Assembly (NCBI GenBank): GCA_965218695.1
Contig: OZ244651.1
Location: 2,176,001-2,240,000 of the forward strand
Length of the DNA: 64,000 nt
Reading direction: 5' to 3'
DNA from: Nitrosopumilus sp.
GTDB lineage: Archaea > Thermoproteota > Nitrososphaeria > Nitrososphaerales > Nitrosopumilaceae
In this document: in pieces, positions 1-64,000 of the stretch
Layout: every line of letters starts with the position of its first letter
Numbering within the stretch: the stretch's first letter is position 1
Program-made: the position numbers and the translations under genes
The notes under the pieces: model-generated
What the model was told of the DNA's origin: nothing
What the model saw: the letters and a program-made list of their open reading frames with translations, nothing else
Database searches by the model: none

Positions 1-492
1 TGAGGGAACTATCCTTCTCATGGCACCGGGAAACTCCCTTTCAAACTGCCTCCCCCCATGGATGCGATCCAGCAAGACTGCAAGCGCGCTTATCTCCGAG
101 TGGGGTTGGCATCCGATACCCACATTGTAGTCTGCCAGTTCGTATATCTCCCTTGGAACCTTCTCTGCCCCCACAACAACCAGCAAATTCTCCTCGCTCC
201 TGAGCCCCTCCTGCACCTCGTTGATGCTCTCACCGTACATGGACAGGTGCGCCACGGCAAACCCGTCCTCCTTCTTCCTTCTTATGACGGGTCTCCACTT
301 TTTGATAAACTCTACTTGAAAATCTCCTCCCCACGTCCTGCCGACCTTTCCAATGGTATCTTCTATCTCGGGGTTGACTTCGCTCATGAGTATCCTTGCA
401 GCGCCAAACGCCCTAGCAACCAGTGCCACATGTGTCGTAACCCTGTCGTCCCTGACAAGCCGCTGGCCAATCCTGACTACCTCAATTACCAA
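1..492 (-). CDS. trm56: tRNA (cytidine(56)-2'-O)-methyltransferase aTrm56, 3' end beyond window
   Basis: Not in ORF track. Manual translation from TTG at 492 gives [30 protein letters not shown]...HLSMYG...VVVGAEKVP...[15 protein letters not shown], the aTrm56 SPOUT motifs. Confidence 0.9.
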
Positions 493-1579
493 GTAGGCCA
501 GCCCCTCCGGGTTCCTTCCCGTACCAAACCCCTGCTACGTCTCTGATTGCCTCCTTGAGATGCTTGGCATTCTCCCCTGTTCTTGCAGACACCGGAACAA
601 CCCTCCTGCCTGTCAGCCCGAGCATCTCAATTGCCCCGCTGATCTTCTCATGCCCTATCAGGTCGGCTTTGTTTAGCGCATAAACCATCCTCTCCCTTTG
701 GACGCCCAGCTCCCCCAGTGTCCTCATGCAGCTTGAAAACTTTTTTTCCATCTTTTGTGGCGGATCGCCTGCATCAATCACCACCACCACGGCATCTGCA
801 TGGAGCAGCTCCTCAAGCGTGGACTTGAATGCATCTATCATGTATGCAGGCAGCTTGTTGATGAATCCCACGGTATCTGACATCAGAAACAGCTCCCCGT
901 CCACCTCCAGCCTTCTGGTCGTCGTCGACAGCGTGGTGAACAGCTCCTCACCCTCTGCCCTCTCCTCTCCTGTCAGCCTGTTGAATAGGGTCGTCTTTCC
1001 GGCAGACGTGTACCCTGCAAGCGATATGGTCTTGAATCCCATCCTCTTTCTTCCCTGTCTGTGCAGCTCCCTTTGCTTTCCTGACTTTTCAAGCTTGGTC
1101 CTTGTCGTGTTTATCCTGTGTTTGATGTCATTATAGTATACATCCACCTCGAATTTGCCTATACCCATGAACCCGGCCTGCTCGCCCATTCTTGAGAGGC
1201 GGACCCTCTCCCTTGCCCTTGACATCTCATATCTCAACTGCGCCAGTCTTACCTGGAGTTTTGACTCCGCACTTGAGGCCCTGCTCTCAAAGATCTCCAG
1301 TATCAGCGCCTCCCTGTCCAGTATCTCTATGTGCAGGGCAGATGCAAGGTTGTAGTTCTGGCTTGGCTTTAGAATCTCGTCGTATATTATGACGTCCGGG
1401 TGCACCCTCTCTGCGATCTCCTTAAGCCTCTCCAAGATGCCGCTGCTTATCCCGTATTTTGGCCTCTTGAGAAACCTCTGCCTCACCGTATGCACTATCT
1501 GGTATCCTGCAGCATCGCACAGGCCTGCTGCCTCGTCTGCAATACCCTCCCTGTCATATGTGATTAGGATTGCCTTCAT
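482..1579 (-). CDS. hflX: GTPase HflX
   Basis: GYTSAGKTT (G1), LFTTL (G2), DTVGFI (G3), NKAD (G4); [15 protein letters not shown]-domain. Confidence 0.95.
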
Positions 1580-1603
1580 GTTCCTGTACGCATCTCCGCA
1601 GAA

Positions 1604-2650
1604 TCATTCCTTCTTTTTGAGAACCTTCTCTATGTTCATGTTCAGCACGATCTCAGATATGTCGCTTGCATACTCTGCTACTCTCCTGATATTCTCTGCC
1701 ATCCTTCTGACCCGGTAGATCTCCTCGTCATTCTCAAGGGATTCTGATGCCTCCCTCACCCTCTTTTCGTACACTGTGATCTCCAAGGTATCCATGATGT
1801 TCTTTTCTGCTTGGACATAGTCCTCCTTGAATAGTGCCAGGCAGGAGTCGTCTAGTAGCGACAGGCAGAACTGGTTCATATCCTGCAACCTATCTAGGAC
1901 GCCTGCGGGTATGGGTTTTTTAAACTCCAGCAGATCCCTTGCAATCCACGCGGCATGATCGCCGGTCCTCTCGATGTTCTTTACTATCAGCCTGTACCCC
2001 AGGCAGTTCCGGGCGTTCTTGAAGCCCATCTCCTTTAGCATGTATTCGTTCTGGATCGCGATCTTTAGCTGGCGGATTATGTAAAATCCGAACCTGTCCA
2101 CCTCGTCGTCCGTGTTAATCACCTCCTGTGCAAGCTCCTGGTTGTTCTCCCTTGCTGCCAGGATGGCATCGTTTGACATTGATTTTGCCAGGTGGAGCAT
2201 CCGCTTGAAGGCCCCATCCACTGAGAGCTCCAGCAGGTTGACTAGCACCTGTATTGTTATGCCCTCGCTGGAGTCTGAGATGATCTCCGATCCCATCAGC
2301 ATCCGCTTTACGGCCTCCTTTACAGTATTTCTCTGGCTGGGAACAAGCCTGCCGAGCTTGGATTTTAGATGGATGGTCTTGAATCCAAGAAAGTACAGGG
2401 ATATCAGCTTTCTTACAATCGACGAGGGGTCTTCGTTAGCCTCAATCTCGATTAGCGCGTCCTCCTTTTTTTGCATATTGGACTCAAATTTTGGTGGATG
2501 CAGCTCCAGAGTGGATAAGCCCTTTCTGACTACCCTGAGCTGGTCGCCCTGTTTCAGACCCAACTCAATGATCCATTGTTTTGGTAGTGAAACTATGTAT
2601 GATGACTTGCCGGTAAACTGAATCTTCCTCGTCTCCTCTCTTTCCTTCAC
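1604..2650 (-). CDS. phoU: PhoU-family phosphate uptake regulator with N-terminal AbrB/SpoVT domain
   Basis: RKIQFTGKSSYIVSLPKQW AbrB motif; DDEVDR, NIERTGDHA and NIRRVAEYA PhoU repeats. Confidence 0.9.
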   Translation of the reverse strand: MKEREETRKIQFTGKSSYIVSLPKQWIIELGLKQGDQLRVVRKGLSTLELHPPKFESNMQKKEDALIEIEANEDPSSIVRKLISLYFLGFKTIHLKSKLGRLVPSQRNTVKEAVKRMLMGSEIISDSSEGITIQVLVNLLELSVDGAFKRMLHLAKSMSNDAILAARENNQELAQEVINTDDEVDRFGFYIIRQLKIAIQNEYMLKEMGFKNARNCLGYRLIVKNIERTGDHAAWIARDLLEFKKPIPAGVLDRLQDMNQFCLSLLDDSCLALFKEDYVQAEKNIMDTLEITVYEKRVREASESLENDEEIYRVRRMAENIRRVAEYASDISEIVLNMNIEKVLKKKE

Positions 2651-2729
2651 GGGATATAGTGGATGTGGCTATTCTATATAGTTTGAGATCCGCAATCGGC
2701 ATCATCATTGGACTAATATTTGGTCGGGG

Positions 2730-3209
2730 GTGTCCATACCCATGGATCATATCCTGAAACTGCAACACACGCTTGATGCACTGTTTGGGAAAGGCGTCTC
2801 CAGGCACATGCCAAAGGACGTGGAGATGACGTTTTCGCGCAAGACAGGACGGATCAGAACTGTCATGTCCGGGGGCCGGCTGCTGTGCACGCTGAGAATC
2901 GACGGCGGCCTGGCATTAAGTCCGTACTTTGCCCAGATGCTACTGGGCAGCAGGACGTTCCGGGAGAACTGTGTCGAGGTAAATTCGGAGGCTGCCCCGT
3001 TTGTAGAAGAGGGACGCTCGGTATTCTGCCGGCATGTGGTGCGGTGCGGCAGAAACGTCAGGGCGTCTGCCGATACTCCTGTAATCTTCGAAGGCAGGGT
3101 CATTGCAGTGGGCAAGGCAGTTCTCTCATACCCGATGATCGGCGATTTCAAGCGGGGCGTGGCAGTCCGGACAAGGCATAGCTTAAAAAGTTCCGCCGTG
3201 AAGGCATAG
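2730..3209 (+). CDS. PUA-domain RNA-binding protein (arcTGT C-terminal-like)
   Basis: SRKTGRIR...LCTLR.DG; APFVEEGRSVFCRHV; VIAVGKA...GVAVRTRH. Confidence 0.8.
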   Translation: MSIPMDHILKLQHTLDALFGKGVSRHMPKDVEMTFSRKTGRIRTVMSGGRLLCTLRIDGGLALSPYFAQMLLGSRTFRENCVEVNSEAAPFVEEGRSVFCRHVVRCGRNVRASADTPVIFEGRVIAVGKAVLSYPMIGDFKRGVAVRTRHSLKSSAVKA

Positions 3210-3211
3210 TC

Positions 3212-3553
3212 ATGATGCGAGGACAAAACCGCGGCATGCGGAGGTCGATTAACAAGATGGGTATGGACATGAACGAGATGCAGGATGTTCAGGAGGTGAT
3301 CATCCGGACAAGCAAGAAGGAGATCATAATCAACAAGCCCAATGTAACTGAGATGAAGGCCAAGGAGAGCGTAATCTTCATGGTTGATGCAGGCGACTAC
3401 GAGGAGAGGGAACTGGAGGTTCCAACATTCTCAGAGGACGACATCCAGATGGTCAGTCAACAGGCAGGCGTAGACGAGGCCAAGGCCATATCTGCCCTGA
3501 CAGACGCCAAGGGCAACATCGCCAAGGCCATTCTGCTCCTGACCGCTGGATGA
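3212..3553 (+). CDS. nac: Nascent polypeptide-associated complex protein
   Basis: NAC domain (KMGMDMNEMQDVQEVIIR) plus UBA domain (EDDIQMVSQQAGV...GNIAKAILLL). Confidence 0.9.
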   Translation: MMRGQNRGMRRSINKMGMDMNEMQDVQEVIIRTSKKEIIINKPNVTEMKAKESVIFMVDAGDYEERELEVPTFSEDDIQMVSQQAGVDEAKAISALTDAKGNIAKAILLLTAG

Positions 3554-3632
3554 GCAGCAGCCCGTCTGGCAACGCCTTTCTGAAAAGAAATCCTAAGAAT
3601 GATTTAAGTATGGAACAGTTATCGTCAGGAAC

Positions 3633-3959
3633 ATGTCTGAATCCCGCGTATCTGTGGTGCTCAAATCACTCCACGCCCTAGAGGATGATCTTGATTCGCT
3701 TAATGCCAAGGCCGCTGACATAAAGCAGGCCCTGTCAATCAAGGTTCAGAATGAGATTGACTCCATGCTGGAAAAGACCCAAAAGATTGCTACAGGCCAA
3801 GTCGAGATGATAATCAGCGCATCCCGGGAGAAAGCCAACGCCGAATCGCAAAAAATCATCAAGAACGGTCAGACAAGGCTTGCCGAGATTCAGGGAAAGA
3901 TTGATGCCAACTTTGATGAGGCAGTGGCACACGTTGTGTCAACTGTTTTGAAGGAATAA
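3633..3959 (+). CDS. Helical hypothetical protein, A/V-type ATPase subunit H/G-like
   Basis: 108-aa coiled coil ending FDEAVAHVVSTVL; TATA-like TTTAAG at about 3603. Confidence 0.55.
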   Translation: MSESRVSVVLKSLHALEDDLDSLNAKAADIKQALSIKVQNEIDSMLEKTQKIATGQVEMIISASREKANAESQKIIKNGQTRLAEIQGKIDANFDEAVAHVVSTVLKE

Positions 3960-4000
3960 CCCTAAATTCCACATACTCCAATATACCTAGTATAGACCCG

Positions 4001-4660
4001 TTGCTTGATGCCCGTATCGGAGTTGCAACTGCCTATGGAAGGCCGTACTACCGGTTCTCCACGCTTTTGAAGAGGTTCAATCTCTCGTTTGATTCCATCC
4101 TTCCCGGGGAGATTCCTGGGTATGCAGGGCATCTTGTACTTACCACATATGGGGAATCGCTTGGGGGATGCAGGATGCCGGTACTCTTTGAGGACATTCT
4201 TGTACACCACCCGACTGTAGCTCGGGGACTTATGATGCAGAAGATCATGCCCGGCTTTGAAGACGAGGATCTCGTGCTGGGAATAGATCCCGGACAGAGG
4301 ACCGGCCTGTCAGTGTCATACTGCGGAATGGAGATTGACGGGTCGTTTCATTCCTCCGTCGAAGCTCTTGCCGCGCACGTAGCCTGTATCCTCAAGGGCC
4401 TTGAGGCGGGGCGCAGAATAGTAAAGATTGGAAACGGGAACATGCACATGGCAGGGCAGATAATCCGCATGCTTGATCTGAAGTGCTGCCCACCGTTTGT
4501 GCTGGAGTTTGTAGACGAGCAGAACACCAGTCTGAAGATAAAGAACTTCAACCAGCGCGGCAGGAGGGACATCCTCTCGGCAAGATACATCTCCCAACGC
4601 CAGGGATACACGCACCCCGAGATGATGATGATTCAGTCTGCCGGATCCGGAACCGTCTGA
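4001..4660 (+). CDS. Hypothetical protein with YqgF/RNase H-like domain
   Basis: LVLGIDPGQRTGL, KIGNG, FVDEQNTS and DILSA motifs. Confidence 0.6.
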   Translation: MLDARIGVATAYGRPYYRFSTLLKRFNLSFDSILPGEIPGYAGHLVLTTYGESLGGCRMPVLFEDILVHHPTVARGLMMQKIMPGFEDEDLVLGIDPGQRTGLSVSYCGMEIDGSFHSSVEALAAHVACILKGLEAGRRIVKIGNGNMHMAGQIIRMLDLKCCPPFVLEFVDEQNTSLKIKNFNQRGRRDILSARYISQRQGYTHPEMMMIQSAGSGTV

Positions 4661-4859
4661 ACCTTACAGGTGCTGCTGCATGTATCAATCCCAGAGCCCG
4701 GCAAAATCAGACAGGCTAGAACATAGTCTCACGGACACGGCCTCCATGTGGTGCCGTTGCCGAACAGCATATCGGGAAGCGAATCCCGATACTTCATCAT
4801 GAAGTTTCCACTGAAACCTCTAGGTGATGGATCATTCCTGTATACCATGATAGTAAAAT

Positions 4860-4939
4860 GTATGGACTCGTCCAATACAATTCTAGGCACGAATTTGCAA
4901 TGAATCATGCCTGTGTTTATAAGGGACCTGAGTGCGTGC
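4860..4939. mobile_element. Degenerate 80-bp mini-element related to the adjacent IS66-like elements
   Basis: Begins GTATGGACTCGTCC and ends GGACCTGAGTGCGTGC (13/16 to the IS end GGACCTGAGTCCATAC). Shares TCTAGGCACG with the IS end and is preceded by AGTAAAAT. Confidence 0.6.
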
Positions 4940-4948
4940 TGGTAAAAT

Positions 4949-6599
4949 GTATGGACTCAGGTCGCCAAACTGCGCTACGCTGCCACTGCGGGTACAGAAA
5001 CCTTCTGATATTGTTCGGGTGGCTTGAATATGCTCCAGCCAGGATCCATGATGATGTTCTCGACTGCTTGGCGCGGGAAGATGCCCTGCTTGTGGCAGGT
5101 GCGCGCCACTGATATCAGCACCGAGAAGACCTCCCGCCCCTCGGGTTCGGACAGCTGGTGCCGCACGTTCCTGTGCAGCACCGCAGTGTCGCGTATCTCC
5201 AACTCTGCTGCGTTGTTATGCGGCGGCATGCCCGGATGCCTGAGGAACGTGAACATGCACGGGGCCGCGTTCTCAAGCGTCGTGCGGAAGTCGTGGGACT
5301 CCCCGTAGTCCGAGGCGATTTGGAGCACCGTCCTTTCCAGGTCCAGGCACTCGCCGGATCCGGCAGACTCCCTGTCCTTGACTGACCGGTACAGGGCAAG
5401 CAGCCTGCGGTAGCAGGCAAGATCGTTGCCGCCGTTCTTGATGGCGTACTCTTCTGCGGCGCGCAGCAGGTGCACCCAGCACCTCTGCTTGACTGGGAAC
5501 ATGTTGTAGACGGTGTACCCATCCACCACCACCGGCTTGCCAAGCAGCCGGGCAAAATGCGCGTTTATCACCAGAGCCGCCCTGCTCGGGGCGGCCACCA
5601 GATACGTGGCGTCCCCGGTGGTGACCAGCCACACGTACCCCTTCTTCCCGTTCATCTTCATGTGGGACTCGTCAAACTGCACGAACGCGGCCTCGGCGAT
5701 GTGGGTCAGTATGCCCTCGTACGCGCCCTTGAGGATCTTTTTGAGGGCCTTGCGCGCGTTCCATATGGCGTTTGGCGATATGCCAAACCCGTACAGCGCC
5801 TTGAAATAGTATGATACGGTATAGTCCGTGCTCCTCTTGTCGTAGTACTCCTCCACAAACCCCAGGGCCTTGGGGCCAAGCGACGTGCCGGGGATCGTGG
5901 GAGGCACGGCAGAGCTGACGTGATTGCACCTCTTGCACAACCCCTGTCCCACCAGGTACGCGACGCGCTCGATCCTCATGGCACCGTCGTCGGGAAAATC
6001 ATACACCATCTTGACAATGGACGGCATCCGGACCAGGTGTCCGCGTCCGCACTTTTCGCACCTGCACACTGGCAGACTCTCGGTCCTCTCGGCCCTGTTC
6101 TTGTGCGAGGCACCGGCGTGTCCTGCGGGCGGTCCCTTGCGGGCCTTGTCTTCGGCGCCTTGCCTTCTGATTCAGGTCCGCCTTCCGATTCGGACTTTTC
6201 TCCTTCCTTGGGCCCGCCGCTGCCATCGGACTCCGTCTTGGCCTCCATGTCCATCCGCTTCCTGAATGCCGTGCGGTCCGAGTTGTACAACGAATATGTG
6301 GACGAGGACATGTTGGGGTTCTCGTACTTGCGGAGCCTCCTGCGGTACCCCGCATTCTCCAGGGTCAGGCGGTCGTTTTCAATCTCGAGCAGCGTCACCT
6401 TCTTGGTGAGTTCGGCATTTGTCTTGTACATCGTTTTCTTAAACTTCTCGAACTCCGTCACTACCCTTGCCAGCTCCCTGCGCAGGAGCGATATCTCTGA
6501 TTTGCTCACGTGGGTTCGCGGATTCCGAGATCAATAAATCGGCATGGTCTAATTTGATGCACAAGCGATTAAAATCTAGGCACGGACCTGAGTCCATAC
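4949..6599 (-). mobile_element. IS66-family (single-gene, ISBst12-like) element, tandem copy 1
   Basis: 15-bp TIR GTATGGACTCAGGTC/GACCTGAGTCCATAC; 8-bp DR GGTAAAAT at 4941-4948 and 6600-6607. Confidence 0.92.
4975..6509 (-). pseudogene. IS66 transposase split by a -1 frameshift (ORFs 5976-6509 and 4975-6069)
   Basis: Coiled coil plus NMSSS in frame 1. RKGPPAGHAG, Zn ribbon, DESH, VVVDGY, QRCWVHLLR and HNNAAELEIR in frame 2. Confidence 0.8.
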
Positions 6600-6607
6600 G
6601 GTAAAAT

Positions 6608-8258
6608 GTATGGACTCAGGTCGCCAAACTGCGCTACGCTGCCACTGCGGGTACAGAAACCTTCTGATATTGTTCGGGTGGCTTGAATATGCTCCAGCCA
6701 GGATCCATGATGATGTTCTCGACTGCTTGGCGCGGGAAGATGCCCTGCTTGTGGCAGGTGCGCGCCACTGATATCAGCACCGAGAAGACCTCCCGCCCCT
6801 CGGGTTCGGACAGCTGGTGCCGCACGTTCCTGTGCAGCACCGCAGTGTCGCGTATCTCCAACTCTGCTGCGTTGTTATGCGGCGGCATGCCCGGATGCCT
6901 GAGGAACGTGAACATGCACGGGGCCGCGTTCTCAAGCGTCGTGCGGAAGTCGTGGGACTCCCCGTAGTCCGAGGCGATTTGGAGCACCGTCCTTTCCAGG
7001 TCCAGGCACTCGCCGGATCCGGCAGACTCCCTGTCCTTGACTGACCGGTACAGGGCAAGCAGCCTGCGGTAGCAGGCAAGATCGTTGCCGCCGTTCTTGA
7101 TGGCGTACTCTTCTGCGGCGCGCAGCAGGTGCACCCAGCACCTCTGCTTGACTGGGAACATGTTGTAGACGGTGTACCCATCCACCACCACCGGCTTGCC
7201 AAGCAGCCGGGCAAAATGCGCGTTTATCACCAGAGCCGCCCTGCTCGGGGCGGCCACCAGATACGTGGCGTCCCCGGTGGTGACCAGCCACACGTACCCC
7301 TTCTTCCCGTTCATCTTCATGTGGGACTCGTCAAACTGCACGAACGCGGCCTCGGCGATGTGGGTCAGTATGCCCTCGTACGCGCCCTTGAGGATCTTTT
7401 TGAGGGCCTTGCGCGCGTTCCATATGGCGTTTGGCGATATGCCAAACCCGTACAGCGCCTTGAAATAGTATGATACGGTATAGTCCGTGCTCCTCTTGTC
7501 GTAGTACTCCTCCACAAACCCCAGGGCCTTGGGGCCAAGCGACGTGCCGGGGATCGTGGGAGGCACGGCAGAGCTGACGTGATTGCACCTCTTGCACAAC
7601 CCCTGTCCCACCAGGTACGCGACGCGCTCGATCCTCATGGCACCGTCGTCGGGAAAATCATACACCATCTTGACAATGGACGGCATCCGGATCAAGTGTC
7701 CGCGTCCGCACTTTTCGCACCTGCACACTGGCAGACTCTCGGTCCTCTCGGCCCTGTTCTTGTGCGAGGCGCCGGCGTGTCCTGCCGGCGGTCCCTTGCG
7801 GGCCTTGTCTTCGGCGCCTTGCCTTCTGATTCAGGTCCGCCTTCCGATTCGGACTTTTCTCCTTCCTTGGGCCCGCCGCTGCCATCGGACTCCGTCTTGG
7901 CCTCCATGTCCATCCGCTTCCTGAATGCCGTGCGGTCCGAGTTGTACAACGAATATGTGGACGAGGACATGTTGGGGTTCTCGTACTTGCGGAGCCTCCT
8001 GCGGTATCCTGCATTCTCCAGGGTCAGGCGGTCGTTTTCAATCTCGAGCAGCGTCACCTTCTTGGTGAGTTCGGCATTTGTCTTGTACATCGTTTTCTTA
8101 AACTTCTCGAACTCCGTCACTACCCTTGCCAGCTCCCTGCGCAGGAGCGATATCTCTGATTTGCTCACGTGGGTTCGCGGATTCCGAGATCAATAAATCG
8201 GCATGGTCTAATTTGATGCACAAGCGATTAAAATCTAGGCACGGACCTGAGTCCATAC
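6608..8258 (-). mobile_element. IS66-family element, tandem copy 2
   Basis: Near-identical to copy 1 (period 1659 bp); same TIRs; DR GGTAAAAT at 8259-8266. Confidence 0.92.
6634..8168 (-). pseudogene. IS66 transposase split by the same frameshift
   Basis: ORFs 7692-8168 and 6634-7728, same motifs as copy 1. Confidence 0.8.
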
Positions 8259-8422
8259 GGTAAAATCAGCTATACATATTTATTGAAGTTTTCTAGGTTT
8301 TCTTTGCAACTAATGAGGCTAGTTGTGTTACTAGTTGGAATACTTCCAATGTTTAGCACTCTTTTGTTAATATTTTATCGATCTATCCTTATATAGTTAT
8401 AAAATATATATTAGTTACCAAG

Positions 8423-8833
8423 ATGACTTGCAAAGGAATTTGTGTTAGATATAAGGCTCAAAAGCCTGTTGGAACCGGACGATACGCTTCGGGACAACGT
8501 CGATGCCAAATTTGTGAAATATTCATCAAATGGGAAGGACTCTGGTGTCCATGTTGTGGCTACAGACTGCGAACCAAACCACGCAATCTGAAGTACAAGG
8601 CAAAACTGCGTGCCCGAGTTGAAGCCGACTCGATCGAGGCCAAACCGGACATGACTGTCCAGCCTGAGGTAGTAGTGGCATCAACCAAGGTGGCAAAAAC
8701 CAGAGAAAAGGCACCATGCAGATACTGCGAGAGGCTGTTTGTCTATCCTGGCAAGCATGAAAAGAACTGCAAAAAGAACCCCACACATGCTGCCATCCCC
8801 CAGGAGCATGAATCAATAGCAATAAAAGCATAG
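8423..8833 (+). CDS. Cys-rich zinc-binding hypothetical protein
   Basis: CKGIC, CQIC, CPCC and C-terminal CRYC-x9-H-x3-C; strong TATA-rich upstream region. Confidence 0.8.
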   Translation: MTCKGICVRYKAQKPVGTGRYASGQRRCQICEIFIKWEGLWCPCCGYRLRTKPRNLKYKAKLRARVEADSIEAKPDMTVQPEVVVASTKVAKTREKAPCRYCERLFVYPGKHEKNCKKNPTHAAIPQEHESIAIKA

Positions 8834-8848
8834 GACAATGTTCAAAGT

Positions 8849-9193
8849 GTGTTGAACTCTCCAGACGGAACCTGTCAGAAGATGGTATGTCTGGAGAACC
8901 GCACTTTTTCTTTATTGACTCAACGGTTCGAGAATGGATGTTCCGTATTCATCAGCGAGGGATCGGCCCGGATAGGATCCATGACTGCATCCTTGGCAGG
9001 TGGGCCGGCGCCGGTGACCATTACCATCATTCCATCAAAGACCGAGTCCCTCTTCCTGAAGCTTGCAGCAGAGCGCCTCAGTACGCGGATGCGTGGTATT
9101 GCGCTTGTCTCGGTGTTTGTACAAAGGGAGTTGGGATCAGATACTGCCAAGGCCCTGATGAGCCAGATGATGGAGATGATCGAGGATGACTGA
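8849..9193 (+). CDS. Hypothetical protein, possibly proteasome assembly chaperone PAC4-like
   Basis: 114-aa alpha/beta ORF overlapping the start of the UbiD gene. Confidence 0.55.
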   Translation: MLNSPDGTCQKMVCLENRTFSLLTQRFENGCSVFISEGSARIGSMTASLAGGPAPVTITIIPSKTESLFLKLAAERLSTRMRGIALVSVFVQRELGSDTAKALMSQMMEMIEDD

Positions 9194-10532
9194 CCTGAGG
9201 GAGTACATCTCCAAGATACGAGACAGCGGGGATCTATTGACTGTAAAATCTCAGGTATCTCCAGTCTTTGAGATTGCCGGGATCACGGCAAAGTCCGACG
9301 GATCTCATGCTCTGATGTTTGAGGATGTGGAGGGGAGCGACTTTCGGCTTGCCGCCAACCTTGTAGGGACCAAAAGCAGGTTTGCAGCCGCAATCGGGGC
9401 ACCTGAGGGTGGTATCCACAAGAGGATAATCTCAGCAATCAACCAGACAAGGCGGCCGGAGACTGCCCCGTCTGGCAGATTCATGGAGAACAGAACTAGA
9501 GACGCCTCATGTCTGCCTGTTATCACCCACTTTGAAAAGGAGCCAGGCCCGTTCATCACCTCGTCTATGGTATATGTCAAGAATCCGGATACCGGTATGC
9601 AGAACTCCTCATTTCACCGGATGATGCCCATTGATGATACGCATTTCTCAATAAGGCTGGTCGAGGGGCGTCATCTGCACAGATGTTTTGTGGATGCAGT
9701 GGGGCACGGGGAGGATCTGAAGATAGCAATTACTGTGGGTGTTCATCCCGCAGTCTCGATTGCAGGGGCATACCAGGAGGAGTGGGGCTCAGACGAGATC
9801 GACATTGCAAACTCCCTGCTTGGCGGCAGGCTTGCCCTTGCTAAGCTTCCGATTACCGGCCTGGCAATCCCGTCAGGAGCTGAGATTGTGATGGAGGGAA
9901 GAATACTTGGAGACCGGACTCACGAGGAATGGATGGTTGAGATGCTTCAGACATACGATCACAAGAGACACCAGCCGGTCTTTGAAGTAGACTGCCTGTA
10001 CTATAGGAACAATCCCATATTCCATGACATTCTGTCAGGGTATTCTGAGCACAGACTGCTGATGGGAATGCCGATCGAGTCAAAACTGAACAGGGACATC
10101 AAGGAGGCGTTTCCGCAGACCCGCAGGGTATCGCTGACAGGTGGGGGCTGCAACTGGCTACACGCAGTGGTGCAGATTGAAAAGAGACAAGAGTCGGATC
10201 CCCGGGAGATAATCGACAAGACGTTTGCATCCCACCGCTCCCTCAAGCAGGTGGTGGTAGTCGATACAGACATTGATCCGGATGATGCCAGCTCAGTCGA
10301 GTATGCCATGGCCACTCGGTTCCAGGCCGACAGGGATCTTGTAATTCTGAGAAACGTAAGGGGTTCGAGTCTGGATCCATCCAGTGATCAGGCCAAACTG
10401 CAGACTGCAAAGATGGGCATCGATGCGACCCGATCGTTTACAAAACGCCAAGAGGGGTTTGAAGTGGCAAGGATTCCTGGAATCGACGGGATCAGTCTTG
10501 ATGGGTATGATTTGACGGATCGTACCGCTTAA
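9186..10532 (+). CDS. UbiD-family prFMN decarboxylase (possibly anhydromevalonate phosphate decarboxylase)
   Basis: LPVITHFEKEPGPFIT, AEIVMEG, VVVVDTDID, AMATRFQ, SSLDPS, KMGIDAT. Confidence 0.9.
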   Translation: MTDLREYISKIRDSGDLLTVKSQVSPVFEIAGITAKSDGSHALMFEDVEGSDFRLAANLVGTKSRFAAAIGAPEGGIHKRIISAINQTRRPETAPSGRFMENRTRDASCLPVITHFEKEPGPFITSSMVYVKNPDTGMQNSSFHRMMPIDDTHFSIRLVEGRHLHRCFVDAVGHGEDLKIAITVGVHPAVSIAGAYQEEWGSDEIDIANSLLGGRLALAKLPITGLAIPSGAEIVMEGRILGDRTHEEWMVEMLQTYDHKRHQPVFEVDCLYYRNNPIFHDILSGYSEHRLLMGMPIESKLNRDIKEAFPQTRRVSLTGGGCNWLHAVVQIEKRQESDPREIIDKTFASHRSLKQVVVVDTDIDPDDASSVEYAMATRFQADRDLVILRNVRGSSLDPSSDQAKLQTAKMGIDATRSFTKRQEGFEVARIPGIDGISLDGYDLTDRTA

Positions 10533-10557
10533 ATCCGCGGGTCTGAATTTTTATACC

Positions 10558-11076
10558 ATGTCTGCAGGATACCGGCCGGATCAGAGAACCTCTTCTGAGT
10601 CACGCGCCGAGGTGATAGTCCGAATGTTTCCATCAGATGCCAACCCTGCAGGCAACGTCTTTGGAGGCCAGATACTCAAGCACATTGATATGGTGGCAGG
10701 GATAGTTGCCCAGAGGCACTCTCGGTCCAACGCTGTCACAGTGTCAATGGACAGTGTCAGCTTTCTCAAACCGGTCCTTGTCGGAAACGTCCTTACACTG
10801 AGTGCCCGGATAAATTACGTCCATAATTCATCAATGGAGATCGAAGTCAGGACCGAGGCCGAGGACATAATTACCGGGATCAGTACGGTCACCGGTACTG
10901 CATTTGTGACGTTTGTGGCACTTGACGAGAATGGAAACCCCACGCCCGTCCCCGGACTGATTCTCAGTACAGACGAGGACAGGATCAAGTTTGAGGAAGG
11001 ACGGCTCAGGATGGAAAAGCGACTGCAGGCCAGACACCCGGATCGAACCACATCCACCGGAGCAAACCTGCCATAG
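10558..11076 (+). CDS. Acyl-CoA thioesterase (hotdog fold, YciA-like)
   Basis: DANPAGNVFGGQILKHID, VTVSMDSVSFLKPV, SSMEI, FVALD. Confidence 0.92.
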   Translation: MSAGYRPDQRTSSESRAEVIVRMFPSDANPAGNVFGGQILKHIDMVAGIVAQRHSRSNAVTVSMDSVSFLKPVLVGNVLTLSARINYVHNSSMEIEVRTEAEDIITGISTVTGTAFVTFVALDENGNPTPVPGLILSTDEDRIKFEEGRLRMEKRLQARHPDRTTSTGANLP

Positions 11077-11096
11077 ATTGGTTTAAGAGAGGCAGC

Positions 11097-11513
11097 GTGT
11101 TACACCAATTAATGTCCGGACAAGACAACGATGCACAATGGGATTCATTGTGGCAGGAATACTCCAAGTCACTTGAAAACTGGAAGACGCTCTTTGAGCA
11201 GATGCAGAAGGCAAGCACCGAGATGCAGTCCAAGTTCAACGAGGTCTGGGAAAAGGCCACTGCCGAATCCAGCAACGATACCCTCAAGTCGTTTGGAGAA
11301 AATTGGCAAAAGGCCATGACTGAGACCAACATGAGGGCCTTTGAGGGATGGCAGAAGAGCCTTGGCGATACAGGCAAGTCTACGTTTGCACAGTTTGCCG
11401 ACAGCTGGCAGAAATCCCTCGGCACGTCGGGACTGGATCAGATGAACGCCTACGGGGAGATGATGATGAAGTTTGCCGATACCTGGAATTCGATGTGGCC
11501 AAAATCAGGCTAG
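11097..11513 (+). CDS. Trp-periodic amphipathic helical hypothetical protein
   Basis: Repeated F.E.WQK units; probable start MSGQD; TATA-like TTTAAG at about 11082. Confidence 0.75.
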   Translation: MLHQLMSGQDNDAQWDSLWQEYSKSLENWKTLFEQMQKASTEMQSKFNEVWEKATAESSNDTLKSFGENWQKAMTETNMRAFEGWQKSLGDTGKSTFAQFADSWQKSLGTSGLDQMNAYGEMMMKFADTWNSMWPKSG

Positions 11514-12410
11514 CATGAATTGAGAGAGAAACTCTTATTTTTTTGCACCTGCACGGCCTTGGAGATAATGACTGCCGTCGGGGTTGCCGGGTACCTGCTG
11601 TACCTTGGGGAACACATACTGGCGCTGATCTCAACTGTAGTGTTTGGCAAGCTGATCGTGTTTCATTTTGTCATGGAATATTTTGACAGGAGCAGTAATC
11701 CCAGATGTGCCATCTAGCACCTGATGCAAACAGATCAATGGGGGCACGCCCAGACGATCCTTATGTACCACCAAAAAGATCGCCTGAGACGCGATATGAT
11801 GAACAATGGCAAAATATATGAATCTGTTGAGAAGGTGCTGAGAGAAAGCATCGTGCCGTCCGCCGAGGTCTCCAAAAGGTACAACGCGACATATGGCGCA
11901 AGCGACTTTAACGTCGGCATGCTGCATGCCGCGATGCTTGACACTTCGGTCGGCGGATGCAGCTTCGCCATGAGAGAAATCACGGCGCAGTCCATCGAGA
12001 ATCCAAGATATTCACGTCATTCTCCAAGCGACGAGTGGTTTCGCGATATCCTGTCCAAGACGGACGAGGGTAAGGCGCTTGAGACTTTTAACCAGGCGGT
12101 AAGGGCACAGCTGGATGAGCTTTACCTGTTTGGCAGGCTGCCTGATGTGCTTGATGTGGCCATCGACATGCACCTGATACCGTGCCACAGCAAGAAACTT
12201 GGCTCTGACCTGAGAGGCGGAGAGCGCAAGAGCGGCACCAACAGATTCGAGGCGTACATCACGGCGCAGTGCGTCAACTCCAAATCGCGGCTTATCCTTG
12301 CGGCCCTATACGTGGGCAAGTCCTCATCCGTGCACGAATCCCTGCGTGAAATCCTCAATTCGTGCCTAGAAAACGTCTCCGCCGTCGGATCCAGGCTGGG
12401 ACTGATCCTG

Positions 12411-13582
12411 AGACATAATCCGTAATTAGAAATTGTACATATTTTCCTATACTGTGTAGGTTTTTTGACTCCTATCAGGTTGCTTCCCGGACTAGGAGAA
12501 CCCTGAGGTTGGCAAATCCGCAGACGATGTCATTGACGGTGTCGTATTTTTTCAGGCGGTTTCGGTAGACACCGCTCATTATGCGAAACCGTTTGACCCT
12601 GCGGATGGCGTGCTCCACATACACCCGTGCCTTTGAGTGCTTTTTGTTGAATTCCTTCTGCTCGGGGGACAATTCTGCGCCTTTTTGCTTCTTGTACGGC
12701 ACTACTGCATCCCGGTCAGGAAATTCTTTGTTGATCCCCTGGTATCCGTTGTCCAGGATCTCTCTGACTTTGATCCTTTCCTTGTCCTTGCTCCCGTCCT
12801 TGCGTGGAAGGTTGTCAGGGAATGTCGGGTGTTTCTTCTTGAATACTGCAAAGTCGTGGATCCTGCCCGGGGAATGCCGGGTCTTGTGAAGGATGAGGCC
12901 GTCCGTGGCCGACGTGTACTGGACCTTGGACGTGTGCCTGTGTGCCTTGCCCGAGTAGTGGGACCGTTCCATGTCCTTGCGTCCGGGACGCTGTATCTGC
13001 TGCTCGGAGGCATCAATCAGGGCAGTCAGGCCAGGAATGATCTCCTCAAGATCGTCAAGCGTCTTGGTGGCCTTGATGTTGGCGTAGATCTTTGACGGAA
13101 GCGGAACGCACTGCCGGATCGACGGCTCCAGTGCCCCCATGCTGCGGGACACACTGGCCTGACCCACATGGAACGTCAGGGCAAGAAGATCCTGCGTAGC
13201 GTATGTCCTGTAATAAAACAGGACCAGAAGAAACCTGTTTTTCAGATCCAGTTTCCACCTGCGTCCGGCACCAATGCCGCGCACCCTGCTTCTTTTGGCG
13301 AGTCGCTTTTGCTCTGCCTTGGGGTATTTTTTTGCCAGCCGCCCTGCCACCAAATTAAATTCGGAGACTGTCAGTCCAGTGCACCGGATGAACAGTTTGG
13401 GCTTTTTTGCTAATTTGTCGTATAATGACATGCTTTGACATTGGCAATCAGAATAAAACACGGCTGACGTATAGTTTTGATCATCGGGCAAGTTCGAATT
13501 GACATGCAATTCCATGCAGTCAGCCAGATTTGTCCTGCAATGCGTCCAATCTCGTGATTATGCCCAATTACGGATGATGTCT
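12411..13582 (-). mobile_element. IS5-like (DDE_Tnp_4/ISL2-type) element, 1172 bp, copy A
   Basis: TIR AGACATAATCCGTAATT/AATTACGGATGATGTCT; 3-bp DR CTG; matches 25975-27146. Confidence 0.93.
12475..13431 (-). CDS. Transposase (HTH_Tnp_4 + DDE_Tnp_4)
   Basis: LIDASEQ, YSGKAHRHT, GRIHD, LDNGYQG, RVYVEHAIRRVK; probable start MSLYDKL. Confidence 0.92.
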   Translation of the reverse strand: MSLYDKLAKKPKLFIRCTGLTVSEFNLVAGRLAKKYPKAEQKRLAKRSRVRGIGAGRRWKLDLKNRFLLVLFYYRTYATQDLLALTFHVGQASVSRSMGALEPSIRQCVPLPSKIYANIKATKTLDDLEEIIPGLTALIDASEQQIQRPGRKDMERSHYSGKAHRHTSKVQYTSATDGLILHKTRHSPGRIHDFAVFKKKHPTFPDNLPRKDGSKDKERIKVREILDNGYQGINKEFPDRDAVVPYKKQKGAELSPEQKEFNKKHSKARVYVEHAIRRVKRFRIMSGVYRNRLKKYDTVNDIVCGFANLRVLLVREAT

Positions 13583-14387
13583 CTGGTTGACAGGGGCTTC
13601 TTTTCAGTGAACTCAATATCCGAGATTGAGCGTCTTAGCCTTGAGTACCTGATGCCGTGCACCAGAACCAGTAGGGTGAAAGACTCGCTGCGCAAGTTCG
13701 TGGCCAAAACGCTCGGCCCCATCTCAAAATCCGACATGACGAATTCTGACAAGGCAACGGTTCAGTACCACATGATCATAGCAGAGAAGAAGAGAGTAAG
13801 GAAGGAAAGTGAGGGGGCGAAGAACGGGGACAAGAAGGCAGGTGCGCCGGAAGATCGATACATTGCGTTTGCCACCAATGCCCCGTGGATGGATGTAGAG
13901 GAATATTCCAAAAGGTGGACCATCGAGACATGCTACAGACTGGTAGAGAATGCCAGGGCGAAATCGTTCGGCAGCAGTAGGCCTGCCCGGCTTTTCTGCT
14001 TTCTGTACTCGCTGATGCTATTCAATGCGTGGGTGCTGGTAAACGCGCAGCTGGCCAGCTTTCTGAAGCTGCGTGACGGAGTCCTTCCGGTGACGCAGCT
14101 GTATATGAAAATTGTCACGCTAATAGCAATCTATCGGAATATTACGATTCAGCCCGAGCCACCGCCAGATCCCGTGGCTCCGTGAGCACATCTGGGATTA
14201 CTGAGGAGGTCTGCTGCGATCCTGGCAGCCGGAAAGAGCGGCTCATGTACCTGTTCAGGCAGCCTCCAAAACTAGGAATGGTTACTTGCATGATTCATGT
14301 CTTGATGGATTCTGGCCCTGCAAACATACATGTTCCTTCCGTATAGGGGAATATCTGTCATTAGGCACTGCTGAGCATGTCCGGTTT

Positions 14388-14750
14388 CTAGGATGCATAC
14401 CTTGACTGTCTCTTGAGGTTGGTTGCCAGCTCCTTGAAGATCTCATTCACACTGACATCAACCAGATTGATTGTGGCGTTCTCCTTTACGATCTGTTTTT
14501 CAAATTTTTCCTTTATTGCAAATGAGACCGACGACCAGTGCAGGATTCCCCTCAACTGTTCATCGACTGTTGCGTTCGTGGTGGGAAAGTTCGCCGACGA
14601 AAAGACGATTCCGTTTGTCCACTGCATTGTCGGGATTCCACCTCCAGATGTACGCGTACTGAATGCTATCTGTTTTACCCAGTCATCAAACTTGTATTCT
14701 ATTACCTCGTGAATGATAAGCTTCTTCCATGGCTCAATGGATATGTCCAT
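14388..14750 (-). CDS. Conserved hypothetical protein
   Basis: Probable start MDISIEPWKKLIIHEVIEY; compact globular composition. Confidence 0.75.
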   Translation of the reverse strand: MDISIEPWKKLIIHEVIEYKFDDWVKQIAFSTRTSGGGIPTMQWTNGIVFSSANFPTTNATVDEQLRGILHWSSVSFAIKEKFEKQIVKENATINLVDVSVNEIFKELATNLKRQSRYAS

Positions 14751-14926
14751 CCCTCTTACTTGGTTTATGCACATTATAACCTTGTTCACTAGAACACCTG
14801 CATGCACTACAGTCCGGCTCCATACAATGCCAGACATGGCGTGCACGATTTTACCAGTCCTGGCATGACCCGGAGATGTTCTATCCGTCGTGTTTATTTA
14901 CCGGTTGCTATTCATTATTTTTTGAA

Positions 14927-15256
14927 ATGAAGAAATGGGCAGACTATCTGATCTCTCAGGTTCAGTACGATGCTGATCATCTGATCTCCTTTGCCATGTG
15001 TCATGAGGACGTAGGCCAGACGCTTACTGACGGGGCACTTGTAGACAGAATGACGCTGTCCTCTGAACTTAAGAAGAACCGCAGGTACGCCACCGTATAT
15101 GACTGGGGAAAGTCTTGGAAGGTTGGACACCGGATCCGGTTGCATAAGGTTGGCGGCTTACCATACATACGAATCGATGACAACCAGGTCAATCTGGATT
15201 ACTTGGGGGATCTGCCGGAAATATCTGCACCCATGTTGGAAAACTCCTCAGAGTAG
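14927..15256 (+). CDS. DUF3892-like hypothetical protein
   Basis: KWADYLISQVQY...YIRIDDNQVNLDYLGDLPE pattern. Confidence 0.7.
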   Translation: MKKWADYLISQVQYDADHLISFAMCHEDVGQTLTDGALVDRMTLSSELKKNRRYATVYDWGKSWKVGHRIRLHKVGGLPYIRIDDNQVNLDYLGDLPEISAPMLENSSE

Positions 15257-15375
15257 ATCCATCCACGATTGATTCCCACTGTAGATTCATGGAGTGCACA
15301 CGAATATACTGCCGGCAGACTATCCTTGGCGTTTCTGACTACCAAACCAGGATGCATATGAGATGCACATGCGGG

Positions 15376-16005
15376 TTAGCACACTACCAATGCCTGGTTG
15401 AATTTCTTTATGGCTTCCTGATACACCGTTATCGAGTCGCTGCTTGATGTCTTGAGGAATTTTTCCCACTGCTCGTTGAATTTGTTTATCGTCTTGATGT
15501 TAGTATTCCCAAAGATGTTCTCAATCATGCTTGTCTGTTGCCTTATGTATGTCGGACCGATTACTTCCCATGTATTCTGCCAGCTTGCGCTGATCCTCTT
15601 TAACACCTCTGCATCCGTCTCCAATGCCCTCTGGTAGGCGGCACGGTAAGTAACCAGGGTTTTATTTGTCGTGTCATACCACCACGCAAGAGCATCCTTC
15701 CAGTTGTCTAGAGCATGATTGTACTCTTCCCACGTCTCCTCAAACTCGGATCTGATCTCCTCTTTTGTTCTGGCCGGTTCCATGATGGTGGTCTTTCGTG
15801 GCGCACTGGCCGGTTTCCCTGCGGGCTTTTGACTCGTTGCAGGCTTTACCTTGGCCGGTTCCATGATGGTGGTCTTTCGTGGCGCACTGGCCGGTTTCCC
15901 TGCGGGCTTCTGCGTACCTGCGGATTCTGCCTTGATGCTGACTGTAGCATTCTTCCTAGAATCAACTGTAAACCTCTTCTTCTTCCTAGCCATGTAAAAC
16001 CCCAA
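15376..16005 (-). CDS. Hypothetical protein: basic K/P/A-rich N-terminus plus Trp-periodic helical domain
   Basis: MARKKKR start; duplicated QKPAGKPASAPRKTTIMEPA; WEEYNHALDNWK resembles the 11097 protein. Confidence 0.75.
   Translation of the reverse strand: MGFYMARKKKRFTVDSRKNATVSIKAESAGTQKPAGKPASAPRKTTIMEPAKVKPATSQKPAGKPASAPRKTTIMEPARTKEEIRSEFEETWEEYNHALDNWKDALAWWYDTTNKTLVTYRAAYQRALETDAEVLKRISASWQNTWEVIGPTYIRQQTSMIENIFGNTNIKTINKFNEQWEKFLKTSSSDSITVYQEAIKKFNQALVVC
15771..15909. repeat. In-frame direct repeat, about 58 bp identical, 81-bp period
   Basis: TGGCCGGTTCCATGATGGTGGTCTTTCGTGGCGCACTGGCCGG... at 15771 and 15852. Confidence 0.9.
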
Positions 16006-16007
16006 GT

Positions 16008-16199
16008 TCAGTCATTGTTAAACTTTTCAATTGTATTCTCATGGCGTCTATCTGATGCCCTAATAAAATTCGATGCATGCTTGACATCCTTGTCCACAAA
16101 CAACGCATAGTGTTTTTTGCACAGGTTTCTCTTCTCCCTGAACCCAACCCTCACTGTTTTGACTGCCTTGGACTTGCACTCTGATATGCTGCACTGCAA
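16008..16199 (-). CDS. Small zinc-finger-like hypothetical protein
   Basis: TTG start; QCSISEC...NLCKKH. Confidence 0.6.
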   Translation of the reverse strand: MQCSISECKSKAVKTVRVGFREKRNLCKKHYALFVDKDVKHASNFIRASDRRHENTIEKFNND

Positions 16200-16323
16200 T
16201 ATGACAGATCGCACAGATTCACTAATAAAACTTTGAAACCGTTTCCATACAGGCTCCGAAGTATATTTCAAGTGAAACCCCGCTTATCCATTATCCTGTC
16301 TGCAATACCGGCCCGTCTATTCC

Positions 16324-17253
16324 CTACAGCGCAGAGTCTACCATCAGCGCGATAAACAGTACTGCCAGGTACGGGCTAGAAAACTTGAACAGGGTCCATG
16401 AGGCTTTCTCCATGGGCTTTGCGATCACCCATGCTGACAGGATTATCATCAGCCCGCCTGATGCTATGGCAGTCCAGAGGTATACGCTACCCACCATCGC
16501 CTCACCGTCCCCCGTGGTTATGAAGAACGGAGCAATCGAGAACAGTACCATCACCACAGTTGAGCCTGCAATGGCCCTTGCCGATGTCTTCTCAGACTGC
16601 ACCGCAGTCAGCATCGGGATGTTGACCTTGTTGTAGTCCTCCTTGAAGTGCAGTGTAAGGGCCCATATGTGCATCGGAATCCAGATGAATACCAATCCTG
16701 CCATTGCCAGTCCCATCGTCCACAAATCAGACGTTGTTACTGCAACCCATCCTATCATGGGAGGCGATCCACCGCACAGTCCGCCCAGAATGATGTTGGT
16801 TCTGGAGTTTCGTTTCAGGGCGTACGAGTAGACAAGTACGTTGTTTAGCAGTCCAAATGCAATGAATGCAGCAGCCCAGGCACCCTGCTCTACGGTTGTA
16901 GTAAGCGATATTGCAAGGGCCAAAACCATGGATATTGCTGCCAGCGCGAGTCCGAAGTTTCTTGCCTTGACTGCCGGATAGATTCTCTTTGAGGGCAACG
17001 GCCTCTTCTTGGTTCTCTCCATGATTGCATCAATGTCCCGGTCGTGATAGTTTGTCAGGGTGTTTGCCGCCGCCGATCCGGCAGCCACAGAAAAGAGCAT
17101 TAGTGCCCATGTGGCAGGCGATATCTCAATCTGGTATATGTTGGATGCAGTAAGGGCCGCACCAAATGCGGTAAACACCAGCAGGTACCATATCTTGGGC
17201 TTTGTGAGTTCATAGTATACTGCGATCCTTGATTCTGTTCTCTGTCTCTGCAA
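16324..17253 (-). CDS. ctaB: Heme o synthase (protoheme IX farnesyltransferase)
   Basis: YELTKPKI, DRDIDAIMERTKKRPLPS, WIPMHIWAL, DYNKVNIPML; multi-TM. Confidence 0.95.
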   Translation of the reverse strand: MQRQRTESRIAVYYELTKPKIWYLLVFTAFGAALTASNIYQIEISPATWALMLFSVAAGSAAANTLTNYHDRDIDAIMERTKKRPLPSKRIYPAVKARNFGLALAAISMVLALAISLTTTVEQGAWAAAFIAFGLLNNVLVYSYALKRNSRTNIILGGLCGGSPPMIGWVAVTTSDLWTMGLAMAGLVFIWIPMHIWALTLHFKEDYNKVNIPMLTAVQSEKTSARAIAGSTVVMVLFSIAPFFITTGDGEAMVGSVYLWTAIASGGLMIILSAWVIAKPMEKASWTLFKFSSPYLAVLFIALMVDSAL

Positions 17254-17255
17254 CG

Positions 17256-17732
17256 CTAATCCCTTCTGCTTGAGGGCATATATGGCATTGCCTTTCCGTG
17301 CGCCTTCATCTCAATGAACGACTCTGAGGATCGGATCCCCTCTATCCTGCCGACTCCCTCTGAGACTCTCTTGTGCATCTGTTCCAGTGATGTGGAATAC
17401 ATGGTTACCAGTATGTCAAACCTCCCTGTCACCTCTGCTATCTCCCTGACCCCCTCAATCTTGAACAGCTCCTCGATTATGTGATCCCTCATCTTTGTAT
17501 CAATGTTTATTCCGACCAAGGCCTTTACGCCGTATCCAAGCTCCTGGTCATTTACCACTATTGTAAACCTCTCTATCAGCTTCTTTCTGACCATTCTCTT
17601 GATTCTCGAGTACACCACTGATGCGTTGACGTTGATCTTTTTTGACAGGCGCGGAATCGACATCGAGGCGTCATTGGAGAGCTCTGAGAGAATGAGAAGA
17701 TCCAGATCGTCTATCCTTGCCATCCAAAACAC
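17256..17732 (-). CDS. Lrp/AsnC family transcriptional regulator
   Basis: IDDLDLLILSEL HTH plus VTGRFDIL RAM domain. Confidence 0.93.
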   Translation of the reverse strand: MFWMARIDDLDLLILSELSNDASMSIPRLSKKINVNASVVYSRIKRMVRKKLIERFTIVVNDQELGYGVKALVGINIDTKMRDHIIEELFKIEGVREIAEVTGRFDILVTMYSTSLEQMHKRVSEGVGRIEGIRSSESFIEMKAHGKAMPYMPSSRRD

Positions 17733-17780
17733 CAGCTCTAGTGTACATTTACAGTTCTTATAAAGCTATTATTGCAAAAA

Positions 17781-18872
17781 TTACAATAAAACCGATTTAA
17801 TCTTACCTTTTTTGTAGAGCATCTCTGCAAGCAGAACTGCACCCTTTGCAGAACCCATCTTTTTGTTGTGTGAGAACAGTATGTACTTGATGCCGGAATC
17901 AAAGAGCTCCTCCTTCTCGACACGTCCTATGGTGGTTGTCATGCCATCCCCTACGGTTCTTTCCATTCTTGGCTGGGGCCTGGTGGGATCCTCGTGAAAC
18001 GCATAGTAGTCCTTTGGCGCCGAAGGCAGGCCTGCCACCGTAACAGTCTGGTTGTAGGAATCGTACATCTCCTTTGCCCTGCCAGGATCTATGTCATCAC
18101 GCGTCTCCACAAAGACAGATTCGGTATGGCCGTCAATTACTGGGACCCTTGTGCATGTGCAGCTTACCCTGATGTCGGCATCCTCTATCCTGCCGTCTGC
18201 AAGACTTCCAAGAATCTTTCTGGTCTCGGTCTTTACCTTTCCCTCCTCCTTGGGTATGAATGGCAGTATGTTGTCTGTGATGCCCATTGCAGATACGCCG
18301 GATTTTCCGCCACCCGAGATTGCCTGCATTGAGGTCATCAGGACCTTCTTTACACCATACTTGTCCAGAAGCGGCTTGAGCGTGATGGCAAGACCCGTCG
18401 TGGTGCAGTTGGGCAGCGGTGCCACCCAGCCCTTCCAGTTGCGGTTTTTCTTTTGCACCTCAAGCAGCTCGGCATGCTCGTCGTTCACGCCGGGAATGAG
18501 AATCGGAACGTCATCTTCGTACCTGTATGCAGAACTAGTCGAGATTACAGGCACATGCTCTGCCATGGCAGTCTCTATGTCCCTTGCAGCCACGGATTCG
18601 ACTGCAGAGAAGACCAGATCCAGCTGGGATGTGTCAAGCTCGTGAATCCGCCTGACCTTCATGGATTTGATGTACTTGGGGATCTCCCCGCCAACATACC
18701 ATGCTATGATTCCGCTTGAATCCCTTATGGCATCCAGATAGTTCTTGCCGGCCGATCGCTCGGATGCTGCAATCTGGGTCACCTCGAACCACGGATGGTT
18801 CTCCAGCGACTGAACAAACTCCTGTCCAACGGATCCGGTAACGCCGATGATTGCTGTCCTGATCTTTTGCAT
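17781..18872 (-). CDS. asd: Aspartate-semialdehyde dehydrogenase
   Basis: GVTGSVGQ, PNCTT, QAISGGG, CTRVPVIDGH. Confidence 0.96.
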   Translation of the reverse strand: MQKIRTAIIGVTGSVGQEFVQSLENHPWFEVTQIAASERSAGKNYLDAIRDSSGIIAWYVGGEIPKYIKSMKVRRIHELDTSQLDLVFSAVESVAARDIETAMAEHVPVISTSSAYRYEDDVPILIPGVNDEHAELLEVQKKNRNWKGWVAPLPNCTTTGLAITLKPLLDKYGVKKVLMTSMQAISGGGKSGVSAMGITDNILPFIPKEEGKVKTETRKILGSLADGRIEDADIRVSCTCTRVPVIDGHTESVFVETRDDIDPGRAKEMYDSYNQTVTVAGLPSAPKDYYAFHEDPTRPQPRMERTVGDGMTTTIGRVEKEELFDSGIKYILFSHNKKMGSAKGAVLLAEMLYKKGKIKSVLL

Positions 18873-19039
18873 GTTCTGGGTTGGTTCTACTCAATTAATA
18901 ATAGTTTTCTGTTGTCTCAAACCACCCAAGTGGCGGTTCATACCCGGCCTGCAGATTCAAACGAGCAACAGCATCCTTTGCAGACTGCAAACCCCGCAAT
19001 TACCAAAACATACTATATCTGCAGGCACCATCCAAAACC

Positions 19040-20119
19040 ATGAATATGAATCCCCAGCCCTCCATTCTCAGATACACCCCTGCCCTGCACGGCGGCAGAT
19101 ACTCCATAGAGGGAACCGATCACACCACGATAGACTTTAGCTCAAACATTACCCCTCTGGGGACTCCGCAGTCAGTCAGGGCAGCAATCAAGAGGAACAT
19201 CGACAGCATAGCAGAGTATCCTGATCCGGACTCGTCTGCCCTGTTGTCTGATCTTGAGGGGTATACCGGTCTGCCTGCAGCCAACTTGGTTGCAGGAAAC
19301 GGGGCAGTCGAGATAATCCACAACTTTTGTCATGCGTTCCTCTCAAGGAAGATGCGCGTCCTTATGCCTGTTCCAACATTCTCAGAGTACGAGGCCGCAT
19401 CACTCCTGTACAATGCCCGCACCTCCTACTTTGAGACCCTGAACCTCTCTGACTCCATTGATGAGTTCCTTGCCCGTATTCCGGATGGCGGATGCGTCTT
19501 TTTGTGCAACCCAAACAATCCCACCGGGGAACTGCTCCCAAAAAACGACGTACTGTCAGTGGTAAGGCGTGCGCAGGAGGCATCCTCCGTGGTGCTGGTG
19601 GACGAGTGCTTTATCGAGATGGTCGGGTCTGATGAATCCGTCATAGGGCATGTCCAAAGACATGAAAACCTGATGGTGCTGCGTTCCCTGACAAAATCCT
19701 TTGGCATGCCTGGGATCAGAATCGGGTATGTTGCTGCTCCCGTAGAGGTGGCCAAAATCCTGCGGCGTCTCCAGGTTCCGTGGAGCGTCAACTCGCTTGC
19801 ACAGGCTGCCGCACGCGCAGCGCTTGCAGACACGTCACACCTGGCCAAGTCCCGGAAGATCATCCAAAGGGAGTCCAGATACCTAAGGCAGAGGATATCA
19901 AAGATCAGGGATCTTGAGTGTCTTGAGTCGTCTGCAAACTTTATCCTGATCAAGACGGCACGCGACTCCCGTGTACTGCAAAAGATGCTGCTTGCCCGGG
20001 GAATCCTGGTACGCGACTGCAGCAGCTTCCGGGGGATGGGCTCACACCATATACGGATCGCCGTGCGATCCCACGCAGACAACCAGAAGCTGGTCAGTGC
20101 GCTGGAGGCGGTATCATGA
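19040..20119 (+). CDS. cobD: L-threonine-O-3-phosphate decarboxylase (class I/II PLP enzyme)
   Basis: HGG, DFSSNITPLG, CNPNNPTG, SLTKSFGMPGIRIGY; first gene of cob cluster. Confidence 0.85.
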   Translation: MNMNPQPSILRYTPALHGGRYSIEGTDHTTIDFSSNITPLGTPQSVRAAIKRNIDSIAEYPDPDSSALLSDLEGYTGLPAANLVAGNGAVEIIHNFCHAFLSRKMRVLMPVPTFSEYEAASLLYNARTSYFETLNLSDSIDEFLARIPDGGCVFLCNPNNPTGELLPKNDVLSVVRRAQEASSVVLVDECFIEMVGSDESVIGHVQRHENLMVLRSLTKSFGMPGIRIGYVAAPVEVAKILRRLQVPWSVNSLAQAAARAALADTSHLAKSRKIIQRESRYLRQRISKIRDLECLESSANFILIKTARDSRVLQKMLLARGILVRDCSSFRGMGSHHIRIAVRSHADNQKLVSALEAVS

Positions 20120-20955
20120 GATCCCTGATGGTCCAGGGGACGTCCTCAGGTGCAGGCAAGACCACGCTGGTTGCCGCATTCTGCAGGATATTTTCGGATA
20201 TGGGATACAGGGTAGCCCCGTTCAAGTCCCAGAACATGTCATGCCTTTCATACCGCACCCCTGACTTTGAGATATCACGTGCGCAGGCCATACAGGCAGT
20301 GGCTGCAAGGTGTCCGATTACCACTGATCTCAATCCGATCCTGCTCAAGCCAGACGGAGACCAGTCCAGCATGGTATACCTCAACGGCAGGCCCCGCGGC
20401 AGGATGCATGCACAGGAATACTACCACACCTTTGTAAATACAGAAGGGGTCAGAGCCGCCTCCGCCTCGCTTGCAAGGCTGCAAAGGGAGTTTGATCTGG
20501 TGATACTGGAAGGCGCAGGTTCCCCTGCAGAGATCAACCTGCAGAGGTTTGACATTGCCAACATGCGCATGGCATGCAAGGCAAAGGCATGCGTCCTGCT
20601 GGTCTCTGATATTGACAGGGGCGGCTCCTTTGCAAGCCTTGCCGGAACAATGGCCCTGATGAGCCCAAGGCACCGGAGCTTGGTACGGGGCTACATCCTC
20701 AACAAGTTCAGGGGTGATGTTGATGTCCTCAAACCCGGATTCCAAAAGATCAAAAGGATTACCGGGGTGTCGGTAGTCGGCACCGTCCCGCTTATCCGGC
20801 TGAATCTGCCAGAAGAGGACTCGCTGGATTCGAATCCTGAAGAGTTTGTCTGGGATGATACAGGCATTAGTCAGCTTGATGCAGAACTGGACAGACTGGC
20901 CGAAATAATAAAGGAACATGTGGATCTTGTACGAATCAAGAGGATGATACTGTGA
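20116..20955 (+). CDS. cobQ: Cobyric acid synthase, synthetase domain only
   Basis: MVQGTSSGAGKT, PFKSQNMS, NPILLKP, EGAGSPAEINL, DIDRGG, LPEEDS; no GATase domain. Confidence 0.9.
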   Translation: MRSLMVQGTSSGAGKTTLVAAFCRIFSDMGYRVAPFKSQNMSCLSYRTPDFEISRAQAIQAVAARCPITTDLNPILLKPDGDQSSMVYLNGRPRGRMHAQEYYHTFVNTEGVRAASASLARLQREFDLVILEGAGSPAEINLQRFDIANMRMACKAKACVLLVSDIDRGGSFASLAGTMALMSPRHRSLVRGYILNKFRGDVDVLKPGFQKIKRITGVSVVGTVPLIRLNLPEEDSLDSNPEEFVWDDTGISQLDAELDRLAEIIKEHVDLVRIKRMIL

Positions 20956-21923
20956 TGTTTGAGCCGCTCCTTGTCATGGCAGCTGCCCTTGCAATAGATG
21001 CGGCCATTGGCGATCCCGGAAACAGATACCACCCCACCGCCTGGATGGGCGGAATGATTGCAGCCATTACCATCCGGGCGCGGAGCATTCCTGGCAGACT
21101 CGGCGGCGTTGCAGTGGTGGTGCCGACAGCAGCTGCCGTGACAGTATCAGTAATGATAATACTGTACCTGTTTGATGCAGGCGCATCCGTACTTCCAGAA
21201 TACCTGCAGGTTGTCGCATCCGTACTGTTTGGCGGGATCCTTCTCAAGACGACCCTTGCAGTTAGGGGCATGAAGAGGCATGCCGAGGCGGTGATCGCAT
21301 ACCTAGACCAGGACGACATTGGAGCTGCCAGAATCGGCCTGTCTGCGATAGTAAAGAGGGACACCCGGGACCTGAACAAAAGGCACATCATATCCGGCGT
21401 ACTTGAAAGCATCAGCGAGAATACAGTCGACGGAATTACAGGGCCGCTGTTCTACTATGCCATATTCGGACTGCCCGGTGCCTTTGTGTACCGTGTCATT
21501 AACACTGCCGACTCCATGATAGGATACAGGACCCGCATGTTCCGGGACGTGGGATGGTTTGCAGCGCGGTGCGACACCGTACTCAACTATGTCCCGTCCC
21601 GCCTCACAGGACTGGTCATGGTGGTCTCTGCAGCCCTGTTGCGCTACGACTGGAGGGGGTCCTACTCCACCATGATGCGCGACGGCGCAAAGACTGCAAG
21701 CTCCAACTCAGGATACCCGATGGCGGCCCTTGCAGGCGCCCTCGGGACTCAGTTTGAAAAGGTTGGCCACTACAGCCTGGGAAGCGGGAGCACACACCTG
21801 ACAAGGGAGCATGTGCAGGCTGCAGTGTCCATAATGAGGCTCACCTCCATCCTATTTGTTGTAGTGGTGTCTGCCCCGATTACCACAGCCCTCTTCCTTG
21901 CAGGATGGTGGATTCATGCTTAG
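20952..21923 (+). CDS. cbiB: Adenosylcobinamide-phosphate synthase
   Basis: IGDP..YHP, ESISENTVDG, YRVINTADSMIGY, NSGYPMAALAGAL. Confidence 0.93.
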   Translation: MMFEPLLVMAAALAIDAAIGDPGNRYHPTAWMGGMIAAITIRARSIPGRLGGVAVVVPTAAAVTVSVMIILYLFDAGASVLPEYLQVVASVLFGGILLKTTLAVRGMKRHAEAVIAYLDQDDIGAARIGLSAIVKRDTRDLNKRHIISGVLESISENTVDGITGPLFYYAIFGLPGAFVYRVINTADSMIGYRTRMFRDVGWFAARCDTVLNYVPSRLTGLVMVVSAALLRYDWRGSYSTMMRDGAKTASSNSGYPMAALAGALGTQFEKVGHYSLGSGSTHLTREHVQAAVSIMRLTSILFVVVVSAPITTALFLAGWWIHA

Positions 21924-22641
21924 GGGGGCAGGCTCGGCCCTCTCGTTTCTGACCATCCTTCCGTCGTCCGGTGGCAGTCTTGAGGAGACTGCAAGGCACA
22001 TGTACCTTTTTCCTGCAGTCGGGGCACTCATCGGAGTGCTTGCCGGCTTACTGGCATTCGGGATGTCACTGTTTCTGGATCCGCTGCTCGTCGGGGTTCT
22101 TGTTGCGGGATTTCTTGCCATAATCACCGGAATCCACCACGCAGATGGCCTGGCAGACTTTGCCGACGGCCTCATGGCAAAAGGCGACAGGAAGCACAAG
22201 CTTGCAGCCATGAAGGACGTCTCGACCGGCTCTGCTGGAACAGTCAGCGTTGTCCTGTACATGGCAGGCCTGATAGCATCTGTATCCCTGGCAGACGGCC
22301 TTGACCTGCTCCGGGCAGTCCTGATAAGCGAGATACTGGCCAAGTTCTCGATGGTACTGATGGCAGGCATTGGCAGTTCTGCAGCATCCGGCTCAAACTC
22401 GCCGTTTCTCCTTGCCATGAAAGACAAGAGGAGGCTTGCAGCCGCATTTGCAATCATGCTGGTGCCTGTGATGATGCTGGGCGGAATCGAGGGACTGCTG
22501 ATGCTTGGCATTGCCATTGCAGTGACGCTGTTCCTCCTAGCAGTCTCCACTAGGAGCTTTGGCGGGATTACCGGGGACGTCCTTGGCGCCTCCAACGAGC
22601 TGACAAGGCTGTCGTGCATGGTGGTGTTTGTATCGGTATGA
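21916..22641 (+). CDS. cobS: Adenosylcobinamide-GDP ribazoletransferase
   Basis: SFLTILP, TGIHHADGLADFADG, AMKD, FGGITGDVLGA. Confidence 0.95.
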   Translation: MLRGAGSALSFLTILPSSGGSLEETARHMYLFPAVGALIGVLAGLLAFGMSLFLDPLLVGVLVAGFLAIITGIHHADGLADFADGLMAKGDRKHKLAAMKDVSTGSAGTVSVVLYMAGLIASVSLADGLDLLRAVLISEILAKFSMVLMAGIGSSAASGSNSPFLLAMKDKRRLAAAFAIMLVPVMMLGGIEGLLMLGIAIAVTLFLLAVSTRSFGGITGDVLGASNELTRLSCMVVFVSV

Positions 22642-23222
22642 TTGGAATCATAATGGCAGGAGGCCGCGGCACCAGGATGAACGCCAAGACTGAGAAACTA
22701 CTCCTCTGCTACAAGAGGCCCGTGGTTGTTCACGTTGCAGACTCTTTGAGAGACTCGGGATGCTTTGAGAGGATCATTGCTGCAACCAGCCCCAACTCAC
22801 CGGATACTAGGAGGCTTCTCGCAGGGCAGGGCATCGAGATCTTTGATACCCCCGGGACTGGATATGCCGGGGATCTGAACCGCGTCCTGAGATCGATTGG
22901 CGGCCTGGCCCTTGTCACCTCAGGCGACCTACCGCTGCTTGACGGCGACATAATACGAAAGATACTCCGGTGCCACACGCCGCAAAGCACATGGACCAGC
23001 ATACTTGTGAGCCAGTCGTTCCTTGGCTCCCTAGGACTGGATGCCGGGGAGCGCATAGAACACGAAGGCAGGATGTGCTGCTACTCTGGAATATCCGTTG
23101 TAAACTCGGACGGGATATCCTCGCTTGAGTCGATACCTGAGAACCGCGTGATAGTTGATGACCGCAGAATAGCATTCAATATCAATACGCCAGAAGACTA
23201 TGACCTACTCGGCGCTGCCTGA
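22638..23222 (+). CDS. cobY: Adenosylcobinamide-phosphate guanylyltransferase (NTP transferase)
   Basis: IMAGGRGTRM, EKLL, GDLPLL, NINTPED; cob cluster context. Confidence 0.85.
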   Translation: MIGIIMAGGRGTRMNAKTEKLLLCYKRPVVVHVADSLRDSGCFERIIAATSPNSPDTRRLLAGQGIEIFDTPGTGYAGDLNRVLRSIGGLALVTSGDLPLLDGDIIRKILRCHTPQSTWTSILVSQSFLGSLGLDAGERIEHEGRMCCYSGISVVNSDGISSLESIPENRVIVDDRRIAFNINTPEDYDLLGAA

Positions 23223-23402
23223 GACCCTGCCGTATATGACTGCCTTGGAGCCTGTGGGCTCTGCAAGCACGTTACCGCAGGAGTTGCATGCAACCTGGGT
23301 CGAGGCATGCGAGTACAGTACCTGCTGCTCCTCGCATTCGCCGCATATGACCTTCTGAAACCTGCTGGAAGGCTTTGGAATGTCGATGTGATTCTTCTTC
23401 AT
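23205..23402 (-). CDS. rps27e: 30S ribosomal protein S27e
   Basis: PSSRFQKVICGEC...SHAST.V.CNSCG..LAEPTG. Confidence 0.96.
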   Translation of the reverse strand: MKKNHIDIPKPSSRFQKVICGECEEQQVLYSHASTQVACNSCGNVLAEPTGSKAVIYGRVSGSAE

Positions 23403-23680
23403 GTTGCCACCAACTCAAACTTTTTTATCCTGATGCCAGGCTTGTTGAATTTTTTCTTGCATACGGTGCATGTAAGGATCGGCGTGACCTTCTTGGTGAC
23501 CTTGGCAGGCTTGGCCAGCTTTGGGAACTTTTGCCCCCCGTAGCCGTGTTTGCGCTCGGCATGTCTGCGCTCACCCCTGGCAGAACCGCGCCTCTTTCCG
23601 GCCTTGTATATGGAGACTTTTTGTTCCGTGTGCGTCATGCACTTTGAGCAGTACTTCCTTATCATCTTGGGAATGTTCAC
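23399..23680 (-). CDS. rpl44e: 50S ribosomal protein L44e
   Basis: YCSKCMTHT, GYGGQKFP, AKVTKK, CTVC. Confidence 0.96.
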   Translation of the reverse strand: MNIPKMIRKYCSKCMTHTEQKVSIYKAGKRRGSARGERRHAERKHGYGGQKFPKLAKPAKVTKKVTPILTCTVCKKKFNKPGIRIKKFELVAT

Positions 23681-23739
23681 ATCAACAAGACCGCCCCATC
23701 CGTAATTTAAGCATTGAATCTAAATAGGAATCATTCGGA

Positions 23740-25518
23740 GTGCATGGTATGGATTCGCGTCTGGCAGACATGTTCCCATCGCTGACAGCAGTGGCCATGG
23801 GGGACAGAAAGGCCGATCTCATATTGAAGGACTGCCGCCTAGTCTCGGTGTACACCCGGGAGATAATCCCCAGGATCCAGATTGCCATATACCGGGACAG
23901 GATTGCATACGTGGGTGATGATGCAGGCCACACGCAGGGCCCTGACACAAAGGTAGTCGATCTTGGCGGCCGGTATGTATGTCCGGGACTTGCAGACCCG
24001 CACCTGCACATAGACCAGTTCGTGCTGCCTTCAGAGTTTGCCCGGATGGCGCTACCCTGCGGCGTCACATCACTCTTCTCGGATCCGATCGATGCTGTAA
24101 GCGTTGCCGGATACAGGGGGTTTGAGGAGTTTCTCCGCCTTGGGGAGGACCTGCCAATCCGGATATTCCAGACGGTTCCAGGCGGCCTTCCAGTTGATCC
24201 AAAGTTCAGCAAGAGTCAGACCATGACCCTGTCTGAGGAGAAGGCCGCCCTCAGGCACCGGCACGTGCTTGGGATGGGGGAGGTATTTTCATGGACCAAG
24301 GTGACCCTTGGCGATTCCCGCACTGCCAGATCCATATCTGCCATGCTTGATAACAACTGCATAATCAACGGGCACACTGCAGGCGCATCCGGAAGAAAGC
24401 TCAATGCGTACGTCGCCTCCGGAATCATCTCGTGCCATGAGCCGATAAACCTTGATCAGACCCTTGAGAGGCTGCGCCTTGGGATGTGGGTGATGATACG
24501 GGAGGGCTCCATAAGGCGCGACCTGAAGGAGATAATCCCTGGCATCCTTGCAGGAAACACGTCCATTGACAGGCTGATGTTCTGCACCGACGGGCTGGAT
24601 CCGGCAGAGATTGCAGGGCATGGCCACATTGACCACTGCATCAGGGAAGCAGTCAGGCTCGGCCTTGATCCAGTAGATGCCATCACCATTGCCTCGCGGA
24701 ACAGCTTTGACTACTACGGCATGGGGCGGGACCTTGGGGGAGTTGCGCCCGGCAGGCTTGCCGACATGGTAGTCTTTGAGGATCTGCAGTCGTTCAGGCC
24801 AGGAATGGTCTTTGTCGGCGGCGTGCTTGTGGCATCTGACGGCAGGATGACGGCACCTGTCAGAAAAAAGAGGATCCCTTCATGGGCGCGCGATACTGTC
24901 CGGCTGGAGAGGCTCTCTGCAGGCGACTTCCGGGTGCGATCAAGAAAGGATGTCACGGCAAACACCATATTCATGATTACCGAGATCGTCACCCGTATTG
25001 GTTCTGCCCGTCTGCCCTCTGACGGTCAGGATGTCGGTGCGTCGCCTGACAAGGACGTATGGAAGGTGGCAGCATTTGACCGGACCCGGGGGACTGGCAG
25101 ACGCTGCGTGGGGTTTCTTGAGAACTTTGGAGCCGAGATCGGCGCTTTTGCCTCCACGTGGAGCTTTCATGAAAACGACATGATAGTGATAGGATCAAAC
25201 GACTCTGACATGGCCGCTGCCGCCAACTGCGTCATCCGGAACAGGGGGGGAATGGCAGTGGCAAAGTCCGGCAGGATTCTTGCCTCGATGCCTTTCCAGT
25301 TTGCAGGCATTGCATCTACGGACCCGTTTGAGAAGGTGCTTGCAAACTTTGAGGGGATAAACCACTCCATTATCGATGCCGGCTGCAAATTTTCCAGGCC
25401 GTGCCTGGTTCCGGTGTTTCTGCCGTTTCTGGCCCTGCCGTCAGTCCGGATACTCTCAGGCGGAATGGTCGATGTAAAGACAAGGCGCTACATCCGGCCC
25501 ATCGCAGAGACCCGCTGA
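23740..25518 (+). CDS. ade: Adenine deaminase
   Basis: PGLADPHLHID, INGH, SCHE, MIREGS, FCTDG, APGRLAD. Confidence 0.9.
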   Translation: MHGMDSRLADMFPSLTAVAMGDRKADLILKDCRLVSVYTREIIPRIQIAIYRDRIAYVGDDAGHTQGPDTKVVDLGGRYVCPGLADPHLHIDQFVLPSEFARMALPCGVTSLFSDPIDAVSVAGYRGFEEFLRLGEDLPIRIFQTVPGGLPVDPKFSKSQTMTLSEEKAALRHRHVLGMGEVFSWTKVTLGDSRTARSISAMLDNNCIINGHTAGASGRKLNAYVASGIISCHEPINLDQTLERLRLGMWVMIREGSIRRDLKEIIPGILAGNTSIDRLMFCTDGLDPAEIAGHGHIDHCIREAVRLGLDPVDAITIASRNSFDYYGMGRDLGGVAPGRLADMVVFEDLQSFRPGMVFVGGVLVASDGRMTAPVRKKRIPSWARDTVRLERLSAGDFRVRSRKDVTANTIFMITEIVTRIGSARLPSDGQDVGASPDKDVWKVAAFDRTRGTGRRCVGFLENFGAEIGAFASTWSFHENDMIVIGSNDSDMAAAANCVIRNRGGMAVAKSGRILASMPFQFAGIASTDPFEKVLANFEGINHSIIDAGCKFSRPCLVPVFLPFLALPSVRILSGGMVDVKTRRYIRPIAETR

Positions 25519-25974
25519 TCGTTCCAGCAGGTCTCATCTGGCGTGCCGGCTGACGATTGGCAGTCCAAGCGCGTGTTGCATCTGCGCCAGGATCCAAATC
25601 CGGGCAGCTGCCGAATACATGCCAAACAGAGACGGTTCAACATACAAGAGTGGATGCTAGCCTGACAGCATCCGGTGCAGCATGAGGAGGCCTCCCTGGT
25701 ACACGTCCTCCAGAAATTCCCAGAAGAGCCTTGCAGCCGCGCTGAAGATCAGCGCAGAAAGGATTATCTGCATCTGCCTGCCTTTCAGCCTGCCAGACAG
25801 CCTGACTCCGAGCAGTCCGCCAGCAAACCCTCCTGCCAGCAGCAGTACGGCCTGATACATGTCCGGATGACCAAGCGACCCGTGCACTATTAGCCCTACA
25901 AAGGCGATGACCAGCAGTGCAGGCTGGGACATGACTGCCACCTCCTTCATCTTCATTCCCATGACAAGCACCAT

Positions 25975-27146
25975 AGACATAATCCGTAATTAGAAATTGT
26001 ACATATTTTCCTATACTGTGTAGGTTTTTTGACTCCTATCAGGTTGCTTCCCGGACTAGGAGAACCCTGAGGTTGGCAAATCCGCAGACGATGTCATTGA
26101 CGGTGTCGTATTTTTTCAGGCGGTTTCGGTAGACACCGCTCATTATGCGAAACCGTTTGACCCTGCGGATGGCGTGCTCCACATACACCCGTGCCTTTGA
26201 GTGCTTTTTGTTGAATTCCTTCTGCTCGGGGGACAATTCTGCGCCTTTTTGCTTCTTGTACGGCACTACTGCATCCCGGTCAGGAAATTCTTTGTTGATC
26301 CCCTGGTATCCGTTGTCCAGGATCTCTCTGACTTTGATCCTTTCCTTGTCCTTGCTCCCGTCCTTGCGTGGAAGGTTGTCAGGGAATGTCGGGTGTTTCT
26401 TCTTGAATACTGCAAAGTCGTGGATCCTGCCCGGGGAATGCCGGGTCTTGTGAAGGATGAGGCCGTCCGTGGCCGACGTGTACTGGACCTTGGACGTGTG
26501 CCTGTGTGCCTTGCCCGAGTAGTGGGACCGTTCCATGTCCTTGCGTCCGGGACGCTGTATCTGCTGCTCGGAGGCATCAATCAGGGCAGTCAGGCCAGGA
26601 ATGATCTCCTCAAGATCGTCAAGCGTCTTGGTGGCCTTGATGTTGGCGTAGATCTTTGACGGAAGCGGAACGCACTGCCGGATCGACGGCTCCAGTGCCC
26701 CCATGCTGCGGGACACACTGGCCTGACCCACATGGAACGTCAGGGCAAGAAGATCCTGCGTAGCGTATGTCCTGTAATAAAACAGGACCAGAAGAAACCT
26801 GTTTTTCAGATCCAGTTTCCACCTGCGTCCGGCACCAATGCCGCGCACCCTGCTTCTTTTGGCGAGTCGCTTTTGCTCTGCCTTGGGGTATTTTTTTGCC
26901 AGCCGCCCTGCCACCAAATTAAATTCGGAGACTGTCAGTCCAGTGCACCGGATGAACAGTTTGGGCTTTTTTGCTAATTTGTCGTATAATGACATGCTTT
27001 GACATTGGCAATCAGAATAAAACACGGCTGACGTATAGTTTTGATCATCGGGCAAGTTCGAATTGACATGCAATTCCATGCAGTCAGCCAGATTTGTCCT
27101 GCAATGCGTCCAATCTCGTGATTATGCCCAATTACGGATGATGTCT
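25975..27146 (-). mobile_element. IS5-like element, 1172 bp, copy B
   Basis: Same TIRs as 12411-13582; 3-bp DR CAT. Confidence 0.93.
26039..26995 (-). CDS. Transposase (DDE_Tnp_4)
   Basis: Translation identical to 12475-13431. Confidence 0.92.
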   Translation of the reverse strand: MSLYDKLAKKPKLFIRCTGLTVSEFNLVAGRLAKKYPKAEQKRLAKRSRVRGIGAGRRWKLDLKNRFLLVLFYYRTYATQDLLALTFHVGQASVSRSMGALEPSIRQCVPLPSKIYANIKATKTLDDLEEIIPGLTALIDASEQQIQRPGRKDMERSHYSGKAHRHTSKVQYTSATDGLILHKTRHSPGRIHDFAVFKKKHPTFPDNLPRKDGSKDKERIKVREILDNGYQGINKEFPDRDAVVPYKKQKGAELSPEQKEFNKKHSKARVYVEHAIRRVKRFRIMSGVYRNRLKKYDTVNDIVCGFANLRVLLVREAT

Positions 27147-27969
27147 CATGAACGGCACGACGACTACGCCCCCGCCGATTCCAAAAAAGCTGGACACGAT
27201 TCCTGCAGAGATGCTTCCAAGAACCATCATGATTGTCATGAACCGCATCGGGCTGTTCCCCCTCTCCTTCATCTTGCCCCGAAACAGCATATACGCGCTG
27301 ATCGCAAGTATGCTGCCAAGCATGACGTTGAAGAGATCCGATTCTGTATACTCGGCCATCAGCGCTCCGAGGGCCGTACCCGGAATCGACATGAGGCCCA
27401 ACTTTAGTCCAAGGGAGTATTTGATCTTCTTTCTTACTGCGTGGGTGAGTGTGGCTCCGCCAAGGTTGCCAAACGTGCCAAAGAGACTGTTGCTTGCAAT
27501 GAGTGACGGGGGGAATCCGAGAAACGCAAGAACCGGAGATATCATGATTCCGCCGCCAAAACCTACCATAGATCCTGCAGTTCCTGCGCCGAACCCCAAA
27601 AGTATCAGCCACAGGCTCTCCAGCATTGCATTCCTATCGAACACTACTATTAAACTTCGTACAATGGATTCTTTCTGCAAACGGCGTCCTGTTTTTTCAC
27701 GGCAGCACCATGACCTGGCAGTACGTCCCGTGGAAGTCTGACAGTAGGTTCCGGATGGCGGTTCGGCAATATTACACTGCAGGCGCTTTGCAGTATCCGG
27801 CATTATGGGGGATTCATGCGTGGCAGCCAGGTCTGGAAACCGGCAGGATGAACCAGACACCCATGCCGGCTCTCGTCAGAATATGATACGGCAAAACCCG
27901 GATGATCCCTGATTCGTAACAGGCGTGGCATGTGCCTGCTGTATCCCAAAAACCACAAAAAATGTTATG

Positions 27970-28356
27970 CTAGGACTGAGCCGCGTTCTGCCACATTCCG
28001 ATGGTGTTTCCCTCGGTGTCTGATATCTGCGCATAAAATCCGTATTCTCCCACCTGAATCTTTGGCAATACGATCTTGCCTCCTGATACCTCTGCCTTTT
28101 TCAGATGCCCATCAAGCGATTTGACCTTTATGACGATCACCGGTTTCATTTCTGGGTGTTGTCTCTTCATCATGCCGCCGTTTATCGCACCCGGCTGATT
28201 TGGCATCATGGTCTGCGGGTCGGTTTCTGCGGTAATGGCATGGTAGTAGTCCATCTCAGGATCCTTGGCGATCTTCCAGCCAAACAGCTCCTCGTAGAAC
28301 TTTTGCGCCCTGGGTTGGTCATCGTACGGAATTTCAAAATAAGCCACGCTATCCAT
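27970..28356 (-). CDS. VOC/glyoxalase family protein
   Basis: YFEIPYDD, FYEELFGW, GAINGGMM, DTEGNTIGMWQ. Confidence 0.9.
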   Translation of the reverse strand: MDSVAYFEIPYDDQPRAQKFYEELFGWKIAKDPEMDYYHAITAETDPQTMMPNQPGAINGGMMKRQHPEMKPVIVIKVKSLDGHLKKAEVSGGKIVLPKIQVGEYGFYAQISDTEGNTIGMWQNAAQS

Positions 28357-28545
28357 ACGGGGTTGCCATGGCAGTCAGAATTTAAATTTTTGTTCAGGCC
28401 GGTTGAGCCCATTCGCCGCCGCCAAAACCAGGCATGGTTTTGCATGATTCGTGCCCAGACAGATCCTGGTTCCGTGCATATGCCCGAACCCTAGACCCTA
28501 GATTGAGTAATATTAAAAAGAGGGACTTTGTGCCCTGAAATCAGA

Positions 28546-30162
28546 ATGGCATCGATTCAGCAAGGACCAAACGGCCCAGTTCTAGTCTTGAAGGAGAGCG
28601 CCCTGCAGCAGAAGGGCAAGGACGCCCAGCGGAACAACATTGCTGCCGCAAAACTGGTCGCAGAACTGGTAAAGAGCAGTCTGGGGCCACGGGGGCTTGA
28701 CAAGATGCTGGTTGATTCGCTAGGAGACGTTACAATTACCAATGACGGTGCAACAATCCTCAAGGAGATCGATGCGCAACACCCCGCAGCCAAGATGATG
28801 GTGGAGATATCAAAGGCAGTAGACAACGAGGTGGGTGACGGCACGACCTCTTCTGTAGTGTTTGGAGGCGCACTACTTGCACGTGCAGAGGACCTGCTCA
28901 AAAAGGATGTGCACTCTTCAGTTATTGTAGAGGGATTTCAGGCAGCAGCAGACAAGACCCTTGAGATACTTGCCCAGCTTGCCAACACCATACAGCCTGA
29001 CGATGCCCAATCACTGACAAAGATTGCAACTACAAGCATGCAGTCGAAGCTGATATCAGAAGACAGCAGCATACTATCCGAGATTGTTGTTGATGCAATA
29101 CTCAAGGTGGTTACAAAGAGGGGCGGCAACTACTCTGTTGACCTTGACAATATCAAGGTGGAAAAGAAGACCGGAAGCTCAATTCAGGACACCCAGGTGA
29201 TAGAGGGAATAGTCTTGGACAAGGAGATAGTCCACAGCGGAATGCCCACCAAGGTAGACAATGCCAAGATTGCGCTTATCAACTCGGCACTTGAGATTGA
29301 AAAGACCGAGATGAGTTCAGAGATAAGAATTACCGATCCCACACAGATGCAGATGTTCCTTGAAGAGGAGAACCGGATGCTCAAGGGCATGGTTGAAAAG
29401 CTGCACCTCGTAGGGACAAACGTCCTGATATGTCAGAAGGGCATAGACGACATAGCACAGCACTATCTTGCCAAGAACGGTATCCTGGCGGTGCGCCGCG
29501 TAAAGGAGAGCGACATGACAAAGCTTACCAAGGCCACAGGCGGCCGCGTTATCAATAACCTAGATGATCTCTCAGAGGAGGATCTGGGACAGGCGGATCT
29601 TGTACGCCAGAAGAAGATAGAGTCTGACAAGTGGGTCTTTGTAGAGGGATGCCACAACCCGCAGTCTGTTACCATGCTGATTCGCGGAGGCTCCCAGAGG
29701 GTTATCGACGAGGTAGACCGCTCCATTCATGACTCCCTGATGGTGGTAAAGGATGTAATTGAGACGCCCCAGATCGTCGCAGGCGGAGGCGCCCCCGAGG
29801 CGTTTGTTGCCACCCAGATCAGGGAATGGGCAGACCACTTTGACGGACGCGAGCAGCTTGCCATTAAAAAGTTTGCCGAGGCGCTAGAGGTAATTCCATT
29901 GACCATTGCGGAGAATGCGGGCATGGATCCAATTGACACCATGGCCACGCTGCGCTCAAAACACGCACAGGGAAACAAGTGGACCGGAATTGATGCCAGA
30001 AACGGAAAGATTGCCGACATGTTTGCCATTGATGTAATAGAGCCTGTCGTGGTAAAGGAGCAGATAATAAAATCTGCCACAGAGTCGGCATGCATGATTC
30101 TCAGAATCGACGACGTGATTGCCGTGTCCGGCGGTCCCGGCGGCGGCGGACCCATGGGATAA
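28546..30162 (+). CDS. ths: Thermosome subunit (canonical group II chaperonin)
   Basis: LGPRGLDKM, TITNDGATIL, GDGTTS, RSIHDSL; Gly/Pro/Met tail. Confidence 0.96.
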   Translation: MASIQQGPNGPVLVLKESALQQKGKDAQRNNIAAAKLVAELVKSSLGPRGLDKMLVDSLGDVTITNDGATILKEIDAQHPAAKMMVEISKAVDNEVGDGTTSSVVFGGALLARAEDLLKKDVHSSVIVEGFQAAADKTLEILAQLANTIQPDDAQSLTKIATTSMQSKLISEDSSILSEIVVDAILKVVTKRGGNYSVDLDNIKVEKKTGSSIQDTQVIEGIVLDKEIVHSGMPTKVDNAKIALINSALEIEKTEMSSEIRITDPTQMQMFLEEENRMLKGMVEKLHLVGTNVLICQKGIDDIAQHYLAKNGILAVRRVKESDMTKLTKATGGRVINNLDDLSEEDLGQADLVRQKKIESDKWVFVEGCHNPQSVTMLIRGGSQRVIDEVDRSIHDSLMVVKDVIETPQIVAGGGAPEAFVATQIREWADHFDGREQLAIKKFAEALEVIPLTIAENAGMDPIDTMATLRSKHAQGNKWTGIDARNGKIADMFAIDVIEPVVVKEQIIKSATESACMILRIDDVIAVSGGPGGGGPMG

Positions 30163-30193
30163 GATAATACCGTCCATACATACAATTCCATTA

Positions 30194-31054
30194 TTGCACC
30201 GAATCGGCGTGGATCTTGGTGGCACGAAGACCGAGGCTGTACTGCTCAACGAATATCTTGACGTGGCGAGACGAACCCGCGCCCCCACGCCGGGGGACTA
30301 TCCAGGCATCATCGACGTGATATCCCGCCTGGTCGCAATCATGTCTGAGGGCATATCCTCCTACTCTGTCGGCGTGTGCACGCCGGGCGTTACATCTGAC
30401 GATACCGGGTTGATAAGAAACAGCAATACCGGCTGCTTGATCGGCCGGCCGCTCAAGAAAGATCTCCAGGACGCCTTGGGCACGAAGATCGTGATGGACA
30501 ACGATGCCAACTGCTTTGCACTGGCCGAGGCCCGAATGGGTGCTGCCCGGGGGTTTGGGCTGGTCTTTGGAGTGATAATGGGTACCGGCGTGGGAGGCGG
30601 GATTGTCATAGACGGAGAAATTCACCACGGCCGAAACGGCCTCGGGGGAGAATGGGGTCATCATGTGCTGCACCGAGCTGGCCGCCCCTGCTGGTGCGGC
30701 GGGGCCGGATGCGTAGAAAAGTATCTCAGCGGGCCATCACTAGAGGCAAGGTGGAAGGAGATTGCCGGCGCGGAAATGCCCATTCAAGAGATAATGCGCA
30801 ACCTCGACTCCGAACACGGCCGGGCGTGGAAGGCCGAGTTTCTAGAGGACTTTGGGTACGGCATTGCCGGCATCATAGAAGTGCTGGATCCTGACGCGAT
30901 CGTGCTCGGCGGCGGGCTGTCAAACATAGACTTTCTGTACACCTTGGGAGTCGAGTCCGTGCACAACAAGGTCTTCTCGGATCGCCTCACTACCCCGATA
31001 CTGAAAAATGCGCTAGGCGATTCTGCGGGCGTCATCGGGGCTTGCCTGATCTGA
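30194..31054 (+). CDS. ROK family sugar kinase
   Basis: GVDLGGTK, NDANCFALAE, GTGVGGG, GEWGH, CWCGGAGCVE. Confidence 0.92.
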   Translation: MHRIGVDLGGTKTEAVLLNEYLDVARRTRAPTPGDYPGIIDVISRLVAIMSEGISSYSVGVCTPGVTSDDTGLIRNSNTGCLIGRPLKKDLQDALGTKIVMDNDANCFALAEARMGAARGFGLVFGVIMGTGVGGGIVIDGEIHHGRNGLGGEWGHHVLHRAGRPCWCGGAGCVEKYLSGPSLEARWKEIAGAEMPIQEIMRNLDSEHGRAWKAEFLEDFGYGIAGIIEVLDPDAIVLGGGLSNIDFLYTLGVESVHNKVFSDRLTTPILKNALGDSAGVIGACLI

Positions 31055-31119
31055 GGCCGCGCATTCGGGGAGGAGGAGGCGTGATTCTGGCACTGCCGAC
31101 CTGAACGTACCGGATCGCA

Positions 31120-32643
31120 CTATTGCATCTCGATCGTGGACGGGGGCTTGCTTGATATTGCATACGTGACCAGTGTGACGTCTTCGATCTCGTTTGTAAT
31201 GCGGTTGCTCATCCTCTCCAAGACATCGTGGGGCAGCCTGGTCCAGTCTGCAGTCATTGCATCTATGGAATCGACTGCTCTGATGATCACTATGTTTCCG
31301 TACCTTCGCTCATCGCCCACCACGCCTACGGCCCTGTCGTCACCCACTGCCGCATATGTCTGCCATACTCCCTCGTACAGTCCGGCCTTGATCAGCTCGT
31401 CCTCGACTATCCTGCTTGCCCTCTTGGCAATGTTGAGCTTGGCAGGTGTTATCTCCCCGATGATTCTTACTGCCAGGCCGGGACCAGGAAACGGATGTCT
31501 GATGAGTATCTTCTCAGAAACCCCCAGAATCCCTGCAATCTTTCTTACCTCGTCCTTGTACAGATCCCTTAACGGCTCCAGAACATCCAGATGCAGCCAG
31601 TCAGGCAGCCCTCCCACGTTGTGGTGCGACTTTATCACGGCTGCAGGCCCCTTTGACACCCCGCTCTCGATGACATCCGGATAGAGCGTGCCCTGCGCCA
31701 GCCATTTGAACGGACCGTTCCCCTCGGCAAACTCTGTAAAGACGCGGACAAACTCCTCTCCTATTATCATCCTCTTCCTTTCCGGGTCAGTTACCCCCCT
31801 TAGCATTTCCAGAAACCTCTCTGATGCGTCAACGGCAGTAAAGTTTACGGCAAAGTTGTCCCTGAACATCCTCTCCACCTCGGTCTCCTCGTCCATCCTC
31901 AGCAGGCCGTTGTTCACAAAGACGCACTTGAGCCTGTCCCCTATGGCCCTGTGGATGATGAGTGCCGCAACTGTCGAGTCGATGCCCCCGCTGACGCCGC
32001 ACAGCACGTTGCCCTCGATACCAGCAATTCTCCTGACTGCCTCCTCTACGAACCCCTCCATGGTCCACTCCTGCCCTGCCCTGCACACATCAAGTACAAA
32101 ATTACTAATAATTCCGGTTCCCTTCTCGGTGTGCGCCACCTCTGGATGGAACTGGATCCCATATACGGGCCTCTCCTCTGAGACGATTGCAGCAGCCTTT
32201 ACGTTGTCTGTATGTCCTATAACCCTGAATCCCGGAGGGACTGCCTCTGCCTCGTCGCCATGGCTCATCCACGCCTTTACAGAATCCCCTATTCCTCCCA
32301 AAAGATCGCCTGCGTCATCTATCCTGAGTTGTGCCGAACCGTACTCCTTGTTTGCCCGCTTTACCCTTCCGCCATGCCTGTCCACAATCAGCTGGTGCCC
32401 GTAACAGATTCCAAGTATGGGAAGTCCCATCTCAAAGATCCCGTCGTCTGGAATGGGGGCATCCTGCTCGTATACACTTGACGGACCGCCTGACAGAATG
32501 ATTCCCTTGGGGTTGTGTTTTTTCAGCTCCTCGCAGGTAATGTCATAGGGAACCAGCTCTGCATACACTGAGAGATCCCTTATCCTTCTGCAGATTAGGT
32601 GGCTGTACTGTGATCCAAAATCTAGCACCGTGATCCTGTCCAT
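31120..32643 (-). CDS. guaA: GMP synthase (glutamine-hydrolysing)
   Basis: LDFGSQYS, GICYG, QFHPEV, SGGIDS, IKSHHNVGG, HPFPGPGL. Confidence 0.97.
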   Translation of the reverse strand: MDRITVLDFGSQYSHLICRRIRDLSVYAELVPYDITCEELKKHNPKGIILSGGPSSVYEQDAPIPDDGIFEMGLPILGICYGHQLIVDRHGGRVKRANKEYGSAQLRIDDAGDLLGGIGDSVKAWMSHGDEAEAVPPGFRVIGHTDNVKAAAIVSEERPVYGIQFHPEVAHTEKGTGIISNFVLDVCRAGQEWTMEGFVEEAVRRIAGIEGNVLCGVSGGIDSTVAALIIHRAIGDRLKCVFVNNGLLRMDEETEVERMFRDNFAVNFTAVDASERFLEMLRGVTDPERKRMIIGEEFVRVFTEFAEGNGPFKWLAQGTLYPDVIESGVSKGPAAVIKSHHNVGGLPDWLHLDVLEPLRDLYKDEVRKIAGILGVSEKILIRHPFPGPGLAVRIIGEITPAKLNIAKRASRIVEDELIKAGLYEGVWQTYAAVGDDRAVGVVGDERRYGNIVIIRAVDSIDAMTADWTRLPHDVLERMSNRITNEIEDVTLVTYAISSKPPSTIEMQ

Positions 32644-32647
32644 ACCA

Positions 32648-33304
32648 TCACTTGCCGGTCTTTTCAAGCATTCTTGTAAGCGACCATTCTGCCGCATTGA
32701 TAAGATCCCCTGTCCTGTCGTCTCCGCCATAATTCCTGATTACTATCTCCCGGATGCCGGTCTTGTCGCTGTCCACCGTACACTCTATGACCGACTCTGG
32801 TAAAATATCCCCCCTTTTGGCCATGGCCTCGTCCTTTCTCCTTATGTCCCCGATGATCCTGTCCATGAAGAATGAACGGAACGGCGGCGTATCCTCCCTT
32901 ACCCTGATGTGATCCTCAAGCGTAATGGAGAGCCGATCCTGTGTGATGCGCGCCCTTGCGATAAGATCCCCACCATTTCCCCTCTTGATTGGAATCGAGT
33001 CGTCGTCCTGCACCGAGTCCTCAGGAATGTCCTCAGGGGCATCCTCAGGAATGTCCTCAGGGGCATCCTCAGGAATGTCCTCAGGGGCATCCTCAGGAAT
33101 GTCCTCAGGGGCATCCTTTGGAGCACCATCTGTCCTTGGGGCCATCTGGGACGCCCTTGTGAAACTGGATTCCTTCAGAACCGTATCCAAAATGCGGAGG
33201 TTCTTCTCCAGGGAATCGATGGCCTCTTGGTGGTCGCTTATCTTTCTGGTCAGTTTCTCCTTGAGTGTTACAATGTCCCTTATCTGCTCCTCTGAGAACA
33301 TCAT
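32648..33304 (-). CDS. Hypothetical protein with acidic tandem-repeat linker
   Basis: N-terminal coiled coil, (DAPEDIPE)x4, C-terminal globular domain. Confidence 0.8.
   Translation of the reverse strand: MMFSEEQIRDIVTLKEKLTRKISDHQEAIDSLEKNLRILDTVLKESSFTRASQMAPRTDGAPKDAPEDIPEDAPEDIPEDAPEDIPEDAPEDIPEDSVQDDDSIPIKRGNGGDLIARARITQDRLSITLEDHIRVREDTPPFRSFFMDRIIGDIRRKDEAMAKRGDILPESVIECTVDSDKTGIREIVIRNYGGDDRTGDLINAAEWSLTRMLEKTGK
33018..33117. repeat. 24-bp coding tandem repeat x4
   Basis: TCCTCAGGAATGTCCTCAGGGGCA repeated perfectly. Confidence 0.95.
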
Positions 33305-33360
33305 GATTAGATGATCGTCAGGTTGGGTATTAAATGCATTCCAGCCAATACTGGCACGCA

Positions 33361-34113
33361 TCACTTTGCAGAACTGCCCACCATCCGCCCCAGCGTTTCA
33401 TAGGATATCCTTTCAAATCCCCGAATCTGCCTTGACGTGGTGTACAGTTCGGATTCCGTGTGTACTGCAAGCCATTCCAGAAGCTCCTGACCCTTTCTGA
33501 GCTTTGCAAGCTTTGTCTGGTTGTCCTGCATTGGTGTGCCAGAATGCCTCCCGATCCTGTCTCCAAAATCCATCCCAAACAGGACTATTCTGTCTGCACC
33601 ATAGTGGCTTGCAAGAAAGACTGCCCTGTCCCCGTCGGTAAACCCTCCAAAGTTTTGAATCCTGCCTGACTGTCCTGACTGGGCCGTCCCGATGCAGTTT
33701 TTGAACCTTCCTGCAATGTGCAGCCTGTCCCGGTTGTCCCCGTGGGCATGCACGACAAATATGGTCTGCGTATCTGCCATCCCATCAAAAAGGTCCAGAT
33801 CCCCGTCCAGATCGGTAACTATGACATCCGGCACGATTCGGTTCCTCATGAGCAGTCCTGCCGAGCTGTCAGCTGCAATTATTACCGTCCCTTCCCCGTA
33901 TCTCCTGAGATGCCTTACTGCAGACGGCAGCGAGGGTCCGGCACCTATCACAAAGATTGTACTGCCGCGTATCATCCTGGCGATTCTTGCCTCCGCGTCA
34001 GATTCCCTTATGATGGTTCCAAGAAGGGCAGCCGATCCCTCGTCCCTGTACCTGTCATACCCGAACTCCTTTAGGATCCGGGCATACTGGTGCTCCCAGT
34101 CCGGAATGGTCAT
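33361..34113 (-). CDS. mptE: 6-hydroxymethyl-7,8-dihydropterin pyrophosphokinase (archaeal)
   Basis: GAGPSL, IAAD, VTDLDG, HAHGDN, NFGGFTDGDRA; divergent from folP. Confidence 0.9.
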   Translation of the reverse strand: MTIPDWEHQYARILKEFGYDRYRDEGSAALLGTIIRESDAEARIARMIRGSTIFVIGAGPSLPSAVRHLRRYGEGTVIIAADSSAGLLMRNRIVPDVIVTDLDGDLDLFDGMADTQTIFVVHAHGDNRDRLHIAGRFKNCIGTAQSGQSGRIQNFGGFTDGDRAVFLASHYGADRIVLFGMDFGDRIGRHSGTPMQDNQTKLAKLRKGQELLEWLAVHTESELYTTSRQIRGFERISYETLGRMVGSSAK

Positions 34114-34141
34114 ATGACTAAAATTGTCCGGACACCCATAA

Positions 34142-35032
34142 ATGATTATGACTGTGATTGGAGGCGTGCGGGTGGGCAGGCCCCACAGGGTACGCATAAT
34201 GGGAATTCTCAATACCAGTCCCGAGTCGTTCTACAGCGGGTCGGTCCGCACCGGCAATACTGCAATACGCGATGCTGCAAGGCAGATGGAGGATGACGGG
34301 GCCGACTTTATCGACGTGGGGGGAATGTCCACTGCGCCATACCTTCAGACCATGATATCCGAGGAGACAGAACGGGACAGAATTCTCAACGCGGTGCGCA
34401 TAATCCAGGACGCGTCAAACCTGCCCATATCAGTTGACACCTGCAGGGCCTCGGTGGCCCGGGCCGCCATGGAGTGCGGGGTCCGGATAATTAATGACAT
34501 CACAGGACTAAAGTACGACCCGGAGATGAGAAATGTGGCATCCAGGTATGCGCCGTCTCTAATCCTGTGCGCGTACAGTTCCCGGCCTGTAAAGGGGAAT
34601 CACGTGGATGTTACATCCGGACTACTACAGGAGAGTCTGGATATAGCAAAACTTGCATCCGTCCCGGCAAACAAAATAGTACTGGATCCGTCGATAGGAT
34701 TCTTCAGAAGGGATGGAAACGGCGGCCCATTCCATACAAGGATTAGGGGCAGCTGGGTATCCCGGGATCTTGAAGTGATCCGGAATCTGAGTCATATATC
34801 CCCGGACATTCCAATCATGGTATCCGTATCCAACAAGTCGTTTCTAGGATACCTGCTGAAAGAGAATGATCCCTCCCGAAGGCTGGCAGGCTCGATTGCA
34901 GCCGAGACTGTATCTGTCATGTCAGGTGCCAGCGTCATCCGCACCCACAACGTAAGAGCTGCTAGGGATGCGGCAACCGTTGCCGCTGCGCTGATGCGCA
35001 GCGACCGTCGCAAGGATCCCGGCAATTGTTAG
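34142..35032 (+). CDS. folP: Dihydropteroate synthase
   Basis: MGILNTSPESF, IDVGGMSTAP, ISVDT, INDITG, SNKSF, IRTHNV. Confidence 0.93.
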   Translation: MIMTVIGGVRVGRPHRVRIMGILNTSPESFYSGSVRTGNTAIRDAARQMEDDGADFIDVGGMSTAPYLQTMISEETERDRILNAVRIIQDASNLPISVDTCRASVARAAMECGVRIINDITGLKYDPEMRNVASRYAPSLILCAYSSRPVKGNHVDVTSGLLQESLDIAKLASVPANKIVLDPSIGFFRRDGNGGPFHTRIRGSWVSRDLEVIRNLSHISPDIPIMVSVSNKSFLGYLLKENDPSRRLAGSIAAETVSVMSGASVIRTHNVRAARDAATVAAALMRSDRRKDPGNC

Positions 35033-35195
35033 AGATTGGCACCTCTCGGATATGGCTATCACACACGGTCTGCGACACCAGAAATTTTACATCTTTCAAA
35101 GCATCCTTGCATGCCGATGCAAACTGCCAAAGCCCCGCCGGCCCCCTCAAAACAAAGGCTTATAATCAATATGGACACTTCCTAACAAGGTTTCA

Positions 35196-36626
35196 TTGGA
35201 ATTCAAAGAGGGGTTGACATTTGACGATGTTCTCCTTGTTCCCAAATACTCCAACATTACAAGCAGGAGCCAGACTGATCTGACCACCCGGCTGTCCCGC
35301 AACATCTCAATCAACATTCCGTTTGTAAGTGCAAACATGGATACTGTCACAGAGTCCTCCATGGCAGTGGCCATGGCCCGGGCAGGCGGAATCGGCATCA
35401 TACACAGGTTCCTGACGATAAAGGAGCAGGCAGACGAGATCCTCAAGGTAAAGCGGTCAGGCAGCGTCATAATAGAGAACCCGTACCTGATATCCCAAGA
35501 CAGATCCGTTCAGGATGCGATGAACTACGCAACAGAAAAAGACGTATCCGGATTGCTGGTGGTGGACTCTGAGTCCAGGCTGGTCGGAATAATAACTGAC
35601 AGGGATCTGCTGTTTGCCGATCCGCAGAACACCGTCATGGAGTGCATGACCAAGGACGTCATCTCTGCAAGGCCCGGGGTGACCCTTGATGTCGCAAAGG
35701 AGATGCTGCACAGGCACAGGATCGAAAAGCTTCCCATTATTGACGACTCTGGCAAGGTCATGGGGTTGATTACAAGCAAGGACATTACAAACATTGCAGA
35801 CTTTCCAAATGCCTCCAAGGACGGCAAGGGCCGTCCGCTGGTGGGTGCAGCAGTGGGTGTTAGGGGGGACTTTTTGGAAAGAAGCGAATCCCTGCTGGAT
35901 GCGGGTGCAGACGTGCTTGTAGTGGACATAGCGCACGGCCACAGCGAAAACGCACTTAATGCAATCCGCAGCATCAAAAAGGCGTTCCCGGACGGGGAGC
36001 TGATTGCAGGAAATGTCGCAACCGCCAATGGCGCCAGAGATCTTATCCGGGCTGGTGTCGATGCCGTAAAGGTGGGGGTTGGTTCAGGCTCCATATGCAT
36101 AACCCGCGTGATTACGGGATCCGGCGTGCCACAGCTTACTGCGGTGATGAACTGCGCACAGGTGGGACGGGACGAGGACATTCCGATAATCTCAGACGGG
36201 GGCACAAGAAACTCCGGTGATGCCACCAAGGCACTGGCATCCGGCGCATCATCAGTCATGGTGGGAAGCATGCTGGGAGGAACAGACGAGTCGCCGGGTA
36301 CCGTCCTGACAAAGAACGGGAAACGCTTCAAGGTGTACCGCGGGATGGCCTCGCTTGCAGCATCCCTGGGACGCAAGTCAAAGGAGACCGGCCAGACATT
36401 CATCGACGACGAGATCAACGACTATGTGGCAGAGGGCGTCGAGGCGATGGTCCCGTACAAGGGAACAGTAGTCGACATACTCAAGCAGCTTACAGGCGGG
36501 GTACGCTCCGGCCTGAGCTACTGTGGGGCGCAAACCATACTCCAGATGCAGACCAATGCCGAGTTCATCAAGATGTCACGTGCCGGATTTGCAGAAAGCC
36601 AGCCGCACGATGTCTCGCTGATGTGA
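35196..36626 (+). CDS. guaB: IMP dehydrogenase
   Basis: LTFDDVLLVP, SANMDTVT, CBS pair, KVGVGSGSICITR, YRGMAS. Confidence 0.97.
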   Translation: MEFKEGLTFDDVLLVPKYSNITSRSQTDLTTRLSRNISINIPFVSANMDTVTESSMAVAMARAGGIGIIHRFLTIKEQADEILKVKRSGSVIIENPYLISQDRSVQDAMNYATEKDVSGLLVVDSESRLVGIITDRDLLFADPQNTVMECMTKDVISARPGVTLDVAKEMLHRHRIEKLPIIDDSGKVMGLITSKDITNIADFPNASKDGKGRPLVGAAVGVRGDFLERSESLLDAGADVLVVDIAHGHSENALNAIRSIKKAFPDGELIAGNVATANGARDLIRAGVDAVKVGVGSGSICITRVITGSGVPQLTAVMNCAQVGRDEDIPIISDGGTRNSGDATKALASGASSVMVGSMLGGTDESPGTVLTKNGKRFKVYRGMASLAASLGRKSKETGQTFIDDEINDYVAEGVEAMVPYKGTVVDILKQLTGGVRSGLSYCGAQTILQMQTNAEFIKMSRAGFAESQPHDVSLM

Positions 36627-36888
36627 GATACTGCAGGCCAGGATTGTGCATGCAGATCTGATTCTATACTACTTGTCACATCCGGCATGAGTGCTCTGAC
36701 GCATGAACGGATTTGGGGCAGACATAATATGGATCCCTAATTTTAAAAAAACGCAACCCATACTGACCATCTGCATTGTTTCCCTGCAGGCATTGAATAT
36801 ATCATGTAAATTAATGTCTGGATGGATGGATGGAGTGTACGGCGCCATTTTTTATAATATTTTTATACATCCGATACCATATACCGTC

Positions 36889-37140
36889 ATGCCACAGGTC
36901 AGTACTAGTGACGACATAGAACGAGAATCAAGGCGGGTCATAGGTGCATTGTACGGTGATGTCAGCGACTTTCGGGTCAACGCAACGTTTCAGATTCCGG
37001 AGAAGGGCCCTAGGGAGGCATGGGACGTGCAGGTAAACTTTATGCTCAACTCCCTAAAGTATACCGTCGATCTTGAGATGCAGGAGAAGGACGGCCAGGT
37101 AACCAATGCCAGGCTAATCGACACCATGACGCCTCTCTAA
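36889..37140 (+). CDS. Small hypothetical protein
   Basis: MPQVSTSDDIERES...; TATA-like TTTATA about 25 bp upstream. Confidence 0.7.
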   Translation: MPQVSTSDDIERESRRVIGALYGDVSDFRVNATFQIPEKGPREAWDVQVNFMLNSLKYTVDLEMQEKDGQVTNARLIDTMTPL

Positions 37141-37159
37141 TTTTTAAAATCTTTCAAGC

Positions 37160-37678
37160 CTATACTGTCAGAATCTTTTTTGCTTCCCTGATCCTTCCAA
37201 GCAGGCTGTTAATGTAGGTGTCTGCAAACCGCTCAAATGTTACATATTCGTTGGCTCTTTCCAGACTCTTCTGTTTTTTGTACTCTGCTTGTAGCCATTC
37301 AAAATCGGACTCCTTGAGGTTGATGGTGCAATTCTGGGAGTCAAACTTTGACTCTATCACGTTGGCGATGAAATAGCTGACAAACTTTGTAAAACACTTT
37401 ACCCGATACTTCTCATAATACTCCTCTCCAAGCTCCGTATGGTTTGCCTCCAGCCACTGCTGTATATCCAACCTGATGGTCATGGTGTTGTATCGTCCTG
37501 AAAGATCAAGCCTGATCCTGTGCGACTCCACGGAGTAGTAGTCGCGCTTTACCTCATTCATCATGATGATCAGCGTGCTTGGAAGAAACATCCCCGGATA
37601 GTTCTTGTCTGTTACATCCTGCAGTTTTGCAATGATCGCAGGCTTCAGACCCACGGTAGCATAGCCTTTTCCGGGCAT
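37160..37678 (-). CDS. Hypothetical protein, possibly tandem ribbon-helix-helix-like
   Basis: Three internal units (YATVGLK, YNTMTIR, NCTINLK), each followed by helices. Confidence 0.7.
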   Translation of the reverse strand: MPGKGYATVGLKPAIIAKLQDVTDKNYPGMFLPSTLIIMMNEVKRDYYSVESHRIRLDLSGRYNTMTIRLDIQQWLEANHTELGEEYYEKYRVKCFTKFVSYFIANVIESKFDSQNCTINLKESDFEWLQAEYKKQKSLERANEYVTFERFADTYINSLLGRIREAKKILTV

Positions 37679-37813
37679 ACACAATAGACTGATCTGATGC
37701 TTATATCATTTTCAGATTTTTGTACGTGTCTGTCCTTTCAGCACCATATCGCATCCGGTATTTGCTCCCCGGACATCATACGTGTATGATTCTGCATCGC
37801 AGACTAATCCGTA

Positions 37814-37975
37814 CTATTTCTTGAACTCCTTTACCAGTCGGATTGCCACCCACGCTGTTCCCATTATCATGGTTCCGACACCAAGACCGCTATAGAACGG
37901 ATCTTCTCCACCGGTCTGGCTCAGGCCGATTCCCAGTATAATCAAAATAACTGCAAACGCATACTGCTTGTCCAC
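37814..37975 (-). CDS. Small two-TM membrane protein (53 aa)
   Basis: GTG start, MDKQYAFAVILIILGIGLSQ...AWVAIRLVKEFKK*; below ORF-track cutoff. Confidence 0.6.
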   Translation of the reverse strand: MDKQYAFAVILIILGIGLSQTGGEDPFYSGLGVGTMIMGTAWVAIRLVKEFKK

Positions 37976-38132
37976 ATCTCTCTTAGGGTTGATGAACTAA
38001 TAAGATTTTGAAGGTGATGTCATATGCATGTAGGCTCCGGAATCGGATTTTTGACCATCGGTGTTCTGTTATCTGTCCGCAGGATCAGTTCCCAGATTTG
38101 ATCCGTTTGTGCCATCAGAAACATCCAAAAAC

Positions 38133-39773
38133 GTATCTGTGTAGTTTTTTGATCAAATGTTGAACTCCATATCTACAATCAGAAAATCCGCGTCTGTCTA
38201 ATTTTTTAAAACTATTTTTGATCACTTGATCGAGTTTTTCTCTCCGTCCTAATTTTTAGATCATTGTTGCCCACGGTTTGCATATGTCTGATGATAATTC
38301 CGAGTCAAAGATTGCAGAACTGGAGGAAAAAGTGGGTGTGATGGCAGAGCAGATGGCCGAAAAAGACCGGCAGATGGCCGAAAAAGACCGGCAGATGGCC
38401 AAACTCGCTGATCTTTACGCTGCCGCCCTCAAACAGATCCAGGATCTCACGGCAGAGTTGCAGGAGGCAAAGGGCATCATATCGGCTGCCGTTGCAAGGA
38501 GCATCGGCGCAAAACCGGACAAAAAGACCGGCAGTACCCGGCGCCGCGCAAAGGGCAAGGGCAAGGCCAAGGGCAAGCCAAGTGACCACAAACGCACGGG
38601 CCTTGCGCGTCCTGAAAGAATAGACGCAGAGGAGACGGCAGATCCCCACACGTGCGACAACTGCGGCAGCTCCGACCTCTCCGAGTGCGTATCCACGTAC
38701 ACAAAGGTGGTAAGGGAGGCTGCCAAGACGGAACTAAAGCACATCAAGGTGACAGTAAAGAGAAGGCGTTGCAGGAACTGCAAGAGGACCGTGTCCGGCA
38801 GGACCCCGCTGGCACTGCCAAACTCCAGGTACGGGATCAACTTTATGATAATGATGGTCATCCTCAGGCTGCACGGCATGTCAGACCTCAGAATATGCAA
38901 TATTGTCATGATGATGTACTCGGCAAGAATCACGGAATCTGCGATAAACCGCATGGTGTGCAGGATGGCCCGGGAGCTCGGGCCGCTGTACGAGAAGATC
39001 AAGGAGGAGGTAAGAAACTCGCCTGCGATAAACGGGGACGAGACAATCTGGCGCGTCGACGGCACGAACTACTGGCTGTGGGTGGCTGTAGCCAGGTACG
39101 CCGTAATCTACGAGGTGCACCGCCACAGGAACTCGAAGGTTCCAAAAAAGATGCTCGGCAAGGACTACCCGGGATGCGTCACGTCTGACTCGTGGGCCGC
39201 GTGGAACGTCATCGGATCCGAACACCAAAAGTGCCACCTTCATTACGCCCGGGACATCAAGGACACCCTGAAATACAAGAATCCCGGCTACGACTACAAG
39301 CGTCACGCAAGGACGCTGCGCGCGATACTGTGGGACTCGCACATCGACGGCGCCGTTCCGGGAGGGGCAGACGCGCTTGCCGCAAAGAAGAGGCTGGATC
39401 GTCGTATTGCGTCACTTATCGGCAGGCTCGAAAAGGACCGCGACTGCAAGCACTGCAACAGGATGCGCAAGAGGCTGGTGCGGGAAAAAGGCCACCTGTT
39501 TGCGTTTCTGGAGACAGACGGCGTCGAATACCACAACAACCGGGCAGAGCGGGCCATCAGGCCGTGCGTCATCCTGCGCAAGAACAGCAACGGGAGCAGG
39601 TCAAAGAAGGGTGCAGATGCCATTGCCACGCTGATGAGCATCAAGCAGACATGCAAGGCAAGGGGAGATGATCTTGGCACGATCCTGCGCGAGGGCCTGG
39701 CTCCACGTCAAAAAACTGCATAGACGCGCGTAGGCATGGAGTTCAACATTTGATCAAAAAACTATGCAGTTAC
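38133..39773 (+). mobile_element. IS66-family single-gene element
   Basis: 38-bp TIR with 3 mismatches (GTATCTGTGTAGTTTTTTGATCAAATGTTGAACTCCAT); 8-bp DR CCAAAAAC at 38125-38132 and 39774-39781. Confidence 0.93.
38278..39723 (+). CDS. IS66 transposase
   Basis: CDNC/CRNC Zn ribbon, GDETIW, TSDSW, QKCHLHYAR, HNNRAERAIR. Confidence 0.93.
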   Translation: MHMSDDNSESKIAELEEKVGVMAEQMAEKDRQMAEKDRQMAKLADLYAAALKQIQDLTAELQEAKGIISAAVARSIGAKPDKKTGSTRRRAKGKGKAKGKPSDHKRTGLARPERIDAEETADPHTCDNCGSSDLSECVSTYTKVVREAAKTELKHIKVTVKRRRCRNCKRTVSGRTPLALPNSRYGINFMIMMVILRLHGMSDLRICNIVMMMYSARITESAINRMVCRMARELGPLYEKIKEEVRNSPAINGDETIWRVDGTNYWLWVAVARYAVIYEVHRHRNSKVPKKMLGKDYPGCVTSDSWAAWNVIGSEHQKCHLHYARDIKDTLKYKNPGYDYKRHARTLRAILWDSHIDGAVPGGADALAAKKRLDRRIASLIGRLEKDRDCKHCNRMRKRLVREKGHLFAFLETDGVEYHNNRAERAIRPCVILRKNSNGSRSKKGADAIATLMSIKQTCKARGDDLGTILREGLAPRQKTA

Positions 39774-39867
39774 CCAAAAACCCAAAAATTACATAGTTTT
39801 TCCAATAAAATGTACTATACGCATTATTTTTACACACTAAAACGTATTATACCTGAAAATTTCAATA

Positions 39868-39875
39868 TTTATATA
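39868..39875 (+). promoter_or_regulatory. TATA box of the symporter gene (leaderless-type)
   Basis: TTTATATA ending 23 bp before ATG 39898. Confidence 0.6.
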
Positions 39876-39897
39876 ATTTCCTGCGCATCTATAATCG

Positions 39898-41484
39898 ATG
39901 GTAGAGATTGATGGGTTTGGTATTGCAATTATCGGATTCATCGTTCTCACGCTTGTAGTGGGCATCCTTGCAGGCAGGCTGGTAAAAAAGAGCGGCAAGA
40001 GGCTGATAGTTGCAGGCAAGAGCCTGCCACTGGTCATGGTCGGAACAATGCTTGCAGCACAGGCAGTGGACGGAAACGCGTCACTGGGAAACATCGCACT
40101 GGTCTTCAGTTTCGGCTTCTGGGCCGGGGCAGTAGTTCCGATAGGCCTGGGCACGTGCCTGTTGGTGGTTGCCGCATTCTATGCCAAACCGCTAAACAAG
40201 ATGTCGATGATTACCCTCCCTGACTTTTACTACCGACGATTCGGAAATGGGGCCGAGGGGATGTCCGGCGTGCTCATGATTCTTAGTTTTATAATTCTCG
40301 TGGCAGGCAATCTGGCTGCCTGTGGGTTCATCCTAGAGGTCGTATTTGGAATAGACTACTTCTGGGGTGTACTGCTCGCATCCCTGGCCGTCGTGGCATA
40401 TACGATAGCCGGGGGACTGTTTGCCTCTGCATATACGAACCTCTTCCAGGTGTATCTTGCAATAGGTTCGTTCTGGGCTGCATTCCTGTTCTTTGGAGGC
40501 GGCTTTGCATCGGTACCGTGGGACGTCATATACAACAACGCCCCGCCGGAGTTTCTGGATCTCTCAGGACTGTATGATGTTGCCAACGGGGCTCTGATCA
40601 ACTGGGGTGCCATATTTGCACTCGGGCTTGGAGACATCATCGCACTTGACTTCATGGAGAGGGTGTTCTCTGCCAAGAACCCAAAGACTGCAAGGAAGGG
40701 TGCCCTCATGGGAGGCGCACTGACACTCTTTACGGTTATTCCTACAAGCATGCTGGGAATCGTGGCATTCTACTATCTTCCAGGAGACACAATACCTGAA
40801 TTGGCCATGCCGATACTTGCCACGCAGTTTATGCCGTTTGCAATAGGAGCTGCCATACTGATGGGAGTGATCGGGGCATCCATGTCCACTGCGAGCGGAG
40901 GGCTGCTGGCCATATCAAGCGTGGTCTCGCGGAACATACTGCAGAGGATAATCCGGCGCAGGTGGCTGGGAAAGCCGGCCTGGAGTGACAACAAGCTGCT
41001 TGTAGCCACGCGGATTGTCATTATCCCCATGATGATCGCCGGTGCCGCACTGGCATACTTTGTGCCTGCCCCCGGATTCTTCCTTATACTGGCATTTGAC
41101 ATCGTCTTTGCCGGGGCCCTTGCGCCTCTCACATTCGGACTCTTCTGGAAGAAGGCAAACATGCCTGCAGCCGTTGCCTCCCTGCTTGGAGGTTCACTCC
41201 TGCGATTGTCGTTCTTCTTCATAGTGCCAGGAGAGTTATACGGATTAGGCTCAATGATACCGCCTGCATTCTCGTTTGTACTGTTTATAGTAGTCGCACT
41301 TGCAACCCAGGACAAGTATCCCGGAAAGGCAAGGCACGACATACGGGACTATGTTCCGCCAGAGGAGGATATCATTGCCGGCGAGGATCTCAAGCACTTT
41401 CAGGAGAGCGACGAGTCGCTGTCCGGCGTGCAGAACACAGACACGTCAGGGCCGGACTCCGGCATGGCGCACAAGAATGCCTGA
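39898..41484 (+). CDS. Sodium:solute symporter (SSS/SLC5 family)
   Basis: About 13 TMs; VAGKSLP, TLPDFYYRRFG, YTIAGGL, GASMSTASG. Confidence 0.92.
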   Translation: MVEIDGFGIAIIGFIVLTLVVGILAGRLVKKSGKRLIVAGKSLPLVMVGTMLAAQAVDGNASLGNIALVFSFGFWAGAVVPIGLGTCLLVVAAFYAKPLNKMSMITLPDFYYRRFGNGAEGMSGVLMILSFIILVAGNLAACGFILEVVFGIDYFWGVLLASLAVVAYTIAGGLFASAYTNLFQVYLAIGSFWAAFLFFGGGFASVPWDVIYNNAPPEFLDLSGLYDVANGALINWGAIFALGLGDIIALDFMERVFSAKNPKTARKGALMGGALTLFTVIPTSMLGIVAFYYLPGDTIPELAMPILATQFMPFAIGAAILMGVIGASMSTASGGLLAISSVVSRNILQRIIRRRWLGKPAWSDNKLLVATRIVIIPMMIAGAALAYFVPAPGFFLILAFDIVFAGALAPLTFGLFWKKANMPAAVASLLGGSLLRLSFFFIVPGELYGLGSMIPPAFSFVLFIVVALATQDKYPGKARHDIRDYVPPEEDIIAGEDLKHFQESDESLSGVQNTDTSGPDSGMAHKNA

Positions 41485-41530
41485 GTCCCTCCCACGTATG
41501 TTTTAATATTTTATGGATAATGGGAAATAG

Positions 41531-43222
41531 ATGAAATATCCTGACTTGCTGCCTGCGGACCTTGCACGCGTGGGAACCGCAGAATCAAGAAAACTCAACC
41601 TCATAGTGGGCCAGCTGGTAACTGATGCCGTAAAGACGTCCCTAGGGCCCCGTGGGATGGAGAAGATCTTCACTGACATAATCGGCGAGGACACCATAAC
41701 CAAGCACGGAGGCGCGTTTCTGCGAAAAGTCGACGTCGAGCATCCTGTGGCCAAGGCGATCGTGGAAGGCGTCAACACGGTGGATACGCACGTGGGGGAC
41801 GGAACAGTCTCTGCTGCAATCCTGATAGGCTCCCTGCTCAAAAAGGCCGACGGGATGCTCAGTATGGGGCTGCAGCCTGCCACAATCATCAGGGGGTATG
41901 AGCGGGGACTGGATCTTGCACTGGAGACGCTTGACGGGGTAAAGGTGGCCAGGGATGCCTCGGACAGACATGTCCTGGAGCAGCTTGCAGCCTCGTGCCT
42001 TGGCGGAAAGGCCATAACCAGCCTGGTCTCTGATGCACAGGGGCTCCGGCAGATGATAGTTGATGCATGCTGCCATGTGGCCGATCTTCAGAACGGCTCC
42101 ATTGATGTTGATGACATCAAGATAGAAGAAAAGCTTGGAAACGCAAACGACATACAGCTGATCCGGGGAACCGTGCTTGACAAGACCATTGACAATGCGG
42201 CAATGCCACGGTGCGTTACCGATGCCAGGATACTGCTCCTCAACGAGCCGCTTGAGACTATGCGTACCAAGACTGATGATGCCATAGAGATAGACTCCCC
42301 GGAGCAGATGTCGCGCTTTCTTGAACAGGAGGTCATCGACGTGCGCAATATGGTACAGAAGATTATTGATTGCGGAGCCGGCGTGGTCGTGTCCCGAAAG
42401 GGGATAAATGACATTGCACAAGAGTGCCTTGCACAGGCCGGAATAATCTCGATAAGAAGGGCCAAGTATAATGATCTCTGGTGGCTTGAAAAGGCCACGG
42501 GAGCCTCTGTCTGCAAGAGTCTTGATACAGTGTCCTCCTCGGAATTGGGATATGCGCAGAAGGTGCATGAGAGGATGGTCGGCGACGAGAGGATGGTATT
42601 TGTAGAGGGCTGCAGGAATCCGCGCTCAGTGACCATCCTGCTGCGCTCAAACTCCAAGAGGTATCTTGACGAGTTCCACCGCAGCGCCCTCAATGCGCTG
42701 TTCGTACTGAGGGACTTTATCCAGACCCCGTACGTGGTGCCCGGATGCGGCTCCATCGAGGCGGTGCTGGCAGACAGAATCAAGGAGAGATCAGTCAGCA
42801 TAGGGGACAGGAGCCAGATTGCAGTTGCAATGTTTGCAGAAGCCCTGGAGGAGATCCCGTTGACCCTGGCAAGAAACGTCGGCATGGATCCGCTTGACAC
42901 ACTGACTGCCATCAGATCCCACTATGGGAATTCCCACGGCAGGTCCGGATGGTACGGCATAGACTCGGAGAGAAGGTCAGTCTCTGAGGTGTTTGGCACG
43001 GGGGTGATAGAGCCCCTTGTAGTCAAACAGCAGGTGCTAAAGACTGCAGCAGAGGTGTCTGTGATGATCCTCAACGTTGATGACATATTCATGAAAGACG
43101 AGATTGACAACACGCACTGCCACATAGACGGAACTGTCCACGCGCACCATGACGGCGGGAAGGCGCACAACCACTTTGAGCAGGAGGGGCTGGAGCAGAG
43201 GCAAATGCACCATTACTACTAG
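41531..43222 (+). CDS. Divergent group II chaperonin with His-rich C-terminal tail
   Basis: SLGPRGMEK, GDGTVS, IPLTLARNVGMDP, VIEPLVVK; tail NTHCHIDGTVHAHHDGGKAHNHFEQEGLEQRQMHHYY. Confidence 0.9.
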   Translation: MKYPDLLPADLARVGTAESRKLNLIVGQLVTDAVKTSLGPRGMEKIFTDIIGEDTITKHGGAFLRKVDVEHPVAKAIVEGVNTVDTHVGDGTVSAAILIGSLLKKADGMLSMGLQPATIIRGYERGLDLALETLDGVKVARDASDRHVLEQLAASCLGGKAITSLVSDAQGLRQMIVDACCHVADLQNGSIDVDDIKIEEKLGNANDIQLIRGTVLDKTIDNAAMPRCVTDARILLLNEPLETMRTKTDDAIEIDSPEQMSRFLEQEVIDVRNMVQKIIDCGAGVVVSRKGINDIAQECLAQAGIISIRRAKYNDLWWLEKATGASVCKSLDTVSSSELGYAQKVHERMVGDERMVFVEGCRNPRSVTILLRSNSKRYLDEFHRSALNALFVLRDFIQTPYVVPGCGSIEAVLADRIKERSVSIGDRSQIAVAMFAEALEEIPLTLARNVGMDPLDTLTAIRSHYGNSHGRSGWYGIDSERRSVSEVFGTGVIEPLVVKQQVLKTAAEVSVMILNVDDIFMKDEIDNTHCHIDGTVHAHHDGGKAHNHFEQEGLEQRQMHHYY

Positions 43223-43253
43223 TACCGTTACATGTACGCCACGTCACACCAGG

Positions 43254-43988
43254 CTAGAGGATGCTGCCTGTAGTGAGTATGCCGTAGATTATGTGCGCCC
43301 CTATTGCAAGGCTGAATGCACCTGCCAGATACCTGGCAATCCTCTGTACGGACCCTGCCCTTGAGGTAAGGGCAAGCGGCAGGCCGATCAGATTGCTTAT
43401 CAGGGTCATGCCGATTATGGAACCGAGTCCGAATATGAGAATGAAGCTGATCACCATTCCTGCGCTGTCCAGCGTGACTGCAGTCAGGACGACCAGGCTG
43501 CCGCTGCCTGCAAGTCCGTGGATCAGCCCTATGATGTACGACTTGTGGCCGTGTCTGTGATCCGTGTGACTGTGCTCATGAACATGGAATGTTCCGTCAT
43601 CGTGTCTGTGGGGGTGCCTGTGCCTGAGGCTGAAGAGCCTCCTCCTGTCCAGTATTGTGACTGTCCCCAGTACGATAAGCATAACCCCCACTGCCGCCTC
43701 AAGGCCGGTAAAGACGTTATCCTGAATCTGTATTGCAAGGACGTACACCAACAGTCCCATTATGATCAGAGTCGTCGTGTGTCCTGCGCCCCACAGTATC
43801 CCGATTACCGATGACCGGGCTATCCCTTTTCGGACGACATCCCTGATCCGCCCGCCCGCCTTGGTCCCGGATGCCCTGGTGGCCACTGCTGCAACATGAT
43901 CCGATTCGAATGCGTGCTCCAGTCCTATGGCAAGGCCCAGTCCCAGTGCAAGCAGGGGACTAAAATCAAGCAGGTTCTCCAGTGTCAT
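43254..43988 (-). CDS. UreH/NiCoT-type nickel/cobalt transporter
   Basis: EHAFESDH (cf. HAxDADH), WGAGHT, His-rich loop HRHPHRHDDGTFHVHEHSHTDHRHGH, HGLAGS; 6 TMs. Confidence 0.88.
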   Translation of the reverse strand: MTLENLLDFSPLLALGLGLAIGLEHAFESDHVAAVATRASGTKAGGRIRDVVRKGIARSSVIGILWGAGHTTTLIIMGLLVYVLAIQIQDNVFTGLEAAVGVMLIVLGTVTILDRRRLFSLRHRHPHRHDDGTFHVHEHSHTDHRHGHKSYIIGLIHGLAGSGSLVVLTAVTLDSAGMVISFILIFGLGSIIGMTLISNLIGLPLALTSRAGSVQRIARYLAGAFSLAIGAHIIYGILTTGSIL

Positions 43989-44088
43989 GGCACATCAGAA
44001 CCTGCATACCTTGTGCCAGTATTACCCATGCCGGCAATTCCCATGCCTGTGCACACCGGTACTGCCCTGACCCGAAAACCCGGACACA

Positions 44089-44460
44089 CTATGATCCCCT
44101 CAGGACATACCTGCTGATTCTTATCGGGGAGTCCAGATTCAGCACCGTCTCTGAATTACCGGATGTCATACGGAATACGAGCCTTCTCATGCTCTCCGGA
44201 ACCCCAATCATGACATTGTCAGGTGAGATGAGATCGCGTACCTGCTCCCTTGCGTCATCTGTACTCACTCCTGCTGCGATCTGCCTCATGACGTATGCTG
44301 CCATTGCCATTACTGCCTCGTTTATGTTGATGCGTATGCCTCCCTGAATCTTCCTGTCGATGGCCTTTGCCGACTCTAGCACCACATCCTGGCCATACCC
44401 TGAAAAGATGATCATTGGCTGCGTGTCCGGGTCGCCTTGAACCTCTGCGCTGAACCTCAT
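44089..44460 (-). CDS. Divergent urease gamma-subunit-like protein
   Basis: RKIQGGIRININEAV, VMIGVPESM and LDSPI align with UreA RRxxRGLKLNYPEA, VMEGVPEM and VHNPI. Confidence 0.75.
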   Translation of the reverse strand: MRFSAEVQGDPDTQPMIIFSGYGQDVVLESAKAIDRKIQGGIRININEAVMAMAAYVMRQIAAGVSTDDAREQVRDLISPDNVMIGVPESMRRLVFRMTSGNSETVLNLDSPIRISRYVLRGS

Positions 44461-45575
44461 TGCCTGTCCGGAATCTCTGCACGCGGGCCGTCACTGAAGT
44501 GGTATGTGTTGCCCGTTCCCCTGTAGCTGTTGGGCCTCACGGGACTTCCGTCCTCCAGCCCCCTCTTTGTCAGGGAGAGACCTGCAAGCAGCTCGACTAT
44601 GAGCCTCTGGCCAAGTCCGGATGTTATTCCCCCGTTGTACGAACTGTTGTCGCTGACATCATACGCAGGTGCGACTTCCACCAGATCCATGGCGAACCTG
44701 TCCGGATCAAAGGACTTTGAGAGGAGCCTTACCATCCTCATTCCTTCCCTGGATGTGAGGCCGTTGGGTTCGGGCTCGCCGGTACCAGGGGCATATGCCG
44801 GATCAAACGAGTCAATGTCCCAGCTAAGGTACACTGCATCGGTCCCGTCGTTGGCCCTGTCTGCAATCTCCTTTGCTATCATGTCGATTCCAAGCTCTTC
44901 TACATCCAGCATGGTAAACCACTGGAAGTCCTGGTCAGACATCCACTTGTACAGGTCCGGTCCCGGCCAGTATCCGCGTGGACCCACCAAGGTGTAGTTC
45001 TTTCCCTTCATGCAGCCCATCTCCATTATCCGCCGGATGTGCGCGCCATGATCGTACTTGTAGCCTGTGAGTCCCTGTGGCGCGCAGTCTGCGTGGGTAT
45101 CAAAATGAATCATGCCTATGTTTTTGTATTTTTTTGCAAACGCCCTGACATTGGCATATGTAATCGAGTGATCGCCTCCAAGCATTACCGGTATGCCCTC
45201 CTCGTCAAGCACCTCCTTGACCTTCTTTGTCATGCGCTTGTGCGACTCTATGACATCTCCGGGGGAGACATGGACGTCTCCGTAGTCTACCGTCCTGAAC
45301 GTTCCAAACGGATCCGCCCCTGTCTCAATGTTGAATCTCTCGTACGGGGGGGACGGAATCGTTGATGCGGCGCGGAGTGCCCTCGGGCCGTACCTTGCCC
45401 CCGGACGGATCGTGGTCCCAAAATCAAACGGTTCGCCAATCACGGCAACGTCAGGCTTTGCCTGCTTTAGCTCCTCGTGCGTTCTTATCCATGGCAGGTG
45501 CAAAAACGTATTGATGCCTACGAACGGCGCAACATCGGCACCCCTGTAATCATCACCATAAAACTCCATGCCCAT
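44457..45575 (-). CDS. Ureohydrolase (agmatinase/guanidinase superfamily)
   Basis: RPGARYGP, GGDHSIT, HFDTHAD, DIDSFDP, PGTG, DLVEVAP; probable start MGMEFY. Confidence 0.93.
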   Translation of the reverse strand: MGMEFYGDDYRGADVAPFVGINTFLHLPWIRTHEELKQAKPDVAVIGEPFDFGTTIRPGARYGPRALRAASTIPSPPYERFNIETGADPFGTFRTVDYGDVHVSPGDVIESHKRMTKKVKEVLDEEGIPVMLGGDHSITYANVRAFAKKYKNIGMIHFDTHADCAPQGLTGYKYDHGAHIRRIMEMGCMKGKNYTLVGPRGYWPGPDLYKWMSDQDFQWFTMLDVEELGIDMIAKEIADRANDGTDAVYLSWDIDSFDPAYAPGTGEPEPNGLTSREGMRMVRLLSKSFDPDRFAMDLVEVAPAYDVSDNSSYNGGITSGLGQRLIVELLAGLSLTKRGLEDGSPVRPNSYRGTGNTYHFSDGPRAEIPDRQ

Positions 45576-45679
45576 GACACCCAATCTGTAAATTTGATAA
45601 TTAAAGATTCTAGGTAAACTACGCATGTTATATCATTGCCGGTTCATGTGGCATGATGGGATAAATTTCGGAATATGTA

Positions 45680-46966
45680 ATGTACGATTTAACTATAAAA
45701 ATAATATTTGTCAAAATACCATTGATGATAGGTGCATCCAAGAGTTCGACTGACTACATGAACGAGGGTCTGACTGCAGTATACTATAACGAGTTCAAAA
45801 AGGCCGTATCAAAGTTTGACCGGGCAGTCTCAATTGATCCGGAAAACATCGTGGCGCAGCTTCACAGGGGCATCACGCTTGGCAAGATTGGTCGCCACAA
45901 GGATGCCGTGGCATGCTTTGATGCAGTCCTTGATGCTGATCCCAAGAATCTTGATGCGCTGTACAACCGCGGCCTGTGCTTGGAAAAGATGAAGCAATAC
46001 GAGGAGGCCGTAGACTGCCTTGCCGAATCCCTCAGAGTCGATCCCGGGTTCCTGGACTCCCTGACTGAGACCGGTGTGTGCCTTGGCAGGATGGGAAGAA
46101 ACAAGGAGGCCCTGGAGATGATTGAGCGTGCGCTGGACATCGATCCGAAATACTCTGCTGCGTTATACAACAAGAGCCTGATCCTGGGACGGTTGGGCAG
46201 AAAGGCTGAGGCAATGTCATTCCTGCAGGACGCAATCGAGGAGGATTCCAGACAGTCTGATGCAGTATATCAGGAGGGACAAAAGCTTGCCCAGGAAGGA
46301 AAGCACAAGGAGGCAATACGGCTGTACACCCACGCCCTGGAGATTGACGGCAAGAATACTGAGGCTCTGGTTGCAAAGGGATGGACCCTTGACTTTGCAG
46401 GATTCTCAAACAAGGACGTATTCGTATTCTATGACAAGGCACTGGAGATAGACCCGCATTGTACAGATGCCTGGCTGCACAAGGGACTGGTGCTGGACAG
46501 GACGGGCCTGTACAAAAAGGCAGTAAAGTGCTTTGATCGCATCCTGGAGTATGATTCGCAAAATGTCAGGGCGCTTTACAGCAAGGGCATATCGCTCTTC
46601 TCGCTCAAACGCTTTGGGGCCGCGCGGTTCTACTGCGAGTGCGCCCTGGAGGCCGACCCCAAGAACATCCAAGCCCTATGCAGCATGGTGTGGCTTTTGG
46701 AGCATGCAAAAAAATACAACGAGGCGCTGGCCTACTGCGAGCAGGCGCTGAAGATCAATCCAAACTATGTCTACGCCGTAAGCTACAAGGGAAAGCTGCT
46801 CATGCGGCTCAAGCGGTATGCCGAGTCCCTGGAGTGGTACGACAAGACGCTGGCCCTTGCGCCTGACAACCAGACTGCAATATACCACAGGAACATGGTT
46901 ATTGATGCAATCGAAAAGGCCAAGAAGGATGATTCTGCATCCAGAAGGTTCTTCCCAAGATTATAA
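45680..46966 (+). CDS. Tetratricopeptide repeat protein
   Basis: About 11 34-aa repeats (A..IDP..ALYNKG); true start may be slightly downstream. Confidence 0.92.
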   Translation: MYDLTIKIIFVKIPLMIGASKSSTDYMNEGLTAVYYNEFKKAVSKFDRAVSIDPENIVAQLHRGITLGKIGRHKDAVACFDAVLDADPKNLDALYNRGLCLEKMKQYEEAVDCLAESLRVDPGFLDSLTETGVCLGRMGRNKEALEMIERALDIDPKYSAALYNKSLILGRLGRKAEAMSFLQDAIEEDSRQSDAVYQEGQKLAQEGKHKEAIRLYTHALEIDGKNTEALVAKGWTLDFAGFSNKDVFVFYDKALEIDPHCTDAWLHKGLVLDRTGLYKKAVKCFDRILEYDSQNVRALYSKGISLFSLKRFGAARFYCECALEADPKNIQALCSMVWLLEHAKKYNEALAYCEQALKINPNYVYAVSYKGKLLMRLKRYAESLEWYDKTLALAPDNQTAIYHRNMVIDAIEKAKKDDSASRRFFPRL

Positions 46967-47609
46967 ACTTCTGCACGGTGCGGATACGCGTCAAGTCCGG
47001 ATGACGCAAATGAAATTTTAAATTATAATCCTTGCCGTTGACTTTGAAATTGGATGTCTGATGCTGCCGCGTCAACCATTCATGCAAACAATAGTCAGGC
47101 TACCCGCACGACAGCAATGCAGAAGCTGATTTATTTTCATATCGGCATGATCAAAAATTTGGACTTAATTATACCAACCATTTCTATGGCATTTTATGTC
47201 TTGGATGGCTCATCCACAAGGGCTCAATATTCCACAGACTGCATAAGGGAAGCTGCTAGGTGTTTTGGCTGGAAGGTCTTTCTGGTGGCACAACAAGGAT
47301 TTACACTGCTTGATCCTCAAGCTTGCCACCTTCCAACACGCATCCGGGATTTACAACCACAAGAATCCCTTTGCTTTTATTGACATTTCTGCATTGGAAA
47401 CCAAAACAGCCGACACTGAAATTTTTCAAGGCTTTAATTCATCAAGCCTTCCAATTCCTGATACTGTCACATGGCCCAAAACGATTACCACGTACATCCA
47501 AACCCGGAATATTCCTGCCGGTTGCACGCGCCGTGTGCGGCAATCCGTCATGCCAGACCGGAGATCCGTCTCCGCTAATCTTTTAAACTGTATTCTGACC
47601 AGTTGAATC

Positions 47610-48077
47610 ATGATCTCCAAGAGAACCGTCATTGGAATGATAGCCGGGTGCATAATAATTGGAATCGGAGCAGCCTCCCTTGCAGTGCACATAGGACCCA
47701 TCACAGTCAACGAGTCCTACGGACTAGTAGTGGGAGATTCGACGCTCTACACGATTCCGGCACCGGCAGGCACTGTACAGACCATGCAGATTACCGGCGA
47801 GTCCTTTGATCTCAAACTGGAGATTCCAGGAGACGACCGGCCTGTATCCCGCACCTCCTACAAGGACGGGGTGGATTTGAACTGGACCCACATATCTGAA
47901 GGCCCAAGCATACTCCAGATTCAGAACACGGGGGGGACGGATCTTGAGATTAGAGGCGTATTGGTTAGAAGCTCGGATCCAATCTGGTTCACATACGATC
48001 TCATGGTGATGATATCAGGCGTGGTCATAATCGGGTTCAGCATGGGCTTTACCATGCGAAAGCCCAAGGGATTCTAG
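47610..48077 (+). CDS. Hypothetical membrane protein (N- and C-terminal TM)
   Basis: Hydrophobic termini flanking a beta-rich domain. Confidence 0.75.
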   Translation: MISKRTVIGMIAGCIIIGIGAASLAVHIGPITVNESYGLVVGDSTLYTIPAPAGTVQTMQITGESFDLKLEIPGDDRPVSRTSYKDGVDLNWTHISEGPSILQIQNTGGTDLEIRGVLVRSSDPIWFTYDLMVMISGVVIIGFSMGFTMRKPKGF

Positions 48078-48889
48078 CCTGTATGTGCAGACGGATACGA
48101 ACCCAGCACCTTCATGAACAGCGTCTGCGACCTTATCTTCTCAAGCATGCCGGCCACGCGCGGATCTGATGCGTGCCCGTCAAAGTCAACGTAAAAGTTG
48201 TACTCCCAGGTACTTGTCTGGGTGGGCCTTGACTCTATCTTTGTCAGGTTAATGTTGTTGTCGTGGAATTTTTCAATTATTCGAAACAGTGAACCAGGCT
48301 CGTGTTTTATGGAAAATATCAGCGAGGTCTTGTCCTTCCCGGTGGCCTGCCGTCTCCCCTTTGAGAGTATCAGAAACCTTGTATAGTTATTGGGATTGTC
48401 TGCGATGCCGACTGCCACCACCGGCACACCGTGTATCTCCGATGCCCTCCTGCTGGCAATGCATGCACAATCACTCCTGCCCATCTTCTTGATTATTTTT
48501 ACGCTTCCTGCTGTATCATGTGTTGAAATTGGCTTGATGTGGTTCCTCTCAATGAACCCCTTGCACTGTCCGAGGGCCTGCGGATGGGAGTATACGGTGT
48601 CTATCTCTTCAAGGCTGCCGGTGCCGATCAGGCAGTGCTCTATCCTGTGGTAGATCTCCCCGGTTGCATTCAGCGGAGTGGAGTACAGCAGATCGTAACT
48701 TCTGCCGACGCTTCCCTCTATGGAGTTCTCTATGGGAAGAACCGTATATTCTGTTCTTCCCTCTGCCGTGCTCGTGAGGGCCTCGTCAAACGTTTCACAC
48801 GGCACTGCCGTTGTCTCCGGGCCAAGAAACTGCACGGCTGCATCCTCGCTGTACGCGCCACGCTCTCCCGGGAATGATACCTCCGTCAT
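48074..48889 (-). CDS. pheA: Prephenate dehydratase
   Basis: GERGAYSE, PIENSIEGSV, SHPQALGQC, NYTRF, NLTKIESRP ACT domain. Confidence 0.95.
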   Translation of the reverse strand: MTEVSFPGERGAYSEDAAVQFLGPETTAVPCETFDEALTSTAEGRTEYTVLPIENSIEGSVGRSYDLLYSTPLNATGEIYHRIEHCLIGTGSLEEIDTVYSHPQALGQCKGFIERNHIKPISTHDTAGSVKIIKKMGRSDCACIASRRASEIHGVPVVAVGIADNPNNYTRFLILSKGRRQATGKDKTSLIFSIKHEPGSLFRIIEKFHDNNINLTKIESRPTQTSTWEYNFYVDFDGHASDPRVAGMLEKIRSQTLFMKVLGSYPSAHTG

Positions 48890-49443
48890 CTGTTTTCTCT
48901 TAGGTTTACAAACTCGCCGTTGCCAAAGTTTGAGGAGAGCTTTCTCTCGTCGATCCACGAGCACTCCCTGCACTTTATGGCGTCCCGCATGGGCATCACC
49001 TCGCGCCCGCACTTTCTGCACTTGGTAAACAACACTCCAAGATGGGACTCGTCGATCGTGGCGTGGATGGTGCCGTTGAGATGGCTGAGAATTCTCAGCG
49101 TTACTATGTCGCCTGCCAGCGCTATGTTCCTCCTTCTGATGTTTCTAGTTGAGCATACGCATTCCACCTTGGACGTGGTGGGTTTGCCGTTGATATAGTC
49201 TATGGAGATTGCAATCATTGATGACATTACTGCAGCCACAGTCCCCACGATGACATCGCCCGGATTGGGCACGGAGAGGAGTTTTGGGTGGCTTATGCTG
49301 GCAACGCGCGCTGCCTTGTCAATGTGTGTTCGGCCCACTGTTGCTGCCCGGACCATGCTTCCGTCATCAAACGTGTTCCTGCCTGCCTCGTACTCTTCGA
49401 TGGATGATATGGCATCCCCTGGAAATATTACATTTTCAGACAT
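48886..49443 (-). CDS. csl4: Exosome RNA-binding subunit Csl4
   Basis: FPGD..SSIEEY, S1 domain, LGVLFTKCRKC...CREC...RKLS Zn ribbon. Confidence 0.93.
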   Translation of the reverse strand: MSENVIFPGDAISSIEEYEAGRNTFDDGSMVRAATVGRTHIDKAARVASISHPKLLSVPNPGDVIVGTVAAVMSSMIAISIDYINGKPTTSKVECVCSTRNIRRRNIALAGDIVTLRILSHLNGTIHATIDESHLGVLFTKCRKCGREVMPMRDAIKCRECSWIDERKLSSNFGNGEFVNLRENR

Positions 49444-49523
49444 GCATGGGGTCTGTCTGCTGTGATTATAATTGTTTGTGGAATCGTCAGCTAAGCGAAA
49501 AGTGCCTCATCTGAGATCAGGTA

Positions 49524-50776
49524 TACCAAAAGTGAAAAGTTGATGCGATTGTCACATATTTTACCGCATCTAGAGTTATACCAATTTCACGTCCCACAGT
49601 CAATGAAGATCAAGACGATGTTGAAAAGATACACCGCTGAGACAGACTGCGATACCAAGGACCGCATGATGCTGATCATCAGAGTCAAACGTGATGGAAT
49701 AACCATGAGGGATTCTGCAAAATCCCTGGGAAAGTCAGCCTCGTGGGGCTACAAGTGGCATGAGCGCTACCTGGAAGTCGGATTTGACAGGCTGGGAAAC
49801 ATGCCGCGCTCCGGCAGGCCGACCAAGGCGAGCAAGGCAGACATGAAGAAGATCAGAAAGGCCGCATGCAGTAAACCGGTCTGGACGGGCAGGGAGATGC
49901 AGCAATACATCCAACAGAAGACCGGAGTAAAGTACGAACTCGGATATGTGCGCCAGATACTGCGCGGGTGGGGCTATTCCCAAAAGGTTCCCGTAGGAAA
50001 ACATGCAAGAAGGGCACCTGACGAGGAGATCAGGAAATTCCAAAAAGAGATGCCAGAGATTATAAAAAAAGAACAGTGAAGGAACAGTCGTAGCGATACA
50101 GGACGAGTCCATAGTAATCTCCGATGCGCGGCCGCGAAGACGCGGCTACACCAGGAAGGGAATACGGGCGTTTTTCACGTACACCGGCTCACACTCCAAG
50201 ACGATAATCCATGGACTAATCACCACGGACGGCAGGGGCATGTTCCGGCAGTACGATGCGTTTACCAAGGACACCTTTGAGGACTTTCTAAGGCAGGCGA
50301 TGTACAGGTTCAAGAAGATCTGCCTGATCATGGACAAGGCCTCCCAGCACAGGGCATCAAACATACGCAAACTGCTTGATGGCACAGACGGCCTGGAGAT
50401 AATCTTCCTGCCAACTGCAACCCCGGACCTGAGCGCCATAGAGACGTACTGGAGGGATCTCAAACGGGCAGTGCTTGACGTGCCGTACACCAGCCTGAGC
50501 ATGCTCCGCGAGGCGATCACCCGGTACACGAGGTACAAAAAACCGAATCTGGTAGTCGAGAATTTTCTGTACAGGGCCATCTAGAACGACATCAAACCGC
50601 ACCGGATCCACGCCGCCTAGCGTGTGCCATGCACGGCGCACCAGAGCATGCAATGTCTAATGTTCGGGGCGTCTTTTCTCGTCATTTGGGAATTCAACGC
50701 ACCTCGTAATTTCCAGAGACGGCTGTTGCATCAAAAATTTATGAGCGATTTTGATATGAATTTTTCATTGCTGGTA
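49524..50776 (+). mobile_element. IS630-family element nested in the 3' end of the ISH3 transposase gene
   Basis: Imperfect TIR TACCAAAAGTGAAAAGTT/AATTTTTCATTGCTGGTA; TA duplication. Removal restores ISH3 Tnp end SKPPIPDLR*. Confidence 0.85.
49603..50584 (+). pseudogene. IS630 transposase split at an A7 run
   Basis: HTH ORF (RSGRP) stops at 50079; AIQDES, MDKASQH and DLSAIETYW lie in the +1 frame after the A run at 50064-50070. Confidence 0.8.
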
Positions 50777-51908
50777 TAGGCGGTTTGGACTGGCGTATGA
50801 GGAGTGATTCCAACTGCACCTTGAACGTGAGCATGGTCATGACACTCTGCCTTTCGGTACCGTCAGAAAGCATTGCCCTGACGATTATCCATTCATTGTA
50901 CAATGTTAGGGAATAGTAAAAACACAACATCCGCGATTCCATGTCCGAAATCCGCGTCTTGGCCCTGCACTCCTCGATTTTACCGTACCCGGTCTCTATT
51001 CCCCATCTTTTGGCATAAGCCTCCGTCTTGATTGTGGGGTGGTTTGTTGCAAACCCGATGTATTTCTCTTCCGGGACATCAGGGTCTTTGGCGTTTTTTC
51101 TTTCAGTTATTATCATGGAATATTCGACGGAGCCCTGGTTGTTCTCAATCACGTTTGTTGAGATCCTTTCCCTCTTTCCTTGTGCAAAATCCTGCAGGGC
51201 TTCCACCACGTTGGGCGTGTTCCTGCACGGCATCAGGTACCTTACGCCGTTTGCCCGCAGCCTGCTTATCGTGTCGACTGAGAAGAATTCCCGGTCAAGC
51301 AGCGCCAGGCGGATCCTGATGCCCATCCCTGCCATGGTCTTGAGGACTGCATCCACGTAATCAGGCACGAATTCGAGCCTTTTGAGGTATGATGCTGCAA
51401 GGACCATGCGCATCTTGTCGTTTACGCACTGGACTGTCATGTAACGCTCAAAATACGTGGTTCCGTTTTTGTATTTGGAACGGGTCAGCTCCCCTCCGGG
51501 TGCCCGGTCATAACGCGGTATGAGGTGCATGTCGATTGCGATGTCCAGTCCTTCTTTTGGGAATTTGCCCAGTTTTTTGAATGTGTCAAGTTGCACTGCC
51601 ACCATTTCTTCGAATGCGCGCTGAACCGTGCCCTGCTCCATCCCCTTGATTGCCGATGCATGCCACCTGTCGGAGGGAGCGTCGCAGTGCGTGCGCTTTA
51701 CCGCGTTTGCGCACCCGCCTACGGACGAATCCATGGTGGCTCCCCTCAGCATGCCGTGATTTAGATCGTCTGTTCCAAATACCGCATTGTACCTGTTTGA
51801 CGTGTTGGCGCAGGCAAGCATGTTTTTCATGCCGCTTGCGACATCTTGATATATTCTTGGATTGTTCAGTAGATCGCGGCCCTGCTTGGTTTTTTGTCTA
51901 GACAACAA
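50739..51908 (-). CDS. ISH3 transposase (last few residues replaced by IS630 end)
   Basis: AIDMHLIP, LLDREFFS, YAKRWGIETGY. Confidence 0.9.
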   Translation of the reverse strand: MLSRQKTKQGRDLLNNPRIYQDVASGMKNMLACANTSNRYNAVFGTDDLNHGMLRGATMDSSVGGCANAVKRTHCDAPSDRWHASAIKGMEQGTVQRAFEEMVAVQLDTFKKLGKFPKEGLDIAIDMHLIPRYDRAPGGELTRSKYKNGTTYFERYMTVQCVNDKMRMVLAASYLKRLEFVPDYVDAVLKTMAGMGIRIRLALLDREFFSVDTISRLRANGVRYLMPCRNTPNVVEALQDFAQGKRERISTNVIENNQGSVEYSMIITERKNAKDPDVPEEKYIGFATNHPTIKTEAYAKRWGIETGYGKIEECRAKTRISDMESRMLCFYYSLTLYNEWIIVRAMLSDGTERQSVMTMLTFKVQLESLLIRQSKPPIPAMKNSYQNRS

Positions 51909-52026
51909 AAACCATAGGGCCGTACCCTTATTGATCTGCTTGCATTCTTGTCAGATTTTGCCTAGATCAAAGCACATTTCGCTTAGCTGAATCGTCTGTG
52001 ACCTGTTAACAAAAACAAGCTTGTTG

Positions 52027-54177
52027 GTAAGAGGTCGCCTTTGCGAAGCGATTCCGTGCCTGATCTGCCCCGATTAATTACCAACTGAGCTACGTTTTCG
52101 GCCGTAAATGCCCATTTAATTGGCATTATTTCAGGTTTTTTCCGGGAGGGTCAGACTGAGCTACGTTTTGGCCGATCCGGTGATCGGGTTTGCGAAGTGG
52201 CCTTTTTTGAAGCGGCCGGGCGGTGAATTGTGCCGGGATCAGGCGAGGTTATGCCAGGCTGCCGGCGCGACGGGTCTGCATGGAACAGTCAGGGAGTGGA
52301 TTTTGCAGGATTTATGCAGTTGCTGCTGCTCCTGTCGGAATTTTTTCGACAAGACCGTGCATATAGTCAACCAAAAAGTCATGCGGGTTGACTCCGCGCC
52401 TCCTGCACGTCTCGCGGACGGTGGCCAGGACGGCGTGGTTGTATGCGCCGGCAAGGCTCTTGCTGCCGCCTGAGACCTTCCGGGATGCGACGCTGGGCCG
52501 CAGGGGGCGCTCGGCATCGTTGTTATGGCACTTTGTGTTGAGGCGGATGAATGGGAACAGGTGGGTGATCTCGCGCCGCAGCCGCTTGACAAACCGCTTG
52601 CAGTGGGCGTCTGTATACTCGCCGGAGATCAGGCGCCTCACCCTGGCCAATAGGTTGCGCACCTTGAGGTTTCGCGTGGCCTCGTCGTCGTCCGGGTCGA
52701 GTCCCTTCTCCGGGAACCAGGAATCGGTGATTATCCCCTTCAGGGCCTTGGCGAACTTTTTGAATTCGGGCCCGGGGTTCTTCATGGTCAGGGTGCGGAG
52801 GATCTCGCGGAGGTAGTGGTAGTGGCACTTTTGGTGGGTCCTGCCGATGCGGTTCCACGCAGCGTGTGAATCAGAGGTGACGTGGCCGCCGTACCCTCCA
52901 AGCAGGGTCTCCAGCACGTCTCCTCCCCGGCTCTTGTCCACGTAAAAGACAGTCGAGTTGTCACCGACTAGTATCCACAGCCAGTACAGTATCCCGGCTA
53001 CCCTCCAGCTGGTCTCGTCGCCAAAGACATGCCCTGAGAAGAATATATCCTCGAGCATCTCCTCGTAGAGCGGGTGGAGGGATCCCGTAACGGCATCCAC
53101 GTGGCTGATGACTGTCGACTTGGCAAGGCCTGCGTGGTAGATTATGTTGATCAGCTTGCGGATGGGTTCGTAGGGAATGTTGTACATCCTCATCGTCGTC
53201 TCAAGGCACGTCAGGCTGGCGCCGAACCGCCCCCCTGGGACGACCCCTGGGATCTCGGGGGCAAACTGCCTGCCGCATTCCCCGCAGTACCTGCGGACGA
53301 CGGTATACTGGATGCCGGTCAGCTTCCCGTCGATGATCTCCTCGACTACCCGGATGGTCACCTCGGTGGGCTCCTTCGAGAGGGCATGGCCGTGCGGGCA
53401 GGCGGGCATGTCGACTAGCTTTTTTTCGGATATCGGGGGAGGATCACGGCCGGTGCGCAGGCAGACGACCTTCCTGAACGGGTCCGGCGCAGGCCCTGGT
53501 GATTCCCGGAGCCGCTTCTGGGAGCGGCGGCTTTTGATGCCCAGATTCTCGGCTGCCAGCGCCGAGTTGGCCGCGCGCGCCTCCCTTAACTGAGAGGCAT
53601 GCTCTGATGCCTGCCGTTCCAGGCGGGCTATCCTGTCCATGACTGCCTGCGAGACGTCGCATCCCTGCAGGAGGGCGGCATTCTCTGCCCTCAGTTTCTC
53701 TATCTCGGAGTCCTTTTGCACATTCTCTTCTTCCAGCAGTTTGATCCTGGCATCCATCTCCGTCAGCATCGCATGTTCCCCTGAGAAGGCCTCTGCCTCC
53801 TCCTTCAGCTGCTCGATGTCTTTTCTCAGCGCCATGCTCTCCTCGTCCTTGGATTTGAGCATGTCCAAGACGGATTCGAAGAGGGACTTGGTGTCGGTTA
53901 CGGAGTTCCAGTCAATCTTTTCCAAGTCGATTACAGGCACCACGCCATAACACGGGAAGGCATGATCCATAAAGCTTTTGGGCACGCAGCGCCTGCCGGA
54001 AAATGCGGCGCAAAAGATCCAACCGGAAGAGCCTTGATCCGAAAACCGCTCTGCCTGCCTGAGGACCGTGTTGATAACGTGCAATTAATCGGGTATTTAT
54101 GGTCAAAAACGTAGCTCAGTTGGTAATTAATCGGAACAGATCAGGCACGGAATTGCTTCGCAAAGGCGACCTCTTAC
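52027..54177 (-). mobile_element. IS66-family single-gene element with about 96-bp TIRs
   Basis: GTAAGAGGTCGCCTTTGCGAAGC... inverted at 52027-52122 and 54082-54177; no matching 8-bp DR. Confidence 0.9.
52312..54084 (-). CDS. IS66 transposase with long N-terminal coiled coil (true start probably near 53940-53970)
   Basis: CPHG/CGEC, GDETSWR, TSDSH, QKCHYHYLR, HNNDAERPLR. Confidence 0.9.
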   Translation of the reverse strand: MHVINTVLRQAERFSDQGSSGWIFCAAFSGRRCVPKSFMDHAFPCYGVVPVIDLEKIDWNSVTDTKSLFESVLDMLKSKDEESMALRKDIEQLKEEAEAFSGEHAMLTEMDARIKLLEEENVQKDSEIEKLRAENAALLQGCDVSQAVMDRIARLERQASEHASQLREARAANSALAAENLGIKSRRSQKRLRESPGPAPDPFRKVVCLRTGRDPPPISEKKLVDMPACPHGHALSKEPTEVTIRVVEEIIDGKLTGIQYTVVRRYCGECGRQFAPEIPGVVPGGRFGASLTCLETTMRMYNIPYEPIRKLINIIYHAGLAKSTVISHVDAVTGSLHPLYEEMLEDIFFSGHVFGDETSWRVAGILYWLWILVGDNSTVFYVDKSRGGDVLETLLGGYGGHVTSDSHAAWNRIGRTHQKCHYHYLREILRTLTMKNPGPEFKKFAKALKGIITDSWFPEKGLDPDDDEATRNLKVRNLLARVRRLISGEYTDAHCKRFVKRLRREITHLFPFIRLNTKCHNNDAERPLRPSVASRKVSGGSKSLAGAYNHAVLATVRETCRRRGVNPHDFLVDYMHGLVEKIPTGAAATA

Positions 54178-54605
54178 CATTTTGGTCATCATGTCCACTC
54201 AGAATCAAAGCGTAACGATCAGGCGGAACCTGTCTTCCGCTAGAATCAGTCTGGTCCCACACAATCTCAACGAACCCGTTTTGCTCGATTGTCTGAGGCT
54301 CCGTAAGCGTAATGGCGACATCCCCGGTATTGGTATTTTTTATCCTTACAGAGTCGACTGCGATGTCAGCGTCGCCGATATTGGATATTCTGAAGGGTAT
54401 CTGCTCGTCTGACAGATACTCTGTTCTCGGATATTCCGAATCATCAATCCAGATCCGATCGTTTTGGTGTGGTTTTACATGTTCAATTACGTTTACGGTG
54501 ACTGATCGTGACTCATCCACCGCAGATAAAACTCCGGTTCCGGAATTTATGGAAATGCGCGAAATAAAGCTGCAGTCATCCATTATGTCAAATTCAAGCG
54601 TGCTA

Positions 54606-55707
54606 TAGTGAAAAGCAAAAATTCGTTCCAAGTTCAGCACCTCAGACCGAAAACTATGTAGATCATCTGGTCGCCTAACGCGGCATGAGCAAAGTAACAC
54701 GGGAAGAACTCGAAGCAGCATACAAAAAAGAAAAAGACCTCAGGGTGGGAGTCAGAATGCTTGCAGTGCACATGGTATATTTTCGCAAAGTGAGCATAGA
54801 GGATGCAGCCGTCAATCTTTTGCGATGCCCTCGATGGGTGCGCAACTGGCTGGAACGCTTCGAGAAGGGAGGCCTTGAAGGCCTCCTGGATCTTCCCAGA
54901 TCCGGCAGGCCGCCCAAGATTTCGCCGGAAACAATGGACGGCATACTGGACAAGGTAGACAGGTTCAAGACCACTCCTGCCGAACTGCAACAGGTCATAC
55001 ACAAGGAAACGGGAACAAGGATGCACAGGACGAATGTCAGGAAAATCATGCAAAAATACGGCCTGTCTCCCAAGGGGTCGCAAAGGATCCACATTAACAG
55101 GGCCACCAAAACGGCCGTAAAAAGTTGGCAATATCGCCTCAAAAAGAGAATTTCACGCCTAGAAAAGGACGGTTTTGTCCTGGCCGTGCAAGACGAGGCG
55201 TTCTTCATACACGACGTAAAATCGGGTCGCAAGTATTGGTCGCCTGTGGGGGTGCCAATAACCGTACCATATACTGGAAGCCACAAAAGAATTGCCGTGT
55301 ACGGTTCAATCACGACGGACGGCAGGCAGTTCTTCAGGACTGCCAGCGGGTTTAATGCGCCCACATTTGTTGCCTATCTCAAGGCCATGCAGAGGCATTT
55401 TGGGAAGGTGGCCGTCATGGTGGACAGGGCGTCCCCGCACCGCGCAAAAGCCGTCCGGACGCTGCTGCGCAAGAACAAGAACATCAGGATCATATACCTG
55501 CCAAAAGGCTCACCGCATCTCAACGCCGTGGAAGAATGCTGGCACCAGGGAAAACGGAACCTGCTTGTCTCAGAATACTACAAAACCTTCTTGGACATGC
55601 ACAGGGCCATCTCCCAGTATTATCGAACTGCGAGATTCAATCTGGATTTGATCAAATTCTTTAACAGAAAAGCCGAATTATTTTGCAAGAACTTTTGATC
55701 GCCACTA
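54606..55707 (+). mobile_element. IS630-family element
   Basis: Imperfect TIR TAGTGAAAAGCAAAAATTC/GAACTTTTGATCGCCACTA; TA duplication at 54604-54605 and 55708-55709. Confidence 0.9.
54685..55698 (+). CDS. IS630 transposase (intact)
   Basis: PRSGRPP, VQDEA, VDRASPH, HLNAVEECW. Confidence 0.93.
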   Translation: MSKVTREELEAAYKKEKDLRVGVRMLAVHMVYFRKVSIEDAAVNLLRCPRWVRNWLERFEKGGLEGLLDLPRSGRPPKISPETMDGILDKVDRFKTTPAELQQVIHKETGTRMHRTNVRKIMQKYGLSPKGSQRIHINRATKTAVKSWQYRLKKRISRLEKDGFVLAVQDEAFFIHDVKSGRKYWSPVGVPITVPYTGSHKRIAVYGSITTDGRQFFRTASGFNAPTFVAYLKAMQRHFGKVAVMVDRASPHRAKAVRTLLRKNKNIRIIYLPKGSPHLNAVEECWHQGKRNLLVSEYYKTFLDMHRAISQYYRTARFNLDLIKFFNRKAELFCKNF

Positions 55708-57213
55708 TAGTATCAATTACGGTTACTGAGCCACCCCCGTTTGGAACATACAGTTTGCCACGTACGTGATCAAAATCCATATCGAATCCTGGGCGATGCA
55801 GATTTATTGTGTCCGTCTGGTAATCTATTCCATCAATTATCAGCAGTGTTCCGGCAAAACGGCTTAGGAGGTAGACTTCATTGTCATTCTCGTTGATCTG
55901 GATCTTGTCTGCCCAATTGTCAACGGGTATTTCCGCCTCAGCAGAGTTTGTGTGCCCGTCTACCACATACAATGCGCCATTTAATACGTAGATTTTGTTG
56001 GTCGCCGAATTTACCTCAATGTCTTGGGTTCCAGAGTATCCATACTCGCCCAAATGAAGCTTCGTAATGACATCCTCCGTATCAAGATCAATCACGTACA
56101 GGTTATCTTCACCTGTCAGGGCATACAAAGTATTGGTCTTCGGATTTACAGCAGTTGATCTGACATATTCGCCCTCGCCTGATTTGTCGTAATATTCTAT
56201 TGTTGAAATAATCGAATGGCTTTCCCCATCCAGCACCAGGATCCTGCCATGATCCTTTCCACTTACTCGTCCATTGTCAGCCATATAGATCAGGTTTGTT
56301 TCAGGATTTATGGCAATATCCGATATTCTTACGCTGGATCTTGGGCCGTATAGAGCCAGATTCTCTTTTGTTTCGCCAGAATTTCCATATATGGTTGGGA
56401 CTATTGTCGTGTAATGCTCATAGACGTAAACAAGATCGGTGGCGGGATTTGTGATTATTTTCCAGTCGTTATGAGATTCCTCCACCATAAAATCATTTTT
56501 TACGTTTCTTATTATCGAGTTTGATTCAACATCAAACATGGCTATACGGTCATACCGGCCATCCAAATCTTTGCCACACGCGTCTCTTTGTACAACATTG
56601 TTTGGTTTATCAGAAACATACGAATAGCTTTCAGTCAGCGTCACGAATATTTTTCCATCTATGAATGCGCCACTTGTAGCAATAATCTGCCAAATACCGG
56701 GCTCTGTTGGCTTGATTGTTACCGTTGTCTGGGGAGGAAATCCAACATCCCTAACAACAGAAAAGAAACGATAATCATCGGAAATTTGTCCACGCATTCC
56801 ATAATAGGGTCTGCCGTCAGAAAAATCATCATCAACAATTTCAAAGCCCTTTGGCAAAATGATTGTAAATTCTGTTGACCATGTTTTTTCATCAGAAGCC
56901 TGTGTCCAATTTTCATCATAATTATCAGGTGTGGGAGAGATGATAAGATCAAACTCCTGGCCCAGTACCGGAAGCTCAGATATCTCTATTTGCGTAAATC
57001 CCGGAGGAGGAGAAGGCGACGTAGCAAAGGCGTCATGGGATGCAATTGAGATCATGATGATTACAAAAATGACCAGAAAAATTTTAAATTAATTCAAAAA
57101 TGAAATCTCTCCAGTACCAACAGCGTATTTTGGGATCGAGTGGTTATAAGTACACGGTTGGGGCGGTTCTCAGGAGACGGCATATTAGATGATCAGATTG
57201 ATAGTCCCATAAT

Positions 57214-58761
57214 AGAAGCCATGCGTAATCCCTCCATTTCGTTGGGTTAAACCAGAAAAACCCAGAAAATATTAAAAATTCTGATTTAATTCTCGCCATG
57301 TTAGCCATGTGGGGATCCTGTCCTGCCAGAAATACAAAATAACGTGCGCAACCTTGCAGCACCACGATGTGCACGGAATTAATTGTTTGAAACGGCGCTG
57401 CCGGGGACGTTTGCCTCTTCCCAGTTTATTACCGGCCCCAGCGTGCTACCTGAAGGAGGTCCTTTCTTCATCTGGTTCCACAGGAGGTCCAGGTTTACGA
57501 GTCCGGTTATTATGTTAAATTCCCTGTTAAAGTCGCCAATCTTTCCCTTGTATGGCGCGGTAAGCCGGCCGTACCGCTTCAGCCTGCCGATGGAGTGCTC
57601 CACCTTTACCCTGGCCGAGTTGACGGCGTGGTTGTGCTCCTTTTCCTCCTTTGTAAAGCGCTTGTGGTTCTTGGTCTTCTTGTGCGGCTGCAGGGTGTTT
57701 GTGCCGGGCAGATCCTTTGCGATTCCCTTGTAGCCGCGGTCAGTAAGGGTGTGGATCCTGTCCTCTTCGGGGGTGTCCTCGTCGCACATGCGGTCCCACC
57801 ATTTTCCAAACGGCAGCGGGCTCTCCCTGAGCAGCGTGATGTCGTGGACGGATCCCACGGTGCTGCCGGATATGGCGACTATCACCCCGTTTTCATTTAT
57901 GCAGACTGTGGTGTTGAGCGTGAATTTCTTCTTCTTGCCCGAATACATCATGCTCCTCATCTGTTTTTCGTCCGGCCTCTGTATGGGGCAGTGCGTGCCG
58001 TCGATCATCATGATGCCCCCGTCAGGCCCGGAAATTATTTTTTTGAGATCCTCTTTTGTCTCCGTGCCTGCTATCTCCTTTGATATGTTGGCAGCAGTGG
58101 GCAGCGCCGCCTCGAGTACCGCGTCCATGACGTCGATGTACCTGGACACGGTCGCCTGGTCTATTCCAAAGAATGCCGCAAGCGCGCCCTGCGTGGGGTT
58201 GCCCTTTTTGTACATCAGTGACATGAGTAGCGCGTGCCTTGGGTACAGCTTGCAGCGGTTCCCGGGATCCGACGCCCTCGTCTCGTCGTTCCTGAAGAGC
58301 GGGGATTTGCCGCTTTGTCTTATCCATGCCTCGGCCCTGTCAAGTATGTACTGGAATTGCCCCCTGCCCTTCAGCGTCGCGTCATGAAGCTTCTTCCCGA
58401 CGCCGATGACGTCGTCAAACACCTCCACGCGGTGCAGCAGGGCGGGCTCCCCTGCGGCTCCGGACTCGGAGCCGTCCCGCGTGCTCCACAGGCTTTGCTC
58501 GTGCTTGGCGGCTGCCTCCAAGCGCTTGATGTCAGCGTCCTGGCGCTTGATGTCAGCGTCCTGGCGCTTGATGTCAGCGTCCTGGCGCTTGATCATGTAT
58601 CTGAGAGCCTTGTTCTCTTTTTGCAGGTCACTTGTTTCCTGATTCGACAACAGTATGAACCGGCATATTCTGGTTTTAATTGGATGGATCATAAATTTTT
58701 GACAGCAGGGCTAACATGTCAGCGCGGAGTTTGAAAAAGTTCCGGATTACGCATATTTTCT
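57214..58761 (-). mobile_element. IS5-like (DDE_Tnp_4) element
   Basis: TIR AGAAGCCATGCGTAATCC/GGATTACGCATATTTTCT; 3-bp DR AAT. Confidence 0.88.
57379..58692 (-). CDS. Transposase (DDE_Tnp_4) with N-terminal heptad repeats
   Basis: MIDGTH, YSGKKK, GSVHD, TDRGY, RVKVEHSIGRLK; (QDADIKR)x3. Confidence 0.92.
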   Translation of the reverse strand: MIHPIKTRICRFILLSNQETSDLQKENKALRYMIKRQDADIKRQDADIKRQDADIKRLEAAAKHEQSLWSTRDGSESGAAGEPALLHRVEVFDDVIGVGKKLHDATLKGRGQFQYILDRAEAWIRQSGKSPLFRNDETRASDPGNRCKLYPRHALLMSLMYKKGNPTQGALAAFFGIDQATVSRYIDVMDAVLEAALPTAANISKEIAGTETKEDLKKIISGPDGGIMMIDGTHCPIQRPDEKQMRSMMYSGKKKKFTLNTTVCINENGVIVAISGSTVGSVHDITLLRESPLPFGKWWDRMCDEDTPEEDRIHTLTDRGYKGIAKDLPGTNTLQPHKKTKNHKRFTKEEKEHNHAVNSARVKVEHSIGRLKRYGRLTAPYKGKIGDFNREFNIITGLVNLDLLWNQMKKGPPSGSTLGPVINWEEANVPGSAVSNN

Positions 58762-59069
58762 AATGCATTCCCCAACCAGGATCAGTTGTAACGCCATACG
58801 CTGGGATCAATACGGCAAAAAGGCTGCGGGTTTGGCCGGAACACACATGAGGACAAATGACCGATACTGATTCAAAATACCGCACGATGCCACCCGGCTC
58901 TTCAAAGCCACACCAGAACATGCTTCCGAGACATCGTGAGGAAATTTTGCATCAATCCCGTACTGAATTAATGTCATTTTGTACAAAAATCGCATCTGGA
59001 ACCCGTATGAGAATGGCGTTTTCAACACAAGATCAGTGCATAAACTAAACACTCAGCTGCCAGCTGCAT

Positions 59070-59324
59070 TTGCAGAAGAATCCGGTTGCCTTAAAAGCCT
59101 TAACTAAAGACACTAAACTAGATTTGGTCCACTCAGAGCACAACAGATCAAAGAAGAGCGGTGGGTTTGCCCTGATAATCCTAGGCGCGTTGCTGTTGTT
59201 TCTTGCGCCCAACATCTATCCCCAAATGCCCCAGTTTGGCACCGCCGCCTTGATTGGGGGAATGGTAGTAGGGGGAATCGGGTTCTATCTGAAATTTGTA
59301 AGGGGACGTTCAAGGAACAGATAA
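59070..59324 (+). CDS. Small two-TM membrane protein
   Basis: Two hydrophobic segments with a basic C-terminus; start uncertain. Confidence 0.6.
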   Translation: MQKNPVALKALTKDTKLDLVHSEHNRSKKSGGFALIILGALLLFLAPNIYPQMPQFGTAALIGGMVVGGIGFYLKFVRGRSRNR

Positions 59325-59345
59325 GGAAAGATTCATCAATTAGAA

Positions 59346-60683
59346 GTGACACAAAAGAGCGTGAGATTCTTTCCCAGAAAGGACAGCGCAGTCTCCAAGG
59401 ATAGTGACGAGTACATTGTAAAAGAAGAGCTTGAGGCACGCTCAGAGGCACTGCAGGCCGAGGTAGACAAGAGTCAAAGTGAACTGGACAGGATTCAAGA
59501 GGAACGCGAGGAGAGGCGTGCTGAACTGCAGGACATCACTCAAAAGGTTCAGGTAGTAAAGGAAGAGTATAACACGTCAGTCGGCACCCTGATGTCAATC
59601 AAGAAGGACCTGAATCAAAGCAGGATGGATCTTGATTCCATACACAGGGAACACAAGGAGGTCTCAACTAGGATCAGGAATTCTGAGGTCAGTGTGGAGA
59701 TTGGCATGAGTCTTTCCAAGGCAAGAGATTTGCTCCTCAATACAAGGAATGAGATTAGGAAGGCAACGCAGGAGCGCGAGAGGGTAAAGGAGCAGATGGA
59801 GCAGGAGAAGACTGTCCTGTCAGGAATCAAGGAGGAGACCAGGAAGGCAGCAGAGTGCGATGATGCAGGGGAGCAGAAGATTCTATCAGGAATCAAGGAG
59901 GAGACCAGGAAGGCAACGCAGGAGCGCGAGAGGATAAAGGAGCAGATGGAGCAGGAGAAGACTGTCCTGGCAGGAATCAAGGAGGAGACCAGGAAGGCAG
60001 CAGAGCGCGATGATGCAGGGGAGCAGAAGATTCTATCAGGAATCAAGGAGGAGACCAGGAAGGCAACGCAGGAGCGCGAGAGGGTAAAGGAGCAGATGGA
60101 GCAGGAGAAGACTGTCCTGTCAGGAATCAAGGAGGAGACCAGGAAGGCAGCAGAGCGCGATGATGCAGGGGAGCAGAAGATTCTATCAGGAATCAAGGAG
60201 GAGACCAGGAAGGCAACGCAGGAGCGCGAGAGGGTAAAGGAGCAGATGGAGCAGGAACGCAAAGCCCTGTCCACCGTAAAAAGGGAGCAGATGAAGGCAA
60301 AGGAGGAGCTGGAGGAGACCAACGCCATGCTGTATAACGCAAAGGAGGACATGGGTAAAAAGACAAAAGTCCAAGAGACAGGTCCCCTTACCATCAAGGA
60401 AAAGGAGTTTATTCATGGGAACAGTACTGATCAGAGAGGTTCTGCAGGGATAATTGAGGCGGCAAGTGCAGTAGTCAGCTCCCTGAAATCAAAACTCAAG
60501 GCAACACAGGACAAGATTGATTCGGTCCAGGCTCTTTTGGAGGAAGAAAGGGAGAAGCATAAAAAGACCAAGCAGAAACTGGAGTCATTCAGGAAGGGCG
60601 CAGTCAAGTCAGAACAGAAGTCAGAACAGAAGTCAGAACAGAAGTCAGAACAGAAGTCAGAACACGGCAAGGATGCATCCTAG
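59346..60683 (+). CDS. Long coiled-coil protein with internal tandem repeats
   Basis: E/K-rich heptads; 50-aa unit repeated more than 3 times; (SEQK)n tail. Confidence 0.85.
   Translation: MTQKSVRFFPRKDSAVSKDSDEYIVKEELEARSEALQAEVDKSQSELDRIQEEREERRAELQDITQKVQVVKEEYNTSVGTLMSIKKDLNQSRMDLDSIHREHKEVSTRIRNSEVSVEIGMSLSKARDLLLNTRNEIRKATQERERVKEQMEQEKTVLSGIKEETRKAAECDDAGEQKILSGIKEETRKATQERERIKEQMEQEKTVLAGIKEETRKAAERDDAGEQKILSGIKEETRKATQERERVKEQMEQEKTVLSGIKEETRKAAERDDAGEQKILSGIKEETRKATQERERVKEQMEQERKALSTVKREQMKAKEELEETNAMLYNAKEDMGKKTKVQETGPLTIKEKEFIHGNSTDQRGSAGIIEAASAVVSSLKSKLKATQDKIDSVQALLEEEREKHKKTKQKLESFRKGAVKSEQKSEQKSEQKSEQKSEHGKDAS
59757..60256. repeat. 150-bp coding tandem repeat, about 3.3 copies
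   Basis: AGGCAACGCAGGAGCGCGAG at 59761, 59911, 60061 and 60211. Confidence 0.95.
60607..60664. repeat. 12-bp tandem repeat, about 5 copies
   Basis: (AGTCAGAACAGA)n encoding SEQK. Confidence 0.95.
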
Positions 60684-60689
60684 GAACGG

Positions 60690-61139
60690 TCACAGTTCCT
60701 TAAAATGCTTGATCCATTTTGATTTGATCTCCTGTTCTGAGAGGCCCATATGGTACAATGGGGAGAGAACCTGGGAGACCTGTGATACGTCCACCATGAT
60801 AATTGACCTAATCGGGCTTGTCACGCCACGATCCCGGTACCGGCTTATGACTGCCTTGCTGAGTGCATCGTCATCATCAAGGATTCTGGCCTGTCCCTGA
60901 AACAGGTAGCCTCTGCGTAAGATCGGATCAATTACGTTAATCTCAACATTGGGATTGCTCTGCAGGTTTTTGACTGTGTCAGGCGAGCAGATGTCTGCAA
61001 AGGCCAGAGTCTTTGAGTCCCAGTAGATTATCGTGCCCTTGGGGGAGACGTTGGGTCTCTGGTCGGGACTCACAGTTGCAACATATCCAAGATTCTGCAG
61101 ATCCAAAAAAGCGCTTATCTCACTAGTAATCATTGCCAT
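60690..61139 (-). CDS. Pyridoxamine 5'-phosphate oxidase-like FMN-binding protein
   Basis: YVATVSPDQRPNVSPKGT, TVKNLQSNPNV, RGYLFQG. Confidence 0.88.
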   Translation of the reverse strand: MAMITSEISAFLDLQNLGYVATVSPDQRPNVSPKGTIIYWDSKTLAFADICSPDTVKNLQSNPNVEINVIDPILRRGYLFQGQARILDDDDALSKAVISRYRDRGVTSPIRSIIMVDVSQVSQVLSPLYHMGLSEQEIKSKWIKHFKEL

Positions 61140-61156
61140 TCATGCACACCACATCA

Positions 61157-61255
61157 CTACCGCATGAGCTCTGTTAGGAACTGGGAGAGAAAGAAGAATC
61201 CGATTCCGCCTCCGATTATCGCAATCCAGGCTGCAATCTGTTTGGGTTTGGACAT
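61157..61255 (-). CDS. Putative 32-aa single-TM peptide
   Basis: MSKPKQIAAWIAIIGGGIGFFFLSQFLTELMR*, ending 17 bp before the next minus-strand gene. Confidence 0.5.
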   Translation of the reverse strand: MSKPKQIAAWIAIIGGGIGFFFLSQFLTELMR

Positions 61256-61769
61256 TTGTGTGTGATGTTGCAGGCTCACTATTGAATCTAATTGAGAGGA
61301 ACAGGTACATACTCAGGTCCCCCTCAAACTCAGGCGTGAATATACGTAAAACAGTACATGTTTACGCCTAGACAATACCGGGACCTGAGTATGTACAGGA
61401 ACAGCCAGGTTGGCAGTGTTTTGTATTGCAGTATGGCTTGTGACGCCGGATGGTAGGGAGTATCAAGTGTTTGTCGCAGGACGGATGCCCCAGTCAACAC
61501 GGGCTTGGTTTTCCATGGCGAGTTGCGGCAGGATGACGACGGTTCCATATTGGAGAGCCATGCATTCAGACAGTTATAATTAGGATGATTGTGCTCTTGG
61601 CATCATTGGTAGGCATCCGGAGTGTTGGAAGGTTTTTTCTCTTTATAGCAGGAGGCATAGTGGCCATAGTGGTAGGCGCCTTTATGATCAGAGGCACCAT
61701 GCACATGTGGGACAAGCCAAAAGACGATGATAATGACTAAAAGGCATGTATGGTAAACCAGTATCGTAA

Positions 61770-62087
61770 TTGCTTGATGATTCATCCATAAGAAGATCGC
61801 TGGACATATACGTCAAGAGACGGATTCAGGAAATTCCAAGTGAGATCAGGCAGACATTTCCAGCCGTAAAGAAGATCTGGAAATGCAGAAGCGATCTGGA
61901 TTTTATCTACGGGTACTATGTGGGAAAGATTGAGGAAGGCTCGCTCCACTATCTGCTCAAGGCAACGCGCGCATCCGTCGGGGGCTACGTGGATACCTTT
62001 GAAATCAGGGGCGTCATAGAGACGCACAAAAAGGAGCTGCAGGATGCGATAAGGAACGCGTTAAATCAAACTAGAAATACCACGTGA
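61770..62087 (+). CDS. Conserved hypothetical protein
   Basis: KKIWKC..DLDFIYGYYVGKIEE; helical 105 aa. Confidence 0.7.
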   Translation: MLDDSSIRRSLDIYVKRRIQEIPSEIRQTFPAVKKIWKCRSDLDFIYGYYVGKIEEGSLHYLLKATRASVGGYVDTFEIRGVIETHKKELQDAIRNALNQTRNTT

Positions 62088-62555
62088 TGCCAGCATTTGT
62101 ATGGTAGGCCCGCAGGATGGAGGTTTTGGATTTGACCAGTCCAAAAAATACACAAGCGTAGACAATATTGATGAGATCTGTGTCCAATGTCAGGCAGGAC
62201 AGCATAAAAAATGCCTGAAGAAGGCAAAGCAGCAGAGTGTCTGCGAGTGCGAGCACTGCATGATTTTTGGTTAGCAGTGTGCCAGGGATGTCATTGATTC
62301 TCAGACACTTGCCTGGGAACAGAATCACATGCAGGTATACACAGCCAAAATCCGTTGCATTTTTCCGTATTTTTTTTGGTGCTCGGCAGATCTTTTCTGA
62401 TTTGGCTCCCGTCTGATTCTTTTCAGGATTATGGCAACGTGCAGAGCCACACATGGGGGCACCATCCCGGCAAATGTCAGTGCGATGAACCTTGGGGGGT
62501 GATTTCAACACATGACGCCGAGAATTTTAATACCATTCAATGATATTGATGCATA

Positions 62556-62666
62556 ATGTCAAACGAGTACAAGTTTGAGTGTGAATTCTGTGGAAAGGAT
62601 TTTGGTGCGGAGGTTGTGGAGCTGGCGCTGCATATTGGCAGGATGCACGACAGGCCAAGAGACTAG
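62556..62666 (+). CDS. 36-aa C2H2 zinc-finger microprotein
   Basis: MSNEYKFECEFCGKDFGAEVVELALHIGRMHDRPRD*; TATA-like TTTTAATA at 62525-62532. Confidence 0.7.
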   Translation: MSNEYKFECEFCGKDFGAEVVELALHIGRMHDRPRD

Positions 62667-63774
62667 AGTCACGTTCAGAAATAATTTCGCCTCCCGAAAG
62701 GCAACTCGACCGAAAAGCTTTTTGATCGCAGGATTCCCGGGCCATCACGGACGAGAATGACAGGAAGATACGGGAGCTCACGGAGGCCATGAGGGCAGAG
62801 AAGGACGCCAGGATCCGCAACAGGATCATGGCAGTACGCGGGGCGCTCGCAGGATACGCCACAAGGGACGCGGCGTACTTTGCAGACGTGGACCGGCGCA
62901 CGGTGCAGCTGTGGGCGGCGCGGTTCGACGAGGACGGCATGGATGGCCTCCGGGACGCTCCCGGAAGGGGCAGGCCCCCACGCGTAAAGTACGAGCGGAT
63001 CAAAAAGCTTGCAGACAGGCTCAGCGGCAAGAACATGCTAACCCCGAGGAAGCTGCGGAACTGGATACGCGGGAAACTATTTGCAAGGTACAGCTTGTGC
63101 AGCGTGCGCAGGATAATGCGATCCCTTGGGTTCTCGTCCAAGAGGTCTACCACGGAGTATGCCTCGGCAGCCGGCGGCGGCGACGAGGTAAGGCAGTGGC
63201 AGGCTGACGCTGCAGGCACGATATCCGGCGCAAAACAGCGTGGATCTACAATCGTGGCGCAGGACGAGTCCATATTCATCAGGATTGGAACGAATGGAAG
63301 GAAACCGTGGTCGCGCGTCGGGGATCCCGTGGCCGTCGGCAGGAGCGGCAGGAGGGACAAGACGATCGTGTACGGCGCGCTTGCCGGGGACGGAACCAGG
63401 CTTATGCGGCAGTACGAAAAATTCGACGGCCCGACGTTCGTGAAATACCTCAAGGAGGTGCGCCGTAAATGGGGCAAGGTCCTGCTCATAACGGACAATG
63501 CGAGCCAGCACAAGCACGGGAAGGTGCGGGAATATTTGGAGGGGCACGACGAAGTGAGGATCCTGTACCTGCCTACCGCGACGCCAAAGCTCAGCGCCGT
63601 CGAATCTGTATGGAGGGATGCAAAATACAGGCTGGTGACCTCCGAACACTACGAGACGCTGGAGGACCTGACGCACGCGGTGTCAGAATATTTCAGGACG
63701 TGCTCGATCAAGCTCGACATCTACAGATTCCTGTACCGCTGCATATGAGGCGAAATTTTCACTGATCGTCACTC
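62666..63774 (+). mobile_element. IS630-family element
   Basis: Imperfect TIR (TA)GAGTCACGTTCAGAAATAATTTCGCCTC/GAGGCGAAATTTTCACTGATCGTCACTC(TA); CTAG target. Confidence 0.88.
62789..63748 (+). CDS. IS630 transposase
   Basis: GRGRPP, AQDES, TDNASQH, KLSAVESVW. Confidence 0.92.
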   Translation: MRAEKDARIRNRIMAVRGALAGYATRDAAYFADVDRRTVQLWAARFDEDGMDGLRDAPGRGRPPRVKYERIKKLADRLSGKNMLTPRKLRNWIRGKLFARYSLCSVRRIMRSLGFSSKRSTTEYASAAGGGDEVRQWQADAAGTISGAKQRGSTIVAQDESIFIRIGTNGRKPWSRVGDPVAVGRSGRRDKTIVYGALAGDGTRLMRQYEKFDGPTFVKYLKEVRRKWGKVLLITDNASQHKHGKVREYLEGHDEVRILYLPTATPKLSAVESVWRDAKYRLVTSEHYETLEDLTHAVSEYFRTCSIKLDIYRFLYRCI

Positions 63775-64000
63775 TAGGCCTCGGACTAGGCCGCAAGGCA
63801 TGACGGATGTTCCATGGGGAGTCCCCCAAGGCAGGCCGTAGTAGGGCATTCATAAAACCTGCAGATCAGGCGTCTGCCGGCTTTCAGATGATGCAGGCAT
63901 GAACTCCTTGTTCGGGTTTTTCGTGCGTCAAAATGTATACAGGAACAGTCTGCCCCAAATCAGGATTGGCCGGCTGGGCACGTCATAGTACCCGAAGGCA

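What the first reader, a model, noticed from the sequence alone, without database searches (positions are those of the whole stretch)
41531..43222. Group II chaperonin lacking both catalytic aspartates and ending in a His/Cys metal-binding tail
Seen by comparison with the canonical thermosome at 28546: TITNDGATIL -> TITKHGGAFL, GDGTTS -> GDGTVS, RSIHDSL -> RSALNAL. The Gly/Met tail is replaced by THCHIDGTVHAHHDGGKAHNH...MHHYY (9 His, 1 Cys). Known: these two Asp residues (equivalent to GroEL D52/D398) activate water for ATP hydrolysis, chaperonin C-termini face the cavity, and H. pylori HspA is a Ni-binding co-chaperonin with a His tail. Inference: an ATPase-deficient subunit or cage acting as a Ni reservoir or metal-insertion chamber.
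Basis: partly seen in the sequence, partly recalled or inferred. Interest (0 to 1): 0.8.

Follow-up and report, generated by a model that had tools for sequence, protein, structure and literature searches.

The report
Histidine-tailed thermosome tied to a ureohydrolase
Some ammonia-oxidising archaea carry an extra protein-folding cage that has lost its ATP-splitting residues, ends in a fixed histidine motif, and always travels with a urea-releasing enzyme and usually a nickel transporter, so it is probably a private helper for making that metal enzyme.

Summary
ORF 41531-43222 (+) encodes a 563-aa group II chaperonin. Both catalytic Asp are replaced (H59, N388), Thr93 is Val, and the Gly/Met tail is replaced by a tail with 9 His and 1 Cys.

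It is not decay. 31 of 151 Nitrososphaeria genomes searched carry an orthologue. All 31 keep the tail pattern T-H-x-H-x-(D/N)-G-x-x-H-x-H-x6-H-(D/N)-H...QR..HHYY. Every orthologue that could be scored lacks at least one catalytic Asp (24 lack both).

The gene belongs to a conserved module: a guanidino-type ureohydrolase (78-98% identical across families), a urease-gamma-like protein, a sodium:solute symporter, a TPR protein, two small unknown proteins and usually a nickel transporter. Chaperonin and ureohydrolase co-occur in 31 of 32 ureohydrolase genomes, and all 32 also have urease. In this genome the tail's H-x-H-x-D-G-x-x-H-x-H motif occurs only once more, in the loop of the adjacent NicO-like transporter.

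Best reading (about 0.5): a hydrolysis-impaired, metal-binding (probably Ni) chaperonin dedicated to maturing the ureohydrolase.

Two papers mention extra chaperonins near archaeal urease genes. None found describes these residues, the tail or the ureohydrolase link. The scan had no earlier finding on this sequence. Metal binding and ATPase loss remain untested.

The parts
41531..43222 (+). His-tailed, catalytic-Asp-less group II chaperonin (563 aa)
   Evidence: ORF; PF00118 453 bits; NCBIfam thermosome_alpha 495 bits against 772 for the canonical copy; AF2 model pLDDT 86.7, TM 0.88/0.96 to Mm-cpn 3RUS
41705..41707 (+). His59 codon, in place of the first catalytic Asp (TITNDG -> TITKHG)
   Evidence: His in 24, Asn/Ser in 5, Asp in 1 of 30 orthologues; Asp in 92% of 66 reference chaperonins
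41807..41809 (+). Val93 codon in the phosphate loop (GDGTTS -> GDGTVS)
   Evidence: Val/Ile/Leu in 24, Thr in 5, Ser in 1 of 30 orthologues
42692..42694 (+). Asn388 codon, in place of the second catalytic Asp (Mm-cpn D386 / GroEL D398 position)
   Evidence: Asn in 24, Asp in 5, Ser in 2 of 31 orthologues
42677..42679 (+). His383 codon, a clade-defining Glu->His change five residues before Asn388
   Evidence: His in 31/31 tailed sequences and in 0 of 66 references; invariant column
43106..43219 (+). 38-residue His-rich tail (D526-Y563): three HxH pairs plus HHYY
   Evidence: AF2 pLDDT below 50 for 525-563
39898..41484 (+). Sodium:solute symporter (SSF), 46 bp upstream on the same strand
   Evidence: PF00474, E 6.4e-25; an orthologue within 9 kb of the chaperonin in 29 of 30 loci
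43254..43988 (-). NicO/UreH-like membrane protein with an HX4DH motif (about 43896-43916) and a His-rich loop (about 43560-43640), convergent and 31 bp from the chaperonin stop
   Evidence: no Pfam or NCBIfam hit; Atlas nearest clusters are nickel transporters at 0.96-0.98; loop motif
44089..44460 (-). Urease-gamma-like small protein (123 aa) directly downstream of the ureohydrolase
   Evidence: PF00547, E 1.2e-6, above cut-off; TIGR00193, E 2.2e-7, below cut-off; found in 29 of 151 genomes, all of them ureohydrolase carriers
44457..45626 (-). Arginase-family ureohydrolase (ORF 389 aa; likely start at Met18, about 45575)
   Evidence: PF00491, E 1.6e-81; closest solved relatives are guanidinobutyrase 3NIO and the Ni guanidinases 7ESR/7OI1 and 9FEK; GGDHS, DTHAD and SWDIDSFDP motifs present
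45680..46966 (+). Cytosolic TPR-repeat protein of the module
   Evidence: TPR family hits; orthologues at 40-90% identity in 19 loci; short TPR proteins in distant loci
37160..37684 (-). 174-aa protein of unknown family that co-occurs with the module (possible ribbon-helix-helix regulator; lead only)
   Evidence: found in 28 of 151 genomes, all ureohydrolase carriers; no Pfam or NCBIfam hit; Atlas RHH leads at 0.82-0.84 only
36703..37140 (+). 145-aa unknown protein, syntenic with the module
   Evidence: a match in 26 of 30 loci; no family hit

Best explanation
This is a functional, lineage-restricted thermosome paralogue. It is one fixed part of an accessory gene module of urease-positive ammonia-oxidising archaea. 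The module holds a sodium:solute symporter, a guanidino-type ureohydrolase with a urease-gamma-like partner, a TPR protein, two small unknown proteins and usually a nickel transporter. The protein keeps the whole group II chaperonin fold and the nucleotide-binding loops (GPRG, GDGT, the sensing-loop Lys). It has lost one or both of the carboxylates that activate water for ATP hydrolysis, so it probably binds ATP but hydrolyses it poorly or not at all (inferred). In thermosomes the C-terminus points into the cavity floor (established structural knowledge). Here it is a fixed motif of three HxH pairs plus a terminal HHYY, which probably binds a divalent metal, most likely Ni(II) (inferred). The most likely job is to mature the module's ureohydrolase, by folding or assembling it and supplying or selecting its metal. 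The enzyme can then release urea from an imported guanidino compound, and urease passes the nitrogen on to ammonia oxidation. Shown here: conservation, fold, residue changes, synteny and co-occurrence. Inferred: ATPase loss, metal binding, metal identity and client.
For: (1) Fold and family: PF00118 full length; AF2 pLDDT 86.7, pTM 0.83; Foldseek TM 0.88/0.96 to closed Mm-cpn 3RUS.
(2) Catalytic changes are conserved. Asp1 is His in 24, Asn/Ser in 5 and Asp in 1 of 30 orthologues. Asp2 is Asn in 24, Asp in 5 and Ser in 2 of 31. GPRG, GDGT and the sensing-loop Lys are nearly invariant. PDB entries 3IZH and 3J02 are titled as D386A Mm-cpn trapped with ATP before hydrolysis.
(3) The tail is under selection. 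Pairwise identity is 73% in the tail against 56% in the body (30 sequences), and 87% against 60% in the core 24. T528, H529, H531, G534, H537, H539, H546, G553, Q556, R557 and H560 are invariant in 31 sequences. Synonymous sites are saturated.
(4) Module. In the same 151 genomes the chaperonin is in 31 and the ureohydrolase in 32, with 31 shared. The chaperonin is never found without the enzyme. The two agree in eight genera that hold both carriers and non-carriers. The gamma-like protein is in 29 and the 174-aa protein in 28, all inside the 32. Synteny holds in 30 loci.
(5) Client is the ureohydrolase rather than urease. 18 of 50 urease genomes lack the chaperonin. G142 has a different chaperonin beside ureC, while the tailed one sits beside the ureohydrolase about 2.1 Mb away. 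In this genome ureC is about 1 Mb away.
(6) Nickel. H.H.[DN]G..H.H occurs twice in 20,866 six-frame ORFs of the genome: in the tail and in the loop of the adjacent NicO-like gene. The same motif is in 13 of 19 such loops elsewhere. A His-loop or PF03824 NicO transporter lies within 9 kb in 26 of 30 loci. In two Nitrososphaeraceae loci it lies between the chaperonin and the gamma-like gene. The closest solved relatives of the enzyme include the Ni-containing guanidinases, and one of those is reported to need Ni-loading chaperones (PMC11410670 passages).
Against: No experiment bears on ATPase activity, metal binding or the client. The motif was defined after seeing both proteins, so the count of 2 in 20,866 is post hoc. 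The metal ligands of the ureohydrolase are the same in Mn and Ni members of the family, so sequence does not show that it uses Ni. Its best PDB match, guanidinobutyrase 3NIO, is to my recollection a Mn enzyme. The nickel transporter also occurs in genomes without the module (43 carriers against 32), and it may simply serve urease, which all module genomes have. Six orthologues keep one catalytic Asp, so some members may still hydrolyse ATP. About 15% of the 66 reference chaperonins also have Asn at the second Asp position. Carrier genomes are related, so the co-occurrence counts overstate independence. G062 has the enzyme but no tailed chaperonin was found in it (an assembly of 210 contigs). 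The AF2 model gives no structure for the tail (pLDDT below 50).
Confidence: 0.5

Rival explanations
1. Urease helper: the tailed chaperonin stabilises urease or feeds it nickel. This is what was proposed for the urease-locus Hsp60 homologue of soil ammonia oxidisers, and what HspA does in Helicobacter pylori.
For: All 31 carriers have ureC. ureC lies 1-25 kb from the chaperonin in many genomes (G105, G120, G148, G038, G008, G004, G131, G127). Urease is a Ni enzyme. PMC5797428 and PMC7265257 (passages) place extra chaperonins near urease genes.
Against: 18 of 50 urease-positive genomes searched lack it. In this genome ureC is about 1 Mb away. G142 carries a separate chaperonin with intact Asp residues next to ureC, and the tailed one next to the ureohydrolase 2.1 Mb away. 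Co-occurrence is 31/32 with the ureohydrolase against 31/50 with urease.
Confidence: 0.15
2. Nickel buffer or store: the ring is mainly a high-capacity His sponge that holds imported Ni(II) and protects the cell, with no specific client.
For: Nine His per subunit would give many sites per ring. The motif is shared with the loop of the adjacent Ni transporter. A transporter lies nearby in 26/30 loci. By analogy, His-rich GroEL1 and HspA are discussed as metal-homeostasis proteins (abstracts listed).
Against: A plain sponge does not need a near-invariant 38-residue sequence or a complete chaperonin body under selection. 18 urease genomes do without it. The His-loop transporter occurs in at least 12 genomes without it. 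Its distribution follows the ureohydrolase, not nickel use in general.
Confidence: 0.15
3. A specialised chaperonin subunit without any metal role: a hydrolysis-dead subunit that joins canonical thermosome rings, or forms its own, for one hard-to-fold client or for stress or pressure adaptation. On this reading the tail is a docking or regulatory peptide.
For: Fold and ring-forming domains are intact. The second half of the tail (FEQEGLEQRQMHHYY) is conserved and not only His. A TPR protein is part of the module. PMC7265257 (passage) suggested a pressure-related role.
Against: The six invariant His are arranged as HxH pairs and the motif recurs in a Ni-transporter loop. Source names of orthologues include Nitrosotenuis, Nitrosarchaeum and Nitrosopumilus lineages, and there are Nitrososphaeraceae-level relatives, so it is not a deep-sea trait.
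Confidence: 0.12
4. A decaying duplicate with no function.
For: Loss of catalytic residues; low score against thermosome models (495 against 772 bits).
Against: Intact full-length ORF in 29 of 31 genomes, with the other two cut by contig ends. Strong purifying selection. Conserved synteny across two families.
Confidence: 0.01

Closest known systems
Canonical archaeal thermosome subunits (Mm-cpn, Thermococcus KS-1, T. acidophilum; the window's own copy at 28546)
   Same: Same Pfam family, same three-domain fold with built-in lid (TM 0.88/0.96 to 3RUS), same GPRG and GDGT loops and sensing-loop Lys.
   Different: Only 40% identity to the genome's own thermosome. Catalytic Asp pair replaced. Three acidic residues replaced by His: D59H and E87H flank the conserved nucleotide motifs, and E383H lies next to the second catalytic Asp. 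Gly/Met tail replaced by a fixed His motif. Accessory distribution (31/151 genomes), tied to one enzyme module.
Mycobacterial GroEL1 (group I chaperonin with a His-rich C-terminal tail)
   Same: A chaperonin paralogue in which a His-rich tail replaces the Gly/Met tail and is linked to metal (Cu) handling (PMC10170517 and 10.1101/766162; only listings and abstract starts seen).
   Different: Group I, bacterial. I did not check whether its ATP site is altered. No link to a ureohydrolase or a nickel transporter. The tail is unrelated in sequence (not compared here).
Helicobacter pylori HspA (GroES with a His/Cys-rich Ni-binding C-terminal domain)
   Same: A chaperonin-system protein with a His-rich C-terminal extension that serves Ni enzymes, including urease (abstract starts).
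   Different: It is the co-chaperonin lid, not the cage subunit. Bacterial, with no catalytic-site issue.
Urease-locus Hsp60 homologue of Nitrosocaldus and Nitrososphaerales (Abby et al. 2018, PMC5797428)
   Same: A second, specialised chaperonin paralogue of ammonia-oxidising archaea encoded in a nitrogen-acquisition locus (passages read).
   Different: A different family: 25-28% identity to the target. It keeps both Asp (VSNDG, RDGVNA) and GDGTTT, and it ends in NLAADDLSQQALSESKR without His. It sits 1-2 kb from ureC. It can coexist with the tailed one.
'Additional thermosome' of hadal Thaumarchaeota MAG MTA1 (Zhong et al. 2020, PMC7265257)
   Same: [quoted passage not shown] That matches this module's layout, so it is probably the same family (passage read).
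   Different: The paper reports neither the residue changes, the tail nor the ureohydrolase, and it suggests pressure adaptation. Identity with this family could not be checked because its figure is in a supplement that is closed.
Ni-loading accessory proteins of guanidine hydrolase GdmH (as cited in PMC11410670)
   Same: A dedicated helper that raises the activity of a Ni-dependent arginase-family enzyme. That paper notes that comammox has no such helper and that its Ni loading is unexplained (passages).
   Different: Those helpers are small metallochaperones (recalled: HypA/HypB-like), not a chaperonin. There is no homology.
BBS6/BBS10/BBS12 chaperonin-like proteins of vertebrates (recalled, not searched)
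   Same: Divergent group II chaperonin paralogues, some with degenerate ATP sites, devoted to assembling one complex.
   Different: Eukaryotic, with no metal tail and unrelated clients.

Membership tests
Group II chaperonin (thermosome/CCT, PF00118) | Full-length match to the Cpn60_TCP1 profile | tested here: met
   E 1.5e-135, residues 30-522 on profile positions 1-488 of 490
Group II chaperonin (thermosome/CCT, PF00118) | Score above the curated thermosome cut-offs | tested here: inconclusive
   Above the cut-offs of NF041082 (495 > 450) and NF041083 (485 > 400), but below TIGR02339 (482 < 671). The canonical copy scores 772/782/745.
Group II chaperonin (thermosome/CCT, PF00118) | Equatorial, intermediate and apical domains with built-in lid | tested here: met
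   AF2 pLDDT 86.7; Foldseek TM 0.88/0.96, rmsd 2.1 A to Mm-cpn 3RUS
Group II chaperonin (thermosome/CCT, PF00118) | Nucleotide-binding loops (GPRG, GDGT, sensing-loop Lys, GxG) | tested here: met
   G39, P40, R41, G42, G89, D90, G91, T92 and K160 are at least 90% conserved in 31 orthologues. The third Thr of GDGTT is lost in 24/30, and the GGG motif reads GCG here.
Group II chaperonin (thermosome/CCT, PF00118) | Catalytic Asp pair (GroEL D52/D398, Mm-cpn D386 position) | tested here: not met
   H59 and N388 here; both lost in 24 orthologues, one lost in 6 more. The residue equivalence to GroEL and Mm-cpn rests on alignment plus recalled literature.
Group II chaperonin (thermosome/CCT, PF00118) | ATP-driven double-ring folding machine | not testable with these tools
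   Needs purification, EM and ATPase or refolding assays.
His-rich-tailed metal-handling chaperones (HspA, GroEL1, UreE/HypB/SlyD type) | His-rich terminal extension | tested here: met
   9 His in the last 35 residues; 6 His invariant in 31 orthologues
His-rich-tailed metal-handling chaperones (HspA, GroEL1, UreE/HypB/SlyD type) | Genetic link to a metal enzyme and metal transport | tested here: met
   Ureohydrolase in 31/31 carriers; urease in 31/31; a Ni transporter within 9 kb in 26/30 loci
His-rich-tailed metal-handling chaperones (HspA, GroEL1, UreE/HypB/SlyD type) | Measured metal binding and transfer | not testable with these tools
   Needs ITC or ICP-MS.
Urease-locus Hsp60 homologue of AOA (Abby et al. 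2018) | Sequence membership in that clade | tested here: not met
   25-28% identity; different catalytic-site state and tail

The most novel reading that the evidence does not exclude
A 'metallochaperonin'. The ATP site of this thermosome paralogue has been rebuilt with histidines (D59H, E87H, E383H). Its cavity floor is lined by up to about 70 tail histidines per ring. It takes Ni(II) from the membrane transporter by ligand exchange between identical HxHxDGxxHxH motifs. It then folds a Ni-dependent guanidino-ureohydrolase inside a private, nickel-loaded chamber, so that the folding compartment decides which metal the enzyme receives. The module would also give ammonia-oxidising archaea a so far unrecognised organic-nitrogen route: guanidino compound -> urea -> ammonia.
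Probability: 0.2. Interest if true: 0.88.

Novelty: new variant of a known kind. Interest (0 to 1): 0.72.

Why it matters
Chaperonins are usually treated as general ATP-driven folding machines. A conserved paralogue that has given up its catalytic carboxylates, gained a fixed metal-type motif inside the cavity and become genetically locked to one metalloenzyme would be a clear archaeal case of a client-specific, possibly metal-delivering chaperonin. It also bears on an open question stated in PMC11410670: how Ni-dependent arginase-family enzymes are loaded in nitrifiers that lack known Ni chaperones. Finally, it flags an unstudied module (transporter + ureohydrolase + urease) that could widen the range of nitrogen substrates used by ammonia-oxidising archaea, organisms of global importance in the nitrogen cycle. 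All parts are small, soluble or expressible, and directly testable.

Tried and rejected
1. Complex prediction of the module's TPR protein with the tail (residues 515-563), testing a Hop/EEVD-like docking idea: no verdict. It counts neither for nor against.
2. Sequencing runs: no RNA holder listed, so expression could not be examined and read laying was not used.
3. Tail-only search among shorter proteins: 49 of 49 hits are fragments of the same chaperonin. No stand-alone or foreign carrier of the tail was found at that word-based sensitivity.
4. I considered that the target is the published urease-locus Hsp60 homologue. Rejected, because it is a different family.
5. A cobW/HypB/UreG hit just upstream of the chaperonin in L026 looked like a dedicated Ni GTPase. 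It is a truncated ureG-like remnant that matches the ureG genes of urease loci.
6. Origin of the clade: a quick ML tree gives a monophyletic tailed clade (SH-aLRT 100) on a long stem (0.55), but its position among thermosomes is unresolved. The apparent sister, P0158, is on a long branch. Rows dropped before that tree: the partial L032 and a wrongly picked ORF from L047.
7. DNA-level link between tail and transporter loop: only a 31-nt, 71% complementary inverted match, too weak to argue for a copy event.
8. Literature searches with no relevant hit: ureohydrolase + Nitrosopumilus (0 papers); thermosome + AOA + agmatinase (0); thermosome + histidine-rich + nickel (1, listing only and not opened; by its title a general paper on low-complexity regions); D52A + D398A + GroEL (0).
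9. Earlier findings of this scan: none on this sequence or these words.
10. Pfam and NCBIfam gave nothing for the His-loop transporter or for the 174-aa and 145-aa proteins.
Full report
**Observation.** ORF 41531-43222 (+) is a 563-aa protein with an ATG start.
- It matches Pfam Cpn60_TCP1 over its whole body (E 1.5e-135, residues 30-522).
- It passes the NCBIfam thermosome alpha and beta cut-offs, but with far lower scores than the canonical copy in the same window (495 against 772 bits). It falls below the TIGR02339 cut-off.
- BLASTP against the canonical thermosome at 28546 gives 203/506 identities (40%).
- The last 35 residues carry 9 His and 1 Cys.
- The genome has three chaperonin genes. 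The other two end in Gly/Pro/Met-rich tails.
- An AlphaFold2 model built on a 58-row alignment has mean pLDDT 86.7 and pTM 0.83. It superposes on closed Methanococcus maripaludis chaperonin 3RUS with TM 0.88/0.96. Residues 525-563 are below pLDDT 50.

**Not decay: orthologues.** A protein search found over a hundred full-length relatives of 562-564 aa at 62-97% identity. Their sources name them only 'thermosome subunit' of Nitrosotenuis, Nitrosarchaeum, Nitrosopumilus or Nitrosopumilaceae. In a library clustered at 50% identity, the listing (best 150 shown) holds only two full-length clusters and one fragment whose match reaches the tail. The other hits I could judge are ordinary chaperonins at 42% identity or less.

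I then searched 151 genomes of the class (completeness at least 80%). That set includes this genome and one unpublished genome, G115, which enters only as a non-carrier.
- 31 genomes have a match that runs to the last residue or is cut by a contig end: 28 of 93 in the window's family and 3 of 6 in a second family.
- None of the other 52 genomes has one.
- Within the window's own genus only 7 of 37 genomes carry it.

**Catalytic site across orthologues.**
- First Asp position: His in 24, Asn or Ser in 5, Asp in 1 of 30 sequences. One sequence lacks this region.
- Second Asp position: Asn in 24, Asp in 5, Ser in 2 of 31.
- So 24 orthologues lack both Asp, six lack one, and the partial sequence lacks the second.
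- The third Thr of GDGTT is Val, Ile or Leu in 24 of 30.
- GPRG, GDGT and the Lys of the nucleotide-sensing loop stay nearly invariant.
- Against 66 reference chaperonins, the clade is further defined by K58, H87 (Glu in references), H383 (His in 31/31 and in 0/66 references) and W318. Three acidic residues have thus become His: D59H and E87H flank the conserved nucleotide motifs, and E383H lies next to the second catalytic Asp.
- That the two Asp correspond to GroEL D52/D398 and Mm-cpn D386 rests on the alignment and on recalled literature. PDB titles for D386A Mm-cpn ('pre-hydrolysis ATP-bound state') agree. My search for the GroEL double mutant found no paper.

**The tail.** All 31 orthologues share the pattern T-H-x-H-x-(D/N)-G-x-x-H-x-H-x6-H-(D/N)-(H/Y)-(F/W/Y)...G..QR..H-(H/Q)-(Y/H)-(Y/H).
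- Mean pairwise identity is 73% in the tail against 56% in the body (30 sequences). In the 24 closest it is 87% against 60%.
- The tail is about as conserved as the best 38-residue window of the body, which is the N-terminal nucleotide-binding region.
- Eleven tail positions are invariant in all 31.
- In the core group, 22 of 23 invariant tail residues use several codons. Third-position identity is 47%. The constraint therefore acts on the protein.
- The Cys is confined to the core group; elsewhere it is Thr or Ser.
- A tail-only search among shorter proteins returned only fragments of this same chaperonin (49/49).

**Context: a conserved module.** I ran tblastn with the window's neighbours against 30 orthologous loci, each covering up to 9 kb on either side of the gene. 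It found:
- the sodium:solute symporter in 29 loci;
- an arginase-family ureohydrolase in 24, at 78-98% identity, which is far above the 45-96% of the chaperonin itself;
- a small urease-gamma-like protein in 22;
- a 174-aa unknown protein in 24 and a 145-aa unknown protein in 26;
- a TPR protein with long matches in 19;
- a His-loop membrane protein in 20.

Loci that lack some of these often end at contig edges.

On the same 151 genomes the counts are as follows.
- The ureohydrolase is in 32, which are the 31 chaperonin carriers plus G062. In G062, an assembly of 210 contigs, the enzyme lies on a short contig and no tailed chaperonin was found.
- The gamma-like protein is in 29 and the 174-aa protein in 28. 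All of these lie inside the 32.
- The two key genes agree in eight genera that contain both carriers and non-carriers.
- Carriers are related, so these counts are not independent events.
- This genome also has a second, separate arginase-family gene elsewhere. The module enzyme is therefore an extra paralogue.

**What the enzyme resembles.** Its closest solved relatives are guanidinobutyrase 3NIO (E 4e-51), the Synechocystis guanidine hydrolase 7ESR/7OI1, the Nitrospira inopinata guanidinase 9FEK, proclavaminate amidinohydrolase, guanidinopropionase and metformin hydrolase. The GGDHS, DxHxD and SxDxDxxDP metal motifs are present. Passages read in PMC11410670 say three things:
- the N. inopinata enzyme holds one Ni and one Mn per subunit;
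- the cyanobacterial enzyme is much more active when co-expressed with Ni-loading chaperones, and comammox has no known such chaperone;
- their screen found no guanidine-degradation genes in ammonia-oxidising archaea.

The substrate of the archaeal enzyme is therefore unknown. I infer a guanidino compound that yields urea.

**Urease.** Every one of the 32 module genomes has ureC, but 18 further urease genomes lack the module (50 genomes with E below 1e-40). In several genomes ureC lies 1-25 kb from the chaperonin. In this genome it is about 1 Mb away.

PMC5797428 (passages) describes an Hsp60 homologue conserved inside urease loci of Nitrosocaldus and Nitrososphaerales and absent from Nitrosopumilales. 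I fetched it from five genomes. It is a different family:
- 25-28% identical to the target;
- both Asp and GDGTTT intact;
- no His tail;
- 1-2 kb from ureC.

It is absent from this genome and from the tailed loci. G142 has both. That protein sits beside ureC (C1:386258 and C1:384495). The tailed chaperonin sits beside the ureohydrolase about 2.1 Mb away (C1:2543402 and C1:2545507). This natural separation is the best evidence that the tailed chaperonin belongs with the ureohydrolase rather than with urease.

[quoted passage not shown] It is probably this family, but its figure is in a closed supplement. PMC11131427 (passage) notes an SSS transporter clustered with 'agmatinase' in a soil clade. 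None of the papers found mentions the residue changes, the tail or the chaperonin-ureohydrolase link.

**Nickel.** The convergent neighbour at 43254-43988 has no Pfam or NCBIfam hit. Its nearest Atlas clusters are nickel transporters (NicO, UreH, HoxN; 0.96-0.98; a lead only). It carries an HX4DH motif (HAFESDH), which I recall as the NiCoT signature.
- Its cytoplasmic loop reads HRHPHRHDDGTFHVHEHSH.
- The pattern H.H.[DN]G..H.H occurs exactly twice among 20,866 six-frame ORFs of at least 60 aa in the whole genome: in this loop and in the chaperonin tail. The pattern was defined after seeing both.
- The same pattern is in 13 of 19 such loops in other loci. One of them reads HTHEDGTVHAH, against THCHLDGTVHAH in the tail encoded at that locus.
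- This transporter is found in 43 of 151 genomes, including at least 12 without the module. It was not found in the second family.
- There, and in one genus of the first family, a bona fide PF03824 NicO gene lies in the locus instead. In two genomes it sits between the chaperonin and the gamma-like gene.
- Counting both types, 26 of 30 loci have a nickel-transporter gene within 9 kb.
- The transporter may of course serve urease.

**Interpretation.** The protein is a selected, specialised thermosome paralogue and a fixed member of a ureohydrolase module. Loss of the catalytic carboxylates, with the binding loops retained, points to nucleotide binding without efficient hydrolysis. The cavity-facing tail, with three HxH pairs shared with a nickel-transporter loop, points to divalent-metal binding, most likely Ni.

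I rate these steps as follows:
- specialised and linked to the module: about 0.9;
- metal-binding tail: about 0.7;
- impaired ATPase in the core group: about 0.7;
- client is the ureohydrolase: about 0.5;
- metal is Ni: about 0.45.

The combined best explanation is at 0.5. The rivals are a urease helper (0.15), a nickel store (0.15), a non-metal specialised subunit (0.12) and decay (0.01).

**Limits.**
- No RNA data were available.
- The one complex prediction gave no verdict.
- The tree shows the clade as monophyletic (SH-aLRT 100) but does not place it among thermosomes.
- Nothing here measures activity or metal binding.

Noticed in passing
window 44089-44460 (-): A 123-aa protein with a weak but above-cut-off urease-gamma match (PF00547, E 1.2e-6) lies directly downstream of the ureohydrolase and overlaps it by 4 bases. 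It is found in 29 of 151 genomes, all ureohydrolase carriers. It conserves NINE and QVMIGVPE-like motifs. It could be a small subunit of the enzyme or a bridge to urease.
   Followed up: partly
window 44457-45626 (-) and loci L004-L033: The ureohydrolase is 78-98% identical across two archaeal families, far more conserved than its neighbours. The true start is probably Met18 (MGMEFYG...), because the upstream part carries stop codons in several relatives.
   Followed up: partly
window 38278-39723 (+): An IS66-family transposase sits between the 174-aa module gene and the symporter. The closest relative, G112 (L004), has only a 587-bp gap there, so the insertion is specific to this genome. More transposase genes lie at 49540-54084.
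   Followed up: partly
tree; identities: The chaperonins of this genome and G112 do not group with the five other copies from the same genus. Their ureohydrolase is also closer to those of other genera (93-94%) than to four of the five other copies from the same genus (80-88%; G068 is at 92%). This suggests that the whole module moved laterally within the family.
   Followed up: partly
L057, L058, L059, L060, L061 (G099, G103, G141, G121, G113): A second divergent chaperonin family (520-546 aa, catalytic residues intact, no His tail) sits 1-2 kb from ureC in urease-positive genomes that lack the module. It matches the published urease-locus Hsp60 homologue.
   Followed up: yes
L026 7541-7924 and 10712-13417 (G116): In one genus a truncated ureG-like remnant lies just upstream of the tailed chaperonin, although ureC is about 115 kb away. 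Pyruvoyl-dependent arginine decarboxylase and two deoxyhypusine synthase genes lie just downstream. This is a hint that agmatine could be the substrate.
   Followed up: no
window 37160-37684 (-): A 174-aa protein restricted to module genomes (28 of 151). Its N-terminus looks like a ribbon-helix-helix DNA-binding motif. The Atlas leads to RHH families score only 0.82-0.84. It is possibly the module's regulator.
   Followed up: partly
L026 4435-5726 and L031 7284-8500: ParB-like and universal-stress-protein genes accompany the module in the two most distant lineages but were not seen next to it in this window.
   Followed up: no
window 43110-43140 and 43585-43615: There is a 31-nt inverted match (71% complementary) between the DNA that encodes the tail motif and the DNA that encodes the transporter-loop motif on the opposite strand. 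It probably just reflects the shared amino acids.
   Followed up: partly
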